Source of the DNA: Elsinoe ampelina
Taxonomy: Eukaryota
Assembly: GCA_010093995.1 (NCBI GenBank)
Contig: ML992504.1
Coordinates: 1-64,000 of the forward strand
DNA length: 64,000 nt
Reading direction: 5' to 3'
Under the pieces are notes generated by a model that saw only the letters and a list, made by a program, of their open reading frames with translations, had not been told where the DNA came from and made no database searches. The first letter of the stretch is position 1. Each line of letters starts with the position of its first letter. This document shows, one piece after another, positions 1 to 64,000 of this stretch. Position numbers and translations under genes: made by a program.

Positions 1-95
1 AACCCTAACCCTAACCCTAACCCTAACCCTAACCCTAACCCTAACCCTAACCCTAACCCTAACCCTAACCCTAACCCTAACCCTAACCCTAACCC
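1..95 (-). repeat. Telomeric repeat array (CCCTAA)n / (TTAGGG)n, about 16 units; chromosome end
   Basis: Perfect AACCCT units from base 1 to 95 at the very start of the window, in the C-rich orientation expected for a left chromosome end. Confidence 0.98.
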
Positions 96-97
96 AA

Positions 98-365
98 AGT
101 ATATACTCTAGTATATACTCTAGTATATAATCTAGTATACTAGCTAGTAGATATACTAGTATATACTCTAGCTTATACTTTAGCTTATACCTTCTCTTCG
201 ATTCTAATATACTAGCTAGTAGATACTCTAGTATATATCCTAGTATATATACTAGTATATATCTTAGTATATATCTTATTATATATCCTAGTATATATTC
301 TAGTATATACCTTAGTATATATTCTAGTATATACTTCCCTTTAAATTTTAGTATACTAGCTAGTA
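98..365. repeat. Telomere-adjacent degenerate 12-bp tandem repeat (AGTATATACTCT-like)
   Basis: agtatatactct agtatatactct agtatataatct agtatactagct... continues with substitutions to about 365. Confidence 0.8.
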
Positions 366-3300
366 GGTATAAGCGTAGATAAATCTAATAAAGTAGTATA
401 GTAATAGAATTATATCTTCGAGAATAGATTAGTAATCCTTATATAAGTAGCTTATAGTAAGGCCTCTATTCTTACTAAGAAGAGAGTACTCTATCTCTAG
501 AATTCTATCTTATTCTACTTCTAAGTTGTTTATCCTTATCTAATAAGTATATAGTATTATTTTGCCTATTATATACTTCTCTTTATTTGTGTTATACTTA
601 AGAGTTTCTTTTATGTCTTTATAGCCTTTTCTTTTATATCTCTCTAGCTTCTCTTTTATACCTTAGTAGCTTCTCTTTTACCTCTTTACTTCTTCTTTTC
701 TTTCTCTTTCTTCTTCTCTTCTTTCTTTCTCTTTATTTTCTTTTATAAGCTATTATCTCTATAGAGATATTTAGTCCTTTACTTACTAGTACCTCTTATC
801 TTTAAGACTTCTCTCTAACCTATTTAACTTACTATAGCTATAACCTACTAAGTAGCTAAGGTATAAGCCTAATAGGCTCTCTAATCTATCTATACTACTA
901 TAGTAGGTAGCTTTACTACTAACACTAACGATATAAACTAAGATATTTATAACATTCTATATGTAATTTAAGATATACTTAATACTACTAGCCTCGCTAT
1001 CTAGAGCTAGGGCAATTTCCTTATTACTAAGCTAATTTGTTTTAAGAATACTACTATAAAGGCCTATAAGTATAGTAAGAACACTAGAGTCTCTACTTCT
1101 ATTAACCTAGTCTTTATAGATAGTTATACCTTTTCTACTACTAGTAACGCCTAGAATTAAACTATTAGAGCTAGATCTCTTCTACTAGTAATAGCTATTA
1201 TTTATATATATCTAGGTAGTATAGTTATATATACTAATAACACCTAGTATACTATTCTTCTTGTCTTTTAGAAAACTAATAGTTATACTATCTATTCTAT
1301 CTTTAATACTAAGATAGCTTTAGATTCTAATACTATACCTACTCTTAGGAATATCTATTATAGTTAGTTATAGGGAGTATTACTTACCTTTAATACTGCC
1401 TAGAAGTTAGAACTAAGCTCTAATCTTACCTACGTTACTAGCGGCAGCTTTTAAGAATAATAATAGTACCTTATATAGATCTTTTACGCTCTACTTAACA
1501 TTACTAAGATTCTTATTATATATTAAGATACTTAAAGCTTGCTCGATGTAGCTAACACTTATAATTAGAAAGTGAATTATAGTATAGCTAGGTAAAGAAT
1601 ACTTATTCTCTAGAGAGAGAGAAAGAATATTTATAAATTAGATAGTATATATAGATAAGAAGCTAATAAAGGCAAAAGAGGCTAAGGAAAAATATAGTAG
1701 ATACTAATCCTAAGGAAAGATAGATATACTAATCCTAATAGAAGATAGATAAGAAAGAGCTATTACTACTCTAAGGTAAAGTCTACCTATAATAGAGTAA
1801 GTATATAATAAAAAGCTAAAGATTTAGTTATAGCCTACTCTAGAAACATAATTATAAAGTAGAGAGACTATATAACAGGCCTTAAACTATATTTAGGATG
1901 TAGTATTTAGAAAGGATACTAGTAAGACTATAAAGAATCTTTAAAATTAAGCTACTCTTAGTAGAAATTCTAACCTCTCGACTAAATAGCTTAAGAATAG
2001 AAATATTTTTCTTCTATCTCTAATTCTATAGTAAAAAGGCTATTTATTAATATTATTTTTGTTATATTCTATAGAATACATTAGATATAAACAATAATTA
2101 AAAAAAAGAAAGATTTCCCTAAGAGAAGTATAATTTCTTCTCTTACTACTAGGTATAATATACTTCTTAACCTATCTTTCTACCCTTTATATAACTATCT
2201 ATAGTAGTAGGAATATTAAGTCCTTTATACATACATATACTATATCTAACTACTATAGTGCTTTTCTTTGTTTACTTATCTAGTAAGTCTATAGTATTAT
2301 CTAAAATATAAATAAAGAGTAAGTAATTTATCTCTTATATCCTTACCTTCTATTTCTTTCTCTTTCTTTTACTTATATATACTTCTACTACTTATACTTA
2401 CCTTTATTTTAATTGTTAATCTTATTATATTAATACTAATAATAATACTAGTAGCTATCTTTAGAAGGAGTAATACCTAAGTTTAGAACTCTCCTAGTAA
2501 CCTAATAACCTAATAGACCTAGATTATACTTAACTATCTTATCTATCTTATTAATAGTAGTAGTAAGTGTTTCTAACTAGGAGATATTATAGTAATACTA
2601 ATAATAGGTATAGTCTATACTACTCTTTATATAAGTAATATAAATATATAATCTCTTATTAATATCTTTACCTTTATCTATGCCTATAGAGGAAGTAACT
2701 AATTATAGGCGCTCTTTTCTAGACAGAACTTGTTATTTATAAATAGTACTCTTAATAATTAGTATAGTTATCTACTAACATTAAGAACTTCTTTAGGTAG
2801 TACTATTACTATAGCTCTCTTAAATCGTAATTATATTCTAGCGTTATAGGTATATACTACTATTAGTAGAAGAGTTAATACTGTCCCTTATAACTGCTAT
2901 AGTTATAATAATAGCTATATAGATTAGTATATTACCTTCCTTAGACTTTTTAATAGAGAGTATATAAACTATCTCCTATCTAACTACTATAATAGCTATA
3001 CCTATACTAGCTAACCTTAAGCTGCCTCTACCTCTTAAGTTGCCTTTGCCTCTATAGTATAACCTAGCTAAGCGCCTATTTAAACTTAGAATAGGCCTAG
3101 CCCTAGGATAGTACTCTTTCCCTTAGCTAATTTTAACCTTTCTAGGAGGCCTTCTACCTTCTCTAGCTCTAGTACTACTAACTTCTAAACTACTCTCGAC
3201 TCTATAGCTACTAACGTCCTTAACCTAGGCTTTATAAATTTGTTTTCTAGTATAGTAGTTATAATAGATATATACTTTCTAGCCTTAGTATTACCCTAGA

Positions 3301-3694
3301 GGTTCGATGCTTAAGTTTCTAATTACTAAGTTATATTAAACAACTAAGTTACTAAACTTTAATAATAGGTTTAATAGGTAGCTATTAACGTAGCTAATAG
3401 TAGAGATATTACTCTTCTAGTTTTCTTTATGTTTAAGTAGAACAATAGGAGAAATAGTTAATATAGGTAAAGCAAAGGTAATAATTAGCCTAGTAGCTAG
3501 GCCTATTCCTTATTTATTATATATATTATGATTTATGTCCTTCTATTACATATAGTGTTTAATAATAGTAACACTATACTACTATTAAATACTATATCTT
3601 TTTAGCCTAGTAGTAGAATCTATTTTGTAATTCTCTCTCTTAATCTTATAGTAGTAGTTTAATTCTAGCTTAAGTTAATAAATTTAGAATAATT

Positions 3695-3945
3695 TTTTTA
3701 GTCCTTATTATAGATAGCTTTAGCATAATAGCTAGCTTTAGTATTATAGCTAGTTTTAACACTATAGACAGCTTTAATACTATAGACAGCTTTAACACTA
3801 TAGATAGCTTTAATACTATAGATAGCTTTAATATTATTATAGACAGCCCTAATACCCTAGCTAGCTCTAACACTATAGATAGCTTTAATATTATTATAGA
3901 TAGCTCTAATACTCTAGCTAGCTCTAACACTATAGCTAGCTTTAA
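3695..3945. repeat. 18-bp minisatellite (TATAGATAGCTTTAATAC-like)
   Basis: Repeated tatagacagctttaacac/tatagatagctttaatac units. They generate the KLSIVL-repeat 86-aa ORF. Confidence 0.85.
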
Positions 3946-3950
3946 TCTAA

Positions 3951-4060
3951 ATACTTACTAGTCTTTATATCTTATATGCTTACTAGTGTTTATATCTTAT
4001 ATACTTACTACTTTTTATATCTTATATACTTATTAGTTTTTATATCTTATATACTTATTA
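3951..4060. repeat. 25-bp minisatellite, about 4.4 copies
   Basis: Unit acttactagtctttatatcttatat starts at 3953, 3978, 4003, 4028 and 4053. Confidence 0.85.
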
Positions 4061-4169
4061 AGTTTTATAATAATAGAATCTTTATATTAGCTGCTTAATT
4101 TCTTATAATATATATATCTCTTTTCTCTATTCTTCTACTTCTCTTCTTTTATTCTACTCTACTATAACT

Positions 4170-4250
4170 TATACTACTATTAGACCTTATATTATACTAC
4201 TATTAGACCTTATATTATACTACTATTAGACTTTATATTATACTATAACT
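4170..4250. repeat. 23-bp minisatellite, 3+ copies
   Basis: Unit tatactactattagaccttatat starts at 4170, 4193 and 4216, with a partial copy at 4239. Confidence 0.85.
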
Positions 4251-7079
4251 TATATTACATTATACTACTATAAGCATTCTAATAGTTATATTTACTACTA
4301 CTTCTCTTCTCTGTCTTATTTAGCCTAAGAGTAATAAGATTACTATGCCTATTAAGATTAACTCTCTACTAACCTAGTATACTAATAACTAGATAGCTAA
4401 GCTTACTAACCTAGTCTAGCTTATTAAGAGTCTTATTTAGGATATAGTCTAGTATCTCTAGAGTATAAGGACTATCCTCTATAACTAAATTAACTAGCTT
4501 AATACTCTTTATAACTTTCTCTTTATTAACCCTAGCTATTCTTTCCCTACTATTAACACTAACTAGAATAGTCTTAATAAAGGTATATAGTACTATAGCT
4601 CTCTTATTAAGAACTTTAATAAGTTTATAGAGATTCTTAAGTAAATCTAGACTAAGTAAGTAGCCTTTTACTCTTTTCTACTTTCTCTCTCCCTTACTAA
4701 CTATTTCCTTAGACTTAAGGATATTTATAATACCTATTCTTCTATAGAAGATAGCTAGTCTATCTAGAACATGCACTAGAAGTATATAACTATTTCTAGT
4801 AGCTAGGACTCTCTTATTAAGTAGATTATTGTTATTCTTCTTTAGCTTACTAGTTAGAGAGAAGTTAGAATTAAGTTTGCCTTTTAAAGGCTAGAATATA
4901 AGTAATATTAGGAGAGGTAAGGAGGTATAGTAGATAGTAGAAGTTCTTTCTTTTGTTTTCTAGTATAATAAGGTAGCTAATAGCTTAATAGATAGATTAA
5001 GTAAATTAATGTAGCTTTATATAATATAAAGCTTTTCCTCTACAATTTTTATTCTTTATTAGATATTAAACTCTTCTCCTCTATATTCTCCTCTATATCC
5101 TCTTCTACTTTCTCCTCTATATCTTCCTTTATATTTTCCTCTACTTCCTCTATAAGGATAGTAGACCTCTCTACTCTATCTCTTTCTATCTTTACTATCT
5201 CTTCTCTACTTTCTATAATAGCTTTAGTAAAGTTATACTTTATATCTTATATATAATATCTATAGTTAATGTAAATATCCTCTCTAGAAGCTATCTATAC
5301 TATATTATAAAGATAAGAGATAAGCTATTAGATAGTAGCCTTCCTTGTCTCTTTATAACTATACTTCTCTTTATTCTATACTACTATCCTTCTACTCTTT
5401 CTCTTAATAGAATTAGAGTCTAATAATTTATTATTACTATCTATTCTCCTAATACTATCTAATAAAGGTTAGAGATTAGAATAGCTTTAAATCTTAGAGC
5501 TAGTAGTCTTCTCTCTCTTTCTTTTCTCTCTTACTTACTTCTTTTCTTACTCTTTTCTCTTGTTCTTTCTCTTTCTTTTCCCCTTCTCTAGCTAGCTTAG
5601 AACTGTCTCTTAACTACTCTCTCCTACCCTAAATATAATCTAATCTTTAGGAATGTCTATAGTAAACTTACCTTAGGTTAGTTATAAAGCTTTCTAAGTT
5701 AAAAACTCTCTTACTAGCTTTAAAGCTTAATAGATATTACTAGTAGTAACCTAGTCTTACCTACTTACCCTTATCCTAGTAGCCTTTCTAATTTAAGAAT
5801 CTATCCTCTTTATAATAGCCTCTCTCTATTTAAGAGTAGCTTTATCTAGAGATAGATCTACCTTTATATTTCTAGTAAGTGCCTTAAGGATAGACTTACT
5901 TAGATTCTCTACCTTTTCTACTTACTTACTTTATTTCTTAGGAGATAGTAACTCCCTCGGAATTTTCTATAGCTAATCTAGGCTCTAACTCTCTATAATA
6001 ATATTTCTAAAATGCTTCCTATCCCTCTATATAGATACTCTAAGTATAAGTAAAAGCTTGCTTAATTACTCTTATAGGAGACCTTAAAGTAGACTATCTA
6101 TACTTCTCTATACTTTCTTCTTCTTTGTCTTCTATACCTAATAGTGTATTATATACTTCTATATAAGTACTATATCTTTACTCGAGGTTAGAGTAGTATT
6201 AGTTAGCCTAGATATAATATCTCTAACAACTTAAGCCTTTATCTAACCCCTAGTATCTCTTTCTAGAATCTCCTATAGACTAGTACTATTAGAAGAAACC
6301 TCTTAAAGCTATACCTTAACCTATTCGAAGTTAAGGCTATTAATGTACTTTAGTGTTTTTAGCTATTCTTATTAGCTAGTAGCCTAGGTCTTAATAGAAT
6401 AGAATATATAAAGGTTCTTCTTATATCTTTAAGACTTGTTTCTATACTATTTTAGTTGTCCTCTATAGCTTTAAGCTATAGAGAGATTAAAATACAAAGT
6501 TTTAGAATAAAGAGTAAATAATTTAATCTCTAAATAATAGTTTATAACTATAGTATAGTAATAGTATTTACATTTATAAAGTTAAATAAATAGTTTAGAG
6601 TAGCTTTACTAAGCTTAGAGCGCTCTATTTCTACTAGTTTATCTCTATAAAGTGTCTATTATATATAGTAGTAGTTCTTCCTCTATAAATTATAGAAACT
6701 TTATTCTAAATATTTCTAACTTAATATAGTTTTTAAGCTATTATAACTACTTATATTTTGTTAATTCTAGACTTTTTATATTAATAACTAGAACTTAATT
6801 TAGATGTTCTTTAAACTAGTACTAATTTTAAGTTAGAAATTATTTAGGAATATAATTAGACTCTAGGTCTTAAAAAAAACTAGACTCTACTCTCTTAGAG
6901 TTATTTCCTTATATACAAATTTTTCTTACTTTAATTAGACTTAGCCTAGGTCTAATTTAGTATTCTAGGTAGGTTAAACTAAGTACTCTTTAATAACTTT
7001 ACTAGTTTATAATTAATTTAGATAGTTATTATCTTAATCTATTACTATTTAGAAGTTCTCTAACTTAGCTATCTTTTAG

Positions 7080-7294
7080 NNNNNNNNNNNNNNNNNNNNN
7101 NNNNNNNNNNNNNNNNNNNNNNNNNNNNNNNNNNNNNNNNNNNNNNNNNNNNNNNNNNNNNNNNNNNNNNNNNNNNNNNNNNNNNNNNNNNNNNNNNNNN
7201 NNNNNNNNNNNNNNNNNNNNNNNNNNNNNNNNNNNNNNNNNNNNNNNNNNNNNNNNNNNNNNNNNNNNNNNNNNNNNNNNNNNNNNNNNNNNNN
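7080..7294. other. Assembly gap (215 N)
   Basis: Run of n characters. Confidence 1.
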
Positions 7295-10200
7295 TTTATA
7301 TTTATATACTTATTAGTCTTTACCTTTATATACTTACTTATCTTTACCTTTATAGGCTTACTTATCTTTACCTTTATAGGCTTACTTCTTCTTCTAAGAT
7401 ATATATACTTTCTCTCTCTTCTTTAGAACTTTCTTTCTTTTATCTTACTCTATACTAACCTATAGCTATTTTATCTTCTACTTTATTATATCTAATTTAT
7501 ATATCTTAGCTTTTACTCCTATACTAGTACTACTATAGACTCTACTACTTACTTTATTAGTAGTTCTACTAGCTCTATCTAAGTTAAAGCTATTCTTAAT
7601 ATAGCTAAGTAGACACTTACTAGTTAGTCTATTAACTTTAATAAATGTAAGGTTTAGAATAAGCTAGTTTATCTACTTCTTACTCTCCTCTCTTCCTTAT
7701 AGTATACTAATCCTTAGTACTAGGTTATTACTAGTATTACTTAGATCTACCTTAGCTTAGCTATTACTCTCCTCTTCTAGAATAACTCTATCTAGGCTAT
7801 CTATACCTATATTAAAGAGCTAGCTAATATACTTTCCTTCTAGTCTAGCCTTAAATACTTCTAGGACTATTATAGACCTTTACTAGCTATACTAGACACT
7901 ATTTAGATTACTAATAGGCTATCTAACTATAGTCTAGCTTAGTACTAGGTCTAGGAGAATAGTAAGGTAGTTCTTATAATTACTACTCTTCTAGCTAGTA
8001 AGATGCCTTAGCCTAAGACTTAGGTTAAGAGAGAGAAGAAATTAGAGAAGAGAAGAAAATAGAAAAGAGAAGAGGTTAAAGAAGAAGTTAGTTATAGAAG
8101 AAGTTAGTTATAGAAGAGGTTAGATAAGGGAGAGGTTAGACAAGGTTAATAGCTTAATAGATATATTAGGTATATTAAGATAGTTTTAGTTATATAAAGC
8201 TTTTTCTTCTATAGAGTTCTTTTCTTTATTTTCTATTATAGTATAGTAGCTAGTAGCTTAATAGATAGATTAAGTAGATAATTAAGTAGACTAAGTAAAT
8301 TAATTAATATAGCTTTATTAATATTAAGCCTTACCTCTTCTATAAGAGAGCTTTAGACTAAACTTCTTCTCTATAAACTGTCTTTTTTATATAGAAACTA
8401 CTTTCTTCTTTATAAACTTATAGAAACTTTATTCTAAATATTACTAACCTAATACAGTTTTTAAACTATTATAACTCTATACTACTTAACATTTTAAACT
8501 TTGTTTAGAAGCTATTTAATAATAATTTAGACGCTCTTTAAACTAATACTAAAATTATAATAAAAATATTTTAGGAATATAATTCTACTCTAGGTCTAAA
8601 AAATAATTCTACTCTAGGTATAACTCTAACTCTTTTATTATACAAATTTAAGGTTTAGAAATTCTACTCTACCCTAGGTAGAATTTAGTATTCTAGTTAG
8701 ATAATAGATAAAGCGCTAAAGGTACCTTCTATAAGTTAGTTAAGACTCTAAGTTCTATAATCTATTAAATAGTTAAATATCTACCTTATTTAGCTTTATA
8801 CTATATAGCTATCTTCTAATATTAGAATAGATAGATTTAAGCCTAATAGTAGCTCTTTAAATAATATTAGTAACTAATTATATAGTATATTAGAGATACT
8901 TCTCTTATTAGTTTACTAAGCTACTTCTCTTAAATAGATATTATATATTACTATTCTATAACTAATTATACTATTCTAACTAATAAAACTAACCTATATA
9001 ATTCTATTTAGCTATAGAGGCTTCTATAATCTATAACTCTTTCTCTCTCCTATTTATTTTTTTCTACTAGACTTTCTTAATAAGATATATCTCTTCTTTA
9101 GCTATTATAACTTCTTCTTTCTCTTTTCTATAATTAATATACTTCTACTTACTTTCCTATAGTACTATAAAATACTTTTAATATTCTTCTAATTTAAAGA
9201 AAGTCTATACCTATATACTATACTAATACTTAAGTATATCTCTATTCTACTTCTACTTATATATCTTATAGTAATACTTACTAATTTAATTCTAATTAGT
9301 ACTTAAATTCTTATACTTATCTTTCTTATATATAAATACTTAGAGTAGTATACTTAGATATAGAAATACTAGTCCTAGTAGTTCTAGAAGTAAGATATTT
9401 CTTAGGCCTACTACTTTATACTATAAATATTTCTATAGTATTTTTTTTCTATTTATACTAGTACTAACGTAATACTACTTTAGATAGTATACTAATCCTC
9501 GAATAGCTATTTTATATATAGTATAAATAACTACTTTAAATTATACTTTATAATAGAGAATCTCGTAAGTATTTTTAAGTATAAGAGATACTATATAATA
9601 TTCTATTTTTACTACTATTTACTCTTTTCCCTAGATAATTTAGATAATTAACTAGTATAGAAGTATAGCTATTAATAAAGTAATATAGGCCTTTCTATAT
9701 ATATCTTTTTACCTTTCTATATATCTCTATTTATTTTTTATATATATTATATATAAAACTACTACGGACCTATATATATCTCTATTAGTTAATTAGATAG
9801 AGGTAATTTATCTACTTTTACTTTTTACTCTTTTATTCTTTTTACCTACCTTACTTCTATACTATTTTCTAATATACTAATAGCCTATTACTCTCTTCTA
9901 AACTACTCTTTATATATATAATAATAGCTAGAAAATCGTTTACTTTTTTAGCTAAAAAAGCTAATTCTATATAGTTCTACTCTTTATTATCTTCTCTAAG
10001 CTATCTAGATAGAGATATTATTCTTTACTAGTAAGATTCTTCTACTATATAAGAATAGAATAATCTTCTCTATTAAGCTAAATCTAGTAATCTATAAGTA
10101 TAATTAGAACTTATAACCTCTACTATTATTAAAACTAAACTCTAACGCTATTACTATTAAGACTAGCTAGATTATACCTTACTAAACTATCTCTAAGCTT

Positions 10201-11904
10201 TAGGTACTAATCTTACTTATATAGATACTACTACTTATATACTAAACAAATTAGCTAATACTATAGAGTAAGCTTCTATTATATCTACTCTTATCTAGTA
10301 GTATATCTAACTTTACTAATTATAGGAGATATATAATAATCTAGCTCTTTATTCTACTAAGTCTTTTCTTACTAATCTTAACTAGAACGCTCTTATAAAG
10401 ATTAATATTATTATTAGTACTTCTACCTAGGCTAATAAGTAGTAGAGTATTACTATTATTAAAGAGGCTTAGGGGTAAGACTAGTTTATAGAAATTCTAT
10501 TAGATCTTCTACTTAATAACTTATCTAATTCTATAAAGCTATCTAAGCGTTTATTAATTTAAATCGCTACTAACTACTATAAAGGTATTTCCTAGGCTAA
10601 TACTATATCTACTTAGTAGAGTTAGATATAGGCTAGATACTATTCTACTAGGTAATCTAACTAATCTAAACGTCCTTACTTAATCTCTTATATCTTACTA
10701 GAAGATATAGCCTTTCTTAATAAGTATTATAACGAATAGTATAGTTAAAGAATAGTAGAATTATTCTTCTTAGAGGTATAAGAAGATTAACTATAGCTCT
10801 TTCTACTATCGACTATAGCTAGTTAGGGAGACTCTCCCTAGTATAGATAAGAAAAGGTTAAGCTAGCTTATAAATATAAATATAGTATAATCGATAGGTA
10901 GTTTAAGAGAAGTATAATAAGAACAAATAGTATAAATACTATAGGAGATAACTCTAATACTAGAGTATAAGAGAAGAGCTAGTTATTAGCTAATAGTAAG
11001 TATTGCTTAAAATAAGTAGGGAAGTAGCTTATTTATAAGCCTATAATAGTAAAGACTATACCTATCTTATCTCTCTTAAGACTTATACCTTCTCTAACCT
11101 TATTCTATTAAGTATCTCTATATAGCGCCTTTAATGTTATAGCTATATTTTAACGAGTTTTTAATAAAGTATAAGCCTTTCTACTTAATAGGAATAAAGA
11201 AGTAGCTCTAGGTTATAATAGATACTATTCTAGCTACTATATATACTTTATAGAGATAGCTTATTATTATAAAGATACTTTCTTCTCTCTTCTTAAGAGA
11301 GTATATAGTATAGATTAGTATATATTACTAACGTAGCTTAATATAGAATAGAATAATAGTTTATAAGATAAGTAAGTAGTATCTTCGATAGTAGCTCTAG
11401 TATATAGAAGATAATAATAACTATACCTAAAGACTATCTTTATTAATTTAGATAAAGATAAGAATCCTACTAAAGATAAGAATTAATCGAGTAGAGTATA
11501 ATAAGGTTAAGCTTACTATTATTTATTAGTAGTCTAGAGATTCTCTATACTTAACCTCTATTCTTAGACCTTAGAGTTAGTTAATATAAAATATAGAGTT
11601 ATATTATTCTTCTTCTAATAGCTCTTAAATATTATATATAATATATAGGAGTAAAGCATATTTAAATATAGCTTAAAGTATAGTAATTAAGCGCGTTATT
11701 ATATATGTTCTTAAAGTTAGATTCTACTACTTAGATTCTACTTAAAAAAGCTAAATTCTTAGCTACACTAAACTCGTTTTAGCTCCGATTCTAGTAGCCT
11801 CTAAGGTCTTATCTTAGTTAGGCTACGATACTAGAATTACGTAACTAATCTAAACTAGATCCTAACTAAATCTAGTTCGTATCTATCTTATATTAGGCCT
11901 ATAC

Positions 11905-12045
11905 TATCCCTCTTATAGCTTAATATAGATACGACTTAAAACTATCTTCTAGTTTGATATAGATATATAATAAAATTATTTTATAGTCTAACGTAGATAC
12001 GTAATAAAACTATTTTATAGTTCGATATAGATATATACTAAAATC
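11905..12045. repeat. 34-bp tandem repeat, 3 full copies plus partial flanks
   Basis: taaaactattttatagttcgatatagatatatac-like units at 11937, 11971 and 12005. Copies differ mostly by C/T and G/A transitions. Confidence 0.8.
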
Positions 12046-12547
12046 TTTCGTTAGGCTTCTAGTAGACATCTAGCTATAAGCTTAACTAACTAAGGATCTT
12101 AGCTACGTATAGCTCGGCACGGGGGTAGAGAGTGTTAGCTCGAGCTAAACTCGTCAGAGAGGAGAAACAGGTCGTCGTAGGAAGGAACTATAATTGTTAG
12201 TGTCGGAAGAGTCGAAGATAAGCCTACTTTAGTAGTCGCGATGTGCGAGCTGGATCGCTGTATGCGAGCTAGAGTACATCAGCGAGATGGCAAGGGGCGT
12301 GCGATGAAGGAGGCCACTACGCGGGACAGGGGCTAACGTGCGAGATAGACAAAGGCGTAGGAGATGAACGATGGCGTGCGAGACGGACAAAGGCGTTCAA
12401 GATGGGACAGCAGGGCTCAGGAGCTGACTGACAGGAAAGGTCATTATTGGTAGATGTAGATGAACGAGCAACTGCATTTCATTGGTAGGTAAGCTTACCT
12501 CGCTATTTATTCTGAGTACATGCTCTCGCGATCGCGTGACGACCATT

Positions 12548-14119
12548 TTACCAGGGCGTTGGCTGTGGAAGTGTTGCCATCGGTGCTGTACACTTGTCGG
12601 CGAGCGCAGCCTTTGCTTCAGTGCTGTTGCTTGGAACGCAGTCGGTACCAAGGCCTCCCTTGATATTGTCGCAGATGATTACAGCTTTGTTGGTGGTTGT
12701 GCTGTTGCCGCATGGGCTGGTGACGGTAAAGTTCTTGAAGGTGATGTTCTCACAGACAGCATTGGGGTTGGAGCTGCACGTCAATTTGGCCACGGCGCGA
12801 CCGTATTTGCCGCTGGTGGTGCCTGAGAAGTTCTCGAACAAGACGTTGGTCACATTGACTTGCGATGGGTATGCAGCGCAGGTGGTAGCATTGATCTGAA
12901 GCAAGTCAGCCAGGTCAAGCCGGGGGAAGGAAGAACTTACGTTGAAGTAGCAAGAGTCCAGGAAGGCAGCGTACTCGTTGTTCGCATTCCAGAAGTTCCG
13001 GAAGGTCACGTTGTTGATGTAACCGTATCCGACATTGGGACCCGCCCATGACTTTAGGCGGGCGCCGTGCTGACCGTTGAGCAGCCACACATTCTCGATG
13101 AGCACATCCTCGATGATTGACTTCTCGCCCGCGTATTGGCCAATGGATCCCATGGACTGACCGTGGGTGCCGTTGCAGTACATTGTGTTGACGTGCACAC
13201 CAGTAGCGTTAGATTTGGGACTGAAGCAATCATCACCGATGTTCACCCAGGCACGCTCGACGGTGAGGTCCTTGATGTTGAGCGAATCGAAGAAATCGGT
13301 GTTCTTGGGAAGAGCGGTGGCGTTGTTCGATTCTGCGGTGACGACAATATCCTTATAGGAGATACCAGTGGCTATGCAGAGTTAGCAGGGATACAGAACA
13401 GTGATACGTCCAAACGTACAGGTGACGATGAAGTTCGTCCAGCACGGCGAGTCCTTGAAGTGGATACCTTCGATGCTGAGATCGGTGGCGTTCTGTGCAT
13501 AGAACAGAATGGGTCGCAGATACGCATTGGTAGGATCCAGAATCTCGAGCCCGGAAAACTCGTTCCACCACCTTTGTCCGTTGCCATTGAGGGTGCCAGT
13601 ACCATAGATTTTGATATTCTTGCCTCCGAATCGCCAGAACATGATGGAGTTCTGGAACGGATGTCTAAAGGCAACCTTCTGCCAGTAGGCAGTATCGTTG
13701 GTGAACTTGATCTCACCATCCAAGTGGATCTGAACATCATTCAAGAACGTAAGATCGAGTGGCTGTCCGATCATAAAGGTCTGGCCAGCAGGGAGGTACA
13801 AGGTGCCTCCATTGTTCGCAGCGCGGATACCAGCCTCGAAAGCAGCCGCAACGTCGTCAGTGTCGTTTGCCGAGGCGCGGAGAGTCACGACATGTCGTGG
13901 TGGTGAAGGAGGTGGAGATCCAGGGCCGCCAAGATACCCGGGAGGTCCTCCAGATGGGCCGGGATTCGCAGGTGCACAGCCAGTGCCGGGGACGGTGGGC
14001 GGCGTGGGAGGCTTGTAAGGATGCTTCTTCCTGAACTCTTCGACAGAGGCAGGGACGCCCTCAGGCAGGGCGGTCGCGGCCGCAGTCACGGCGAGAGCGA
14101 CAAGGCTCAGGAACTTCAT
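12548..14119 (-). CDS. pgxB: GH28 exo-polygalacturonase (PgxB-like), secreted; introns about 13372-13419 and 12896-12940
   Basis: Signal peptide MKFLSLVALAVTAAATA (ATG 14119). GH28 motifs KNTD, GDDC, GTHG and RLK, plus SMGSIGQY and WAGPNVGYG segments typical of fungal exo-PG B. GT-AG introns restore the frame. Confidence 0.88.
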
Positions 14120-14385
14120 CTTGGCTGCTCGATGGATGCTTCTGCAGGTCTTGGAAATGTCTTGTCCAAACACAAGCCTCCATGGCGGACGATCCAGGAT
14201 CCAAATACTCGCCGACAAGCATCTTGGCGAGTGCTTGACAATCCTTGCATTCCGCTTGCTCGGAGGAAATCAAACAAGAAATGGCAGGTGAGCGACAGGA
14301 ACCAGGTAGCCAAGCGCGAACAAGCTCATGGACGAGTTTCTCCAGGGCCTGGATCGTCCTCGGTGGCGGAGCAGTGCGATGCGGG

Positions 14386-14392
14386 TTGGTGG
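14386..14392 (-). promoter_or_regulatory. Candidate galacturonic-acid-responsive element (GARE core CCNCCAA) upstream of the GH28 gene
   Basis: ttggtgg on + reads CCACCAA on -, about 270 bp upstream of the ATG. Short motif, could be chance. Confidence 0.35.
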
Positions 14393-14997
14393 CAAGTTCT
14401 TCCAGGGTGACTTGGCAGAACTATCTGTGGAAGAAGAGGAGATGGGCAATTTGAAGCCAGAATATTCCGCCTATCAGCTTCATGAGGGAACACGAAGAGG
14501 TTTGTGGGGATCAATTGCGGGGGCGAAAGAGGAGATTGGACTCGTCAAAGATTCTCCGCCACCTCCCGGACTGCTGCTCTAAAGTCGGAATTTCATGGAC
14601 GAGATTGACAGAGCGGAACAAGAAGGACAGAGGCGGTAGCTGTCGGAGTTGATATATATCGATCGCAATTTCATGAAGAGACGTTCAGCCCCAGGATAGG
14701 GCCAACATATTCTGCTCTAAGCCCTGGAGTCAATCCGGAAGATGAACAGTCAGGGTTGAGGCCCTTGAGGGCAAACTCATGGGGCAGCCTTCCCCAGACT
14801 CTGTGCGTGCGATACTGTACCATGGCTCAGTCTTGTCACTGCGGCGAGGACAACTGCGGCGCCGTAGAGGCTGTGCATGAGTCACAGCGACGTGAGCAAT
14901 TGTCGCAACCAAATCAAACCACGATGATACGCCTGTTGAAGATCACTTAACACATTGATATCAACGACACCGATTCCGACAACGCAAAAACACCACC

Positions 14998-15819
14998 ATG
15001 CAAGGACAACCAGTTCTCGAAATGGCCAGCACGCCGACGGCCCTCGCGGACCGCATGAAACACTATGAAGCGAATTACGAGTACACACTATCAGCAGGGA
15101 CGCCAACTATCCTTCGCTTGGACGGACATACCTTCTCGAAATTCACGAGCCACTTCTGCCGTCCGTTTGATCAGCGGATTCATGATGCCATGATAGCCAC
15201 GTGTGATGACCTGCTGCGCTACTTCCCTCAGGCCACCGTTGCCTATACCTTCTCGGACGAGATAACACTTGTGTTCCCTCACGGTACCCAGAGTTACAAG
15301 GAGCGGGTCCAGAAGCTCGCGAGTCTTGCATCTAGCTATTGCTCGGTGCGATTCAATTCTCATCTTGCTTCCTGCCTATCGTCCAACCCTGAGCCGCGCC
15401 CAGCAGAGACTGCACTCGGACGCATCGGTACTGCTCACTTTGATGCACGTTTCTACACCGTACCGACTGTCGAAGAAGCACTCAACTGTCTCTTGTGGCG
15501 ATGTCGGCATGATGCGGTCCGCAATTCCGTTGGTGCCTTCGCTCGTACGCTCTATACAACCAGAGAGCTGCACGGAAAGTCGACTCAAGAAGTTTTGAAC
15601 ATGCTGAGGACGGAGAAGGGCCTAGTCTTCGAAGACTCAGTCCCCCGATGGGCGGTTGAAGGCTGCCTGCTCAAAAGACAGCAGGTCGAACAAGAATGTA
15701 TCAATCACAAGACGGGTGCGAAAGAAATATCGACAAGAACAGCCATCGGGGTGGAAGAACGGGGTGTGAGGGATTTCACCCCAGAAAATCTCAAGCTGGT
15801 CACGGACAAGTTCTGGTAG
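14998..15819 (+). CDS. Thg1-like protein (TLP), tRNA(His) guanylyltransferase / 3'-5' nucleotidyltransferase family, intronless
   Basis: DRMKHYE N-terminus, ILRLDGHTFSKFT, RPFD, AYTFSDEITLVF (catalytic D and DE), QKLASLASS, FDAR, WR..DAVRNS and LHGKS are all Thg1/TLP motifs. Confidence 0.9.
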   Translation: MQGQPVLEMASTPTALADRMKHYEANYEYTLSAGTPTILRLDGHTFSKFTSHFCRPFDQRIHDAMIATCDDLLRYFPQATVAYTFSDEITLVFPHGTQSYKERVQKLASLASSYCSVRFNSHLASCLSSNPEPRPAETALGRIGTAHFDARFYTVPTVEEALNCLLWRCRHDAVRNSVGAFARTLYTTRELHGKSTQEVLNMLRTEKGLVFEDSVPRWAVEGCLLKRQQVEQECINHKTGAKEISTRTAIGVEERGVRDFTPENLKLVTDKFW

Positions 15820-15885
15820 AAAACGACGCTCAAGCGGGGAGGATAAAATCCAGTGCAAGGACAAAACTCAAAACTCCAAAGTCGG

Positions 15886-16034
15886 TCCTCCAATCTATTC
15901 AGTCCCACTTCAACATGCATTGCGCCGCGTCCAGATGCCCAGGGATACGGCGCTAAAGCAGGTGTTCATCTGTTCCTGAGCCCGGAGAACACCCCATGGA
16001 GACCGGAGCCGGCAATCGCATCCGAAGCGGCTAA
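15886..16034 (+). promoter_or_regulatory. Candidate GARE (TCCTCCAAT, 15886-15894) and XlnR/Xyr1 site (GGCTAA, 16029-16034) upstream of the GH6 gene
   Basis: Exact matches to the known consensus motifs 330-480 bp upstream of ATG 16366. Short motifs. Confidence 0.35.
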
Positions 16035-16365
16035 TGTCACAACACCTCTGCCAACCACATTGTCGCTCAACTCCCTAAGCATGGATGAGCACATTCATTT
16101 CGGCTGCTCGGAACAATCGCAAGGTACTCCTTCTGGCTTTCGGAGTCAACAATGTGTCCACCTTGGGAGGTTGCAGGTCAGATGAGACCCGCCACTTGTT
16201 CACAGGCTCATCTGATGTTCAAATTGCGTACCGACAAGGCATGTCGACGAGAGATGAGCTTGTCCAAGGCCAAGATGTCTTGTATAAAGCTTTGAGCCTC
16301 TCTCACCCCGTGTCTCATCAGCAGTTTCAGCTTTACCATCTCCAGCAGACCCGACGATCGACATC

Positions 16366-17809
16366 ATGAAGTACGCTGTCGCATCCGCTGCGCTCTTTGC
16401 CGCTGGCGCCACTGCCATTCCCGTGTACGGCCAATGTGGTGGAATGGGTTGGACCGGAACTGGAACATGCGACTCTGGCACCGTCTGCAACAAGATCAAC
16501 GACTGTGAGTATAAATTGACCTGCTCGAAATCTCTGCTGACAACCATTCAAAGACTACTCCCAATGCCTGCCAGGCTCCGCATCAACCACTTTGGCCACG
16601 ACCACGCGTGCGACCACTACTGGTGGTGCCACCACTACTCGTGCCACGACGACAGCCGCTGCAACGACCACTCGTTCTGCTAGCCCGACCACCTCAGGCG
16701 GATCTGCAACCACCTCCGCGCCCTCATCATCAAGTGGGAATATCTTCCTTGGCAAGCAGTACTATGCCAACCCGTACTATGCATCCGAGGTCAACAACCT
16801 TGCCATTCCATCTCTTCCGGCATCCCTGAAGCCAGCGGCTTCTGCTGCGGCCAAGGTCGGCTCTTTCGTGTGGCTCGATACTCTCGCAAAGGTTCCCACC
16901 ATGGACACCTACCTCGCCGACATTCAGAAACAGAGGGCAGCTGGAGCCGACGTTATTGGTCAATTCGTCGTCTACGATCTTCCCAACAGAGACTGCAACG
17001 CCCTTGCCTCCAACGGCGAGTACCTTGTCGCCAACGGAGGTCTCCAGAAGTACCTTGCTTACGTCGACACCATCGTCGCCATTGTCAAGAAGTATCCCAC
17101 TGTCCCCATCGCTCTCGTCATTGAGCCTGACAGTCTCGCCAACTTGGTCACCAACCTCGGAACACCCAAGTGCGCCGAAGCCCAGCAGGCATACATTACC
17201 GGTGTCGAGTACGCAGTCAAGAACTTGGACTTGCCCAATGTCGCTCAGTACATCGATGCTGGACACGCCGGCTGGCTTGGTTGGCCTGCTAATCTCCAAG
17301 GTGCCGCCGATATCTTCACCAGCATCTGGACTGGTGCCGGAAAGCCAAAGTCCCTTCGCGGTCTTGCTACCAACGTAGCCAACTACAACGCCTTTGACAT
17401 CTCCACTCCTCCACCCTACACCTCGCCAAACCCCAACTACGACGAGAAGCTGTACATCAATGCTCTCTACCCTCTCCTCAAGGCCAAAGGCTGGGATGCT
17501 CGCTTCATTGTTGACCAGGGTCGCTCAGGCGCTCAGCCCACCGGCCAACAAGCCTGGGGTGATTGGTGCAATGCTATCGGCACAGGCTTCGGTCCAAGAC
17601 CAAGCACAAACACTGGTGATGCCCTTGTCGACTCCTTCGTCTGGGTCAAGCCAGGTGGTGAATCTGATGGAACCTCCAATACCACCGCCGTTCGCTATGA
17701 TGGCTTCTGCGGAAAGGCTGCCGCCCTCAAGCCTGCTCCTGAGGCTGGAACCTGGTTCCAAGCATACTTCCAGCAGCTCCTCCAGAACGCAAACCCCAAG
17801 TTGGCATAG
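16366..17809 (+). CDS. cbh2: Cellobiohydrolase II (CBM1 - Thr-rich linker - GH6), secreted; intron 16505-16553
   Basis: Signal peptide; CBM1 [31 protein letters not shown] after splicing; GH6 motifs VVYDLPNRDC, IEPDSLANLVTN, DAGHAGWLGW, WGDWCN and WVKPGGESDG. Confidence 0.96.
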
Positions 17810-18265
17810 AAAGTTCGAAGCAAGAGCGAGGTCTGACGGTCACTAAAGAAATACAGTTCACAAGTACATATTCTATCTATCGTTCAAATCTGAAGTCCAA
17901 GCTAGATCTGTCCCTCGTATTCGCTACGTTGATTCCTGACCATTACCGCTGCACACATGCAGTGTTATCCTGGATCTATGAGGTCGCTCGACCCGATCTA
18001 TCTGGTGACGGCTTGACAGATCTTCCCCGCCTCTGAGTGCCGATCCTTTGCTTCCCCAGGACGATTTGACTGTGCCGAAAGCCGCAAATCCGTGAAGCAT
18101 CCTCAACAAGCGTGGAAAAGGGAGCATCATCTCCAAATGGCGTGCAGGTCATCGTCGGGGAAGGGATCTGCCACAATATGATGCGTGGGCTACAAAAGTC
18201 GCCGCTGTGCAATCTCAAAGCATCTCTCCTCCTCCGGCCATGTCTACCCTCTCGATTACGACGAC

Positions 18266-19909
18266 ATGAAGCCTGGCGTATACCAGTTTTTGGTAGGCTG
18301 TTTCGCCGCCCTTGGTTCATTTCTCTTTGGCTATGACCTGGCTGTCATTGCGGAGGTCGTCGCCTCGGATGACTTCATCGAACGCTTTCTCCAGACCAGT
18401 GGTAGTACTCGCTCCGGAACTGTGGTCGCTCTCTTCACGGCGGGATGCTTCTTCGGGGCATTCGTCGCAGGATACACTCGCCGAATTGGTCGTAGGGGCG
18501 TTATCTTCTTCGCCTGCTGTATCTTCATCGTCGGAGGTGCCATTCAGACAGCTGCTGTGGTGATTGGTATGCTGTATGCTGGCAGATTCATCGCAGGACT
18601 TGGAGTCGGCCTGTTAACGATGATCATCCCCATCTTTCAAGCCGAAATATCACATCGAAGAATTCGTGGCAGAGTGACCTGTCTCCAGCAACTCTTCAAT
18701 GCTCTTGGCCAGATCTTCGCTGCATGGATTGGATACGGTTGCTACATGACTTGGACAGGGACTGGCAACAGTAGCGAATGGCGTATACCATTAGCGATGC
18801 AGATAGTGCCAGCATTCGTTCTAGGAGGCCTTATATACCTGTTTCCTGAAGTAAGCTCGCCTGCACTCGAACATGAGTGATGGTATATACTGACAGCTTC
18901 TGCGTATAGAGTCCGAGATGGCTTTGCGATAACGGGTATAGTAAGCAAGGGCTTCGAAACCTGGCGCTACTGCATTCTCAGGGCGACGAGACCGACCCTT
19001 ATGTCGTAGCTGAGTACGACTTGATCCACAATCAGATTGCCGACGAGCAATCGCAGAGCCGTATTACATTCCTCGACCTCTTCCGAGACTGGCCAAATGT
19101 CCGCCGGATGATTATTGTGACTATGATCCAAGGTAGTCGCGGCCGAGTCTCTGACAGTGACATTGCTGATATCATCTGCAGCTGAATGTCAAATGACCGG
19201 GATTTCGGCTCTACAATACTTCTCGCCACAAATCTACGCCCAGATTGGCATAGCAACCTCTCAGTCTCTGATGTTCAATGGGGTGAATGCTGTCATCGCT
19301 TTTGTCGGTACTGCGACCTGTATCCTGGTTGTCGATAAGATTGGGCGACGTCCACTAGAGATATGTGGAGCGGCCATCATGTGTGCCACCTTCATCGTCA
19401 ATGCCAACCTAATCAAGGCATTTCCTGCGTCCGATCCATCGAATGAAGCTCATTGGGCTTTCGTCGCTTTGACATGGCTCTTCAACTACGTCTTCTTCGT
19501 CACCTCTGGTCCTCTATCATGGGCCATCCCAGCAGAATTATTCGGGACAGGTGCATTACGGATGAAGGGTGTCAGCGTAGGTGCCATGACAAGTTTCGCC
19601 TTCAACACCATGATTGGACAGGTGACACCAGTCGCTGTCTCTGCCATAGGATGGCAGTATTACCTAGTCTTCATCATCTGCAATGCCACGAACGGTCTCT
19701 TCTTCTACGCATTCTTGCCGGAGACAAAGGGACTCAATCTCGAGGACATGGATGAACTGTTTAGGGAAAGCCCCACCTTCATACCCGGCTCAAAATGGGT
19801 CCCAAGCAGTCAGATCGATCAGGAAGCAGATGCTATCCGAAGAAGGAAAGGGTTCAAGGACGGCATGCCGATCGCCGAGCAGGTAGAGGACGTCGGAGCA
19901 CGTTTATAG
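18266..19909 (+). CDS. MFS sugar porter (Sugar_tr family); introns 18851-18909 and 19133-19181
   Basis: FLFGYDL, IGRR, GRFIAGLGVG, EISHRRIRG, WRIPLAMQ, PE|SPRWL across the intron, DKIGRRPL and PETKG motifs, with about 12 hydrophobic segments. Confidence 0.93.
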
Positions 19910-20494
19910 AACGATGTGTGCTCGCGTGGCGTAGGCTCTGACCAGACAGGCTTGCAGGGGGTGGCGCTTGAGCGGAATGGAATGTCTCTTCTTCCACCCT
20001 GGAGAGGATGATATTGAGTTACAGTGGTCGAAGGATCCCAGAAGAATTCTCCGATGAGCAGTGTAACGGGACCAAAGCCACTCTCATCCTCCTGACCATG
20101 TCCGCATGATCAGTCTCCCTCCGTCGCTTGTAATCGGTAGTGCAGAAAGAAGCCGAAATTGCAGACTCCGTGTCAAGATTTCCGCCGCCTTGGCGTTTGC
20201 TTGAAAAAGCGGGGATTGGTTGTGGGGACCCCACAGGGCCCTCAGAAGTGTCACCAAAGTGCCTGGACCTGAACATGCTTGTTTGCAATTATTCCGTCTC
20301 GCATACAACGCTAGATTGACCAGGTTGTGATTCCGTATTTCCCACAGCGAGACTCACGGTGCCATGGCCGATGGCTTGACTTCCGATTGTACACAGAGCA
20401 CTGACAAGGTACCCGCTTCCCTATTCAGGTCAATTCGCGAAGCACAGTGGCAGCCTCGATCACCTCTTGGTATGGAAAGGATGGTCCTGACATT

Positions 20495-20503
20495 TCCACC
20501 AAT
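20495..20503 (+). promoter_or_regulatory. Candidate GARE (TCCACCAAT) upstream of the PL3 pectate lyase
   Basis: Full match to TCCNCCAAT about 140 bp upstream of ATG 20644 and about 40 bp upstream of a TATAAAA at about 20544. Confidence 0.5.
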
Positions 20504-20643
20504 ATGAGAAAGATGGTCCTTGTATCGATACAAGCTTCCTAATATAAAACATGCTGTTCCTGTCGTGAGATCCTGATTGCACCCACCAGAGAAGCTAGAG
20601 CCACAACAGCTCCATTGTACAAGACGCATTCCAACTCAGCAAG

Positions 20644-21831
20644 ATGAAGTACTCAAGCGCCCTCGCTGCTGCTCTCCTCAGCGGCTCTGCCGTTGCTCAA
20701 GCACCCCTGTACGGGCAATGCGGAGGGTGAGTGCTGGTCCACATCTGTGTGTGAAGTATCGACTGACAAATCGTATCAGAACTGGTTGGTCAGGAGCAAC
20801 CACTTGCGTGTCTGGCGCCACTTGTGTCTCTTCCAACCAGTACTACAGCCAGTGTCTTCCATCTGGATCCGGGGGTGGCGCGACGACGCTGAGCTCCACG
20901 ACAAAAGCATCATCGACCAAGAGTTCGTCAACTAAAACGTCCTCGACCAAGACCTCGTCGACCAAGACCTCGTCGACCAAAACGACGACCACAAAATCCG
21001 CTACAACGACTGCCGCTGGTGGCGGTGGGACTCCTCCAGTCGGTGTGACCACCGTCTTCCCAGCTGCATCTGGGGAGACTGCTGCGGCTTCGCCGATTCT
21101 CGTGGCTGCCGGTGTCTCTTATGACGGTGGCATGAAGCGTTTCTCTCGCAACCGTAAGTAACACTTCTCAGGTCCGTATAGTGTACGCTCTAAACCAAAT
21201 TTCAGCCGACACCTGCCAAGAGCAGAAGGAAACTGATGAAGCTGCCGCCATGTTCATTCTTGAGGATGGCGCTAAGATTTCAAACGCCATTCTGAGCAAG
21301 GCTCAAGCCGAGGGTATCCACTGCCGTGGTGCTTGGTGAGTTTCCATGACATGATACTTTGGTCGACACTGACGTCGACGAAGCACAATCCAGAACGTAT
21401 GGTGGGAGGACGTCTGCGAGGATGCCGCCACCTTCAAGCAAGCTGCTGGCTCGACCTCATACGTTATCGGAGGTGGTGCTCGTGGCGCTGCCGACAAGAT
21501 CTTCCAGTTCAACGGCCGCGGTACTGTTTCCATCAAGAACTTCTACGCCGAGGACTACGGCAAGGTTATACGCAGCTGCGGTGACTGCACTGCGAACGGA
21601 GGACCCCGCAATGTCATCATTGACAACGTCGTCGCCAAGGATGGAGGGCCTCTCTGCGGCATCAACTCGAACTTTGGCGATACTTGCCGCATCTCAAACA
21701 GTTGCCAGGATTCTGGAAAGAACTGCGACAGATACAAGGGCGTTGTGAAGGGTGAGGGAAGCTCTTCCAAGATTGGTAGCGGTCCGGACGATATTTCATG
21801 CTTTGTCTCTAACTTTAGCGAGACATGCTGA
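20644..21831 (+). CDS. CBM1-containing pectate lyase, family PL3, secreted; introns about 20727-20779, 21154-21205 and 21336-21387
   Basis: [19 protein letters not shown] signal; CBM1 [35 protein letters not shown] linker; PL3 motifs [46 protein letters not shown] and [12 protein letters not shown] ends at 21831. Confidence 0.93.
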
Positions 21832-22051
21832 TTGAGGCTGCGGGTACTTGGTTGCCTTTGAGAATATCGATCAGAATGTAGCTGTGTCGTCGACGTCCAG
21901 AAATGCATCATCTGGTACAAGCAGATGATGTCGGTCCACATAGCGTATACAGTTGATGAACGAGGTGTAATCATCCTGCATGATGTCCAGGTGATAGAAT
22001 AAGAGAACGTGAGGCATGTCCGCAGCGGGAAAGTGCGGTGTTGGGCTATTC

Positions 22052-23516
22052 CTACAAATTTGCATCGATGCCACCACCCCTGCGGTCCCAAACCCCCTGG
22101 ATACCCATGTCTAAACGTCTAGAGATAGTCAGCTCCGGACTCACGACCACTTGAATCTTACGTACCCATCATCCCTGTGCCAGATGTACGGCTCTTCAGA
22201 CTCGCTTGCCGGATTTCGAAAGACAACGCTCTTGATCTGCACTTGATGTCAGTGTATGATCGGACGATAACGTTCGGCTTGACTGACAAGACCAAGGGTG
22301 AGGTGAATGCCTGCTGGTGCGCTAGAATCGTACTCTTCAAGAGCCTCGCCTTGGATCATGTGTTCGATGTTCTGGGCAACAATTTCAGCTTGCTTGACAG
22401 CCCTATTCCACAGTCAGTGCTGTTGCAGGACGAAAGGATGGATACTGGTACGGTCTGGCTGCCTTGTGAGCGCCTGTGTCGGCAACATCACCTAGGGCGA
22501 ATATGTGAGGGTAGGCGGAATCGGCCACTTGTAGCGTCTTCGAAACCTTGATGAAGCCGTCCCCCGTCAATACTTCAGATGACAAGGATCCTACAAGTTC
22601 TGATCGTGGCGTTTGGCCAATGCATATGATCTGTGAATGTCAGCCAGAACCGTGTTTTTGAGTCCTAAGCAAACGCTTACCGCGAAATCAGTGTGCACTT
22701 TGGAACCGTCCGACAGCTCAACATCATACCCGCGACCATCTGTCGGATATCCTTCAGTAGGCAGCTTTACTCGAGAGCCCAGTTTCGTGGCGACGCCCAA
22801 CTCCTCGAATCTCGACTTGATGAGCTGATCCAGCTGTGTGTTCATACGGCTCATGAGGGTAGGTCGAGAATGTATCAGTGTGACCGACTTTTCGGGATAG
22901 AGTTCCTTGATATCAGTAGCTGTCTGAACTCCAACAGCACCACCACCGATGATGGCCATGGATGATGCTGCCTCCACCTTACGAGCATGCTTGACAAGGT
23001 ACTCCACTCCATCCGCTTTCTCGGACCCAGGCAAGGTTGATGGTGCAGAGAGCTTGGTACCGGTTGCAACCACCTACCGATCACTTAGCATTGTCAGACG
23101 ATTAATGTATCGGGCTTACGAACAAGGTAGGAGAATTTGATTCTATCAGTCTGCTCGCCATCAAGATTGACCTTCCTATCAAGGCGCAGGTTTTCTTTCT
23201 CGATGGCTGTTGCCGCTGCCTGAATGACCAACCCAGAACCGGATGGACAAATGGCGAAAGTTCCGGGGACAAATGGAATGAATGCTTTCCTTGTTTCCAC
23301 CTTTGTTGTGACAGCGAATCTGGGAAAAGCAAACAGATGCTGGAAATGTGAATTCTTCTCGACGAGCAAGACTCGTAGACGACCTTTCAGCCTATTTGCC
23401 AATTGTTGAGCCACATTAATTCCTGTCCCGATCAGTGACTCGTCCAGTTGTTCAGCAGGGATCCCCTTACCAACATAGCTTCCGCCAATCACGACCACAT
23501 TCTGAATGCTCGCCAT
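22052..23516 (-). CDS. AMID/AIF-like (FSP1-like) FAD/NAD(P)H-dependent oxidoreductase, Pyr_redox_2 family; about 6 introns
   Basis: VVVIGGSYVG FAD-binding start, HLFAFPRFAV, VATG, IIGGGAVGVQ NAD motif, VTLIHSR, IFALGDVAD, HKAARP and IHLTLGL. The spliced C-terminus ends ...GVWDRRGGGIDANL* at 22052. Confidence 0.88.
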
Positions 23517-23755
23517 GACAAGTCAACTCGATGATCTGATATAAAAGGCGATATCATGAGCGAACTTCACACAGCATATAAACAATTACGTCTCCGAACA
23601 TACCCTGGCCGCGCGGAATAGCTCGGGCCGATTCCGCTCTCCCCCCACATCGGGACAGGCAACATTGGACTCCTCCATCTGTCCCGATCTCCCTTTTGCA
23701 CCGACAAGGCTGAAATTCATGAACATTTACTACGCTGTAGACTCGAACCGATCTA

Positions 23756-24682
23756 TCACGTTGACAAACCGAAGCTCGGCGCGAAGCGCAGAGGAATATG
23801 CAAGAGTCTCTCTCCGTTGCTAGATGGCCACGGTGGTCTCCCGGCCCGGATGTTCCACTGCAATGCCTGATGCATCAGGCGTGGTTGAGCGAGCGAAGCG
23901 TCCCTCTCTTGTCTCCAGCTCACGAAATCCTCCTCTTTCGTACCGCTCTTGACATGCTTGTTGGCTGCCTTTTGCTCCTTCACTGTCGAGTAAGGCCGCT
24001 CTCTGGGTCCGTCGTCCTCCGCTACCCTTTCAGAAGGAGGATAGTCATGACCTGTGTACAGTCTGAAATCATCCGGTAGATTAAGCAGGCGTGTCATCGA
24101 CTCCCAAAGCTGAGATGCCGAACCTCCTGGAAAGTCGGTTCTGGCAGACCCAACATCAGGGTTGAAAATGGAATCACCCGTTAGCACGTTGGATCCCACC
24201 ATGTATCCCACGTGATCTGGGGTATGGCCAGGCAGATGCATCACTTCAACTTTGACGTTACCAATGTTGAACATCTCGCCATCCGCGAACGTATGTTCGA
24301 AAGCGGCCTCGACCTCATAGCTAGGGATCGAGTATCTCTCAGCCCACCTCTGCTGGACTGCCGAGATGCCACATCCAATGCAGATCGGTACGTTGGTGCC
24401 TTGATCGACTAAGAGATGGTCCTGCAGATATGCTGCCGCAGTGAGGTGATCAGCATGAGCGTGAGTCTCCAAGATCCATTCCACAGTCAAGTTGTCATTC
24501 CTTATCGTCTCTAGAAGATGGTCGGCAGTCGTCGTTGAAATCTCGTTCTTGACAGGATCGTAGTCTAGCACAGGGTCGACGATAGCACTCGCTTTGGTCG
24601 AGAGGTCTGTTATGATATGTTGCCAGGTACCGGTTATCGGCTCGAAGATACTTCGAATGACTGGTTCCATGATTGGTATCAT
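23756..24682 (-). CDS. MBL-fold metallo-hydrolase, Blh/persulfide (sulfur) dioxygenase-like, intronless
   Basis: IVDPVLDYDP, WILETHAHADHLTAA (HxHxDH), HLPGHTPDH, GDSIFNPDVGSARTDFPGG, LYTGHDYPP, NKHV and QWNIRAG. The start may be 24670. Confidence 0.88.
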   Translation of the reverse strand: MIPIMEPVIRSIFEPITGTWQHIITDLSTKASAIVDPVLDYDPVKNEISTTTADHLLETIRNDNLTVEWILETHAHADHLTAAAYLQDHLLVDQGTNVPICIGCGISAVQQRWAERYSIPSYEVEAAFEHTFADGEMFNIGNVKVEVMHLPGHTPDHVGYMVGSNVLTGDSIFNPDVGSARTDFPGGSASQLWESMTRLLNLPDDFRLYTGHDYPPSERVAEDDGPRERPYSTVKEQKAANKHVKSGTKEEDFVSWRQERDASLAQPRLMHQALQWNIRAGRPPWPSSNGERLLHIPLRFAPSFGLST

Positions 24683-25061
24683 CGAGCTTAAGCCGAGAGC
24701 TAGTTTGCTGATCTCGTTGACCGGGAAGAAGGAGGAAAGGGTATATATAGCATCACAGCCGATGTATGATGTGACAGGTTTCAGAGCTATACTTGAGTCG
24801 AGATATGCGTCGACTTAGTGTGCGTTTTGGTCTTGGTAACACTCCGGGGGTCGCATGCTCGCAAGGTCGCCGAAGCGCATCGAGCAGGTCGGCGATCTGG
24901 GATTGATGGATTCGTGGGTTCAGGATTCTGGACACCATAGACCTCGCGACCATCTGAAGGTCTGCAGTTCAACCTCATTCCGATAAGGACCTTCCGCCAG
25001 ACGAGCCTGGAGAAGCGATACGCCGACCTCGCTCGAGTGGTATAACGGCGAATGCCTTGAT

Positions 25062-25953
25062 TCATGCCCTCTTGATCTCAATTGCCTTGAACTTTTCCGC
25101 AACATCTTTGATGGCTTTTTCGACGGGCAGACGCTCCATCGAGCTCGCTCCGAAGAATCCATCGAGGCCCGAGACTCGATCAAGGACATATCGTGCGTGG
25201 TCCGGTTCGGCGATCGGTCCCCCGTGACAAAGGACTATCACATCACCTCTCCTCTGCTTTGCTGCCGATTTGATTGCTTCGACATCCAACACGCACTGTT
25301 CGAGTGTCCGGCCTGTCTGCGCACCGATTGTGCCACTCGTCGTGAGGCCCATGTGGGCAACCACGACATCTGCCCCAGCGTCGACCATCTTCACAGCTTG
25401 ATCGGGATCGAAGACGTAGGGGCAAGTCAACATCTCCAAGTCATGCGCTGACCTGATCATCTCAATTTCATTGTCGAAGCCCATTCCAGTTTCTTCCAGA
25501 TTGGCCCGAAATGTACCGTCGATCAAGCCGACGGTTGGAAAGTTCTGTACGCCCTCAAAGCCCTTGTCTTGAAGCTGCTTCAGAAAGTTGGGCATCAGAC
25601 GGAATGGGTCAGAGGCGCATACTCCAGCAATGACAGGGACTCTCAAAATGATCGGAAGGACCTCATCACCCATTTCAAGGACGACATCATTGGCATTGCC
25701 GTATGGCATCAAGCCCGCCAGTGACCCTCGTCCAGCCATTCGAAAGCGGCCACTGTTATATATTATAATGAGATCTCCATTACCAGCTTCGATTGACTTC
25801 GCAGTGAGACCGATACCTGATACTTCGGTCAATATTGATCGGGGTCTTCTTCTTGGGTGGCTTACCTGCTCCTGCTCCGACAATGGGCTTTCCAGCGTCG
25901 ATTTGCTTGCGAAAGTCTGCCAGGATGCGCGTACGATCTGTTGGAGGTGCCAT
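25062..25953 (-). CDS. TIM-barrel protein of the PEP-hydrolase-like / TIM-barrel signal transduction family (Tm-1 C-terminal domain homologue); intron 25817-25865
   Basis: Exon 1 MAPPTDRTRILADFRKQIDAGKPIVGAGAG splices to IGLTAKSIEAG..DLIIIYNSGRFRMAGRGSLAGLMPYGNAN. Then GVQNFPTVGLIDG, VAHMGLTTSG, LCHGGPIAEP and GFFGASSMERLPVE. Confidence 0.92.
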
Positions 25954-26167
25954 ATCCTCTCGAGGTTGCGTGACCTTGGAATGACTTGAGGATGATATAG
26001 AAAACGAATCGCAGAGTCAGAGGTAAAATTTCGTAGAAGAATGTGTACATCACAAGCGGCACACCTTTCTATCTGATGACGCAGCGTCGGGATCACCATC
26101 TCCTCATCTACCACGGATATCTAGCAGACCTCGTAGATTTCGACAAAGACATGACGGATCTGCACTG

Positions 26168-27475
26168 ATGCCTCATATCATTTTGCTCGGGACTCTGGAC
26201 ACCAAATTGCAGGAGTTCAAGTTTCTGCATTCGCAGCTCCTGTCAAACTCCAATTTCTCACGAAAGCCACGGATAACAGTCATCGATTGCGGAAGATCAG
26301 AAGTCAAGGACGATGTCATTAGTATCAGGCAGACAGACCTTGTCACAAAACACGGGAGTGAGTCTGTCGGCCCTCTCTCATCCATGTCACGTGGTGAGGT
26401 CATCAAATTCATGACCAGCTGTGCCACCAAGTGCGTAAAACAACTCATTGCGACCGAAAATGTCCATGCCATCTTTGGTGCCGGGGGCTCTGGTGGTACG
26501 AGCCTGATATCTGCAGTCATGAGAGATGCAGCTCCGATCGGAATGCCAAAGCTCATCGTTAGCACAATCGCTTCTGGAGATACGGGATCGCTGGTTGGGG
26601 AGACGGATATTACCATGATGTATAGTGTTGTCGACATTGCCGGAAGCAATTCGATATTGGATACAGTGCTAGCTAATGCTGCCGCTGCCATACTGGCAAT
26701 GGCAGCAAACCACGAATCGAAGAAGAGCCAGCATCGTGACCAAGCTCGTCTTCGGATTGGGATCACGATGTTTGGGGTCACAACGCCTGGCGTGAATGCC
26801 ATTCGACATCGGCTTGAACATCACCACCAGGCAGAAGTTCTGGTCTTCCATGCCACGGGTCATGGAGGTAAGGCAATGGAGAGACTGGTGCGAGAAGGTC
26901 AATTGGACGCTGTCATCGATCTCACCACGACTGAAATATGCGACCACCTGCTGGGCGGTAACATGAGCGCGGGACCAAATCGACTTGAAGCTGCTTTGAA
27001 GGCCGGTACCCCGACAATCATCTCACTGGGCGCCCCTGGTAAGTCTGATTCAAGTGAGTAACACCCGCCGTTGACAAGGCTAGACATGGTAAACTTTGGA
27101 CCAATAGGTTCCGTGCCAGCCAAGTATGAGAAGCGAAAGCTGTTGGAACATAATCCGACGGTGACGCTCATGCGAACCAGTGCGGAGGAATGCAAAGCTG
27201 TTGGGGGTTTCATTCTTGACAAGATCAATCGCTTCGCCAGTAATCCTCACCACGTCCAAGTTTGGGTTCCAACGGGAGGCATCAGTATGGTTGCCGTTCC
27301 AGGTGCGGTATTCCACGATGCATCAGCGGACAAGGCACTGTTCTCCTTACTGCGTAGCGGACTACAGGGAAAGGACGTCAAGTTGATCGAGGACGATCGT
27401 GACATCAACGACAAGGATTTGGCAATCAGCATCGCCGATGCTTTGATCAAAATTATCAACGATTGTGCAAGATGA
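26168..27475 (+). CDS. UPF0261 / Tm-1-like ATP-binding domain protein; intron 27039-27083
   Basis: LLGTLDTK, GAGGSGGTSL, PIGMPKLIVST, DITMMYSVVDIAGSN, TMFGVTTP, VFHATGHGGKAME, DLTTTEICD, SLGAP|DMVNFG, HNPTVTLMRTS and PTGGISM. Confidence 0.92.
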
Positions 27476-27613
27476 CACTGTGTCTAAAGGCTTGCGGAGG
27501 TATTGGTGCTGATTAATGGTATGTATGTACAAGAAGCATGCTTCCGCGGAAGCTGTGAATAGAATGACCGCATGTTGCAGATTGGTTTTCTGGTGAAGAT
27601 CGACATTGATATC

Positions 27614-29193
27614 TTACAGCTTGCTGTACCCGTTGGCTCCGGTAATAACAACGGCGAACTGATTGCGCCACTCGCCAATGTTGGTCGCCTTCTGGTAATC
27701 GACCGCTGCATTGTAGAAAGTACAGCGGATGGTTGTCTGCATCGATGGATTCGGGCACTCACTGGCCGGATTTTGAGTCGGAGAGCGCTCGTAGTAGATG
27801 CTGAAGCCCTTGCAACCAGTAATAGAGTCGCATTGAGCGCTGCACTCCGTGACGTTGTAAGTTGCAAGATTCAGCATGCCAATGTAGCCATCCTGATTTA
27901 GCGAAGCGTAGAAGCCGGCGTATTCCCCTGTATATATTAGCATTCAGTTTCGTTTTCCAGGCTAGCTTGACTTACAAGTATAACCTCTTGGTGCTCTTGC
28001 GGATCCGGAGATGATATACAAGCCATTATCCGCCAAAAAGCCAGCTGGAGTCATGACTCCTGGAATGTAGGTGGAACCATAGTTTGGCTGTCTGCCACAT
28101 GGATCGTTGACACCGAGTACTCTAGTGGTCGTCGAAACCGCGGCGGTAGATGTCGTCGCGATGGCAGCAAGAGTTGTGATGGTAGACACACCCGAGGACG
28201 AAATGGATGAGGTAACGATCGAAGATGTGGCTGCGGATGACGAGGCAGAAGGCGAATTGGAGCTTGTCGAGCTTGATGCCGGTGCAGAAGTAGTGGCGGA
28301 AGAGCGGACGGACGAAGTAGTGGCAGATGTGGTGGTCGCCGAGGTTGAGACCGTTGTAGTCCTGCTGCTCGATGCACTTGCTGTTCTGGAAGACGTTCTT
28401 ACAGAGCTACTCGTTGCCGACAAACATTGATAATAGTAAGCATTCGCCGACACGCAAGCCCATCCATTTACACAGTCGTAGGTCTGGGTGACAGGCGAGC
28501 CGACACCGCAAGCTCCCCACCCATCGACGGTCGGTGTCACGACCGCGGCGGCGGCAGCGGCAGTGGTGGTAGTGACTGTCGCGCTGGTTGTTCTACTAGC
28601 TGCAGAGCTCGAAGTGGCGGACAAACACTGGTAGTAAAAAGCATTTGCGGACCTGTTAAAGCCGTCAGTCACCATCGACCATGTCGAAGACGCTGGCCGT
28701 ACACGCAAGCCCATCCGTTGACACAATCGTATGTCGAAGTCACAGGTGATCCAGCGCCACACCCAGCCCACGGCTGCATTGTCTGCTGTTGACGTTTCTG
28801 AAGATTGGCAGGCTCGGTGGTAACGGGGGCGTCCACTCCGGTCTGAACGATGCGTATCTTTGGCGTCGCGACAGCAGCTTTCTTGTTGGTCTTGGCTGCC
28901 TTCTTCTTCTTCTTTGTGGTCTTCTTCGCCGGCTTCTTCTTCGTCGTCTTGACCGGCTTTTTCTTGGTTGTCGTCAGGATTGTGGTGTCGACAATCGCGG
29001 TGGTTGTTGCTAACGCTGGGGCTGTAGTCGATGGCTTCATAGATTGCATAGCCTTCAACACTGATGACACAGCGGAGGCCCTGTCCTTGATGGTCATGGG
29101 ACTCTGGGATCCATCCTCCTGAACATCCTGCTCGACCTCAGCGGCAATAGCCACCGTGGCCAAAGTAGTAAGAGAGGCAAGAAGGAATCTCAT
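27614..29193 (-). CDS. Secreted modular protein: Lys-rich pro-region, two CBM1-like modules, S/T linker and an uncharacterised Cys-rich C-terminal domain; introns 28653-28702 and 27928-27975
   Basis: Signal MRFLLASLTTLATVAIA; LQKR Kex2-like site; near-duplicate modules WAGCGAGSPVTSTYDCVNGWACVSANAFYYQC and WGACGVGSPVTQTYDCVNGWACVSANAYYYQC; C-terminal CSAQCDSITGC..YYERSP..CPNP..IGEWRNQFAVVITGANGY. Confidence 0.8.
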
Positions 29194-31821
29194 GGTCAGC
29201 GATCCAGGGACACACGATGTAGACAGAGAAAGCTACAATGCAAGCCGGTATAGGGCGAACCTTGATGGATATTTATCTCTTCCCAATCCATTGTTTCAGC
29301 AGACCGGATCATTGAACAATCGATTCGGAGCAAAGTCCGCCAAGTTGCATGTATCGAGACGTTGGGCGGATAGTATAGGCGACAACGGCGCAAGTTCGAC
29401 CAGAATTGGAACCACGAAACGACGCCGTTGGGACGTTACTCGGGAAAGGCTGAATACAATGCCTATGCTGTCAAAGCCCATGTCATCATCCTCAGTGGTG
29501 ATAGTGAGTCTGCGACATGTACTCACTGGAGAGGATGGTAGCCCCGCCTTGTGCGAGCAAGGGAAGCATGTCGACGTTCACCGTTTGAGAAGTATCGAAC
29601 GGATCCCTGCGATTGAAGACGATCAGACACGATAGCCTACATGCTACTGCACATACCGCATGGTAAGCTCAGTTGAAGCCCTACTTTCGTGAAGAAGCCG
29701 GGCAGGCGAATACGATTCCGCATCTTTGGGAACGGTATACAAGGAAACGGCGGTCTCTCGGGATGCGCCACAAGAGTGCTATCAACGGTCTTGCAAACGG
29801 CTCAGCCATATATCAAGCCATACATTGGGGGCGTTGGATGCATGGCAGAAATACTCTTAGCTTCTCCAGCATTCGATCTGCATGCGGTCGTCATGACTGC
29901 CGGAATGAGATTATCAATGTTGTCGAATAGCCAGAAACATGCTGAGTAGCCGCATAGGCGGTGTCGAGTCATGAGCGAGGTCTGCTTAGGACTATCGCAG
30001 AACGTCATGACCATGATCGAGCTTGATAATGTCTGTAAGCTTTTATTCAAGGTTTCTTTTGGCGAGCGTTGCAAGCCTTGCCAACGTTCACCAGGTCACC
30101 AACGTGGGTTTCGCGGAAATCTCCCAGTGTGCGGAAAGTGAAGTCGGGGGATGGCCAGGCGATGCAAGCTGGCGACGAGAAACGGCTCGAGACAATCCGT
30201 ATAGTGGATGATTCCGGTTTCCTGAGGATATAGAAGAAAGTCTCCATTGTACCAGGTATGAACGAGACCGTCAATATCTTCCTACGCCCGGCAGATGCTG
30301 GAAAGGGACATTTGATGCTGGCTTATGGCCGTACAGAGCCAAAGGTGACCATGCAGGAGAGCAACCCGACCGCGGCAACCACAGATCACGACTATGCTGA
30401 TGCTGAGTGATCTATGTGAACAGCATAAGACACTTGACATGATCTCAAACCGAAGATGGTTCAAGTTCCTTCGAGTGATCGGTTGTGAAGTCTTGGCCAT
30501 TATTGTCACCGACCAGGATCAACGGTATTGCTGGGCGTCTCTCCTTACGGCCGAGAATAATAGGAAGTGTATTCAACGGTAGTGAATCGCGCCGCATACG
30601 AATAGCTGCAATTCGATTGCAGTCGTGTCGGTCATATCACCGCAGTGCACCCGAACGAGCCATGTCGCTTGTTGATTCCCGGAAGTGTTGCTGATCATGA
30701 TCCATTGGCGTTCGGCCGATTGCGACACAGTCTGTTGCTTTCGCTGCTAATCTGCTCGATTGAACAAGGCGACATCCGAGTGTATGCCAACTCACTGAAC
30801 TTCGCCGGAATCACAGCAGATCCCAAATTAAGCCCACTGGAGACTTGTCATGCATTGTGGGTGCCGAGGCTGTAGAACTTTGATGCCAACACAGAGGCAG
30901 AGTCTGCTTATAATTTGCTCACTTTCCTAAGTGGCGCGAGAAGGCCAGACATGCTCTATCCGATCGGCACACGAATCTAGATACTTGTTGTCGCAGACTC
31001 CAGTCAGGGTCAGTGAAATTCCGTGAGACAGATCAAGACGGTCGCAGCCTCAGTATGTCATTCCTCTCCAAGAGGCGTCCCTGTAAACAGAGGTGGATCG
31101 ATTCGCATGGAATCCAGGAGGAAATGCCTCGGTTGCTGGATGTGACAGGCTGTAATACCTGTGCCCCAGGATCTTGCATACGGTGGTGATGAATGTTGCT
31201 GAGAAGGCCATTGAGGCAGAATACAGTGTCATTTCCTCGGCTTGTCGAAGCATTTGTGCAGGCCATGTTGGAGAAGGATGGGCGGAAGTCAGAAGATCGA
31301 AAAAACCTGGAGATGATGTGCGGGGCTTGGTGTCAAAGCTTAACTAAAGCTTGGGCGATTGGCAGGAACCATCTGGAGAGAGGACCAGATTGGATCAATC
31401 ACATTGCACCTCGGCATCTGTCAGTGTCAGGATCCATGCTTGACACATTCCCAATGGCGCTAAAGAAACGCTCCCCACAGATTCCTGCGTGACCATGACT
31501 TGTGTAGCTGTGAATATGCAGCGTTTCAGCACCTGCCGAGGTATCCAGAGCTTCAGACGTGTTGGGCATATCCCTGATCTGAGATAGTTCTGACTCTGTA
31601 AGTATTCGATTGGTGTTGAGACATTACCCCAGGTGGTCATGTGGAGAAAGAGTGTAAATCAAGCGGATAAGCAGTCATAAAGCTGTCTAGCCAGAAAGGG
31701 GGGGAGGATCAAGGAGCAGCATATAAAAAGATGCTGATAGTCCGAGTATTTGTCTTGACCACACAGTCCAACTTGATTACTTCCAATCTTTGACTAAGTG
31801 GCATCTTTACTTTCTGCCAAC

Positions 31822-32567
31822 ATGAAGATCACGCTTGGTCTCGCTGCTCTCGCCGGGTTGGGTGCTGCTGCACCGACCGACCTTGACAAACGCCAGACAG
31901 GCTCGACTGCCAATGAACTGAGTGGACCATGCCGTCCTGTCACTTTTATCTTTGCCAGAGGATCCACAGAGACCGGCAACTTGGTAAGTGTGATAGTGTA
32001 GCCTGTCGGCTGTCATTGACCGCGACAAGGGTACCATCATTGGACCTCCAGTTTCGAACGGCCTGAAGGCTCGCTACGGCGCAGGCAACATCGCCACTCA
32101 GGGTGTCAACTACGCTGCCCTCCTTACCACCAACTTCATTCCCAATGGTGGAGATCCTCAGGGTATCCAGGATATGAAGAACCAACTTACCACGGCCGCC
32201 AACAAATGCCCAAACACCAAGATTGTGGCTGGTGGTTACAGGTATGTTGATCGGACGCCGATGACGACCAGATCATGCACTTATACAGCCATACAGTCAG
32301 GGAGCTGCCATTACCCATCAAGCCATCGAGACCTTGTCGGCTGCGGTACGCAACCGCATTGTTGCGGCCGTAACCTTTGGTGATACCCAGAATCTTCAGG
32401 ATGGAGGCCGCATTCCCAATTATCCGCCGGCCAATACTCGCATCTTCTGCGCGCTCGGCGACCCCGTCTGTGTTGGAACTCTCATCATCAATGTCGCGCA
32501 CTTGTCGTATGGCGTCGATGCAGGGCCAGCCGTTAGCTTCCTCAGCTCCAAGATTGGCAACATCTAG
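31822..32567 (+). CDS. Cutinase (CE5), secreted; two introns (about 31984-32029 and 32242-32296)
   Basis: Signal/pro-peptide ending [29 protein letters not shown] nucleophile motif split by an intron; [24 protein letters not shown] at 31722-31728. Confidence 0.95.
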
Positions 32568-33009
32568 TGGTGTAGGAATGGGTTGGCTGGCGATGAGGTG
32601 AGAACACAGCTGGGTGGTATAAAGGAATGAGAGAATAGCTTGTGCTGTAGTTTTCTAGTACGTACTTGATCTTTGAATAAAGCCACCCGCTAGTTACCAA
32701 ACCAACGACAGACGATCAAGGTTGTCCGGTCGAAATGCTGTGGATTCAAGAAAACATGAAAGGATGAAAAAAGAAGTCCGGCAGAGTGACGCGGTAGCAA
32801 AAACCGCCGTATTAGACGGTTTTAGCGTAAAAGACGCTAAATTGCATGGCGTCAGGGACCTGGGCGTGCTCCACCAATTTTGGCAGAGATTATCCCATCC
32901 GGCGGACTCCGATAGATATCTCTTGGCTCGATTCTGCCACCCTTTGCCACTTTTATGTCGTCGATATAGCTTGTAAAATTGTTAATCTTAGAGTCACTAA
33001 TTTGCTGTA

Positions 33010-34200
33010 ATGGATGACTATTACTACTATACTCTAATAATAGCCCTTATAGCTCTTATAGTTATAATAGCTACTTATAATAAAGAGAAGCGCTAGTAGT
33101 AACCTCTATATATTAATTAGCCTCGGTAGAGAGAGTAAGAGGCCCCCCCCTATCGATATAGAGACCTCTATCTATACTATTAATTTATATAGACAATTAA
33201 TTAATAGGAGAATTATAAGTTTAATAAGCTAGTATAGTAGGTATATACTCTTAATAGCTAAGCTATCGATAGCTAATAAGACTATACTAGCTTTACGAGA
33301 CTTAAGGTTATTAAACTAATTAATATATTAGATATCTAGTAGCTACGATTTACTAATAAGATTAAGCCTTTACTAGAGCTAGTACTCTATATAACTCTTT
33401 ACTAGCTAGCTTATCTAGGTTAGTAGTATATTTAATCTAACCTCTTTAGCTAGTATATTAGCTATCTATCGATAATTACTATAGAGGTAATTCTTTACCT
33501 TAAGTATAAATTTAGTAGCCTTCTTAATTAGTACTCTTAGCTAGATAACTACTACTAGCTTAAGTACTTTAGCTAGTGTATTAAGTAAGGTAGTAGGGAT
33601 AGAGTAATCTAGAGCTTCCTCGATAGTATCTTTAGAGGCTTCTAAAGGCTAATAATTAATTAAGAAGCCTATTACTCTAGCTATAAGAAGGAGTATAGTA
33701 TAAAGTATACTAGTATCTATATACTAGATAGTCTAATATCCTTATATACTAGTCTATACTAAGGAGCTATTAATAACTAGAGCTAGTTCTTAGTGTCTAA
33801 ATTACTATAGAGATTAGGTAAAATTAATAAGAGAGTTAAAGAAGATAATATACTATTCCTCCTTAGAGATACTACCTACTAGCTTAGTAAGAGCGTTATT
33901 AACTTATTACTCCCTTTAGCTAAGCTAGAGTCTTAACGCTAGAGGCTACTATATTTAACTAGAGAATAGCCTTAATCTATATAGAGGTAAAGTACGTCTT
34001 TAGACTTATAAGAAAGTACTAGACCTATATAGATTATAATAGAGACTTATCTATAGTACGCTAGCCTATAGATATATATTACTAAGTTTATATACTCTTA
34101 ACTAATCTTTATATAGTAACGAACGGAGGAAATTAAATATCTAAGCGCTTTATATACTCTCTACTAATAATAAGACAATATTTAAGACTTATACTAGATA
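33010..34200 (+). pseudogene. DDE_Tnp_4 (Harbinger-type) transposase relic
   Basis: Reversing C>T/G>A changes by eye gives LYRLAYP..LFGR, VIWGFLDG..RP..NQEAYYSG.KKEHG.KY....PDGL....GP..G..ND, LGDAAY, FNQRMASIRIEVEHVFG..KYW and LLTNL..GGNQISKRF. Stops are TAA/TAG at Gln/Trp positions, and there is at least one frameshift. Confidence 0.85.
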
Positions 34201-34599
34201 AATTTATAGAATAGAAAGACTTAGAAGAGAGTATATAGTATAAAACGCCGAGCATTAAACGCTATATACTAAAATATTTATACCTATTAAATTGTTAGTA
34301 TAATATTATAATAATAATACAAATTAATTTCTACTATAAATAGTATACTCTAAATTACTTATCTATACTTCTCTAAGCTTAAAAGAAGTTATAGTAGTAA
34401 AGTTATAAATTTTAAAAGTAATAATAGCTAACTCTAGTAATAGCTTTAGTATTTAACAATAAGAGAATATAATTAGGTAAGTACTTATAAGATTAACTTT
34501 ATTAATATTATAAAATTCTCTACTACCTCTAGTACTTCCTTTATCTCTTTTATCTTTACTACGCTATATAATTTAACTACTTAATTACTATAGTATTAT

Positions 34600-35540
34600 A
34601 AGGACTTAGTTCTAGCTATACTATATTTGCTATAATTACAACTCTAATATAGCTAGTCTCTAGTCTTAAGTAGGTAAGGTACCGCTCGAGAGGTTATAGA
34701 TATAATTAACTAATCGATTAATAGGCTTAACTAAGCTTAAAGAAGTTAGCTATATACTAGTAGCTAATAATATAGAAGATAAAGAAATAAGACTCTAGCT
34801 ACTAACTAATAAAGAACTTATTTACTAAGATACTTAGTAAGCGTTCTAGATAGCTTAAGCTTAGTTTACTTAGTCTATTATTATATTATAAGTTCTTATA
34901 GTTACTACTACTTATTAAGCTTATAATTGTTAAGTCTCTTTTTACTTAGTAATTTCTCTCTTATATAGTAGCTAGTAAGTATCTATAAACTTGTCTAAGG
35001 CGTTATTTAAAGGCAATTATATCTCCTTACTAGAGTAGTTAGTAGTAAAGTTAGTATGCTTATTCTTTCTCTTAGTAATTAAATTTTTAAAGTTATACCT
35101 TAAGCTACTATACTTATAACTCTCTACTATAAACTACTAATAATTAAGAAGCTAACTAAACTTCTAGAAAGTAATAAATTAAAGCTACGCGCTAATACTA
35201 TAAGTAATTCGGACAAGTAATAGCTTCTTCTTAATAGGCTACTAGCTAAGCTTATACTAGTAGTATACTACTTACTCTAGTGTCTTTTCTTTCTTCTTCT
35301 TCTTCTCCTTCTTAACTTTACCTCTCTTACTTCTCTTACTAGTACTAGCTTTACTAGCCTTAGTAGTCTTAGCCTCTTCTACTAGTTATAAAGTAGTTAT
35401 AGCTACTACCTCTTATTCTTCTCTCTCTCTTTCTTAGCTACTTTAACTTACTTCTCTACTACTATATAAGCCTTGTCCTTTACCTTTTCTAGCGCCTTAA
35501 CTACGTAGCGCTTTAGCCTCTACTACTAGTTATAGATAGA
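34600..35540 (-). pseudogene. Probable second (DNA-binding/accessory) ORF relic of the Harbinger element, convergent with the transposase
   Basis: The minus strand reads as a K/E-rich stretch followed by KKKLLLVRI....FITFWKF...ALNNALDKFID. PHIS elements typically carry a second ORF. Boundaries are approximate. Confidence 0.45.
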
Positions 35541-36450
35541 GTTAGTAGGCCTATAGTAGTAGAGGCTAAAAAGGTAAATATTAATAACCTCTAGCTAGTA
35601 GAGAGAAGAGTTATTAAGAGGCTAAAGGTAGTTAGAGAGGTATTTAAGAGAAAGGAGAAGATAGAGGCTATAATAAAGAAGATAATTAAGAGGCTTAAAG
35701 AGGAGAGATTAATAATGCTAGAGAACTTAGTAGTAGTATTTAGTAGTATAGGGATTAGTATACTAGCTACTAAGGAGCTTAAGATTAATCTCTAATACCT
35801 TATAAGAGCTAAGGAGTAATATTTAAGAAGTTATTTATGTTAAAGGACAACTATTTACTAATTTTTAAAGCCTCTATATTACTACTAACTCCTCCTCTAC
35901 TAACTTAAGGTTACTAGCTACCTTACTGCCTTTCTAAAAAGGTAACCTAAACGAGCTAAACAACTGCTCTAGCACTCTAAAAGACTCCTCTAGCTCGCTT
36001 ATAGAGTTCACGCTTATTTGCCCTTAAGCTGCAAAAGATCGGCCACTAAAAAGGTGGAAGAGGCCAGCTAAAACCGTCTATTCCCACTGAACATCCAATA
36101 GCAGCCATCCTACGGCCGTATCGTCATCAGGTCTGATGGTCAAAGTTCAAGCATGGTGGCGTGGTGGGCCCTGCGTGGTTGAAATGAGGAGCCCCGCAAC
36201 TTCTCCATGCTCATGACGTAGCAAGCGAGAAGGCTTCCTGCATCCGAGCATGCCATCTCAACAGATCACCAGCCATTTCCTTGCAGTGGGTCGATGGGCT
36301 GGCAGTCCGGGTGAATTGAACCCGCATCATGACAAGATGGGACCTCACTATTCCCCTCTTCCATGCCGTATAGATGTGTCCCCACGACCACCTCCTGGAC
36401 AAAGGTAGGTCTCTTTCCATAGTGCCTTCACCCGGCTTACCACCGCAAGT

Positions 36451-38447
36451 ATGAAGACACAGCAAATTTTGTCTCTGCTGGTGGCTATCTCCAGTTCATT
36501 AGCAGCTCCCTACCGGGGCAGACTTCAACCAAGACAAGCTCCATCAGGGGCACCTGTGGTCACCCTGCAGAATGGATCTTACTATGGAGTTGAGCAGACC
36601 AACTACAGCCAAGACTTGTTCTTGGGTATCCCGTTCGCTGAGCCACCCATTGATGAGCTCCGATTTGCCAACCCTCAGTCCTTGAATCAGACGTGGGAGG
36701 GGCAATGGCCGGCCACCAACTACGCCTTCGTAAGTATGCCTTCTTGGGAGGAGACCACGTTTGCTGATCGTGTGACCAGGAGTGCATTGGTTATGGAGGA
36801 GATCAGATAGGATATCAGCAGGTATGTCTTATGGGTCCTCTCCCTGATATCCTGCTGACAGAGTTCAGAGTGAAGACTGCCTCTATCTCAATGTCGTTAG
36901 ACCGTCGGGCTACGAAAATCAGAGTCTGCCAGTGGCAGTTTGGATCCATGGTCAGCTTTCTTAAGGATGGCATCCACTCAGGCTGACCTTGCTGGCTAGG
37001 TGGTGGATTCTACATGGGAGGTGCCGTTGACCGAAGATACAACTTGTCGTTCATCGTGGAGAACTCTGTAAAGATTGGGAAGCCTATCATCGCTGCAAGC
37101 ATTCCGTATCGTCTTGGACCATTCGGGTTCTTGCAATCGAGCGAGGTGCAAGCAGCCGGCCAGACCAACCTTGGACTCAAGGATCAACGACTGGCCCTGC
37201 AGTGGATTCAGGAGAACATTGGGGCATTCGGAGGTGGGTCGACAGTCGCCACTGGCTTACAGCGCTGACGTTCCGAAAGGGGATCCCGATAAAGTAACGA
37301 TATTCGGCGAGAGTGCTGGCGGCGCAAGTGTGGGCTTCCACATCACAGCATTCAACGGCCGAGATGATGGGTTGTTCCGGGCTGCTATACTTGAATCCGG
37401 CAATCCGGTATCGTATCAGCCCTTGAATGGTGTGGACTTTTACCAGCCAATCTACGACAATTTGACAAAGGCCGCTGGATGCGGCAATTGTAGCGACACG
37501 TTAGCTTGTCTTCGAGACGTCCCTCTATTTGTGCTTAACAACATCTTGAACACCACCGAGTTCAACAGCGGCTGGAATCCTACCATAGATGGCGACTTTG
37601 TCGCTCGACCTGGCAGTGAGCAACTAGCCGACGGATCCTTTGTCAAAGTACCCATCATTGATGGTAAAGAAGCCCCTGCTAGAGTGGCCCACAGTCACTG
37701 ACCTTCTAGGTGCCAACTCTGATGAAGGAACTGCATTTTCTCCCCGTGGCATTGACACCGAAGCAGATTTTGTCGCCGTACTTCAAGGTAAGTTGCCGGC
37801 TGCTCTTACGACAGTCAGCTAACAGTTCATCGGCGGGACGACCTGGTCAGCAGGGTCTTTCACCAGAAGTGATACAGCAAATCCTCGACGCCTATCCAGC
37901 GGATCCCGATGCTGGTATTCCCTCTTCCGAGTCCCTCGGTGGAAACGTGACCATCCCACTCCCATTCGGAGTTCAATGGCGTAGATCGGCAGCGTTCGCC
38001 GGCGACCAAACCTTCATCGCAGGTCGTCGCCTCACCTGCCAGACCTGGGCAGCGGCCGGTGTAAATGCCTACTGCTACCGCTTCAATGCCATTCCTGCCG
38101 GTATTCCCTGGCCCATCCAGGCGACACACTTCCAGGAAGTGGCATTTGTCTTCAACAACCTCGAAGGACTGGGGTACGCCATTCCACCTTTCCAGAACAA
38201 ATCCGAGGCCTACACCCGTCTCAGCGACTTCATGAGCAATACCTGGGCTTCATTCGTGTATGATCTAAACCCGAACAATTGGACGGGTAGAGCTGAGTAC
38301 GGCGCCGAGGACTGGCCAAAGTACACGACGCACGAGCCGCAAGACTTTGTCTTTGACGCCAACAGGACGAGTTATGCTGAGCCGGACACGTACCGTGCAG
38401 AGGGTATCGCGTTGATCAACAGTCTGAATCCAGTGTTTGGGCGATAA
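36451..38447 (+). CDS. Secreted type-B carboxylesterase / fungal lipase (COesterase family); about 6 introns
   Basis: Signal peptide; FLGIPFAEPP, LRFANP, SEDCLYLNVVRP, WIHG|GGF, YRLGPFGFL, NLGLKDQRLALQWIQENIGAFG|GDPDKVTIFGESAGG, GANSDEGT and THFQEVAFVF. The last intron acceptor is uncertain. Confidence 0.9.
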
Positions 38448-38658
38448 GAGAGCTGTTGTTGTAGTTGGAGATGAGAAGCATGGAAAGCGAGGGTGTGCGG
38501 CACGGGTGAGCTGCGCCACCCCAAGCCCTAGTCCCATCCTCCACTTCACTTCACACTTTGCACGTGAAGATGAACGCTCGAAGTAATCTTGCATCAATCA
38601 ATAAAGATTATGACATTATATCTACAGACTTTTGTTCTCGCAGCTATGCTCTTCCCAC

Positions 38659-39750
38659 TTAGATCTTGCCAATACCGGAGCCACGGGTGACGTCCTCGAT
38701 GACATTCTTGAGCGGGGTCAACTTGAACTTGTATGGAGCCTTGGTGAAGTTGCCAACCCTGGTGATGTTGACATCAGCGGTACCGAAATCGTTCTTCGCT
38801 CCCAAGTTGGCGAAACCATCAAGCTCTTCGTCACCGCAGACGCACGTGTTGGGGCTGTCCTCGGGGATGACGAGACCGTAGGTGCTGAGGGCCTCGGAGG
38901 TGTTACCGCGGAAGACGTTGCCCTCGACGAGCACGTTGTTGTCGGAGCGCGAGTGGATGGCTTGAAAGTAGAAGTCGTTATAGTAGTTGTTGTAGACGTG
39001 CTGGCGACCGAAGCGACCGGCGGGGCCACGGGTACCCTCGCGCTCCCAGCGGTTGTGGTGGTAGGTGATGCGGAGCTTGAAGGTATCGACTTCGCGGAGG
39101 ACATCGCTGTTGCCAACGAGAGAGGACTAGGAATTGGTCAGTATGGTTCACGCGTTTACATCCCTCTGATTTCTTACCTTCCAGTGGTCGTGGAAGTAGT
39201 TCCACGATGCGGTGATCCAGTTGGATCCACGAACGATGTCGAGCTGTCCATCGTTGTAGTCGGGGCCGTTCTCGAAGCCGCTGGACTCAAACTCGTTGTG
39301 GTCAATCCAGACACGAGTGGAGTTGATGATTTGCAGGCAATCGGCGTTCAGGACATTGCGGATACCAAGGTTGCGGATGATGACATTGTCGGAGCCATTG
39401 ACATCAACACCCTTGCCGATGATGTTGCCGCCCTTGCCCCAGCCGAGGAGGGAGGTGTTGGAGCCGACCTTTAGGCGGGTCGATGGGCTGATCTCGCCCT
39501 TGAGGTAGACGACCTTCTTGGCGTTGCCGGATACAGCAGCCTGGAGAGCTTCGAAAGTCTCGGCGACGGTGACCTTGCCTCCCTTGCCACCAGTTGTGGG
39601 ACCGATGGGATTGTCCTTTGCGAAACCGACAAGATCAAAGTCGAGCTTGCGGCCCTTTCCGCCACTGCGCTGCTCATCCTCCTCCTGTGCAATAGGAGTG
39701 GCAGAGACGAGGAGGGGAAGGAGAGAAGTGAGGAAGAAAGAGACCTTCAT
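38659..39750 (-). CDS. Pectate lyase, family PL1, secreted; intron about 39128-39177
   Basis: Signal peptide; GPTTGGKGG, VGSNTSLLG, NVIIRNL, VWIDHNEF, DGQLDI, FHDHWK and VEGNVF. Confidence 0.94.
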
Positions 39751-41293
39751 CTTGAACTAGGTATGTCGACTTGAGGTGACTCTGGATTGATCTAGAGGGA
39801 GGCTGTGAGATCTAAAGCTTGCAGAGGTGGGCGATCTCGCTCAATCTATATGCCTAACAGCAAACAGACCCCATCAGCCAGGCTTGGGTCCTTGTCATCT
39901 CTGGACCGCCACGATGGATAATTTTTCCCCTCGCAGTGCTCGCACAAGGCACTTTGTGTATTCTCCGCCGCTTGGCATCGCGTCCGGGACATTTCGCCGT
40001 GGGTCTAATGCTGCACGGGGCCGCTGGGATCGCGGCCAAGTGGTGTCCCTTGGCAAAGACATAAGCTCCTCTCACCTGCCACCGCGCGAAAACGTCAGTG
40101 ACATGACATGCGGAGAGATGATGCGAGCCAGCTTTTGCCCCGGTGATTGACACGTGATGAGCGCGCCAAGGTATGGGGGAGGACAGTGAGTGGTGGAAAT
40201 TCTGTCTGGACAGTCGCTTTTAGCTTCCATAGGCGAGCTATCCAAGCTCTACAGAGGTGGAAATGCAGGACGGGAGCGAGTGTTCATTTGGGAAGGCGCT
40301 GATCCAGTCGGCCTTTCATCTGGGAAGCCAGCCATGGTCATACCCGTCGTGATCCCGCGGCACGGTACGGTTGATTTGTGGGATTGTCCAGCGTGTGTGG
40401 AGAAGCTGGGGAAACAAGACGAGGACAAGAAGTGGTTTCGGTGACCTTGGGACCTGACGGGGTCTGCTTGGTACGCTCTTGGCTCCTCGCCAGGCACAAA
40501 GACGCGGGGCCAGCGACGCCACACTGACCGCCGCTCATCTCTTTTACGAACAATTTCGCCGCAGAGTCTTGGCCATGTCGGTGTCGGGGCGAGGAGATTA
40601 TTCCATCTTGGTGTGGCCGTTCTGAGTGAGGGTGTGAAGTTGTCAGCCATGTCGTGATCGCTCGAGGGCATTTGTCCAGCTTGGTTGCCCATTGTGTCCA
40701 GCAGAAATAGCTTCAGAGCCGCTACGGCTCGATAGAGTCTCGGAAAGCGTCCCTCCTGTCGATCGAGTGCATGCTGAATCTCTCCAGGTCATGACACACG
40801 TGGATGACGGTCCCTGCAGCCAGGCACGCGGTATCTACAACAGGTAAATTGAGACCATGACGTTCGTCGAGTCGGACAAAGATGAAAGCCTCAAGGTCGA
40901 CGATCTGCGAATCTTCGATGGACCAGAGGAGCTGCATCGCTCTTTTTGTTCTTCGGTCAAGAACGAGCCCTGATTGACCACTCCCTGTGCCATTTAGGGC
41001 ACAACTTGGTGCTAAGCAAAAGGCAGGTCGAATTTGTCAAGCACTGGACATTAGTGGGCAATTCGAAGACCATACGGTAGCCATTTTGCATGGTTATCTT
41101 GCGTACGTCGTAAATTAGGTCTGGCACGAAATGATCCAGCTAATAGCAAATAACATCCTGTACTGGTCCAGTTCTTGTCCTCCCTCACACTTGTCCACCA
41201 TTACTTTTGGCAGCAGCCTGGGTATCTCCACATTATGAAACAACTTTACGTTTATATCAATCCATCTCTCAGTCTCAGTCGCGATATGATCAA

Positions 41294-43116
41294 TCAAATC
41301 ACGCGCTTCCGCTTCCTTTCCTCAGGCGGCTCTTCTTCTCCTTCTCGCTCCGCCGTCTCAGCTGGGTTAAGAAGCGAATGGACATTACTGGCCATGCTAC
41401 TTCTCCGTGTAGGCGGAGCTGAGAAGTCAATGTTACGAAAAGGGAACTTTGGGCCGGGCAATTGCCAGCCTGCCTCGTTCCCAACGTTGGCGTAGCTTGG
41501 TGGTGCATTGGCATCCGGCGGCGGCGTCGTGTGTCTTTGAAAGGGTCCACCGCCAGGAGCTTTGGATAGCTCATATGACGCAAGGACATCCCGCAAATGC
41601 TGATCACCCTGCGGAGGCCTGTACGGTGAAGAAGGCCATTGCGTCGAGTTCTGTCCCGATGCAAATGGAGAGCTGCCCGGAAGACCAGCACCAGGCGGAG
41701 CATTACCGTGCCAGCCCTGGACACGAATGTCCGCAGATGTGTGTCGCCGAGAAAGGTTCGCAGGAGGCGAGTGCACAGTTGCAAGCGGGTGTGGTTGAGG
41801 TTGTGGGACTGGTGGCGGGGGCAGATTGTTATACTGCGCAGCTCGGGGCGCTGACGGAGACAGCCCACCGTCAGGCACACTCAGAGATCCCTGTCGGCGC
41901 GGTGATGCAAGGACGGGCGCCATTGGCGTCCGGAAAGACGGTGGTGGCCCTGTGACTTGGAGTGAAGGTCGCCGAGAATTGTCGTGATTCGGGTGACGAG
42001 GAGAGATTGGCCCCATTGGTTCAAATGAGGAATTACCATAGGCTGGGCGACCTTGATTCTCCATCGACTTGAGAGTCTCTGCATGTCGTGCAATCTCAGC
42101 TTTCAACGCGGCGACTATGCTATTGTCAGTATGCTTTCGATGCGGGGCTCAGTGTGTTACTTACCATCTCTATGTACAGGGTTCTCCGGGTCTGGCACTG
42201 CACTGAGCAGATGCGATGAAATGTCGTTGCTATATTGAACGCATTTTGATAGACTTTCTGATAGGACTGCAAAGTTGGCAGTCATCTTGTGCAGTGCATC
42301 GTCGGTTCTGGCAAGCCGTGTGAAGACCTCGTGGAAGTTGTACTCCATCATGTTGACTCGAGTCTCCAACGACTCCTGAGTCACTGGAAGCTCTGGTTGC
42401 GGCGCTGGGATATGAGTGTGCTGAGGAGGTGCCTTTGGTGCATTCGAGAACGAGTCACGGTGGATAAGTGTCTGTCGAGATGCCCTTCTCTTGATCTCCC
42501 TCAACCCGACCAGATCGCCCCTCTTGAAGCTACCCGCGCCGTGCTTGAATTCCCAAAGTGGAGAGTCTGGTGATCCGGCGTGGAAAACATCGCTGACCTT
42601 GTGAAAGCCATACATGTTGAGCTGGCGTACGAATGAGGAAATGTTGGTATGCTTGAAGTAAGACGCCAGCACCTTTGAGAATTCGGTCGATGGTGACATG
42701 ACGAAGCTCTCGTTGGTATTCGACCAGGAAATGAGATGTTGAATTGTCTGGTCCTCGAGCATGTTATACAGCTTGTGGATAAAAGCGGCTTGAACCACTT
42801 TTGGCTGTTGTGCTGCTGCTGCTGCCCCGACTGGCCCTGGAGCGTTGTTTGACTGCTCCTTGTCCGGTGTGTTGGCAGATGACGGCGCGAGACGTTCTCG
42901 GCTTGGACTGCCATTCAATGTTCGCTCTTTTGATGATGGCCCAGAATGTGGTGAGATATCCATTGGTTCGGCGGAGGACTGTGCTGAGTGAGAGTTGGAA
43001 GGACCAACGTTGCTCGATAAGAGCGGTAGGTCGCGCGTATGGCCAGCAGTAAGCCTATCCGAGTCGAAAGGACTGCTCCTATGCGCTTCGGTGACGGAAG
43101 TCATGATTACAGACAT
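41294..43116 (-). CDS. SFL1: HSF-type transcription factor, Sfl1-like; intron 42115-42164
   Basis: HSF DNA-binding domain AFIHKLYNMLED..LISWS..SFV..YFKHTNISSFVRQLNMYGFHKV..WEFKH, a coiled coil, and C-terminal RRSSMASNVHSLLNP plus an RKRKR NLS. The start may be 43104. Confidence 0.88.
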
Positions 43117-45031
43117 CGGTCGCGGCGAAGTTGAGAAGGGGGTGGAGTTTCAGTTCAGGACAGGTGCGCTTCAATTCCTTCTTGACCAATCCCGTGTGTA
43201 TCCTCGCTCTTCGCTATGGTGACTCTGATGAATGAGACGAAAGTTAAAGGTCAAGATTGCCCTATCAAGCGCAGCGCTGTCGGCAATGCACGTGGGAGCT
43301 GTACACAGGCGTCGCCGAGTCCGCACGGCCAATGATCGACAGGAGCTTGATCAAATGCGGAGGCGCGATCCAGTCTGATGGTGGTTGATCAGGTCCACGC
43401 TGGGGGGATATCTGATAGAGAACAAGTATCGCACCGAGATGTTGTTGTTGTTGTTGTAGCAAGTGGGGGAGGTTTGACGATGTTGTCTGCAGGGGAACAC
43501 GACAACCGAGGGAGGGCTATTGGAGTCTTGGGCGCCAGGGAGAGAGAGACCCGTGGTGGCTTGCCAGAAGCTCCAGATTAGGAACAGATCGAGAATATGG
43601 AGAAGGGGATGGCGGCGGGCCGCGAGGAATTATTCTAGCAATGATCCAACGGTCATGCGCCCAACGTTCCAGAATTGTATCGGCCGCAGGTACTGGTTGT
43701 AAGATATAACGGTGAAGGAAGGAAGGCTGCAGGAAAGAATTGCAGTCGCAAAGAAGAGGGACCGAAGCTCGTTCGTGTGCTTCGAATGTGCTGCACAGGA
43801 GATTATTGCGGATAAGGAGACGCGAGGCAGATCCTTGGATCCTTGATCGACAAGGGCCGAGTTCCCTATTATTCCCTGTCGGTTCTTGGAGCTGGTGGAG
43901 TCGAAGTTGACTAGCAGAGGGGTCTCAGCGGGATTTGCTGCAGCAGATGGAGATCTAGGGAGCATGTGAGAGCGTAGAGTAGAGCTAGGTCTTTGGTGCT
44001 GCTGTTCCGGACTTTGGCATTTATTCCAGGATCGAGCTCCGAGCAGCCTTTTGAAGCTCTCCCTTCTGTCCTGCTTCTTCTGGCCTGTACGAGTTGCCTT
44101 CCCGATGCGACGCTGGAGTTACAGAGTGACCTCTATATTTCTCTAGGGCGGACTTCCTTTGGCTTTTGCTGTGAACCAGTGATCATTGCAGCCTTCACAA
44201 TTCGCCCAAACCTCGCATCGCAAGTTACCATCAACACAGAGAGATGTCCGAGCTGCGGCAGGGACCGACCTTGGGCGATCGTCGTGTCGAATTGACGGTA
44301 CGGCTGGGGTCTCAGTTCTCAGCGGTCGAGCCTTCGGTGACTTTCAACGGAGCCAAGTCGAGCCAAGGGTAGCCCGATTTTACTTCGTATCCTTTGCCCA
44401 TCCTGTTGCTTGAAACGCCGAAGGCGATTAAAGAGGTCAGGGCCGGGGAGGACCATACCCTCAATATTGCATTCAAATTTGAGGATGAAGACAAGTGTGC
44501 TGTCGACGCGCTCGTGGCCGTGAATAATCTATCTATGGCGCATCTCGAGTGTCATGGTACAGTATCCGTGCAGAGATTGGCAAATACCATCTCGATCTGA
44601 TCATCGGCGCTCATGCATGAAATGAGCCTGCATGCCAGGATCATCAGGAACCAAGTAGCTCAAAGGAATATGATTGGATGCTGTCAGGACAAGCATGAAT
44701 GTCTCAGCATCTTCTGAATACATCATTGTTCTCTCACTCTCAAACTTTGCATTGCTTGATAGGTCCTCTACCTCGGCCGAAACTCGACAGCGTCATTCTT
44801 GCTGGAGTTTGCTGGAAAGGTCAAATCGTTCGTCATGATCATGCCGCTCCCTTGCTACATTAGGAGTCAAGCTCGCCGAGAAGAGAAATGGCCGACGTTT
44901 CTCCCATGAAACGCACCAAGGAACTATCGCTAGTCCTCATCGAGAGCCGTTACCAAAAGACACGACCACAATTCCAACCTCTGCCACGTGAAAAACGCCA
45001 CAACCCTGCAGTGATTTGTGATTTCCCTCCA

Positions 45032-47004
45032 CTACACACTGCAATCATGTATGGCTTGTGGACCTTGCTCATTGTAGTCGACACGCGTCAGGTATCCTTT
45101 CGAGGTTCCAGTGTCCACCGTGAAAAGTACCTTTGCCGCAACTTGAGCACCAAGGAAAGACGCCTCCTCATAGCCTACGTCCTTCCATTCCGGGAAGTAC
45201 TCTGGGATCTTTGCGAGCTTAATACTCGTCGGGGTTTGACCATGTGACGAATGACGACTTTCCATCATCCCTGACATGCTCTGGCCCATAGGGTTCAGGT
45301 GGGGGTTCTGTCCTGTGGTTGCCGCGAGCAGAAGAGGATTGACCCCTGACGGAGCGTGAATTTGCTGCGGAGGTTGGGTCTGTGGTGAATTATATCCGGT
45401 GGCCATTGGCGTGGATATGTTGGATGGTAGCTCTGAAGTGAAGATTGTGGCCGACGAGGGTGAGATTTGGTACTTGGACTGAAGCCTTGACAACAAACCC
45501 TCTTTGAACCCTCTGATCTTGGACCCGTTCCCGACTACGACCAGGTTGTTCCACAGCTCTGGTCTCTTGTCCATCTCTTCGACCGAGGAAATGGTTCGGA
45601 AAACAGCATCCGCCAACTTGTCGAGCACGCCCCCACTCGCAGCCATGAACCTTTCGGTCCCAACCTCGATCTCCCTCTTGATCGACCCTGACTTGATTTG
45701 GGTATCATCTGTGCCGTCTGTCGAGCCCTCTGCGGACAATTTTCTCCCTGCCGCATTGTTCATTGCCGTCTGCATCTCGGCCATTTGATTGCCTGAGACA
45801 TTCATCTCCTTCATCGCGTTTTGCAAAGCATGGTCCTGGTATACGAAGGTATTCTTCACCCTTTTCGAGTTGGGCAGCTTGACCGGCTTGTTGGCATTCG
45901 CAGCGGCATCGTTGCCTCCTTTCTTCTTGGTGGTAGCTTTCTCGGCTTTCTCCTTCTCCTTGCTCTCGATAAAGTCTTTCATCTTACCGCTCGTGACGAT
46001 GCTCGCCACATCAAGCACTCCTTCGTTATCCTCGTCTGGCTGAGCATCGGCCCCGACCCCTGCTCCTTGTCCGGCAGCTCGTCTTTCACCAACCGTGGCC
46101 GTCGATGTTGGTTCGTTCCCGCCCGTACTTGCTGCTATGGCCGGATTGGTCGCGTTCTCCTTGGCTTCCGATCCACTGGTTGAGGAAGGGATCTCGACAT
46201 CGGGTGGTAGTATTTCGCAGATGCTACTCTTCTTGAGTTGCTCGCACATATCTCGCGTGAATTTCTTTCCACCCAGGAGCTCATGTAACCTCGCCGTCAA
46301 AGCTTCACCCCCACAATCGGTCATTGCCGCAGCACGTCCGGTGTTGTGTAGCATGAAGCTAACAATCGCTGAGACATCTGCTTTATCTTTTCCAACGTCT
46401 ACGATGGTTGCATTTTCCAGTCCGTACCCATACGAGGTGGCCACGGCCGAGTCCATGATGGCAAAGGCCTGGTTCTTGTATGTCTCAAAGAAGTGCTGGG
46501 TGATCTTCTCGTGGTCTTTGGGCGTCCAGCAGGGTTGCGATATCACCAGTATGGCTGCTGTGATGAAAGGTTGTATGGTACCTTTTACGTATGCCATGAG
46601 ACCAAAGAAGGCATCCCAATCCACAATCGCACCGGCCTGTATGGGCCATATGGCGCCTTCTTCTGATTCAAAGTCCTCCTCATACTCGGGCTCCTCCTCT
46701 TGCGCAGGTGTCTCGGCTGAAGTGACCTCTGACTTGACAGTATCCTCTGGCTTGACTCCATTCGTCGCCGTCTTCTTCTTGAGTCGCACCTTGTTCGGCT
46801 CATACCGTCCAGGTTCCTCTGCGGGGAATACACATGATCGAATTCGATACCGAGCAGGCGTCAATGATTCTGGAAGACCATGTTGGACTAGGGTCGTCTG
46901 CGATCCAGGAGCGATGATCTATGGCAGCGGGTTAACTGCGGATCCATACGATGGTCCATATGTACGCGACTTACGAGTAATTGATCATCTTTTATAGTCG
47001 GCAT
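45032..47004 (-). CDS. ARP9: Actin-related protein Arp9 (SWI/SNF-RSC subunit); intron 46919-46974
   Basis: MPTIKDDQLL|IIAPGSQTT..GLPES; GAIVDWDAF; TIVDVGKDK; LKKSSICEIL; EIEVGTERF; ELWNNLVVVGNGS; KIPEYFPEWK; SFLGAQVAAKV. Confidence 0.88.
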
Positions 47005-47222
47005 TGTGGGACCGGCAGAGCAAGCGAACGAACGTGAAGATGAACGCGCTGATCATGGCGAAACGCGAAGGCGGAGCTTGTTGAAAGTGAAATGACTCGT
47101 GATTTTCTCCGCCATGATTCATGAACCATCCAGTGTACCAGGCCCCTGAGCTTCAGCACTAGCCCTCTACGAATTGAAATATATATGCTGCATACCAAGT
47201 AACGAGCAGTCAGTGAGTCAAG

Positions 47223-48162
47223 ATGAGCGACATCAATCTTCAGGAGGTCCATGACTTCCTCGTCACTGTGGCCAAAAAGGCTGGTGAGATGATCACTTCT
47301 GCTCGGCCCAATACTTCAATCTCTGGATCCAAAAAGAACTCTGCCGACCTGGTGACGGAGACGGACCAAGCAGTCGAGAAGATGGTGTCTAGCAATCTTC
47401 GTGATAAATATCCCTCGTTCGAGTGCGTCTAGTGACACCACATCCGATACAATTGAGTCAAGACTGACCAGATGCCAAAGGTTCATGGGTGAAGAGACAT
47501 ACAAGCCTGGCGACAAGCTCACCCCCGCCCCCACCTTCATCGTCGACCCGATAGACGGAACCACCAACTTTGTCCATGGTTACCCCTATGTCTCCATTTC
47601 CCTTGGCTTCGCCATCGATCTCATTCCTCAGGTCGGAGTCATCTACAATCCCTTTACCGACTCACTCTACTCTGGCATCAAAGGCAAGGGGTCATTCCTC
47701 ACCGATCAATTCCACGATCATGTCCGTCTGCCATTGAGGGAGCCCGAGCCTCTCGACGGCCTCGACAGAGCTATGATCGCGGTCGAATGGGGCAGCGACA
47801 GATCAGGAAACGATTATGATGTCAAGATCAAGACATTTCGCTCGCTGGGTGCCAGTAAGGACGACGGCGGTGCAATGGTACATTCATTGCGGTCCCTAGG
47901 CAGTGCGGCCCTCAACATGTGCGCCGTGGCGACTGGGTCAATGGACGCCTATTGGGAGGCCGGTTGCTGGGCGTGGGATGTTTGTGCTGGGTGGGTGGTG
48001 CTAGAGGAAGCTGGTGGTATAGTTGTGGATGCGAACAAAGGCAATTGGAAGCCCAGGGTAGATGAGAGGAGGCACCTGGCAGTCCGCGGTGGAAAGGGAC
48101 AGAAGGAATTCGTTGAAGAGTTCTGGAGTCATGTCGCGGGAAAAATCGAGGTGGGTCTCTGA
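47223..48162 (+). CDS. Inositol monophosphatase family protein; intron about 47422-47480
   Basis: KKNSADLVTETD, FMGEE, IVDPIDGTTNFVHG, RSLGSAALN and WAWDVCAG..EEAGG. Confidence 0.93.
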
Positions 48163-48306
48163 TGAAGTCATGAATAAAAGGTAAAGGATCGAGACGGAAA
48201 AAAGGTAGACTTGGGTATCATTCAAAAGCAGGAAAAAATCCGTTTCTATTTCGTGTTCCATTGACCATTTTGATCGTTTCTGTCATTACCATTATTACTC
48301 GTTCTT

Positions 48307-51306
48307 TCAAAACGTCTCGTCATCACCACCGTAGCCCGGAATGCGTGTTCGTAGCCATGCCATGACCGATTCGGTGCCTTTGCTGAGCGTTTCGTGGTTG
48401 GGCACTCGGAAATAGTTGCTGCTCACATCCAGTTGCTTGAGACCCTCATACCAGAGCAGACCAATCTCGGCTGGTAGCACGCGCAGGCTGTTCCTTGGAA
48501 TCGCTACGTGTTGAAAGCCAGTCAGCGCCTCTAGCGATACAGCTTCGATCTTGTTGTCGGCAGCGTGCAGGTGAGTGAGGTGGTTGTACGTCAAACGTAG
48601 ATAGGGTAGCTCTCCTTGCAAGCGGTTGTTCGATACGTCCAGCGACTTGAGGTAGGGTGCATGGAGGAAGGAGATCAAGGGTTGGAAGGACGTGATCTTG
48701 TTACCGGACAATTGTAACTCCTGTAGCACGGGCAAGCTTAGTCGCTCCGCTAGATATTGCTCGCCGAGATCGCACATGGACAGGTCAAGGTAAGTCATGT
48801 TCTGAGCCAGTGACAGCTCGTAAGGGATCGCTGTCAATCTGTTTCGAGGCAGTGACAGGCTGCGGACGTCGTTCTGACCGAGCAATTGTCTGAGTCCGTC
48901 CGCGTCTTCGTCCACGAGTCCTTGAGCAGTGAGGTCGAGAGCACCGCTGGGAGTCACCTTGAACGGGGATGGACTTTCTTCCGGCGAGCGGACATCGATC
49001 GCTTCATCAACAAATGAGTCCGAGCTCCTGATACTGACCGTAGAAGACGGCTCCAAACGTGGGCGAAGAGCTCTTTTGATTGCTTCGGCGGACATGGTCA
49101 AGAACCTCTTCTCAACGAGGGGGTTGGCCGAGAGTACGAGGGACTCCAGACTGTCCATCAGAGCTATGCGCTCCTCGATACGTGTGATGTCGTTACTGGA
49201 GAAGTCGGCGTGTCTCAATCGGCGTAGTGAGCTGAACCCTTGAGGAAGCTGATTGAATTTGTTTCCTCCAGCGGCCAAAGTCACCAGTTCAGACCATCCC
49301 GACATGTCTGGCAGCGTTACCATACGATTATTCGAGATCTTCAAGATGCGGATGTTTGGCAATGCAACACTTTCCGAGAATGCAAGAGAAGCCAGGGAAT
49401 TGTTTGCAACATTGAGCTGCTCCATAGACTTGAGACCAGTAACACTAAAGGGGAAAAGAGCGCCAACGAGCGCATTGCTCGAGACATCCAACTCAACGAG
49501 AGGTAGACCCTCTAGGGCGTCCATTGGCACTCCTGTAAGCTGATTCGTCGAGACATTGAGGATCCGAAGGCGAGAAAGTTCGTGAATGGAATCCGGAATA
49601 TTCAAGATCTTGTTGTCGCTGACGTTCAAGACTTCGAGATCTGCCAGCATCTTCAAGTCCTGTGTCAGAAAACCGCTCAGATTATTGCTCGCGAGGTTGA
49701 GGTCCTTCAGTGTCGGAACTCTGGTCAAGACCTCAAGTGCAGTATTTCCTAGCTGGTTGCGCGAAAGATTGATGGTCGTCAATCGTTTCAAGAAGTGCAT
49801 GCCCGATGGAAGTGTCATCAATTGATTGCCTCTGAAGTCCATACGCTCCACACCGGCAAAGACAGACGCCTTCAGATTGTCACCGTGCACAGCCTCTTCG
49901 GGATCAACGTCCGGGAACAGCTCGGAGGTGAAACAAGAAATCGCATTATCAGCGGCATTGACAGTGATGAGATCGACGGTCTCATGCCAGGCAATGCCAG
50001 AGTCGGCTAGACTCTGTGAATCATACATCTGAATCACAAGCTCAGGCATTTCCTTTAGGTCAAGTGCTGAAATGTTGAGCTTGCCTTCTCGCCGGGCAGT
50101 GTCGATACGTTTTTTCATGATTGTGTCGCCGGTTTCTTTAAGTTTCTGGTTAAAAGGGTCCACATACAGGTCGTACTCGGAGTGGCTCTGTTGATCGAGT
50201 CGGACCTTGGCTGCTCTATGTGCGGCCTTGGCTCTTTCTATCGCCGACCGGAATGTCGAAGATGGTTGTTGAGGTTCATTATCGTCGACGTTCGTGTCTT
50301 GTGGCGACAAAGGCGGGGACACGTGTTGTGTCCTAGTCATCTTAGCACCGATACTGGCAGGGGCTGTCTTCTGCCTGTCATTGACAGTGAGTTTGGGTTT
50401 AGGTTGAGGGGTCGTCAGTTTGGTCCTCGTCGGCGGCGGGACGAGCTTGCGGACAGCAGGTGCTGGAGATGGACGAGGAATAGTGGCACTGATTGACCGG
50501 CGAGTGACAGTCGGTCTGCCTGAATCGATGCTGCCTCTTGTGACTGATGCCATACCTGGTGGTGGCTTCTTGGCTGGTGATGATGGACGAGTAAAGCCTT
50601 TCGATGCTGGCTGAGGGGTCATACCTGTTCGTCTTGGTGCGCTCATGGCAGACGATGGGCGTGCTGGGGCGGCACCGGGACTGTCGACATTGTAGATACC
50701 GGATCGTCTGCGGTCGGATGCTGGAGTTCCTGGTAGTTTGGCTAGACTCTCGATTGTTCGGTCTGACAGTGACGGTCTTGACGACTTTCGTGGCTGCGGC
50801 GTTGCGTGAGCTATAAACGGACTTGAGCCTGGTGATGGAGAGGACGACTGGTCACGAAAGCCTTGACGAGAGGACGAGCTGAGAGATGTCAAGGCTCCCA
50901 GACGGTCATTGGCATCCTCGGGCAGATGGCGGCCATAGGAAGGACCAATCTGGATGGACTTTGGTCTCGGACGAGCCCCTCGGATCGTGGCATTGGTCGA
51001 AGGTGGTGCTTTAAAGGCTGTCGTCTTGGTGGGTGATGCTGAACGGACTGCCTGTGAAGACGATGGCCTGGGGACCAGACCAGTCGGCGGCGGGATCCCG
51101 GATACTCGTCTTGCAGGAGGCTTTATTGCTGATGGGCCCGGCTTTGTGGGAGATGTGAGCCGTGGCAAAGACTTTTGTGGTACATGCACTGGTGGGGCAG
51201 CTGCATAGCTTGTGGTAGTACGAGATGGCTGTGGCGTGGGTAATTTGGACATGATTCTGGGTAGTGCCGACTTGCCAGGGCTGGCCGGGGCCCTTGCGTA
51301 GTCCAT
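48307..51306 (-). CDS. Leucine-rich repeat protein (LRRC40-like) with a long basic Pro/Ser-rich disordered N-terminus
   Basis: ATG at 51306 (MDYARAP). More than 15 LxxLxLxxN repeats in the C-terminal 600 aa. Intronless ORF. Confidence 0.85.
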   Translation of the reverse strand: MDYARAPASPGKSALPRIMSKLPTPQPSRTTTSYAAAPPVHVPQKSLPRLTSPTKPGPSAIKPPARRVSGIPPPTGLVPRPSSSQAVRSASPTKTTAFKAPPSTNATIRGARPRPKSIQIGPSYGRHLPEDANDRLGALTSLSSSSRQGFRDQSSSPSPGSSPFIAHATPQPRKSSRPSLSDRTIESLAKLPGTPASDRRRSGIYNVDSPGAAPARPSSAMSAPRRTGMTPQPASKGFTRPSSPAKKPPPGMASVTRGSIDSGRPTVTRRSISATIPRPSPAPAVRKLVPPPTRTKLTTPQPKPKLTVNDRQKTAPASIGAKMTRTQHVSPPLSPQDTNVDDNEPQQPSSTFRSAIERAKAAHRAAKVRLDQQSHSEYDLYVDPFNQKLKETGDTIMKKRIDTARREGKLNISALDLKEMPELVIQMYDSQSLADSGIAWHETVDLITVNAADNAISCFTSELFPDVDPEEAVHGDNLKASVFAGVERMDFRGNQLMTLPSGMHFLKRLTTINLSRNQLGNTALEVLTRVPTLKDLNLASNNLSGFLTQDLKMLADLEVLNVSDNKILNIPDSIHELSRLRILNVSTNQLTGVPMDALEGLPLVELDVSSNALVGALFPFSVTGLKSMEQLNVANNSLASLAFSESVALPNIRILKISNNRMVTLPDMSGWSELVTLAAGGNKFNQLPQGFSSLRRLRHADFSSNDITRIEERIALMDSLESLVLSANPLVEKRFLTMSAEAIKRALRPRLEPSSTVSIRSSDSFVDEAIDVRSPEESPSPFKVTPSGALDLTAQGLVDEDADGLRQLLGQNDVRSLSLPRNRLTAIPYELSLAQNMTYLDLSMCDLGEQYLAERLSLPVLQELQLSGNKITSFQPLISFLHAPYLKSLDVSNNRLQGELPYLRLTYNHLTHLHAADNKIEAVSLEALTGFQHVAIPRNSLRVLPAEIGLLWYEGLKQLDVSSNYFRVPNHETLSKGTESVMAWLRTRIPGYGGDDETF

Positions 51307-51840
51307 TGTGGTGTATGATGCTGCTATGGGAGGGTTGTAGAAGAGGACGCTTGATATATCAAGTCCAAAACCATCAAGGTGGGACCACGACAAACACGCG
51401 TCACCGCTGGAGATGAGCGTGCTTGTGTCGTGTTCAGAGAGACCCCGGTGGTTCCAAATTCCACGGACCGCGATCCGCGATGATTGATTTGATTGACATG
51501 CGTGATGTCTCCCATTGGAAAGGTCCGTGGGCCGTGAATTGAAATGAAAGGTCGATTGCCGTGACAACACCCTCAACCCGGCGCTATACCGCAAACGGAG
51601 AGCTAAGTGCTTGCATGCTGCACGACTCGTCCTTGACCAAAGTTCCCAGCCATCTGCTATACCATATCATCGCATCTCTACGGAACCATGGATTGGCTCA
51701 TGTCGCTCCCCGCCTTCTGAAAAGTCGTCGTCGTCGTCATCTTGTACTGTATGCGACCACTTCTCCGACCACTTCACCTTCACATACCCTTGCAACACCG
51801 TGTTTCAGGCCTTGCACCCACCAGACCCCTCGTCGCAGTC

Positions 51841-53283
51841 ATGGCCTCCACACAAGCCTCTCAAGACAGCTTGTTCCCTCAATCGCAATCATCCATGCCG
51901 ACCACACCCACCCCAACTCATGCGCAACTGCCAGAAGGCGGTCTGAAGCCTGCACAACAGGAGCAGCCTTCACTGACACCCCCACCATCATCACATTCGA
52001 AGCGAAACATTGCGCGCACGCCGACGCAGGGGTCAAGATTGCTTTCGTCCCCTCCACCTTCCACGGTCCGTCGCGCAAGAGACAAGTTCGAAGATTCGGG
52101 CTCGGATGTGAAGATCACTCAGGAACAAATCGACGCTATGCCATTGGAGGACCTACGGCGCAGTATGGCACAACTGGTTTCAAATCTTCGAGATGCAAAG
52201 ACCGCCGCGGCGCATTACAAGCTACAACACCAAATGGCACAGATGGAGAGCGGTGAGGCTGTCGAGAGGATGGCGGTCGAGATGGAGATGGCGAGGAGAG
52301 AAATCGAAGTGCTCCAGCAAGCAGAGACTCAACGACGGATGCAAGAAGACAAGGCTGCACAACCAATTCCGGACCCCAATTTTCGTCAGATCCATGTGGA
52401 TGTCTACACGGCCATGATGGACGATATCCGCGATTTGAAAATACAGAATAGCCAGATGGAACGGGAACTAGTCCATGGTCGCAAGGTGCTGGAGCATCAA
52501 GAGGGCGAGATTGCCTCACTCAACGACAAAGTTCTGCTCATGCGTGAACGCATTCGCGAGAGCCGGGAACAACTGCTGCGACAGCGACGACTAGGTATCG
52601 ACACAACACCTCGGACCAACAGGACCACCCCATACCAGACGCCAGTCCGAGAACGATTCGCCCATATCGAGCAAAGTCAAGGCTCACAACAGCATCAACA
52701 GCGACAACCAGGTTTTGCTGCACTACTTCAAGCAACAGACATCGTCAGCCAGGGCGGCCGCACTCCAGGCGCAGATCATCGCAAGGGCCACTCGCGAGGC
52801 ACACATTCCCTGTCCTCCCTTCCAGCTACGCCTCAACGCTCGTCTCAAACCTCTGGCGGTCAACCACTCTATACCCCGCAACCGCCACGTCAGATCCCGA
52901 TCCAAGTTCCCATGACGGCGCCTGTCCAGCGCAAACGACCAGCAAGGGACATCACGCCGCCCCGGCGCGTGCAGAAACGCGGCTACGAAAGCGACGGCAC
53001 CGTCTCCGCTGGTGACGACAGCGAAGCCGAGACGGAAGTGGCAGAGGGCGACGTGGGTGACAGTACAGCCAGTCAGATGGCCAGCGCCATGCTCAGGACA
53101 CCAAAGGCGAAGAGGGCAAAGTCTGCGCATAATCTCAAGGGGATGACGCAGACGAGGTTGTTCGGTCAAGTGACCAAGACGAGTGTGCCGAGGAGTGAGC
53201 AGGCAAAGGGAGGGAGGGAATATGATGTTGGTCTCGGGATTGCTGGGGTGAGGGACAGACAGTCGCAGGAGAGTCCGGCGTGA
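51841..53283 (+). CDS. Hypothetical coiled-coil protein with disordered termini
   Basis: Long uninterrupted ORF from MASTQAS. Heptad region AAHYKLQHQM..ERMAVEMEMARREIEVLQ..LMRERIRESRE. Divergent from the LRR gene. Confidence 0.75.
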   Translation: MASTQASQDSLFPQSQSSMPTTPTPTHAQLPEGGLKPAQQEQPSLTPPPSSHSKRNIARTPTQGSRLLSSPPPSTVRRARDKFEDSGSDVKITQEQIDAMPLEDLRRSMAQLVSNLRDAKTAAAHYKLQHQMAQMESGEAVERMAVEMEMARREIEVLQQAETQRRMQEDKAAQPIPDPNFRQIHVDVYTAMMDDIRDLKIQNSQMERELVHGRKVLEHQEGEIASLNDKVLLMRERIRESREQLLRQRRLGIDTTPRTNRTTPYQTPVRERFAHIEQSQGSQQHQQRQPGFAALLQATDIVSQGGRTPGADHRKGHSRGTHSLSSLPATPQRSSQTSGGQPLYTPQPPRQIPIQVPMTAPVQRKRPARDITPPRRVQKRGYESDGTVSAGDDSEAETEVAEGDVGDSTASQMASAMLRTPKAKRAKSAHNLKGMTQTRLFGQVTKTSVPRSEQAKGGREYDVGLGIAGVRDRQSQESPA

Positions 53284-53470
53284 TTGGCGCGCCATGTGCA
53301 TGTATGATATGGTTTGAATGTATAATGCGGTCCACAAAGCGGACAATGATTATTCTATATGTACTTTGAGAAGCCTTGATAAGTCTTCGCTCTTGCACGT
53401 CACGCATGCCTCTCCTCTCGCAACGCCTCGCATCCGATGACCATTTGTCCCACCTTTATGCTTTCATCAC

Positions 53471-54711
53471 TCACGCCTTGCCAGGCTTACGCGCCACCAT
53501 GAGGTACATGGGAGTGAACAGACCCTCCTTTGCACCAGCAACCAATGAGTCTGCAGCCAGAGCCAAGTTGTCCGCTGCCTTCTGAGTACCCTTTGGTGCA
53601 AGACCAATCATCTCCAGACCACCAACGAGCCTGTGTACCGCTGCACGACCGATCTTGGTCATGCGGACGACGGTGGGAAAGTCCCAAATGCTGCCCATGT
53701 GCTTGAGCTCACCAGCAATAGGCCAGTACCATGGGTACGGGTCTGGGCGCTCGGCAAGATCTTCATTGTGCTCGAGAATGAAGCCAGCGTCCTTGACGGC
53801 CTTTAATGCTGTGCTGATCTTGTCCATGTTCGAGATGCCGTCTCCTTGCTCAATACCAAGTCGGATCTCGCGGTGGTGAGGGTTGCTGTTGTCATACTTT
53901 TCGGTCATGAGCCATTCGTAGACACCAAAGACACCGCCTGGCTTGAGTACGCGGAAGATCTCGGAGTAGATGCCTTCTAACGAGGGTGCGTGGACAGTGG
54001 CTTCAATGGCATACACTGCGTCGAATGTGTTGTCTGCGAAAGCCATTTGCTTTGGAAAGTGTCAGTTTCGCCTCTCTCACAATCTCGAGCTACTTACCAT
54101 AAAGTCACCCTTGACAAAAGCCACCTTCTCTGAAAGACCCTCCTTTGCGGCATACTGCGTCGCCCTCTCAATCTGGTAGTCGTTGTTGTTCAGACCGACA
54201 ATGTTTGCGCCCGAGAACTTGCAGATCTCCCTGGCAGGTCCTCCAACACCACATCCGACGTCCAGTACATTCATGTTCTCTTTCAATCCCATCATGTGCG
54301 CCAGGTAGTGCTCATGTCGGGCTACGGCTTGCTTGAAGGCTTCTCCGTAGGCGAATCGGCAGAAATGAAAGGACTGTCCCCAGCCATACTCGTAGAGATC
54401 GGTGGACAGATTCTGTAGGGTATATCAGTGACTGATCTGGTATCTGTCCACGAAGAGAAACATACATAGTACTCCCGAGTCAACGAAGCGTACAGATTTC
54501 TCCGTGCCTCTCTTTGCTCTGGTGTCTCGTCCTTTGCTGCCTGTCCGTCCCAATGCTTGAAGTATTCCTGTCCGGAGAGAGCACCTGCCTCGGCATTCTT
54601 TGCGAACAATGCCCTCAGACCTCCAGCACCCTGGCCAGACTTGCCGTGCATGGCCTTGTGGAATTCGGCATCGCGAGATTTGTTTTCTGGTTCGAGAGCG
54701 GTGGGAGCCAT
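53471..54711 (-). CDS. ERG6: Sterol 24-C-methyltransferase; introns about 54414-54465 and 54050-54097
   Basis: [69 protein letters not shown] and [13 protein letters not shown]. Confidence 0.97.
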
Positions 54712-54856
54712 GATGTGTGAAGGTCGATGGGGTGTAGAGAATGCGGGGGGCAATAGCAATGTGCCTTGAGAGTTACGGCGAGATCTCAGGTTTATCAATT
54801 CGTAATTAATGGTCTGATTGTCCAATGGCTCGTCCTCAAATTTGGCCTCCCTGTCT

Positions 54857-54866
54857 CTCGTACGAT
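54857..54866 (-). promoter_or_regulatory. Possible sterol regulatory element (ATCGTACGAG) in the ERG6 promoter
   Basis: Near-palindrome, one mismatch from ATCGTACGAT, resembling fungal SREBP sites, about 150 bp upstream of the ERG6 ATG. Confidence 0.3.
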
Positions 54867-55005
54867 TTTCTCAACCAAACCACAAGCCACCTTCCCCGGA
54901 TTTTTTGACCGTTTCATTAAATTTTTGGTCGCGACGCGTCGTTGTGCAGACTTGCATAAAATCGCCAGATAAAGGCGGACAGCTACCAATAAATGTATCC
55001 ATTCG

Positions 55006-58000
55006 CTATAAAGTATCTGGACTCCCACCGCTCTCCTGACGCATCATCATGTTCTTCTCACTGGCCCATTTCTCCGCAAGCACACGATATTTGGCCCTCT
55101 TGGGTAGTGAAGTCCTTGCTCTCTCTAGCCCCGAGGTGAACAGCTCTAGACCTGCACTGCCCCCCTCCGCCATGACAAGGGCTCTGCCGCGCACTATATC
55201 AGCAGCAATGCGGAGCTCATGAGTCTCGACGTATGACTTGTCCGTGATCTCGCAAATGCGGTCCATCAATACCAGTGCGGCTTTAGGTCGAGTATTGTCG
55301 ATGTATGCCCTTGCACAAGCGCACTCAATCGCGAGTCGTTGGGGATGTTTGGGTGCGTAGAACTGCTGGACTTGAGCCAATGTCTTCTCGAACAGCCTCA
55401 GCGCCGTGGTTGGGACATCGCTTGCGGCATACGCTTTGGCCAATTCACATTGAGTGATAATGCAAGCCGCATTGTCTTCGCCAAACAGCTGCTGTTGGAC
55501 CTGCAAAACATGCTGCAGAAGCAAGATCGCCTTTCCCAGAGTCTCTGTCTGGATATATGCCTCGGCCAAGTCCACTTGACAACGAAGCATTAGGACATCA
55601 GTCTGCTGCCTGATCTTCTTCATCTGCCGTAGGGTGTCCTCGAGAAGGTTCTGTGCTCGTTCAGCCTGATCGTCGTGCAGCATCAGCTTCGCTCGCGAAA
55701 GTCTGATCTGGACCCCTACGTCCGTGGCTACGGACCCCACCATGGACATTGCTTTCAGAGTAACGAGGTCGAGCCTGAGGCGCTTGCGGTCAAGTAGAGC
55801 CAGATATGCTGGTCCCCGGCTCTCGACGTCAGTAGGTGGCTTCGACCTGGACCATATAGCCATTGCACCTTCAATCCTGCCAGATGCCGAGAGATTCCGT
55901 GCCAGGGGCTCATGTAATTCGTCAAAGTGAGATAGCATGCCCATCTCTTCGATGGTCTGCTGTAAGAACGTCACGACTTGTTCTGGTGTTCCAACAGCTT
56001 CTATACAGAGAGCGAGAGCAGCGTTGAGTCGACGCCGTGCGTCTCGGGTCATGGATGCTAAATCGCCAGTTGAACGGCAGTCCACCAAGGCCAGGACATG
56101 GCTGACCATGAGCTCGGCGTCGAGGAACCAGAATGCTTCCTTGACGTGAGCAAGTAATACTAAACTCACTGCAGCTCGCCAAGAGGCAGTCTTGTGGGTT
56201 TCACTTTGTCGATCTCTGGCCCAGGCGTGAGCCAGAGGATGCATGCTAATGTACTTGGTGTCTTCGCGATCCGTGATTGTTATAAGAGCGAGCATCTTCA
56301 AACGATGCAGTGCCTTGTGTAGTCGAACGCTGTTCCACTCGTTGTACAGAGCACTCTCTACGTTGACACCTCGAGTCGATACAGAATAGTCTTCGACCAG
56401 TTTTGAGAATCCGTACCGCAAATACTTGAAGCCTGGTTGACCATGTTTCTTGCATCTCAGCACAGGCGGTAAAGCATGGCCGAGCCATGAGTCAAGCATG
56501 TTTTGTGTCGGGACAACGTCTTGGACTTGCAGTCGGCAGCATCCTCGATATGCAGCCTCGAAAATGTCTGTAGGAAGAAGAGTGCAATTGAGCATTGCCA
56601 ATATGGCAAGTAGATCGAGGGCGTCGACTCTCTCAACATCATGATCTTTCTCTAGCAACTTTGCTGATGCTTCAAAGGACGCATACACGTTCTGGTATCA
56701 AGACTGTGCTTGTTCTGGGAAGAATTGCAGGAGATCTTGGCGGCTTTTATCGTAAATAGTAGGGTAGCTAGACAGAGAGCAGCTGCCTGACGCTATATAG
56801 CTGCCAGCTTGGATCAAGGCCAGAGGATGGTTGTATAGTAGCTCACAGAGCTTTGCAGCATCTTCCCGATCGTCATCTGTGGGGGACTTGATCTCAGCAG
56901 TCCTCAAAACCAGCTCCTGAGCTGCGTCAGTATCGAGACCGTCCATTATGATGTCGCCTTTTGTTGCGTGCATTCTACACTGGTAGTTCCGCGAGGTGAT
57001 GAGGATCGCACCACGACTGGCGGTAGGGGAATACCTGGCATAGTCGTGCCCTGGGTCATCAGCATTGTCGAGGACCATAAGCCAGGTGTAATCTAGATCA
57101 GATATGGTGTCCAGAGCGTCTTGCCAGACCGAGACATTTACGTTGAGGCGCTTGGCTACAGCCATGAAAGATGCTTCTGCAGACGCAGGAGTGCTCGCAT
57201 CAATCCAGAAGACTGCCCAGTAGCTGTCCTTCAGCTTGTTGGCAATCTGCAGACACAGCTCGCTTTTTCCTTGCCCGCCTTGGCCTGTGATGACAATGCG
57301 ACACTGAGAGTCTGAACCCGTGCCCACTCCAGTGAGCTTGTCCTCGATCTCCCGCAAGATATCTGTGCGGCCAACAAATGACTGGCTAGCAGCTTTCGGG
57401 ACGATCCAGTGGTGGTTCTCTCGCATAGGTCGAGGGGAAGTCCACAGGGTGGCAAACGTCTTTGCCCCGGCAGCGGCCACGGCAGCTGCGTAGTCTTGCC
57501 ACTGCTTGTTCTTGTGACTGTCTGCATAGTCACATACCGCTTTCACGACAAGACAAGGATAGCTCTCCCACACTCCTGCACCTTCCATCTCGAAGGCTAT
57601 GACCTTCTCGGCGGATGCGGTGGCATCTCGATGGGTGCCCGATTTGAGAACACTATTGCTGCAACCAATCCTACCTATATGGAGGCGCGGCTGTGTTGCG
57701 CTTTCCCCGTCTGCTTTTGCAGCTGAATGCGAGCGGACTATACGCTTACTGGCATCGCAATGCAGCTCCTCGCAAGAGGCCTTTGTTGCTTTGGGGCATA
57801 TACTGAGCTCTGACTTGGAACAATTGTCGCATGATATATCACGGTGTTTGTGAATGTAGCTGGAGTCGTAGAGATGATCTGCTATTTTGCCAGGGCACTG
57901 CCACACCGGCTTGTCAGCAGCAATGGTTGAGAGCGCATGACCTAGACCTTTCTGGAAGTTCGCTGTGTCTGCTGGAGTCTTGAGCTTTGCCAGAAGGCTG

Positions 58001-58455
58001 CTCAGGGGGATGCCCACTTTTGCTAGATTGTCCTCGTGGTTGTCTCTCCGCTCGTAATTGTCAGGATATTGACGTCCAAAGTCGCAGTGAACAAGCGCAC
58101 TGCTGATGATGAGGTCTCCAAGGAACACAGTGCCTGCTCCTGCTCCATCTGGAACGCCACCACAGATACCAACCACTAAAGCCAGCTGAATCGAGTCGAA
58201 GCTCAACCTGACATTTGCTGCAACCGTGGCCGAGGCGACATTGCCCATGGAGTACATATGAACGAGGACAGCATTGTGGCCACCGAGCACGCCCGTGGTG
58301 TACTCATTGGGATCATTGGGTGCCTTTTTGTAGTCTCGTCCGTGCTCGATCCATACTGGGTCAAGCACTGCCCGTACCGCGGCGGCCTCAAGTGGGAGTG
58401 CGCAGAAGATGGCGATGTCGAAGCTAGACCGGTCACGAGGCGGGTCCGGGACCAT
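55006..58455 (-). pseudogene. Fungal NLR-like gene (PNP_UDP_1 effector - NB-ARC - TPR) interrupted by one in-frame TGA at 56698-56700
   Basis: PNP motifs [32 protein letters not shown] and [16 protein letters not shown]. Walker A GQGGQGKS, Walker [17 protein letters not shown] and HPLALIQAG. The frame continues ...QAQS*YQNVYASFE into MHPLAHAWARDR and degenerate TPR-like repeats. Confidence 0.88.
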
Positions 58456-58579
58456 AGTACAGCTTGTTCACATGTTCACTATAGGTGTCGGAGATTTGTG
58501 TTTTAAGAGAAGGATATACTGTGATTCCGGAAAAGCACAGACGGTCAAATGTCCCTAGGCTCCGTGAGGGTAAGGCTGA

Positions 58580-58598
58580 GGGTGAGGGTGAGGGTGGG
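58580..58598 (+). promoter_or_regulatory. G-quadruplex-type motif GGGTGAGGGTGAGGGTGGG in the NLR/PDB1 divergent promoter
   Basis: Four GGG tracts with loops of 3, 3 and 1 nt within a TGAGGG repeat (58565-58598). Confidence 0.5.
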
Positions 58599-58737
58599 AT
58601 TTTCTTGGAAGCTCCCCAGCAGCCTCAGCGTTCGGACGAGCTTCCATTTGTTGGGCCCAGCTTCGTCGGTCTTTTTTCTGTAGCCCTCACCACAACCTCA
58701 CCTGTCACCATCTTTGTCGCTATCTGGTCGTAATCCA

Positions 58738-60024
58738 ATGGTGGCATCACGTCTCCTTCGACCGGCCTCGCGCCTGGCCACATCCATCCCGGCATCAAGA
58801 CCCGCGTTTCGCTCCTCGATACCAAAAGTTTCCAGTCCGGCCATATCGCGATGGAGAAATTATGCGACGCCGTCGGGGACCAAGGAGATGACTGTCCGAG
58901 AAGCATTGAATGAGGCAATGGCTGAGGAAATGGAGAAGAACGAAAAGGTCTTTGTGCTCGGTGAAGAGGTGGCTCAGTACAACGGAGCATACAAGGTCAC
59001 AAAAGGTCTATTGGATAGATTCGGCGAGAAGAGGGTCATTGACAGTCCCATCACCGAGTCTGGCTTCTGCGGTCTGACTGTGGGAGCTGCTCTGGCAGGC
59101 TTGCACCCCGTGGTATGCTTAGTCTGCGTGGAATCGTCATGGAAACACGTCTGACCCGAACACAGTGCGAGTTCATGACCTTCAACTTCGCCATGCAAGC
59201 TATCGACCAGATCATCAACTCTGCTGCAAAGACACACTACATGTCCGGTGGTATCCAGCCCTGCAATATCACATTCCGAGGTCCCAATGGCTTCGCCGCG
59301 GGTGTCGCAGCTCAGCACTCTCAAGATTACAGCGCGTGGTATGGTAGCATCCCAGGTCTCAAGGTGGTTGCTCCATGGAGCGCAGAGGATGCAAAGGGAC
59401 TTTTGAAGGCAGCCATTAGGGATCCGAACCCCGTGGTCGTGCTTGAGAACGAGTAAGCGACCAAGGTGCACATTCGAGGCGAACACGAGACTAACCACAG
59501 CAGACTCCTTTATGGCCTGTCATTCCCCATGTCTGCCGAAGCCCAGAGCGACGACTTTGTTCTACCCGTAAGTTGTCCTGACCTGCTGTCCTCTATGCAT
59601 GTCTGACAATTGCTAGTTCGGCAAGGCCAAGATTGAACGCCCTGGCAAGGACCTTACAATCGTCACCCTTTCCCGCTGCGTCGGCCAGTCCCTCGTGGCC
59701 GCCGAGCAGCTTAAGAAGAAGTACGGCGTCGACGCCGAAGTCATCAACCTCCGATCTGTCAAGCCGCTCGATGTCGAGACTATCGTCAAGTCAGTAAAGA
59801 AGACTGGTCATTTCCTCGCGGTCGAGTCCGGGTTCCCTAGCTTCGGCGTGGGAGCAGAGCTCGTTGCTCTCGTCGCAGAATACGCTTTTGACTACCTAGA
59901 TGCGCCTCCAGCCCGAGTCACCGGCGCTGAAGTGCCGACGCCATATGCACAGAAGTTGGAGGAGATGAGCTTCCCGACCGAGACGTTGATCGCAGACTAT
60001 GCTGCAAAGCTTTTGAGGGTATAA
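58738..60024 (+). CDS. PDB1: Pyruvate dehydrogenase E1 beta subunit, mitochondrial; three introns
   Basis: Arg/Ser-rich presequence; [57 protein letters not shown] and TPYAQKLE. Confidence 0.97.
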
Positions 60025-60433
60025 ATAAGGGACGGGGGGAGACGATTGTCTGTAGAGGCATCAGTGGAATAGATGAAGTCTTGCTACGGCATGGTGCGGA
60101 CTGTATTTTAGCGATCTCTTCCAAACGGATTCACTTCTGCCTCTTTCCTGTGCTGCGTGTATCTGTGATCACTATTCTAGCATCGCCTTCTCAGGATCAT
60201 AGGCTTTCGCATTCAACACATCTATATCCAAGATGGATCAGACATGAATCGATGAGGCATCGCCCGTACCCAAGGGAAAATCTGTGTTCGTCATACATTC
60301 ACAGCTGACCATCCCACGCGAGATCCATGCGAGGTTGTCCAGCTCCATCCATCGAGTTGCCCCAATTGGCCGACTCAATTCGCCGAAAGTACAGGTACCT
60401 CGCTACGCCGCGGCGTATCCCACCTTGCATGCA

Positions 60434-61043
60434 ATGACTACGATCCGCCTCCCATCCCCGCGGACAGCTTGGTTCCGATTTTCCTCGCTGGCGACCTCTC
60501 GAGTCCTCCCAGCAGCGCCTTGTAGTCTCCACAGAAGGACCATGGCTTCTGCTTCAACACCATTGGACACGGGCATCTCGATCTCAGCAGGATACGACGA
60601 AGACGAGGTCAAGCAAGCGGCAGCAGACCTCACTTCCAGTGAGAGCAGAGAAGCTCGACGATGGCATGTTACGTCCGATGGCAAAGGCCTGGAGAGGGTG
60701 ATTCGGTTCAAGACGTTCAAGGCAACCTGGGTAAGCCCCTTCTCACCCCCCCGGAGCTCGCATACTGATTTGCTAGGACTTTATGAACTCGGTAGCAGGG
60801 GCTTGCAAAGAGGCAAAGCATCATCCAGAATGGACGAATATTTACAACAAGACGCACATCATCTGGACCACGCATAGTCCGCCTGGCTTGTCGACCAAAG
60901 ACACTTCACTGGCGAGATTCTGTGACGAAGCAGCGACCAAGCATGGGGAGCTAGAGCCTACGCCTGAGCAGCAAAAGGAAGACGAGATGCTCTTCCGCAG
61001 CAAGAAGATGGAAGCACCAGACTGCTGCACACCAAAGACATGA
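60434..61043 (+). CDS. Pterin-4a-carbinolamine dehydratase family protein, likely mitochondrial; intron 60731-60776
   Basis: Presequence-like N-terminus; GLERVIRFKTFKATW|DFMNSVA; KHHPEWTNIYNKTHIIWTTHSPPGLSTKD. Confidence 0.9.
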
Positions 61044-61189
61044 TCATGACCGAAAACCTGTGCCGTCAAAGTGACAGATCTGTGCGACCTGTGATGCTCG
61101 AATTTCGCTAGTCTGCAGAATGATTCCTTCCCATCCGTGACCGTGAAACCCCTTTTCCGACAACAAATGACCCCGGAGAACGACAGCGT

Positions 61190-62015
61190 CTATTTCTTCG
61201 CAGTCGCCTCCTCGGCCTTTGCCTTTGCCCTCTTCTCCCTGACACCGACCAGCCTGGCGTCTGACCTGGCGGCGCGGAGCTTCTTGTACGCAGCCTCCTC
61301 GCCGGGGTAATCCGACACCTTGCCCTCGACAATCTTGGCCTTGTTGGTGATGGGCAGGACCGAGCTGACCGACTTGACACCACCCTCCTTGGCCGACTTG
61401 ACCTCCTCGGCTGATGCGTCGCCCTTCTTGGGGGCCTTGGTCTTCCGGGGGAAGAGGATGAGCTTGGACTTGTAGGCCTTCAGGCGCTCGACGTTGGCGG
61501 CGAGGGACTCCTCGCTGATGTTCTGACGGCGCGGATCGACCGAGATGCCGATGGTGGCTGCGAGCTTGCGAGGAATGCCAGCGGCCTAGTTTGTGATCAG
61601 CCTCTGAATACCAGTGTGTCCCAACTCATTCTTTCTCACCTTGAGCTCAGCAAAGGTGAAGCCACGGCCAGCGCGCACACGACGGTTGTACTTGATGGTC
61701 GGGCAGCGGACGACTGGCCTCAGCTTGTCAACGGGACGGGGCGCGACCTTTGCGGCCTTTGCCTGGCGGGCATTGCGACGAGACTTCTTCTTGCCAGCCT
61801 ATTGATGATATTGTCAGGACGGTTGTTCGCTTCGCACTCGCAGGCGCCACTGCTCTCATGGCGTTGAGAGGGGATTTACCTGGTCAAAGTGCACGCGGAC
61901 ATAGCGTTGCCAGTCCTTGCGGAAATCTGTCTCAATGTCAGCCTGAGGAGTGGTGCGACGAGAGTCTTTGTATCGTACGGTTGTGAGGAATCTGCTGGTT
62001 GTGCTTGATCGCCAT
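61190..62015 (-). CDS. RPL13: 60S ribosomal protein eL13; three introns
   Basis: [67 protein letters not shown]. Confidence 0.97.
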
Positions 62016-62302
62016 TGTGCCGGTGGGTGATCAATCGCAGATGTTGACTTGACTGTCTTGATAGAATCGTAAATTTCGGCGAAGCATGAGATGAAATTCG
62101 CTCGGTGGTGGAGAAGCGCACTAGTCTCTTTTCGGTGTGTTTAGCGAGGACATGCCCGCCGCAACTTCTGCTTCTGACGGCCCAGCAGCTTCGATTGACA
62201 AATTTCAAATCAACCATAATACCGCCCCGACCTTCCTCTCACTGAACCCCGTAGACATTCTCACTGAACTGGTCAATCTAAAATCAAGGACCGGTGGCCA
62301 CG

Positions 62303-63451
62303 ATGCCGAAACAGGACCTCAACCGCTCAGGATGGGAGTCGACCGACATGCCCAGCGTTTGCGAACGCTGTCTACCTGACAATCCCTACGTTCAAATGCT
62401 CAAGGAGGACTATGGCGCCGAATGTAAGATCTGCACACGACCTTTCACGGTCTTCAAATGGAAAGCAGACAGGACTGCACGACAAAAACGTACCAACATC
62501 TGCCTCACATGCGCGCGGCTCAAGAACTGCTGCCAGCACTGCATGCTTGATCTCAGCTTCGGTCTACCAATCGTGGTGAGAGATGCGGCTCTCAAGATGG
62601 TAGCACCCGGCCCCAACAGCACGATCAATCGGGAATACTATGCTCAAGAGCACGAGAAGGAGATCGAGGAAGGTAGAGGAGCAGTTGAGGCATATGGGAA
62701 GACGGATGAGAAGGCGCGAGACCTCTTGCGGAGGTTGGCGCAAAGCGAGCCATACTACAAGAAGCAGAGGCGGTTAGAAGAGGAGGCAGGAGAGGGTAGT
62801 TCGGGTGGTCAAAGGCTACTTGAATCTTCAGAAACGACCAAATCCGCCTACAACCAGCCTGGGCCCGCGAGGTCGTCCGATTCGAGACCCAAAGGCGCAA
62901 TGGCAGCAAAGGCAGCACAAGGTAGCAGACCATCCGGAAAGAGCAGAGGCTTCCCTGCCCTGCCGCCACAGCCTCAAGACATCCTCCCACCCATGGATCC
63001 AAACGTCACCTCCCTCTTCGTAACCGGCGTCGAGGACGACCTCCCCCAACACGATATTCAGACCCACTTCGCACAATACGGCCAGCTCCGATCCGTCGTC
63101 TGCTCACATCGGTCCCATTGCGCCTTCATCAACTACATGACTCGCGAGGGTGCTGAGAAGGCGGCGGCGACGTGCGCAGGTCGGGCTGTGGTAAAAGGCG
63201 TGCCATTGAGAGTGCAGTGGGGAAAGCCGAAGACGTTGGACAGCCTTGACCAGGATACCAGAATGGCTCACGCGAGGGCCGGTAGAGATACAGCAGCTGC
63301 CATCAAGTCATCAGCGGGCAGACAAGCCAAGGCCATTGGAGCACCAGGGAAAGGTGGCAGGTCGAACAAGGATGATCTGGACAGCCTCGCTGCTGTGGCA
63401 CCGCCACCTGGAGCCGATGATGTTCAGTATGCTAGTTTGGCCGGTGATTGA
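62303..63451 (+). CDS. SLT11: Pre-mRNA splicing factor Slt11/Ecm2 (RBM22 family)
   Basis: WESTDMPSVCERCLPDNPYVQM, ECKICTRPFTVFKW, ICLTCARLKNCCQHCMLDL; RRM TSLFVTGV..CAFINY..LRVQWGKP. Confidence 0.95.
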   Translation: MPKQDLNRSGWESTDMPSVCERCLPDNPYVQMLKEDYGAECKICTRPFTVFKWKADRTARQKRTNICLTCARLKNCCQHCMLDLSFGLPIVVRDAALKMVAPGPNSTINREYYAQEHEKEIEEGRGAVEAYGKTDEKARDLLRRLAQSEPYYKKQRRLEEEAGEGSSGGQRLLESSETTKSAYNQPGPARSSDSRPKGAMAAKAAQGSRPSGKSRGFPALPPQPQDILPPMDPNVTSLFVTGVEDDLPQHDIQTHFAQYGQLRSVVCSHRSHCAFINYMTREGAEKAAATCAGRAVVKGVPLRVQWGKPKTLDSLDQDTRMAHARAGRDTAAAIKSSAGRQAKAIGAPGKGGRSNKDDLDSLAAVAPPPGADDVQYASLAGD

Positions 63452-63563
63452 AGTCGAGAATTGAGGGATTTTGATATTAGCGTGGCGTTGGGATGGACAT
63501 GCTCGCTGTCATCGAGCCAGAATGCATAAAGGGATAGGATGGTCCATGGTTCCAGGCCAGAAT

Positions 63564-64000
63564 CTATTTTTGGAACTTCTTTGCCGTGTTCTTGAATCGC
63601 TCCTGCTCTGCTGTCTTGGGTTGCTTGATTGATTCGTTGTCGCCCCGTTCCGTCGAATCACGGATATTCAGCTCTAGGTGTCATTAGTGACGTGACGAAT
63701 AGACGAAAGGTGGAAGCGACCTACTGTAATGATTCGGAGCCCCCCGTGCACCTTCACCTTGGACGACATTCTCTCGCAAGATCTGAGCGACAGCAAGGGC
63801 ATGCTCAATAGCTTCCTCCTCGACTACCGAACCATGCTTCTTGGTGTCTCGATCTGCTCGGAACTGCTTACGAGCCTCCTCACGGGCCTTGAATGCCATG
63901 ATCTTATCACCTTTACTATGTCAGTGGTAGCTGTGGCAAATGAATGGTAGTCACTTTACCTTTGAAGGTCTCCCTGATAGCACGCATCACCTCTCGGTAC
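63564..64000 (-). CDS. MZM1: LYR-motif protein Mzm1/LYRM7-like, 5' end outside the window; two introns
   Basis: YREVMRAIRETFK|GDKIM..AREEARKQF; IEHALAVAQILRENVVQG; last exon LNIRDSTERGDNESIK ending at TAG 63564. Confidence 0.82.

Follow-up and report, generated by a model that had tools for sequence, protein, structure and literature searches.

Most animals and fungi have lost the Thg1-like proteins (TLPs) and kept one Thg1 according to PMC5041481, which, for most fungi, agrees with the statement of a sequence-only reading of the present DNA that ascomycetes normally rely on canonical Thg1. The same reading described a gene in this DNA as encoding a bacterial-style, possibly horizontally acquired TLP. 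The gene lies in a 64,000-nucleotide stretch (the window, i.e. the whole stretch of DNA that was analysed) and raises the questions of what kind of enzyme it encodes, whether this enzyme stands alone or beside a canonical tRNA-His guanylyltransferase and what its origin is. With a probability of roughly 0.65, the gene encodes a TLP of the eukaryotic TLP lineage that is predicted to be catalytically competent and is most likely a second 3'-5' polymerase beside the canonical enzyme. No paper was found in the literature on Thg1 in Dothideomycetes or on Thg1 together with TLPs in filamentous fungi.

Gene and genomic environment

The open reading frame (ORF) begins with ATG and runs through 273 codons with zero internal stops (Table 1). 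Its intronless state, claimed earlier, is borne out by assembled contigs. In four of four sequencing runs from three studies, contigs cover parts of the ORF without any joint inside it, and the same contigs omit GT..AG-ended stretches of 45-56 nt in the neighbour genes. The TLP gene is present in these RNA-derived assemblies, the RNA label of the runs being a guess and the contigs carrying neither strand nor transcript ends; one contig of run X2 continues over several genes.

Table 1. Coordinates of the features in the window
Feature	Position	Strand	Basis
Telomere repeat array, TTAGGG units, at window start	3..98	-	14 matches vs 0 expected
AT-rich block with dinucleotide signature of repeat-induced point mutation (RIP), from telomere to first genes	99..12000	.	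GC 0.22-0.28
Upstream neighbour, glycoside hydrolase family 28 (GH28), two short introns	12285..14153	-	PF00295 on two exons; contig joints 12895/12941 and 13371/13420
Contig-covered stretch around the TLP gene	14628..16106	.	Assemblies with spliced neighbour genes; no strand or transcript-end information
Contigs of run X1	14628..15310 and 15383..16106		
Contig of run X2	15034..16504 and onward		
Contigs of run X3	14657..15032 and 15023..15458		
Contigs of run X6	15185..15555 and 15530..15723		
TLP coding sequence (273 aa plus stop), intronless	14998..15819	+	ORF; PF04446, 120.6 bits; joint-free contigs; AlphaFold2 pLDDT 94.9
DRMKHYE, N-terminal TLP motif (residues 18-24)	15049..15069	+	E24 aligns with BtTLP E12
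RLDG (residues 40-43)	15115..15126	+	R40 = BtTLP R28; D42 = BtTLP D30 and hTHG1 D29, first metal-binding carboxylate
SDE (residues 86-88)	15253..15261	+	S86/D87/E88 = BtTLP S74/D75/E76
DAVRNS, at the place of canonical HINNLYN (residues 172-177)	15511..15528	+	Alignment to Candida Thg1 3wbz
Downstream neighbour, glycoside hydrolase family 6 (GH6), one intron	16366..17809	+	PF01341, 393 bits; joint 16504/16554; first-exon ORF from 16366

The subtelomeric placement also stood: inward of the telomere array, the GC content is 22-28% over about 12 kb, and the TLP gene is the second gene inward, about 15 kb from the telomere repeat. The AT-rich block shows a TpA/ApT ratio of 1.83 and a (CpA+TpG)/(ApC+GpT) ratio of 0.11. 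No RIP signature was found in the TLP ORF (TpA/ApT 0.63), and its GC3 of 0.588 compares with 0.50-0.62 in eight neighbouring ORFs. No functional link of the GH28 or GH6 neighbour to the TLP is evident. The DNA is probably of ascomycete origin, judging from the nearest TLP relatives and from the neighbouring genes.

Protein family, fold and active site

Residues 18-156 match the Pfam family PF04446 (Thg1) over profile positions 2-130 of 130, with 120.6 bits (cut-off 29.2) and E 5.3e-35; an NCBIfam scan of the protein gave no family match. The four motifs named by the sequence-only reading (DRMK.YE, RLDG, SDE and DAVRNS) are all read directly in the translated ORF, and the catalytic carboxylates are intact, as it had stated. 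In an ungapped alignment to 4kgk, the TLP of Bacillus thuringiensis (BtTLP), the three superfamily carboxylates (hTHG1 D29, D76 and E77; BtTLP D30, D75 and E76) correspond to D42, D87 and E88, the first two being metal-binding. Further active-site correspondences are E24 to E12, R40 to R28, R55 to K43, S86 to S74 and R151 to R131. The roles of these residues in metal binding, 5'-end activation and nucleotidyl transfer are described for BtTLP in PMC3701042.

Among 101 aligned TLPs, R40, D42, G43, S86, D87, E88 and R151 are invariant (101/101), and K21 and E24 are conserved in at least 90%. RLDG occurs in all 111 close relatives with the N-terminus retained. The position of BtTLP K43 is occupied by arginine in 51 of 83 prokaryote TLPs and, among close relatives, in 103 of 120, but by lysine in 120 of 121 canonical Thg1; by these counts, Arg55 is ordinary for TLPs. 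The K43A exchange in BtTLP lowers ATP-dependent activation only (PMC3701042).

The AlphaFold2 model (mean pLDDT 94.9, pTM 0.90) recovers the polymerase-like palm fold of Thg1 and TLPs. A Foldseek search of the PDB gave 32 matches with E <= 0.001, every one of them a chain of Thg1 or of a TLP; the best was 4kgm (E 3.9e-17). By sequence, the solved relatives are 4kgk (E 2.6e-22), Candida Thg1 3wbz (5.2e-07) and human Thg1 3otb (8.1e-06). BtTLP (PDB 4KGK, 4KGM) is thus the best solved match by both sequence and fold, and it shares with the window's protein the DRMK-YE start, RxDG, SDE, D-A-x-[KR]-N-S in the place of HINNLYN and the active-site set E12, R28, D30, S74, D75, E76 and R131. The two proteins differ in that their identity is only about 24-35%, the ATP-positioning Lys43 is replaced by arginine, about 30 extra C-terminal residues form a beta-hairpin and a helix in the AlphaFold2 model, and the window's protein branches with eukaryotic rather than prokaryotic TLPs. 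To our knowledge, the TLP structures solved to date are bacterial and archaeal only, so the top PDB match is uninformative as to origin.

Distinction from canonical Thg1

By its sequence features, the encoded protein is a TLP and not a canonical Thg1, as the earlier reading had assigned it. No match to PF14413 (Thg1C) was found in it at E <= 0.1. This family reaches its cut-off in none of 24 full-length TLPs, the window's included, versus both canonical Thg1 proteins scanned (P0365 and P0485, 162-168 bits); prokaryote TLPs were represented in the test by seven full-length sequences. PF14413 is not a clean divider of TLPs and Thg1 in every Pfam release, since one Atlas cluster of bacterial TLPs carries the family on 96% of its members.

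A MANSKYEY-type start and the HINNLYN motif, both present in the canonical examples, are absent from the translation and from its alignment. In the alignment to 3wbz, HDAVRNS stands at the place of the motif, with Ala173 at the position of its histidine. HINNLYN is specific to eukaryotic Thg1, and its histidine stacks on the anticodon of tRNA-His (PMC6471195); lacking the motif, the TLP has no anticodon-stacking histidine. A TLP profile, which includes the query, scores the protein at 367.6 bits, and a canonical fungal Thg1 profile at 40.8 bits with the N-terminal domain only. Canonical Thg1 of yeast, Candida (3WBZ) and human (3OTB) shares with it the superfamily, the palm fold and the three carboxylates. 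In contrast, the Thg1 of Elsinoe australis is 31% identical, in the N-terminal domain only, and a separating branch with 100/100 support divides the window's TLP from the canonical enzymes.

Phylogeny and origin

The main tree was a careful maximum-likelihood tree of 46 rows and 265 columns, with support given as ultrafast bootstrap/SH-aLRT; with two quick trees, one of 91 rows, it makes three. Row P0173 (end branch 1.55) was excluded after the first quick tree. The rows of the 46-row tree and of a 45-row tree of fungal TLPs were hand-picked from the named and the nearest sequences. For the locus scan, a 31-sequence set was too diverse and a 10-sequence alignment was used.

A Thg1/TLP tree had been proposed as a check in the earlier reading, and in it the protein falls with TLPs and not with canonical fungal Thg1. 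The split between canonical Thg1 and TLPs appeared also in both quick trees. Within the 46-row tree, the window's protein pairs with Elsinoe fawcettii, its closest TLP relative (100/97), inside an ascomycete group of 10 (99/97) and a group of 19 fungal and unnamed sequences (96/98); the prokaryotes come together at 89/90 and the eukaryote plus giant-virus TLP clade at 81/77. The TLP root moved between tree runs. In all three maximum-likelihood trees, the fungal TLP group nests in the eukaryote plus giant-virus clade, and all sampled prokaryote TLPs stand elsewhere.

The part of the earlier reading that assigned the gene to the TLP kind therefore stood and the part that derived it from bacteria did not, given the eukaryote/virus clade, the AU test (p 0.036) and the native composition. 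Recent capture of a bacterial-type TLP from bacteria, one form of the possible horizontal acquisition in that reading, is highly improbable. It could draw on the bacterial source of the best solved relatives (4kgk by sequence, 4kgm by fold), on the intronless, subtelomeric state of the gene, and on prokaryote TLPs that reach up to 42% identity across the matched segment, not far below the nearest relatives outside the ascomycetes (43-48%). Against this, none of 78 prokaryote TLPs fell in the 146-row clade that contained the window's protein in a 229-row FastTree, in accordance with the maximum-likelihood trees. Constraining ascomycete and prokaryote TLPs together cost 22.1 log-likelihood units, so that prokaryote affinity appears disfavoured, the AU rejection being modest. 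The nearest named outgroups of the fungal group are Mycena, protists and giant viruses, and the closest relatives outside ascomycetes and Mycena are P0129, P0272, P0131, P0140, P0281 and others. The gene is also common to dozens of fungal genera, at 61-74% identity to the window's TLP within the fungal group. Its origin would thus lie among eukaryotes and fungi, by inheritance, exchange or both, and not in a recent bacterial capture.

Exchange among fungi is itself possible, at rather less than even odds: the window/Elsinoe copy would come from a Pleosporales donor near Didymellaceae, and the family would spread as an accessory gene, which would fit the subtelomeric place of a gene second from the telomere. 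Among the matches listed, the fungal group consists mostly of Pleosporales, with Elsinoe, Biscogniauxia, Hypocreales, Neofusicoccum and Mycena; the orders of most genera in these trees are those to which we take them to belong, four species having been looked up. In the 45-row careful tree of named fungal TLPs, the window's TLP and that of Elsinoe fawcettii (Myriangiales) fall inside Pleosporales beside Ascochyta, Didymella, Boeremia, Stagonosporopsis and Macroventuria (99/96). Biscogniauxia (Xylariales) is likewise found among Pleosporales and Neofusicoccum (Botryosphaeriales) among Hypocreales (98/98), and Pleosporales were monophyletic in none of 200 bootstrap trees. The best 120 canonical Thg1 matches, mostly Capnodiales-type Dothideomycetes, share only Elsinoe with the genera of the TLP list, both genus distributions being read from the best 120 matches of each list. 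However, Pleosporales as one clade was not rejected by the AU test (log-likelihood difference 16.8, p 0.105), the long window-Elsinoe branch (0.21 plus 0.22-0.33) makes a placement error possible, the composition of the gene is native, and old paralogy with many losses yields the same picture.

Proposed function and localisation

The TLP is likely a second 3'-5' RNA polymerase, a status derived from a congener of its nearest relative and not from the source genome: Elsinoe australis, of the same genus as E. fawcettii, has a canonical Thg1 comprising both Pfam domains, as have many other Dothideomycetes. We infer that its role would most likely be the template-dependent 5'-end repair of tRNA or another small RNA outside mitochondria; the sequence-only reading had suggested repair against ribotoxins as a putative use. 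The mechanism is carried over from characterised but distant TLPs, with identities of only about 24-35%: the enzymes of B. thuringiensis, M. xanthus and archaea and Dictyostelium TLP3/TLP4. The enzyme would activate the 5'-monophosphate of an RNA missing at least one 5' nucleotide, using ATP or GTP. Extension would then proceed 3'-5', with Watson-Crick pairing to the opposite strand deciding which nucleotide is added at each step. Catalysis would depend on two Mg2+ ions bound by D42 and D87, and R40 and R151 would be positioned on the incoming NTP by E88 and E24. The enzyme is of a known kind, and the results show no new mechanism.

A mitochondrial presequence is lacking, as the earlier reading had noted, since the frame upstream of the ATG stays open for only 13 codons and residues 1-14 contain no arginine or lysine. 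In the absence of a targeting peptide, the cytosol or the nucleus is the most likely site, with tRNAs or other small structured RNAs as substrates. Action in mitochondria in the manner of Dictyostelium TLP3/TLP2, by mismatch repair at mitochondrial tRNA 5' ends or by G-1 addition to mitochondrial tRNA-His, is unlikely for this copy. The characterised eukaryotic TLPs do include mitochondrial editing enzymes (PMC10275265). Moreover, of 111 close relatives whose N-terminus is intact, 29 have predicted sequences with 40 or more residues ahead of RMK. Over the first 30 residues, these long forms average 3.9 Arg+Lys and 0.9 Asp+Glu, against 1.3 and 2.8 in the 82 short forms; in 16 of the long forms, three or more of these residues are basic and no more than one is acidic, nine share a similar start (M-T/S-Q/R/H-x-R/H/W), and all 29 keep an internal methionine at the short-form start. 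The mitochondrion could therefore be the main site of the family in other species. The long forms are, however, automatic gene models, and the window's copy has the upstream stop, an N-terminus without basic residues and a start-spanning contig (14628-15310) free of joints. The literature on mitochondrial tRNA 5' editing in Ascomycota yielded reviews only and no report.

Two further alternatives concern the need for the enzyme. It is very unlikely that tRNA-His receives its G-1 from the TLP as the sole enzyme of the Thg1 family: eukaryotes with TLPs only and no Thg1 exist (PMC5041481), several TLPs rescue yeast without THG1 (PMC10275265) and the 64-kb window contains no second Thg1-family ORF, but the TLP lacks the anticodon-reading motif, and all 120 best canonical matches listed, which are of Dothideomycete type, carry PF04446 and PF14413, as does the E. 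australis protein. That the gene is a subtelomeric remnant, decaying or silent and with no function, is equally hard to credit. The gene adjoins a 12-kb block with the RIP signature, loss is frequent among accessory genes close to telomeres, and at two places the window's TLP and that of Elsinoe fawcettii deviate alike from the motifs commonest in the group, with YTFSDEITL and WRCRHDAVRNS (2/111 each). Yet the reading frame is intact, all residues invariant in 101 TLPs are retained, the model is confident, the ORF is free of the RIP signature, and the gene is covered by assemblies with spliced neighbour genes from three studies.

A wider picture may be drawn from the second-polymerase reading, although it is rather unlikely as a whole. 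In it, an accessory eukaryote-type 3'-5' RNA polymerase would occur in several fungal orders and move between lineages; in some species it would come in two forms, of which one bears a leader of mitochondrial type, and the task of the leaderless copy near the present telomere would be to mend tRNAs of the cytosol or other small RNAs, such as those damaged by nucleases. If true, this would mean a pathway of 5'-end RNA repair or editing in filamentous fungi that is not known in Dikarya. TLPs are usually said to be missing from fungi, and the databases hold a large, well conserved TLP group in Pleosporales and, scattered, in other fungi, under automatic names that do not separate TLP from Thg1.

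Comparison with other eukaryotic and viral TLPs

Dictyostelium discoideum TLP4 is cytoplasmic and essential and is kept beside canonical Thg1 (PMC10275265, PMC5041481); it is critical for growth (PMC10275265). By its description, it resembles the window's TLP in lacking organelle targeting and in the expected templated 5'-end addition, possibly to non-tRNA substrates. The two may differ in that the patchy distribution of the fungal gene argues that it is dispensable; in the 46-row tree, the TLPs of named amoebozoans and heteroloboseans lie outside the group of fungal sequences. With regard to the substrates of non-mitochondrial eukaryotic TLPs, genetically tractable fungi that can probably do without the TLP they carry beside Thg1 would be suited to clean knock-outs and to the mapping of 5' ends. 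The mitochondrial tRNA 5'-editing enzymes of Dictyostelium (TLP3/TLP2) and Acanthamoeba are, as is the window's protein, members of the superfamily's TLP clade, and some fungal relatives are predicted with basic N-terminal extensions, unlike the window's copy with no presequence. The giant-virus TLPs (Mimivirus, Megavirus and Tupanvirus) also lie in the eukaryote-type TLP clade, with PF04446 as their only Pfam domain, but are 33-36% identical to the window's protein and are not sister to the fungal group.

Family assignment and active site

The window's protein is an uncharacterised member of an enzyme kind already known. The sequence-only observation was confirmed: each of the motifs it named occurs in the ORF (see the table), and its assignment to the Thg1-like proteins (TLP) rather than to canonical Thg1, the tRNA-His guanylyltransferase, was borne out. 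The Pfam Thg1 catalytic domain lies on residues 18-156 (120.6 bits, cut-off 29.2, E 5.3e-35); the Pfam scan gave no Thg1C domain, and no NCBIfam family matched. The Thg1C cut-off was reached by none of 24 full-length TLPs (the window's protein plus 11 and 12 others, seven prokaryotic among them) versus both canonical proteins scanned. A canonical fungal Thg1 found by a HINNLYNT motif scan of metagenome contigs carries both Pfam domains (173 and 162 bits). The window's protein and Elsinoe australis Thg1 can be aligned over the N-terminal domain only, at 31% identity. Solved structures matching it were the Bacillus thuringiensis TLP (BtTLP; 4kgk, E 2.6e-22), Candida Thg1 (3wbz, 5.2e-07), an archaeal TLP (5axk, 1.4e-06) and human Thg1 (3otb, 8.1e-06). 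Its AlphaFold2 model, built with 101 sequences, reached a mean pLDDT of 94.9 and pTM of 0.90, and all 32 Foldseek matches at E <= 0.001 were Thg1 or TLP chains (top 4kgm, E 3.9e-17). A six-frame profile search found no further Thg1-family ORF in the 64-kb window.

The alignment to 4kgk is free of gaps over residues 15-94. E24, R40, D42, S86, D87, E88 and R151 correspond to BtTLP E12, R28, D30, S74, D75, E76 and R131, D42 and D87 being metal ligands by the residue roles in the excerpted text of PMC3701042. R40, D42, G43, S86, D87, E88 and R151 are invariant in 101/101 aligned TLPs. According to the same excerpts, BtTLP K43 positions ATP for 5'-adenylylation, and GTP-dependent activation is unaffected by K43A; the window's protein instead has Arg55 at this site. 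Arginine is found there in 103 of 120 close relatives and 51 of 83 prokaryote TLPs, and lysine in 120 of 121 canonical Thg1. The HINNLYN histidine of canonical Thg1, which stacks on the tRNA-His anticodon (PMC6471195, excerpt), is aligned with Ala173. Since the active-site residues are kept and this histidine is an alanine, the TLP looks active but unable to read tRNA-His as Thg1 does.

Features of the window in and around the TLP gene
Feature	Position (nt)	Strand	Remark
Telomere repeats	3-98		14 matches, 0 expected
AT-rich block	1-12000		telomere repeat to first gene
AT-rich block	33000-36000		
Plant-cell-wall gene cluster	12285-20000		GH28, GH6, sugar transporter, CBM1 protein
Skipped stretch	12896-12940		GH28
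Skipped stretch	13372-13419		GH28
In-frame codons, upstream stop to ATG	14959-14997		YQRHRFRQRKNTT
TLP ORF	14998-15819	+	273 codons, ATG to TAG
DRMKHYE	15049-15069	+	residues 18-24, read from sequence
RLDG	15115-15126	+	residues 40-43, read from sequence
SDE	15253-15261	+	residues 86-88, read from sequence
DAVRNS	15511-15528	+	residues 172-177, read from sequence
X1 contig pieces over ORF	14628-15310, 15383-16106		
X2 contig over ORF	15034 onward		
X3 contig pieces over ORF	14657-15032, 15023-15458		
X6 contig pieces over ORF	15185-15555, 15530-15723		
Skipped stretch	16505-16553		GH6
Skipped stretch	18837-18892		transporter

Relatives and origin

A word-indexed search returned 570 relatives, the best 119 of which, not counting the query, share 61-74% identity with it and contain PF04446 alone. 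Organism names stand on 37 of these: Elsinoe fawcettii (Myriangiales) has the closest TLP among the matches listed (74%), Biscogniauxia marginata (Xylariales) is another, and the other 35 are presumably Pleosporales (Ascochyta alone was checked). An exhaustive search of 50%-identity representatives gave 4901 proteins at E <= 0.001. Further named holders, brought in by a profile made from the nearest representatives outside the Dothideomycetes, are fungi (five Mycena species, Favolaschia, two Clonostachys, Dactylonectria, Thelonectria, Fusarium lateritium, Neofusicoccum parvum), protists (Willaertia, Acrasis, Planoprotostelium, Prymnesium) and giant viruses (Tupanvirus, Megavirus, Mimivirus). 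Prokaryotes, scanned at one genome per species, yielded 557 confirmed relatives, the best 80 of them 29-42% identical. The Nannocystis punicea genome (G001) has two TLP-family genes, L025 and L083; L083 sits in an open frame of 578 codons and shares only 28% identity with the window's protein. Several representatives greatly exceed 270 aa (P0121, 857 aa; P0153, 693; P0237, 832; P0192, 568; P0148, 492), their TLP domain being terminal; possible causes are fusion to other domains and gene models that were merged.

The bacterial source suggested from the sequence is not supported. In a FastTree of 229 rows, 0 of 78 prokaryote TLPs fell inside the 146-row clade of the window's protein, and forcing ascomycete and prokaryote TLPs together was 22.1 log-likelihood units worse (AU p 0.036). 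A careful tree of 46 rows (ultrafast bootstrap/SH-aLRT) separated canonical from TLP sequences (100/100) and grouped prokaryotes (89/90), eukaryotes plus giant viruses (81/77), the fungal plus unnamed group of 19 (96/98), ascomycetes (99/97) and the window's protein with E. fawcettii (100/97); the root inside TLPs moved between two quick trees. Another careful tree, of 45 named fungal TLPs, places the window's protein and Elsinoe inside Pleosporales beside Didymellaceae-type sequences (99/96), Biscogniauxia among Pleosporales, and Neofusicoccum among Hypocreales. None of its 200 bootstrap trees recovered Pleosporales as a single clade. This topology may reflect transfer between fungi or an ancient paralogy followed by losses; Pleosporales monophyly was not rejected (AU p 0.105). 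P0029, labelled Curvularia kusanoi, sides with the Didymellaceae-type sequences of Boeremia and Stagonosporopsis (98/75), not with Alternaria and Pyrenophora; this may be one more conflict with taxonomy, or stem from contamination or a wrong label.

Probable second enzyme and proposed site of action

The canonical Thg1 query gave 3927 matches; those listed have both Pfam domains (120/120) and belong mostly to Capnodiales-type Dothideomycetes. Elsinoe australis is among them, and therefore the genus of the closest TLP also has canonical Thg1, so that the window's TLP is likely a second enzyme, as had been proposed. The literature searched contained no discussion of TLPs of filamentous fungi, and most fungi are stated to retain Thg1 only (PMC5041481, excerpt).

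The window's copy also lacks a mitochondrial leader, as noted from the sequence, only 13 further in-frame codons being open upstream of its ATG. They are strongly basic and could be a leftover of the relatives' leader, or chance. At least 40 extra N-terminal residues are predicted in 29 of the 111 close relatives whose N-terminus is intact (P0015, P0021, P0025, P0026, P0034, P0039, P0048, P0074, P0093 and 20 others), all automatic gene models. These extensions have 40-120 residues, are basic with few acidic residues, and share a similar start (M-T/S-Q/R/H-x-R/H/W) in 9 of 29; the internal Met at the short-form start is kept in 29/29. Should the extended models prove correct, some Pleosporales might produce two isoforms, a long mitochondrial and a short cytosolic one. 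The window's TLP most likely repairs RNA 5' ends outside mitochondria in a template-dependent 3'-5' manner, a function transferred from TLPs that have been characterised (PMC10275265 and PMC3701042, excerpts).

Gene setting and transcription

The telomere repeats are followed by about 12 kb of DNA at 22-28% GC with a repeat-induced point mutation (RIP) signature (TpA/ApT 1.83, (CpA+TpG)/(ApC+GpT) 0.11). The second AT-rich block, like the first at GC 0.22-0.28, also has strong indices (2.15 and 0.09). The signature is absent from the TLP ORF, whose GC (0.535) and GC3 (0.588) lie within the values spanned by eight ORFs nearby (GC3 0.50-0.62). Inward, the genes encode a GH28 glycoside hydrolase (minus strand), the TLP, a GH6 glycoside hydrolase, a sugar transporter, a CBM1 protein, a metallo-beta-lactamase-fold protein, a PEP-hydrolase-like protein and a UPF0261 protein; the plant-cell-wall cluster listed in the table adjoins the telomere. 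None of these seven neighbours suggests a functional link to the TLP.

Seven public runs cover the stretch, the RNA label on each being a guess. Contigs from four runs (three studies) were placed on 12000-20000. They skip four stretches with GT..AG ends on the respective gene's strand, and are most simply RNA-derived because these stretches are present in the genome sequence. No joint occurs inside the TLP ORF, which speaks for a gene without introns that is represented in the RNA-derived assemblies; strand, ends and level are beyond the contigs' reach. One X1 contig (depth 6.1) has A for C at 15743, which changes codon 249 from Ala to Asp at its second base; the codon belongs to a variable C-terminal stretch, and the change is probably a strain difference. 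A 5004-letter X2 contig spans the genes for the TLP, GH6 and the transporter without their introns, which points to transcript overlap or to chimeric assembly.

What the first reader, a model, noticed from the sequence alone, without database searches (positions are those of the whole stretch)
25062..27475. Split Tm-1: head-to-head UPF0261 and TIM-barrel genes sharing a 214-bp promoter
Seen: two intact intron-containing genes diverge from a 214-bp spacer (ATGs 25953 and 26168). Established: these two domains are fused in the tomato tobamovirus-resistance protein Tm-1, whose N-terminal UPF0261 part binds the viral replication helicase, and they are usually adjacent genes in bacteria and archaea; their native biochemical role is unknown. 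Inference: the fungus keeps them as a co-regulated two-component complex in a subtelomeric accessory block. It could act in an unknown metabolic or signalling pathway, or as a mycovirus replication inhibitor. This is one of the best candidates here for an uncharacterised system.
Basis: partly seen in the sequence, partly recalled or inferred. Interest (0 to 1): 0.8.

Follow-up and report, generated by a model that had tools for sequence, protein, structure and literature searches.

The report
Split Tm-1-like fungal gene pair
Two back-to-back fungal genes encode the two halves of the protein family that tomato uses as its Tm-1 virus-resistance factor; the pairing is real and conserved among fungi, but it is a widespread, already described module whose biochemical job is still not known.

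Summary
A 280-aa PF09370 TIM-barrel gene (25062-25953, minus) and a 420-aa UPF0261 gene (26168-27475, plus) diverge from a 214-bp spacer. Each has one intron. Spliced contigs from public runs confirm both introns.

The pair lies about 25 kb from a telomere, but it is not an accessory novelty. Split, co-evolving UPF0261 and TIM-barrel genes in Dikarya fungi were published in 2016. A UPF0261 protein, MarK, was shown in 2025 to be an ATP-dependent phenol kinase, so the family's biochemistry is no longer wholly unknown.

New here:
- The head-to-head layout is fungus-specific and conserved: 13 of 13 informative fungal-type metagenome loci, against 0 of 80 prokaryote genome loci, where 69 are co-directional operons.
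- The spacers share a candidate TGACG-type element.
- The fungal kinase keeps MarK's ATP-site and catalytic-His positions but not its acetovanillone pocket.
- Bacterial regulators next to the operons use a TIM-barrel paralogue as their non-DNA-binding domain.

My best reading is a two-subunit, ATP-dependent small-molecule kinase plus TIM-barrel enzyme module with an unknown substrate. Nothing supports an antiviral role. Interest is moderate to low: a new member of a known kind.

The parts
25062..25953 (-). PF09370 (PEP_hydrolase / 'TIM-barrel signal transduction', TBST) gene, 280 aa. Exon 1 is 25953-25866, the intron 25865-25817 (49 nt), and exon 2 25816-25062 including the stop.
   Evidence: Splice model. 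Pfam PF09370 at 7.5e-118. 100% identical to deposited protein P0121, 280 aa. The 49-nt intron is skipped in contigs of runs X1, X2 and X7. 2P10 (Mll9387) matches at 8.1e-106. The model has pLDDT 90.4.
25817..25865 (-). Intron of the TIM-barrel gene. An alternative acceptor at 25823 would give a 43-nt intron and a 282-aa protein.
   Evidence: One search lists both in-frame acceptors. One search shows the 49-nt form. A Sclerotinia orthologue is reported to use alternative 3' splice sites in intron 1 (PMC7749757, one passage).
25954..26167 (.). 214-bp shared spacer between the two start codons; a putative bidirectional promoter.
   Evidence: An X2 contig extends the TIM-barrel transcript to 26000. 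An X1 contig runs through the whole spacer, but a contig does not show a single transcript.
26077..26083 (.). TGACGCA on the plus strand (TGCGTCA on the minus strand). It is a candidate conserved bZIP-type (TGACG-core) element, 85 bp from the UPF0261 ATG and 124 bp from the TIM-barrel ATG.
   Evidence: T[AG]CGTCA is the top one-degenerate 7-mer in the spacers: 9 of 11 spacers, and 7 of 8 non-redundant ones. The best motif in 200 dinucleotide shuffles never reached these values (maxima 8 and 6). Without the window it is 6 of 7, reached in 7 of 200 shuffles. The assignment to bZIP factors is from recall.
26168..27475 (+). UPF0261 (Tm-1-like ATP-binding) gene, 420 aa. Exon 1 is 26168-27038, the intron 27039-27083 (45 nt), and exon 2 27084-27475 including the stop.
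   Evidence: Splice model. Pfam PF06792 plus PF23189. 100% identical to deposited protein P0001. The intron is skipped in X1 and X2 contigs. Tm-1 3WRY matches at 1.6e-81 and MarK 9MPY at 1.6e-46.
1..92 (.). Telomere repeat (CCCTAA)n at the window start. It is context only and places the pair about 25 kb from a chromosome end.

Best explanation
This is the fungal, split form of the Tm-1-like protein: a self-contained two-gene module.

The plus-strand gene encodes a UPF0261 protein. It keeps the ATP-site and catalytic-histidine positions of the one characterised family member, the small-molecule kinase MarK. The minus-strand gene encodes a very strongly conserved PF09370 TIM barrel.

The two genes are transcribed divergently from a short shared promoter. 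I infer that the products work together, probably as a complex. The UPF0261 subunit would use ATP to phosphorylate a hydroxyl or enol group of a small, common metabolite. The TIM barrel would bind or convert that (phospho-)metabolite.

The substrate is not acetovanillone and remains unknown.

- Shown: gene structures, domains, expression and splicing, conserved head-to-head linkage in fungi, operon linkage and fusions elsewhere, and conservation of the MarK and Tm-1 catalytic positions.
- Inferred: the complex, the kinase activity of this protein, the role of the barrel, and the shared regulation.
For: - Domains and gene models.
- Expression: both genes are expressed and spliced in contigs of runs from more than one study.
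- Linkage in fungi: 13 of 80 metagenome loci are head-to-head. All 13 are fungal-type. Twelve have an intron-extended TIM-barrel match of 876-963 nt, and L005 is split in two pieces. Their flanks carry eukaryote-type genes. ATG-to-ATG spacers are 175-351 bp. Adjacent locus tags occur in two named Dothideomycetes (6226t1/6227t1 and g6321/g6320).
- Linkage in prokaryotes: 69 of 80 genome loci are UPF0261>TIM-barrel, with a median gap of 51 bp; none is head-to-head.
- Fusions: UPF0261 then TIM barrel in plants, rotifers, bacteria and Aspergillus rambellii.
- Congruent trees: fungi form one clade in both trees, SH-like support 100 and 98. Published co-evolution in fungi gives r = 0.81 (PMC5028733, passages).
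- Kinase competence: D11 is invariant, and G8, T9, T12, K13 and E16 are at least 90% conserved. K13 aligns to Tm-1 K20, the ATP alpha-phosphate contact. H228 is invariant and aligns to MarK His219. G203 aligns to Gly195 and H313 to His304 (roles from PMC12624787 passages).
- Barrel conservation: the TIM barrel is 60-68% identical between fungi, bacteria and plants, with 39 invariant columns. That level is typical of an enzyme acting on a universal ligand.
- Nearest solved non-family neighbour: an uncharacterised TIM barrel 'with the conserved phosphate binding site' (4ML9, Z 20.7). Next come PEP-mutase/isocitrate-lyase superfamily enzymes at Z 15-18.
- Ligand binding: TIM-barrel paralogues joined to AraC or sigma-54-activator DNA-binding modules lie beside the operons (7 of 19 and 2 of 13 loci examined). 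This suggests the barrel binds a small ligand.
Against: - No direct evidence of binding between the two proteins was obtained.
- MarK works as a homodimer without a TIM-barrel partner, so the barrel is not needed for UPF0261 kinase chemistry as such.
- MarK's substrate-pocket residues are not kept here: Thr196 is V204, Phe283 is M292, Ile285 is N294 and His348 is V360. The substrate cannot be inferred.
- Beyond its own family, the barrel's fold matches are generic TIM barrels (Z 14-18 for many unrelated enzymes), so fold assigns no chemistry.
- Prokaryote neighbourhoods are heterogeneous: ABC, TRAP, MFS and Na/alanine transporters, aldo-keto reductases, aldolase, a RuBisCO-like protein, GSDH-cytochrome c. 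They point to no single pathway.
- No third gene is conserved next to the fungal pairs.
- Contigs cannot show co-regulation.
- The promoter motif was first seen by eye. It was then recovered as the top motif in an unbiased enumeration on only 11 partly related spacers, and it is absent from L003 and L004.
Confidence: 0.55

Rival explanations
1. Signal-sensing module. The TIM barrel is a ligand sensor, not an enzyme. It controls, or is controlled by, the ATP-binding UPF0261 protein as a metabolite-responsive switch.
For: - PF09370 domains occupy the sensor position of sigma-54 activators (L013:1983-3722, L057:722-2491).
- They occupy the same position in AraC-type regulators (L082, L086, L088, L103, L159, L096, and partially L125).
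- One follows a receiver domain in a hybrid histidine kinase (P0248).
- These regulators sit next to UPF0261-TIM-barrel operons.
Against: - The regulator-borne domains form their own long-branch clade, apart from the stand-alone barrels.
- The stand-alone barrels are far more conserved (60-68% identity across kingdoms) than sensor domains usually are.
- No DNA-binding or signalling output domain is present in the fungal pair.
Confidence: 0.2
2. Two separate enzymes that only share a promoter. They act in the same or a neighbouring pathway without forming a complex.
For: MarK acts alone as a homodimer. Eight of 80 prokaryote loci show a TIM barrel with no UPF0261 in the fetched DNA, three of them with about 5-6 kb on both sides (L091, L132, L144). 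L064 has a lone barrel among KARI, GAPDH and glycerate-kinase genes.
Against: Fusions recur in at least four lineages, always in the same order. Co-occurrence is near-obligate and co-evolution is published. Gaps in operons are very tight, with a median of 51 bp.
Confidence: 0.15
3. MarK-like catabolic kinase for plant-derived phenolics. The fungus would use it while degrading host cell walls.
For: MarK phosphorylates lignin-derived phenols. The window is rich in plant-cell-wall enzymes. A UPF0261 orthologue group is up-regulated late (6.9x and 9.2x) in two brown-rot fungi on wood (PMC6867892, table passage).
Against: The acetovanillone-pocket residues are replaced. No carboxylase or phosphatase partners like acvCDEF appear among the window's Pfam hits. 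The flanking CAZyme genes are not conserved next to the pair in other fungal loci. The protein is closer to Tm-1 (1.6e-81) than to MarK (1.6e-46).
Confidence: 0.07
4. Inhibitor of mycovirus replication, by analogy with tomato Tm-1 binding the tobamovirus helicase.
For: Only homology to Tm-1's N-terminal part supports this. That part binds the ToMV replication protein through a bridging ATP, as stated in PMC12624787 passages.
Against: - The family is ancient and near-universal, and the barrel is extremely conserved. This is the opposite of an arms-race pattern.
- Neither protein matches a PADLOC model.
- From recall, not checked here: only particular Tm-1 alleles inhibit particular tobamoviruses, so virus binding is a derived trait.
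Confidence: 0.03

Closest known systems
Tomato Tm-1 / plant Tm-1-like proteins (PDB 3WRV-3WRY for the N-terminal part)
   Same: Both domains are homologous. The UPF0261 part matches at E 1.6e-81 over residues 2-414. The TIM barrel is 59-63% identical to the plant C-terminal domains. The ATP-contact lysine is kept (Tm-1 K20 aligns to K13).
   Different: Here the two parts are separate, divergently transcribed genes. Plants form a separate clade, with different bacteria, in both trees. No link to viruses is known or indicated.
MarK (Saro_1862) of Novosphingobium aromaticivorans, PDB 9MPY
   Same: It belongs to the UPF0261 family (E 1.6e-46). The catalytic His219, Gly195, His304 and the D-T-K ATP motif are conserved here.
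   Different: MarK is a stand-alone homodimer beside acvCDEF. Its pocket residues Thr196, Phe283, Ile285 and His348 are V, M, N and V here. This protein has a dedicated TIM-barrel partner.
Bacterial UPF0261 plus PF09370 operons (for example Mll9387, PDB 2P10)
   Same: The same two families are linked. The barrel matches 2P10 at 8.1e-106, with TM 0.91 and Z 39.9.
   Different: The bacterial genes are co-directional, usually UPF0261 first, with a gap of about 50 bp (69 of 80 loci). The fungal genes are head-to-head, carry introns, and have a 175-351-bp spacer.
Published fungal split Tm-1 homologues (Sci Rep 2016, PMC5028733)
   Same: This pair is one of them: separate UPF0261 and TBST genes in Dikarya, mostly one of each, and co-evolving.
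   Different: The passages I read do not mention gene orientation, a shared promoter or a cis-element. 'Head-to-head' occurs 0 times in that text, and 'adjacent' occurs once, about plants.
PEP mutase / isocitrate lyase superfamily TIM barrels
   Same: They are the best-scoring characterised enzymes after the family's own structure: 2-methylisocitrate lyase at E 7e-11, and phosphonopyruvate hydrolase 2DUA at Z 18.4.
   Different: Identity is only 13-17%, TM is about 0.6, and many unrelated TIM barrels score nearly as high. The catalytic motifs were not compared.

Membership tests
UPF0261 (PF06792 + PF23189) | Both Pfam domains score above the gathering threshold. | tested here: met
   201 bits for the N-terminal domain, and 152 plus 126 bits for the C-terminal domain split by the intron. 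The cut-off is 27 bits.
PF09370 PEP_hydrolase / TIM-barrel signal transduction protein | A Pfam match above threshold over nearly the whole profile, with a TIM-barrel fold. | tested here: met
   393 bits against a cut-off of 33.8; pLDDT 90.4; 2P10 at TM 0.91 and Z 39.9.
Tm-1-like protein (plant type) | UPF0261 and the TIM barrel lie in one polypeptide. | tested here: not met
   The two genes are on opposite strands. The deposited proteins are 420 and 280 aa.
Tm-1-like protein (plant type) | Binds and inhibits a viral replication protein. | not testable with these tools
MarK-type aromatic kinase | ATP-site D-T-K motif and the catalytic His219 equivalent. | tested here: met
   D11, T12, K13 and H228 are conserved in 58 sequences.
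MarK-type aromatic kinase | Acetovanillone pocket residues Thr196, Phe283, Ile285 and His348. | tested here: not met
   V204, M292, N294 and V360 stand at the aligned positions.
MarK-type aromatic kinase | Gene context with the acvCDEF carboxylase and phosphatase genes. | tested here: not met
   No such families appear among the Pfam hits of the 36 window ORFs scanned between 7069 and 44118. ORFs beyond 44118 were not scanned.
PEP mutase / isocitrate lyase superfamily | Shared barrel with the superfamily's Mg2+-binding and catalytic motifs. | tested here: inconclusive
   Fold matches reach Z 15-18, but so do many other TIM barrels. The motifs were not compared residue by residue.
Bidirectional-promoter gene pair | Divergent orientation, a spacer under 1 kb, and conservation of the arrangement. 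| tested here: met
   The spacer is 214 bp here. 13 of 13 informative fungal-type loci are head-to-head with spacers of 175-351 bp.
Bidirectional-promoter gene pair | Correlated expression of the two genes. | tested here: inconclusive
   Both genes are present and spliced in X1 and X2. Contig depth cannot rank or correlate genes.
Subtelomeric accessory gene block | Near a telomere, and lineage-restricted or variable in content. | tested here: not met
   The telomere repeat lies at 1-92, so the position criterion is met. The pair itself is conserved across many fungal classes, so it is not accessory.
Known anti-phage defence systems (PADLOC) | A match to a PADLOC model. | tested here: not met
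   Neither protein matches any family at E <= 0.01.

The most novel reading that the evidence does not exclude
UPF0261 and the PF09370 barrel together form a previously unrecognised class of split ATP-dependent phosphotransferase, analogous in logic to PEP-utilising enzymes. UPF0261 supplies the ATP site and a conserved histidine (H228). The TIM barrel supplies the site for an enolisable or hydroxylated universal metabolite. Bacteria re-use barrel paralogues as the sensor for that same metabolite. Fungi fixed the two halves on one bidirectional, TGACG-element promoter. Finding the substrate in a tractable fungus would reveal the native function of plant Tm-1.
Probability: 0.2. Interest if true: 0.7.

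Novelty: new member of a known kind. Interest (0 to 1): 0.35.

Why it matters
The Tm-1 family occurs in bacteria, archaea, fungi, plants and rotifers, and its TIM-barrel half is unusually conserved. Yet its native function is unknown, apart from one stand-alone kinase described in 2025.

This window adds no new kind of system. The comparison made here does give three usable handles:
- In fungi the two halves are a fixed head-to-head unit, so double knockouts and promoter reporters are simple to build.
- The catalytic positions to mutate are known (K13, H228).
- Bacterial regulators carrying the same barrel next to the operons could be used as biosensors to find the ligand.

If the substrate were found, the ancestral role of a classic plant virus-resistance protein would be explained.

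Tried and rejected
- Own genome: none is held for this window. Copy number and synteny within the genome could not be checked.
- Complex prediction of the two proteins with alignments A1 and A2: the job was not folded. The tool does not pair a eukaryote chain with a chain that may be microbial. It gave no verdict, and I did not try again in any other way.
- RNA runs: no RNA holder is listed on record. The runs used are labelled 'RNA?' or '?'. Their spliced contigs show that transcripts exist, but they give no levels.
- NCBIfam: only below-cut-off PRK02399 matches for the exon pieces, and nothing for the barrel.
- Literature searches for PF09370, PF06792 and 'PEP_hydrolase' found 0 papers. Searches for y4oU, y4oV, Mll9387 and Saro_1862 gave nothing beyond the MarK paper. 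AFUA_1G10110 and neighbouring tags gave one listing on horizontal transfer, which I did not read. Later terms added nothing on function.
- Exact k-mers in the spacers were not above shuffles. That call's shuffle routine could also return unshuffled sequence, so I replaced it with a proper dinucleotide shuffle.
- The first splice script used a wrong end coordinate and printed nothing. It was corrected.
- One Pfam call exceeded the residue limit. I re-sent 71 of the 148 chosen neighbour ORFs. The other 77 ORFs, from 18 loci, were never scanned.
- Fold searches beyond the family's own structure gave only generic TIM-barrel similarity.
- A conserved third gene next to the fungal pairs: none found in 8 loci.
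- Supplements of the 2016 and 2025 papers were not opened. They may list gene positions and orientation.
Full report
OBSERVATION

Enumerating GT..AG introns that keep the frames open gives one sensible model per gene.

- Minus gene: ATG at 25953, a 49-nt intron at 25865-25817, stop at 25062; 280 aa.
- Plus gene: ATG at 26168, a 45-nt intron at 27039-27083, stop at 27475; 420 aa.
- The start codons are 214 bp apart.

Pfam places the plus gene in UPF0261 (PF06792 at 1.6e-59; PF23189 at 1.5e-44 and 1.6e-36 on the two exons). It places the minus gene in PF09370 at 7.5e-118. The large protein database holds proteins of exactly these lengths at 100% identity. Their source names them as hypothetical and TIM-barrel proteins of Elsinoe ampelina (P0001, P0121).

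Contigs of public runs laid on the stretch skip exactly the two introns. The 49-nt skip appears in X1, X2 and X7. The 45-nt skip appears in X1 and X2, and X3 has loose ends that match. One X7 contig keeps the 45-nt intron. So both genes are transcribed and spliced as modelled. Contigs say nothing about expression levels.

SETTING

The window starts with (CCCTAA)n at 1-92, so the pair lies about 25 kb from a chromosome end. Pfam hits on the window's ORFs give the surrounding genes:
- GH28, a Thg1-like gene, CBM1-GH6, a sugar transporter and CBM1-pectate lyase.
- A Pyr_redox_2 gene and a metallo-beta-lactamase-fold gene directly beside the TIM-barrel gene.
- Then cutinase, carboxylesterase, pectate lyase and an HSF-type factor.

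No genome is held for the window.

WHAT IS ALREADY KNOWN

A 2016 paper (PMC5028733; abstract and passages) reports the following:
- UPF0261 and 'TBST' proteins are encoded by separate genes in bacteria, archaea and fungi.
- Among fungi they occur in Dikarya.
- 61 of 68 fungal genomes with a TBST gene have one of each.
- Their distance matrices correlate (r = 0.81 in fungi).
- Two Aspergillus genes are fused.

A 2025 paper (PMC12624787; passages) shows that MarK, a UPF0261 protein, is an ATP-dependent kinase for acetovanillone and other phenols. It is a homodimer that produces ADP, and its structure is 9MPY. The authors call this the first catalytic function in the family.

In the passages I read I found no statement on gene orientation in fungi. 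'Head-to-head' occurs 0 times in the 2016 text. Searches gave no other paper on the pair's function.

LINKAGE

I scanned metagenome contigs with the TIM-barrel protein (534 pattern matches, 182 relatives, best 80 kept). I then located both genes by tblastn.

Of the 80 metagenome loci:
- 13 are head-to-head.
- 44 are co-directional UPF0261>TIM-barrel.
- 4 are TIM-barrel>UPF0261.
- 19 show no UPF0261 in the DNA held, most of them with under 1 kb on the relevant side.

The 13 head-to-head loci are exactly the fungal-type ones:
- Twelve have a TIM-barrel match stretched to 876-963 nt by an intron, and L005 is in two pieces.
- UPF0261 identity to the window's protein is 38-57%.
- Their flanks carry eukaryote-type genes: NOX-type ferric reductase, GH76, an enolase in pieces, MFS, 2EXR and KIX.

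The only other intron-type locus, L002, has just 231 nt upstream. Several of the 13 are near-copies (L023/L024; L058/L061/L067; L003/L004), so they represent about nine lineages. No third gene recurs next to them.

- 69 loci are UPF0261>TIM-barrel, with a median gap of 51 bp; 68 of them have a gap of 300 bp or less.
- 3 are TIM-barrel>UPF0261.
- 8 have no UPF0261 in the fetched DNA.
- None is head-to-head.

Named fungi give supporting hints. Locus tags are adjacent in two Dothideomycetes. In about ten species, including Aspergillus, Aureobasidium, Delphinella and Myriangium, both proteins are listed with the same longest-contig length, which suggests one contig.

FUSIONS AND HISTORY

A search for longer proteins (559 hits among 7998 candidates) finds UPF0261-TIM-barrel fusions in several groups:
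- land plants and Closterium;
- bdelloid rotifers;
- several bacterial assemblies;
- Aspergillus rambellii.

The six proteins I scanned show the order UPF0261 then barrel where both are present. One hybrid histidine kinase carries a C-terminal barrel.

I built quick FastTree trees of the two domains (59 and 65 rows after thinning near-identical bacterial rows from 70 and 99; SH-like support only; midpoint root; no AU test). They agree on these points:
- Fungi form one clade in both trees (support 100 and 98). The barrel clade includes L011, which I had labelled bacterial but which is probably a cut fungal contig.
- The A. rambellii fusion nests among Eurotiales.
- Rotifers and the fused bacterial forms are the nearest groups (88 and 92, not starred).
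- Plants sit elsewhere, with other bacteria.

The two genes therefore seem to have travelled together.

THE SHARED SPACER

Eleven spacers (ten loci plus the window, 175-351 bp) are otherwise unalignable. I enumerated every 7-mer with one two-fold degenerate position. The top motif is T[AG]CGTCA.
- It occurs in 9 of 11 spacers. The best motif in 200 dinucleotide shuffles reached at most 8.
- It occurs in 7 of 8 non-redundant spacers, against a shuffle maximum of 6.
- Without the window it occurs in 6 of 7, a value reached in 7 of 200 shuffles.

The motif lies 81-163 bp upstream of the TIM-barrel ATG and has the same orientation in 8 of 9 spacers. In the window it is TGACGCA at 26077-26083. L003 and L004 lack it. 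A TGACG core is what bZIP factors bind; that point is from recall. I treat the motif as a candidate shared element, not as a finding.

WHAT THE PROTEINS LOOK LIKE

The UPF0261 protein matches the solved N-terminal part of Tm-1 (1.6e-81) better than MarK (1.6e-46). In an alignment of 58 fungal and bacterial sequences (A1):
- D11 is invariant.
- G8, T9, T12, K13 and E16 are at least 90% conserved.
- K13 aligns to Tm-1 K20, and the motif corresponds to MarK D14-T15-K16.
- H228 is invariant and aligns to MarK His219, which bonds the phenolic oxygen.
- G203 aligns to Gly195 and H313 to His304.

MarK's pocket residues Thr196, Phe283, Ile285 and His348 are V204, M292, N294 and V360 here. The catalytic frame is kept, but the substrate must differ.

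The TIM barrel matches Mll9387 (2P10) at 8.1e-106 and models well (pLDDT 90.4). After 2P10 (TM 0.91, Z 39.9), its best neighbours are:
- an uncharacterised barrel 'with the conserved phosphate binding site' (4ML9, Z 20.7);
- PEP-mutase/isocitrate-lyase superfamily enzymes (E 1e-8 to 7e-11, Z 15-18).

Many other TIM barrels score similarly. Alignment A2 (56 sequences) has 39 invariant columns and 67% mean identity. Fungal, bacterial and plant barrels are 59-68% identical.

PROKARYOTE CONTEXT

The flanks are varied. They include branched-chain-type ABC, TRAP, MFS and Na/alanine transporters, aldo-keto reductases, an aldolase, GFO/IDH/MocA oxidoreductases and GSDH-cytochrome c proteins. In a gut contig there is a SorC regulator, a PHP protein, two barrels and a RuBisCO-like protein.

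The one recurring feature is a regulator whose non-DNA-binding part is a barrel paralogue:
- Barrel plus sigma-54 activator in 2 of 13 metagenome loci examined (L013, L057).
- Barrel plus AraC HTH in 7 of 19 genome loci examined (L082, L086, L088, L103, L159, L096, and partially L125).

This argues that the barrel fold binds a small ligand tied to the operon's function.

READING

The best reading is a two-subunit module. UPF0261 is an ATP-dependent small-molecule kinase. The barrel binds or converts the same (phospho-)metabolite. In fungi the two are fixed as a divergent pair on one promoter.

- Shown: structure, expression, linkage, fusions, and conserved catalytic positions.
- Inferred: the complex, the activity, the barrel's role and co-regulation.

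MarK's independence from any barrel and the heterogeneous contexts are the main caveats.

The antiviral idea has no support. The family is ancient and conserved rather than fast-evolving, and neither protein matches a PADLOC model.

Scattered expression notes:
- A UPF0261 orthologue group is up-regulated late in two brown-rot fungi on wood (PMC6867892, table passage). No TIM-barrel entry was found in that text.
- A Sclerotinia orthologue of the barrel gene shows host-dependent alternative 3' splice sites in intron 1 (PMC7749757, one passage). The window also offers two in-frame acceptors six bases apart.
- A wheat Tm-1-like gene is associated with grain weight (PMC5167734, passages).

VERDICT

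The feature is real and correctly described, and it is an instance of a known, widespread, functionally unresolved gene pair. The conserved head-to-head layout, the candidate promoter element and the regulator-borne barrel paralogues are modest additions. The finding is not a special system of this genome.

Noticed in passing
window 1-240: The telomere repeat (CCCTAA)n runs to base 92. It is followed by short AT-rich repeats of the type TATATACTCTAG.
   Followed up: partly
window 7080-7294: A run of 215 N, either an assembly gap or a masked stretch.
   Followed up: no
window 12551-21828 and 31997-39756: The subtelomere is dense in plant-cell-wall enzymes: GH28, CBM1-GH6, CBM1-pectate lyase (PF03211), cutinase, carboxylesterase and pectate lyase (PF00544), plus a sugar transporter.
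   Followed up: partly
window 14959-15816 (+): A Thg1-type tRNA-His guanylyltransferase domain (5.9e-35) sits among the subtelomeric CAZyme genes. It may be a second copy of a housekeeping gene.
   Followed up: no
window 22594-24814 (-): A Pyr_redox_2 flavoprotein gene and a metallo-beta-lactamase-fold gene lie next to each other directly beside the TIM-barrel gene. From recall, they resemble a sulfide:quinone reductase and persulfide dioxygenase type pair. This neighbourhood is not conserved in the other fungal loci.
   Followed up: partly
window 27614-29137 (-): A long Ser/Thr-rich ORF has cysteine motifs like fungal cellulose-binding modules but no Pfam hit. It is probably a secreted repetitive protein.
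   Followed up: no
L082:3235-4605, L086:3393-4583, L088:3441-4658, L103:3232-4431, L159:3440-4648, L096:7019-8218; L013:1983-3722, L057:722-2491: Bacterial regulators made of a PF09370 barrel plus an AraC HTH, or plus a sigma-54 activator module, lie next to UPF0261-barrel operons. P0248 is a hybrid histidine kinase that ends in the barrel.
   Followed up: partly
L075:1858-8434 (L077 holds the same barrel-UPF0261-barrel part): A gut-metagenome cluster holds a SorC-type regulator, a PHP protein, a barrel, UPF0261, a second barrel and a RuBisCO-like protein. This may be a sugar-acid type pathway that could hint at substrates.
   Followed up: no
L027:1813-3966, L046:1312-3603: An ABC-transporter ATPase domain and UPF0261 lie in one open frame of 718-764 aa. 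This is either a true fusion or two genes without an intervening stop in my ORF call.
   Followed up: no
window 27014-27401, run X7: One contig of run X7 retains the 45-nt UPF0261 intron, while the same run splices the TIM-barrel intron. This is either intron retention or DNA in the run.
   Followed up: no
L003, L004: Two head-to-head loci are more distant from the rest: UPF0261 is only 42% identical, the barrel match spans 942 nt, and the TGACG-type motif is absent. They may come from another fungal phylum.
   Followed up: no
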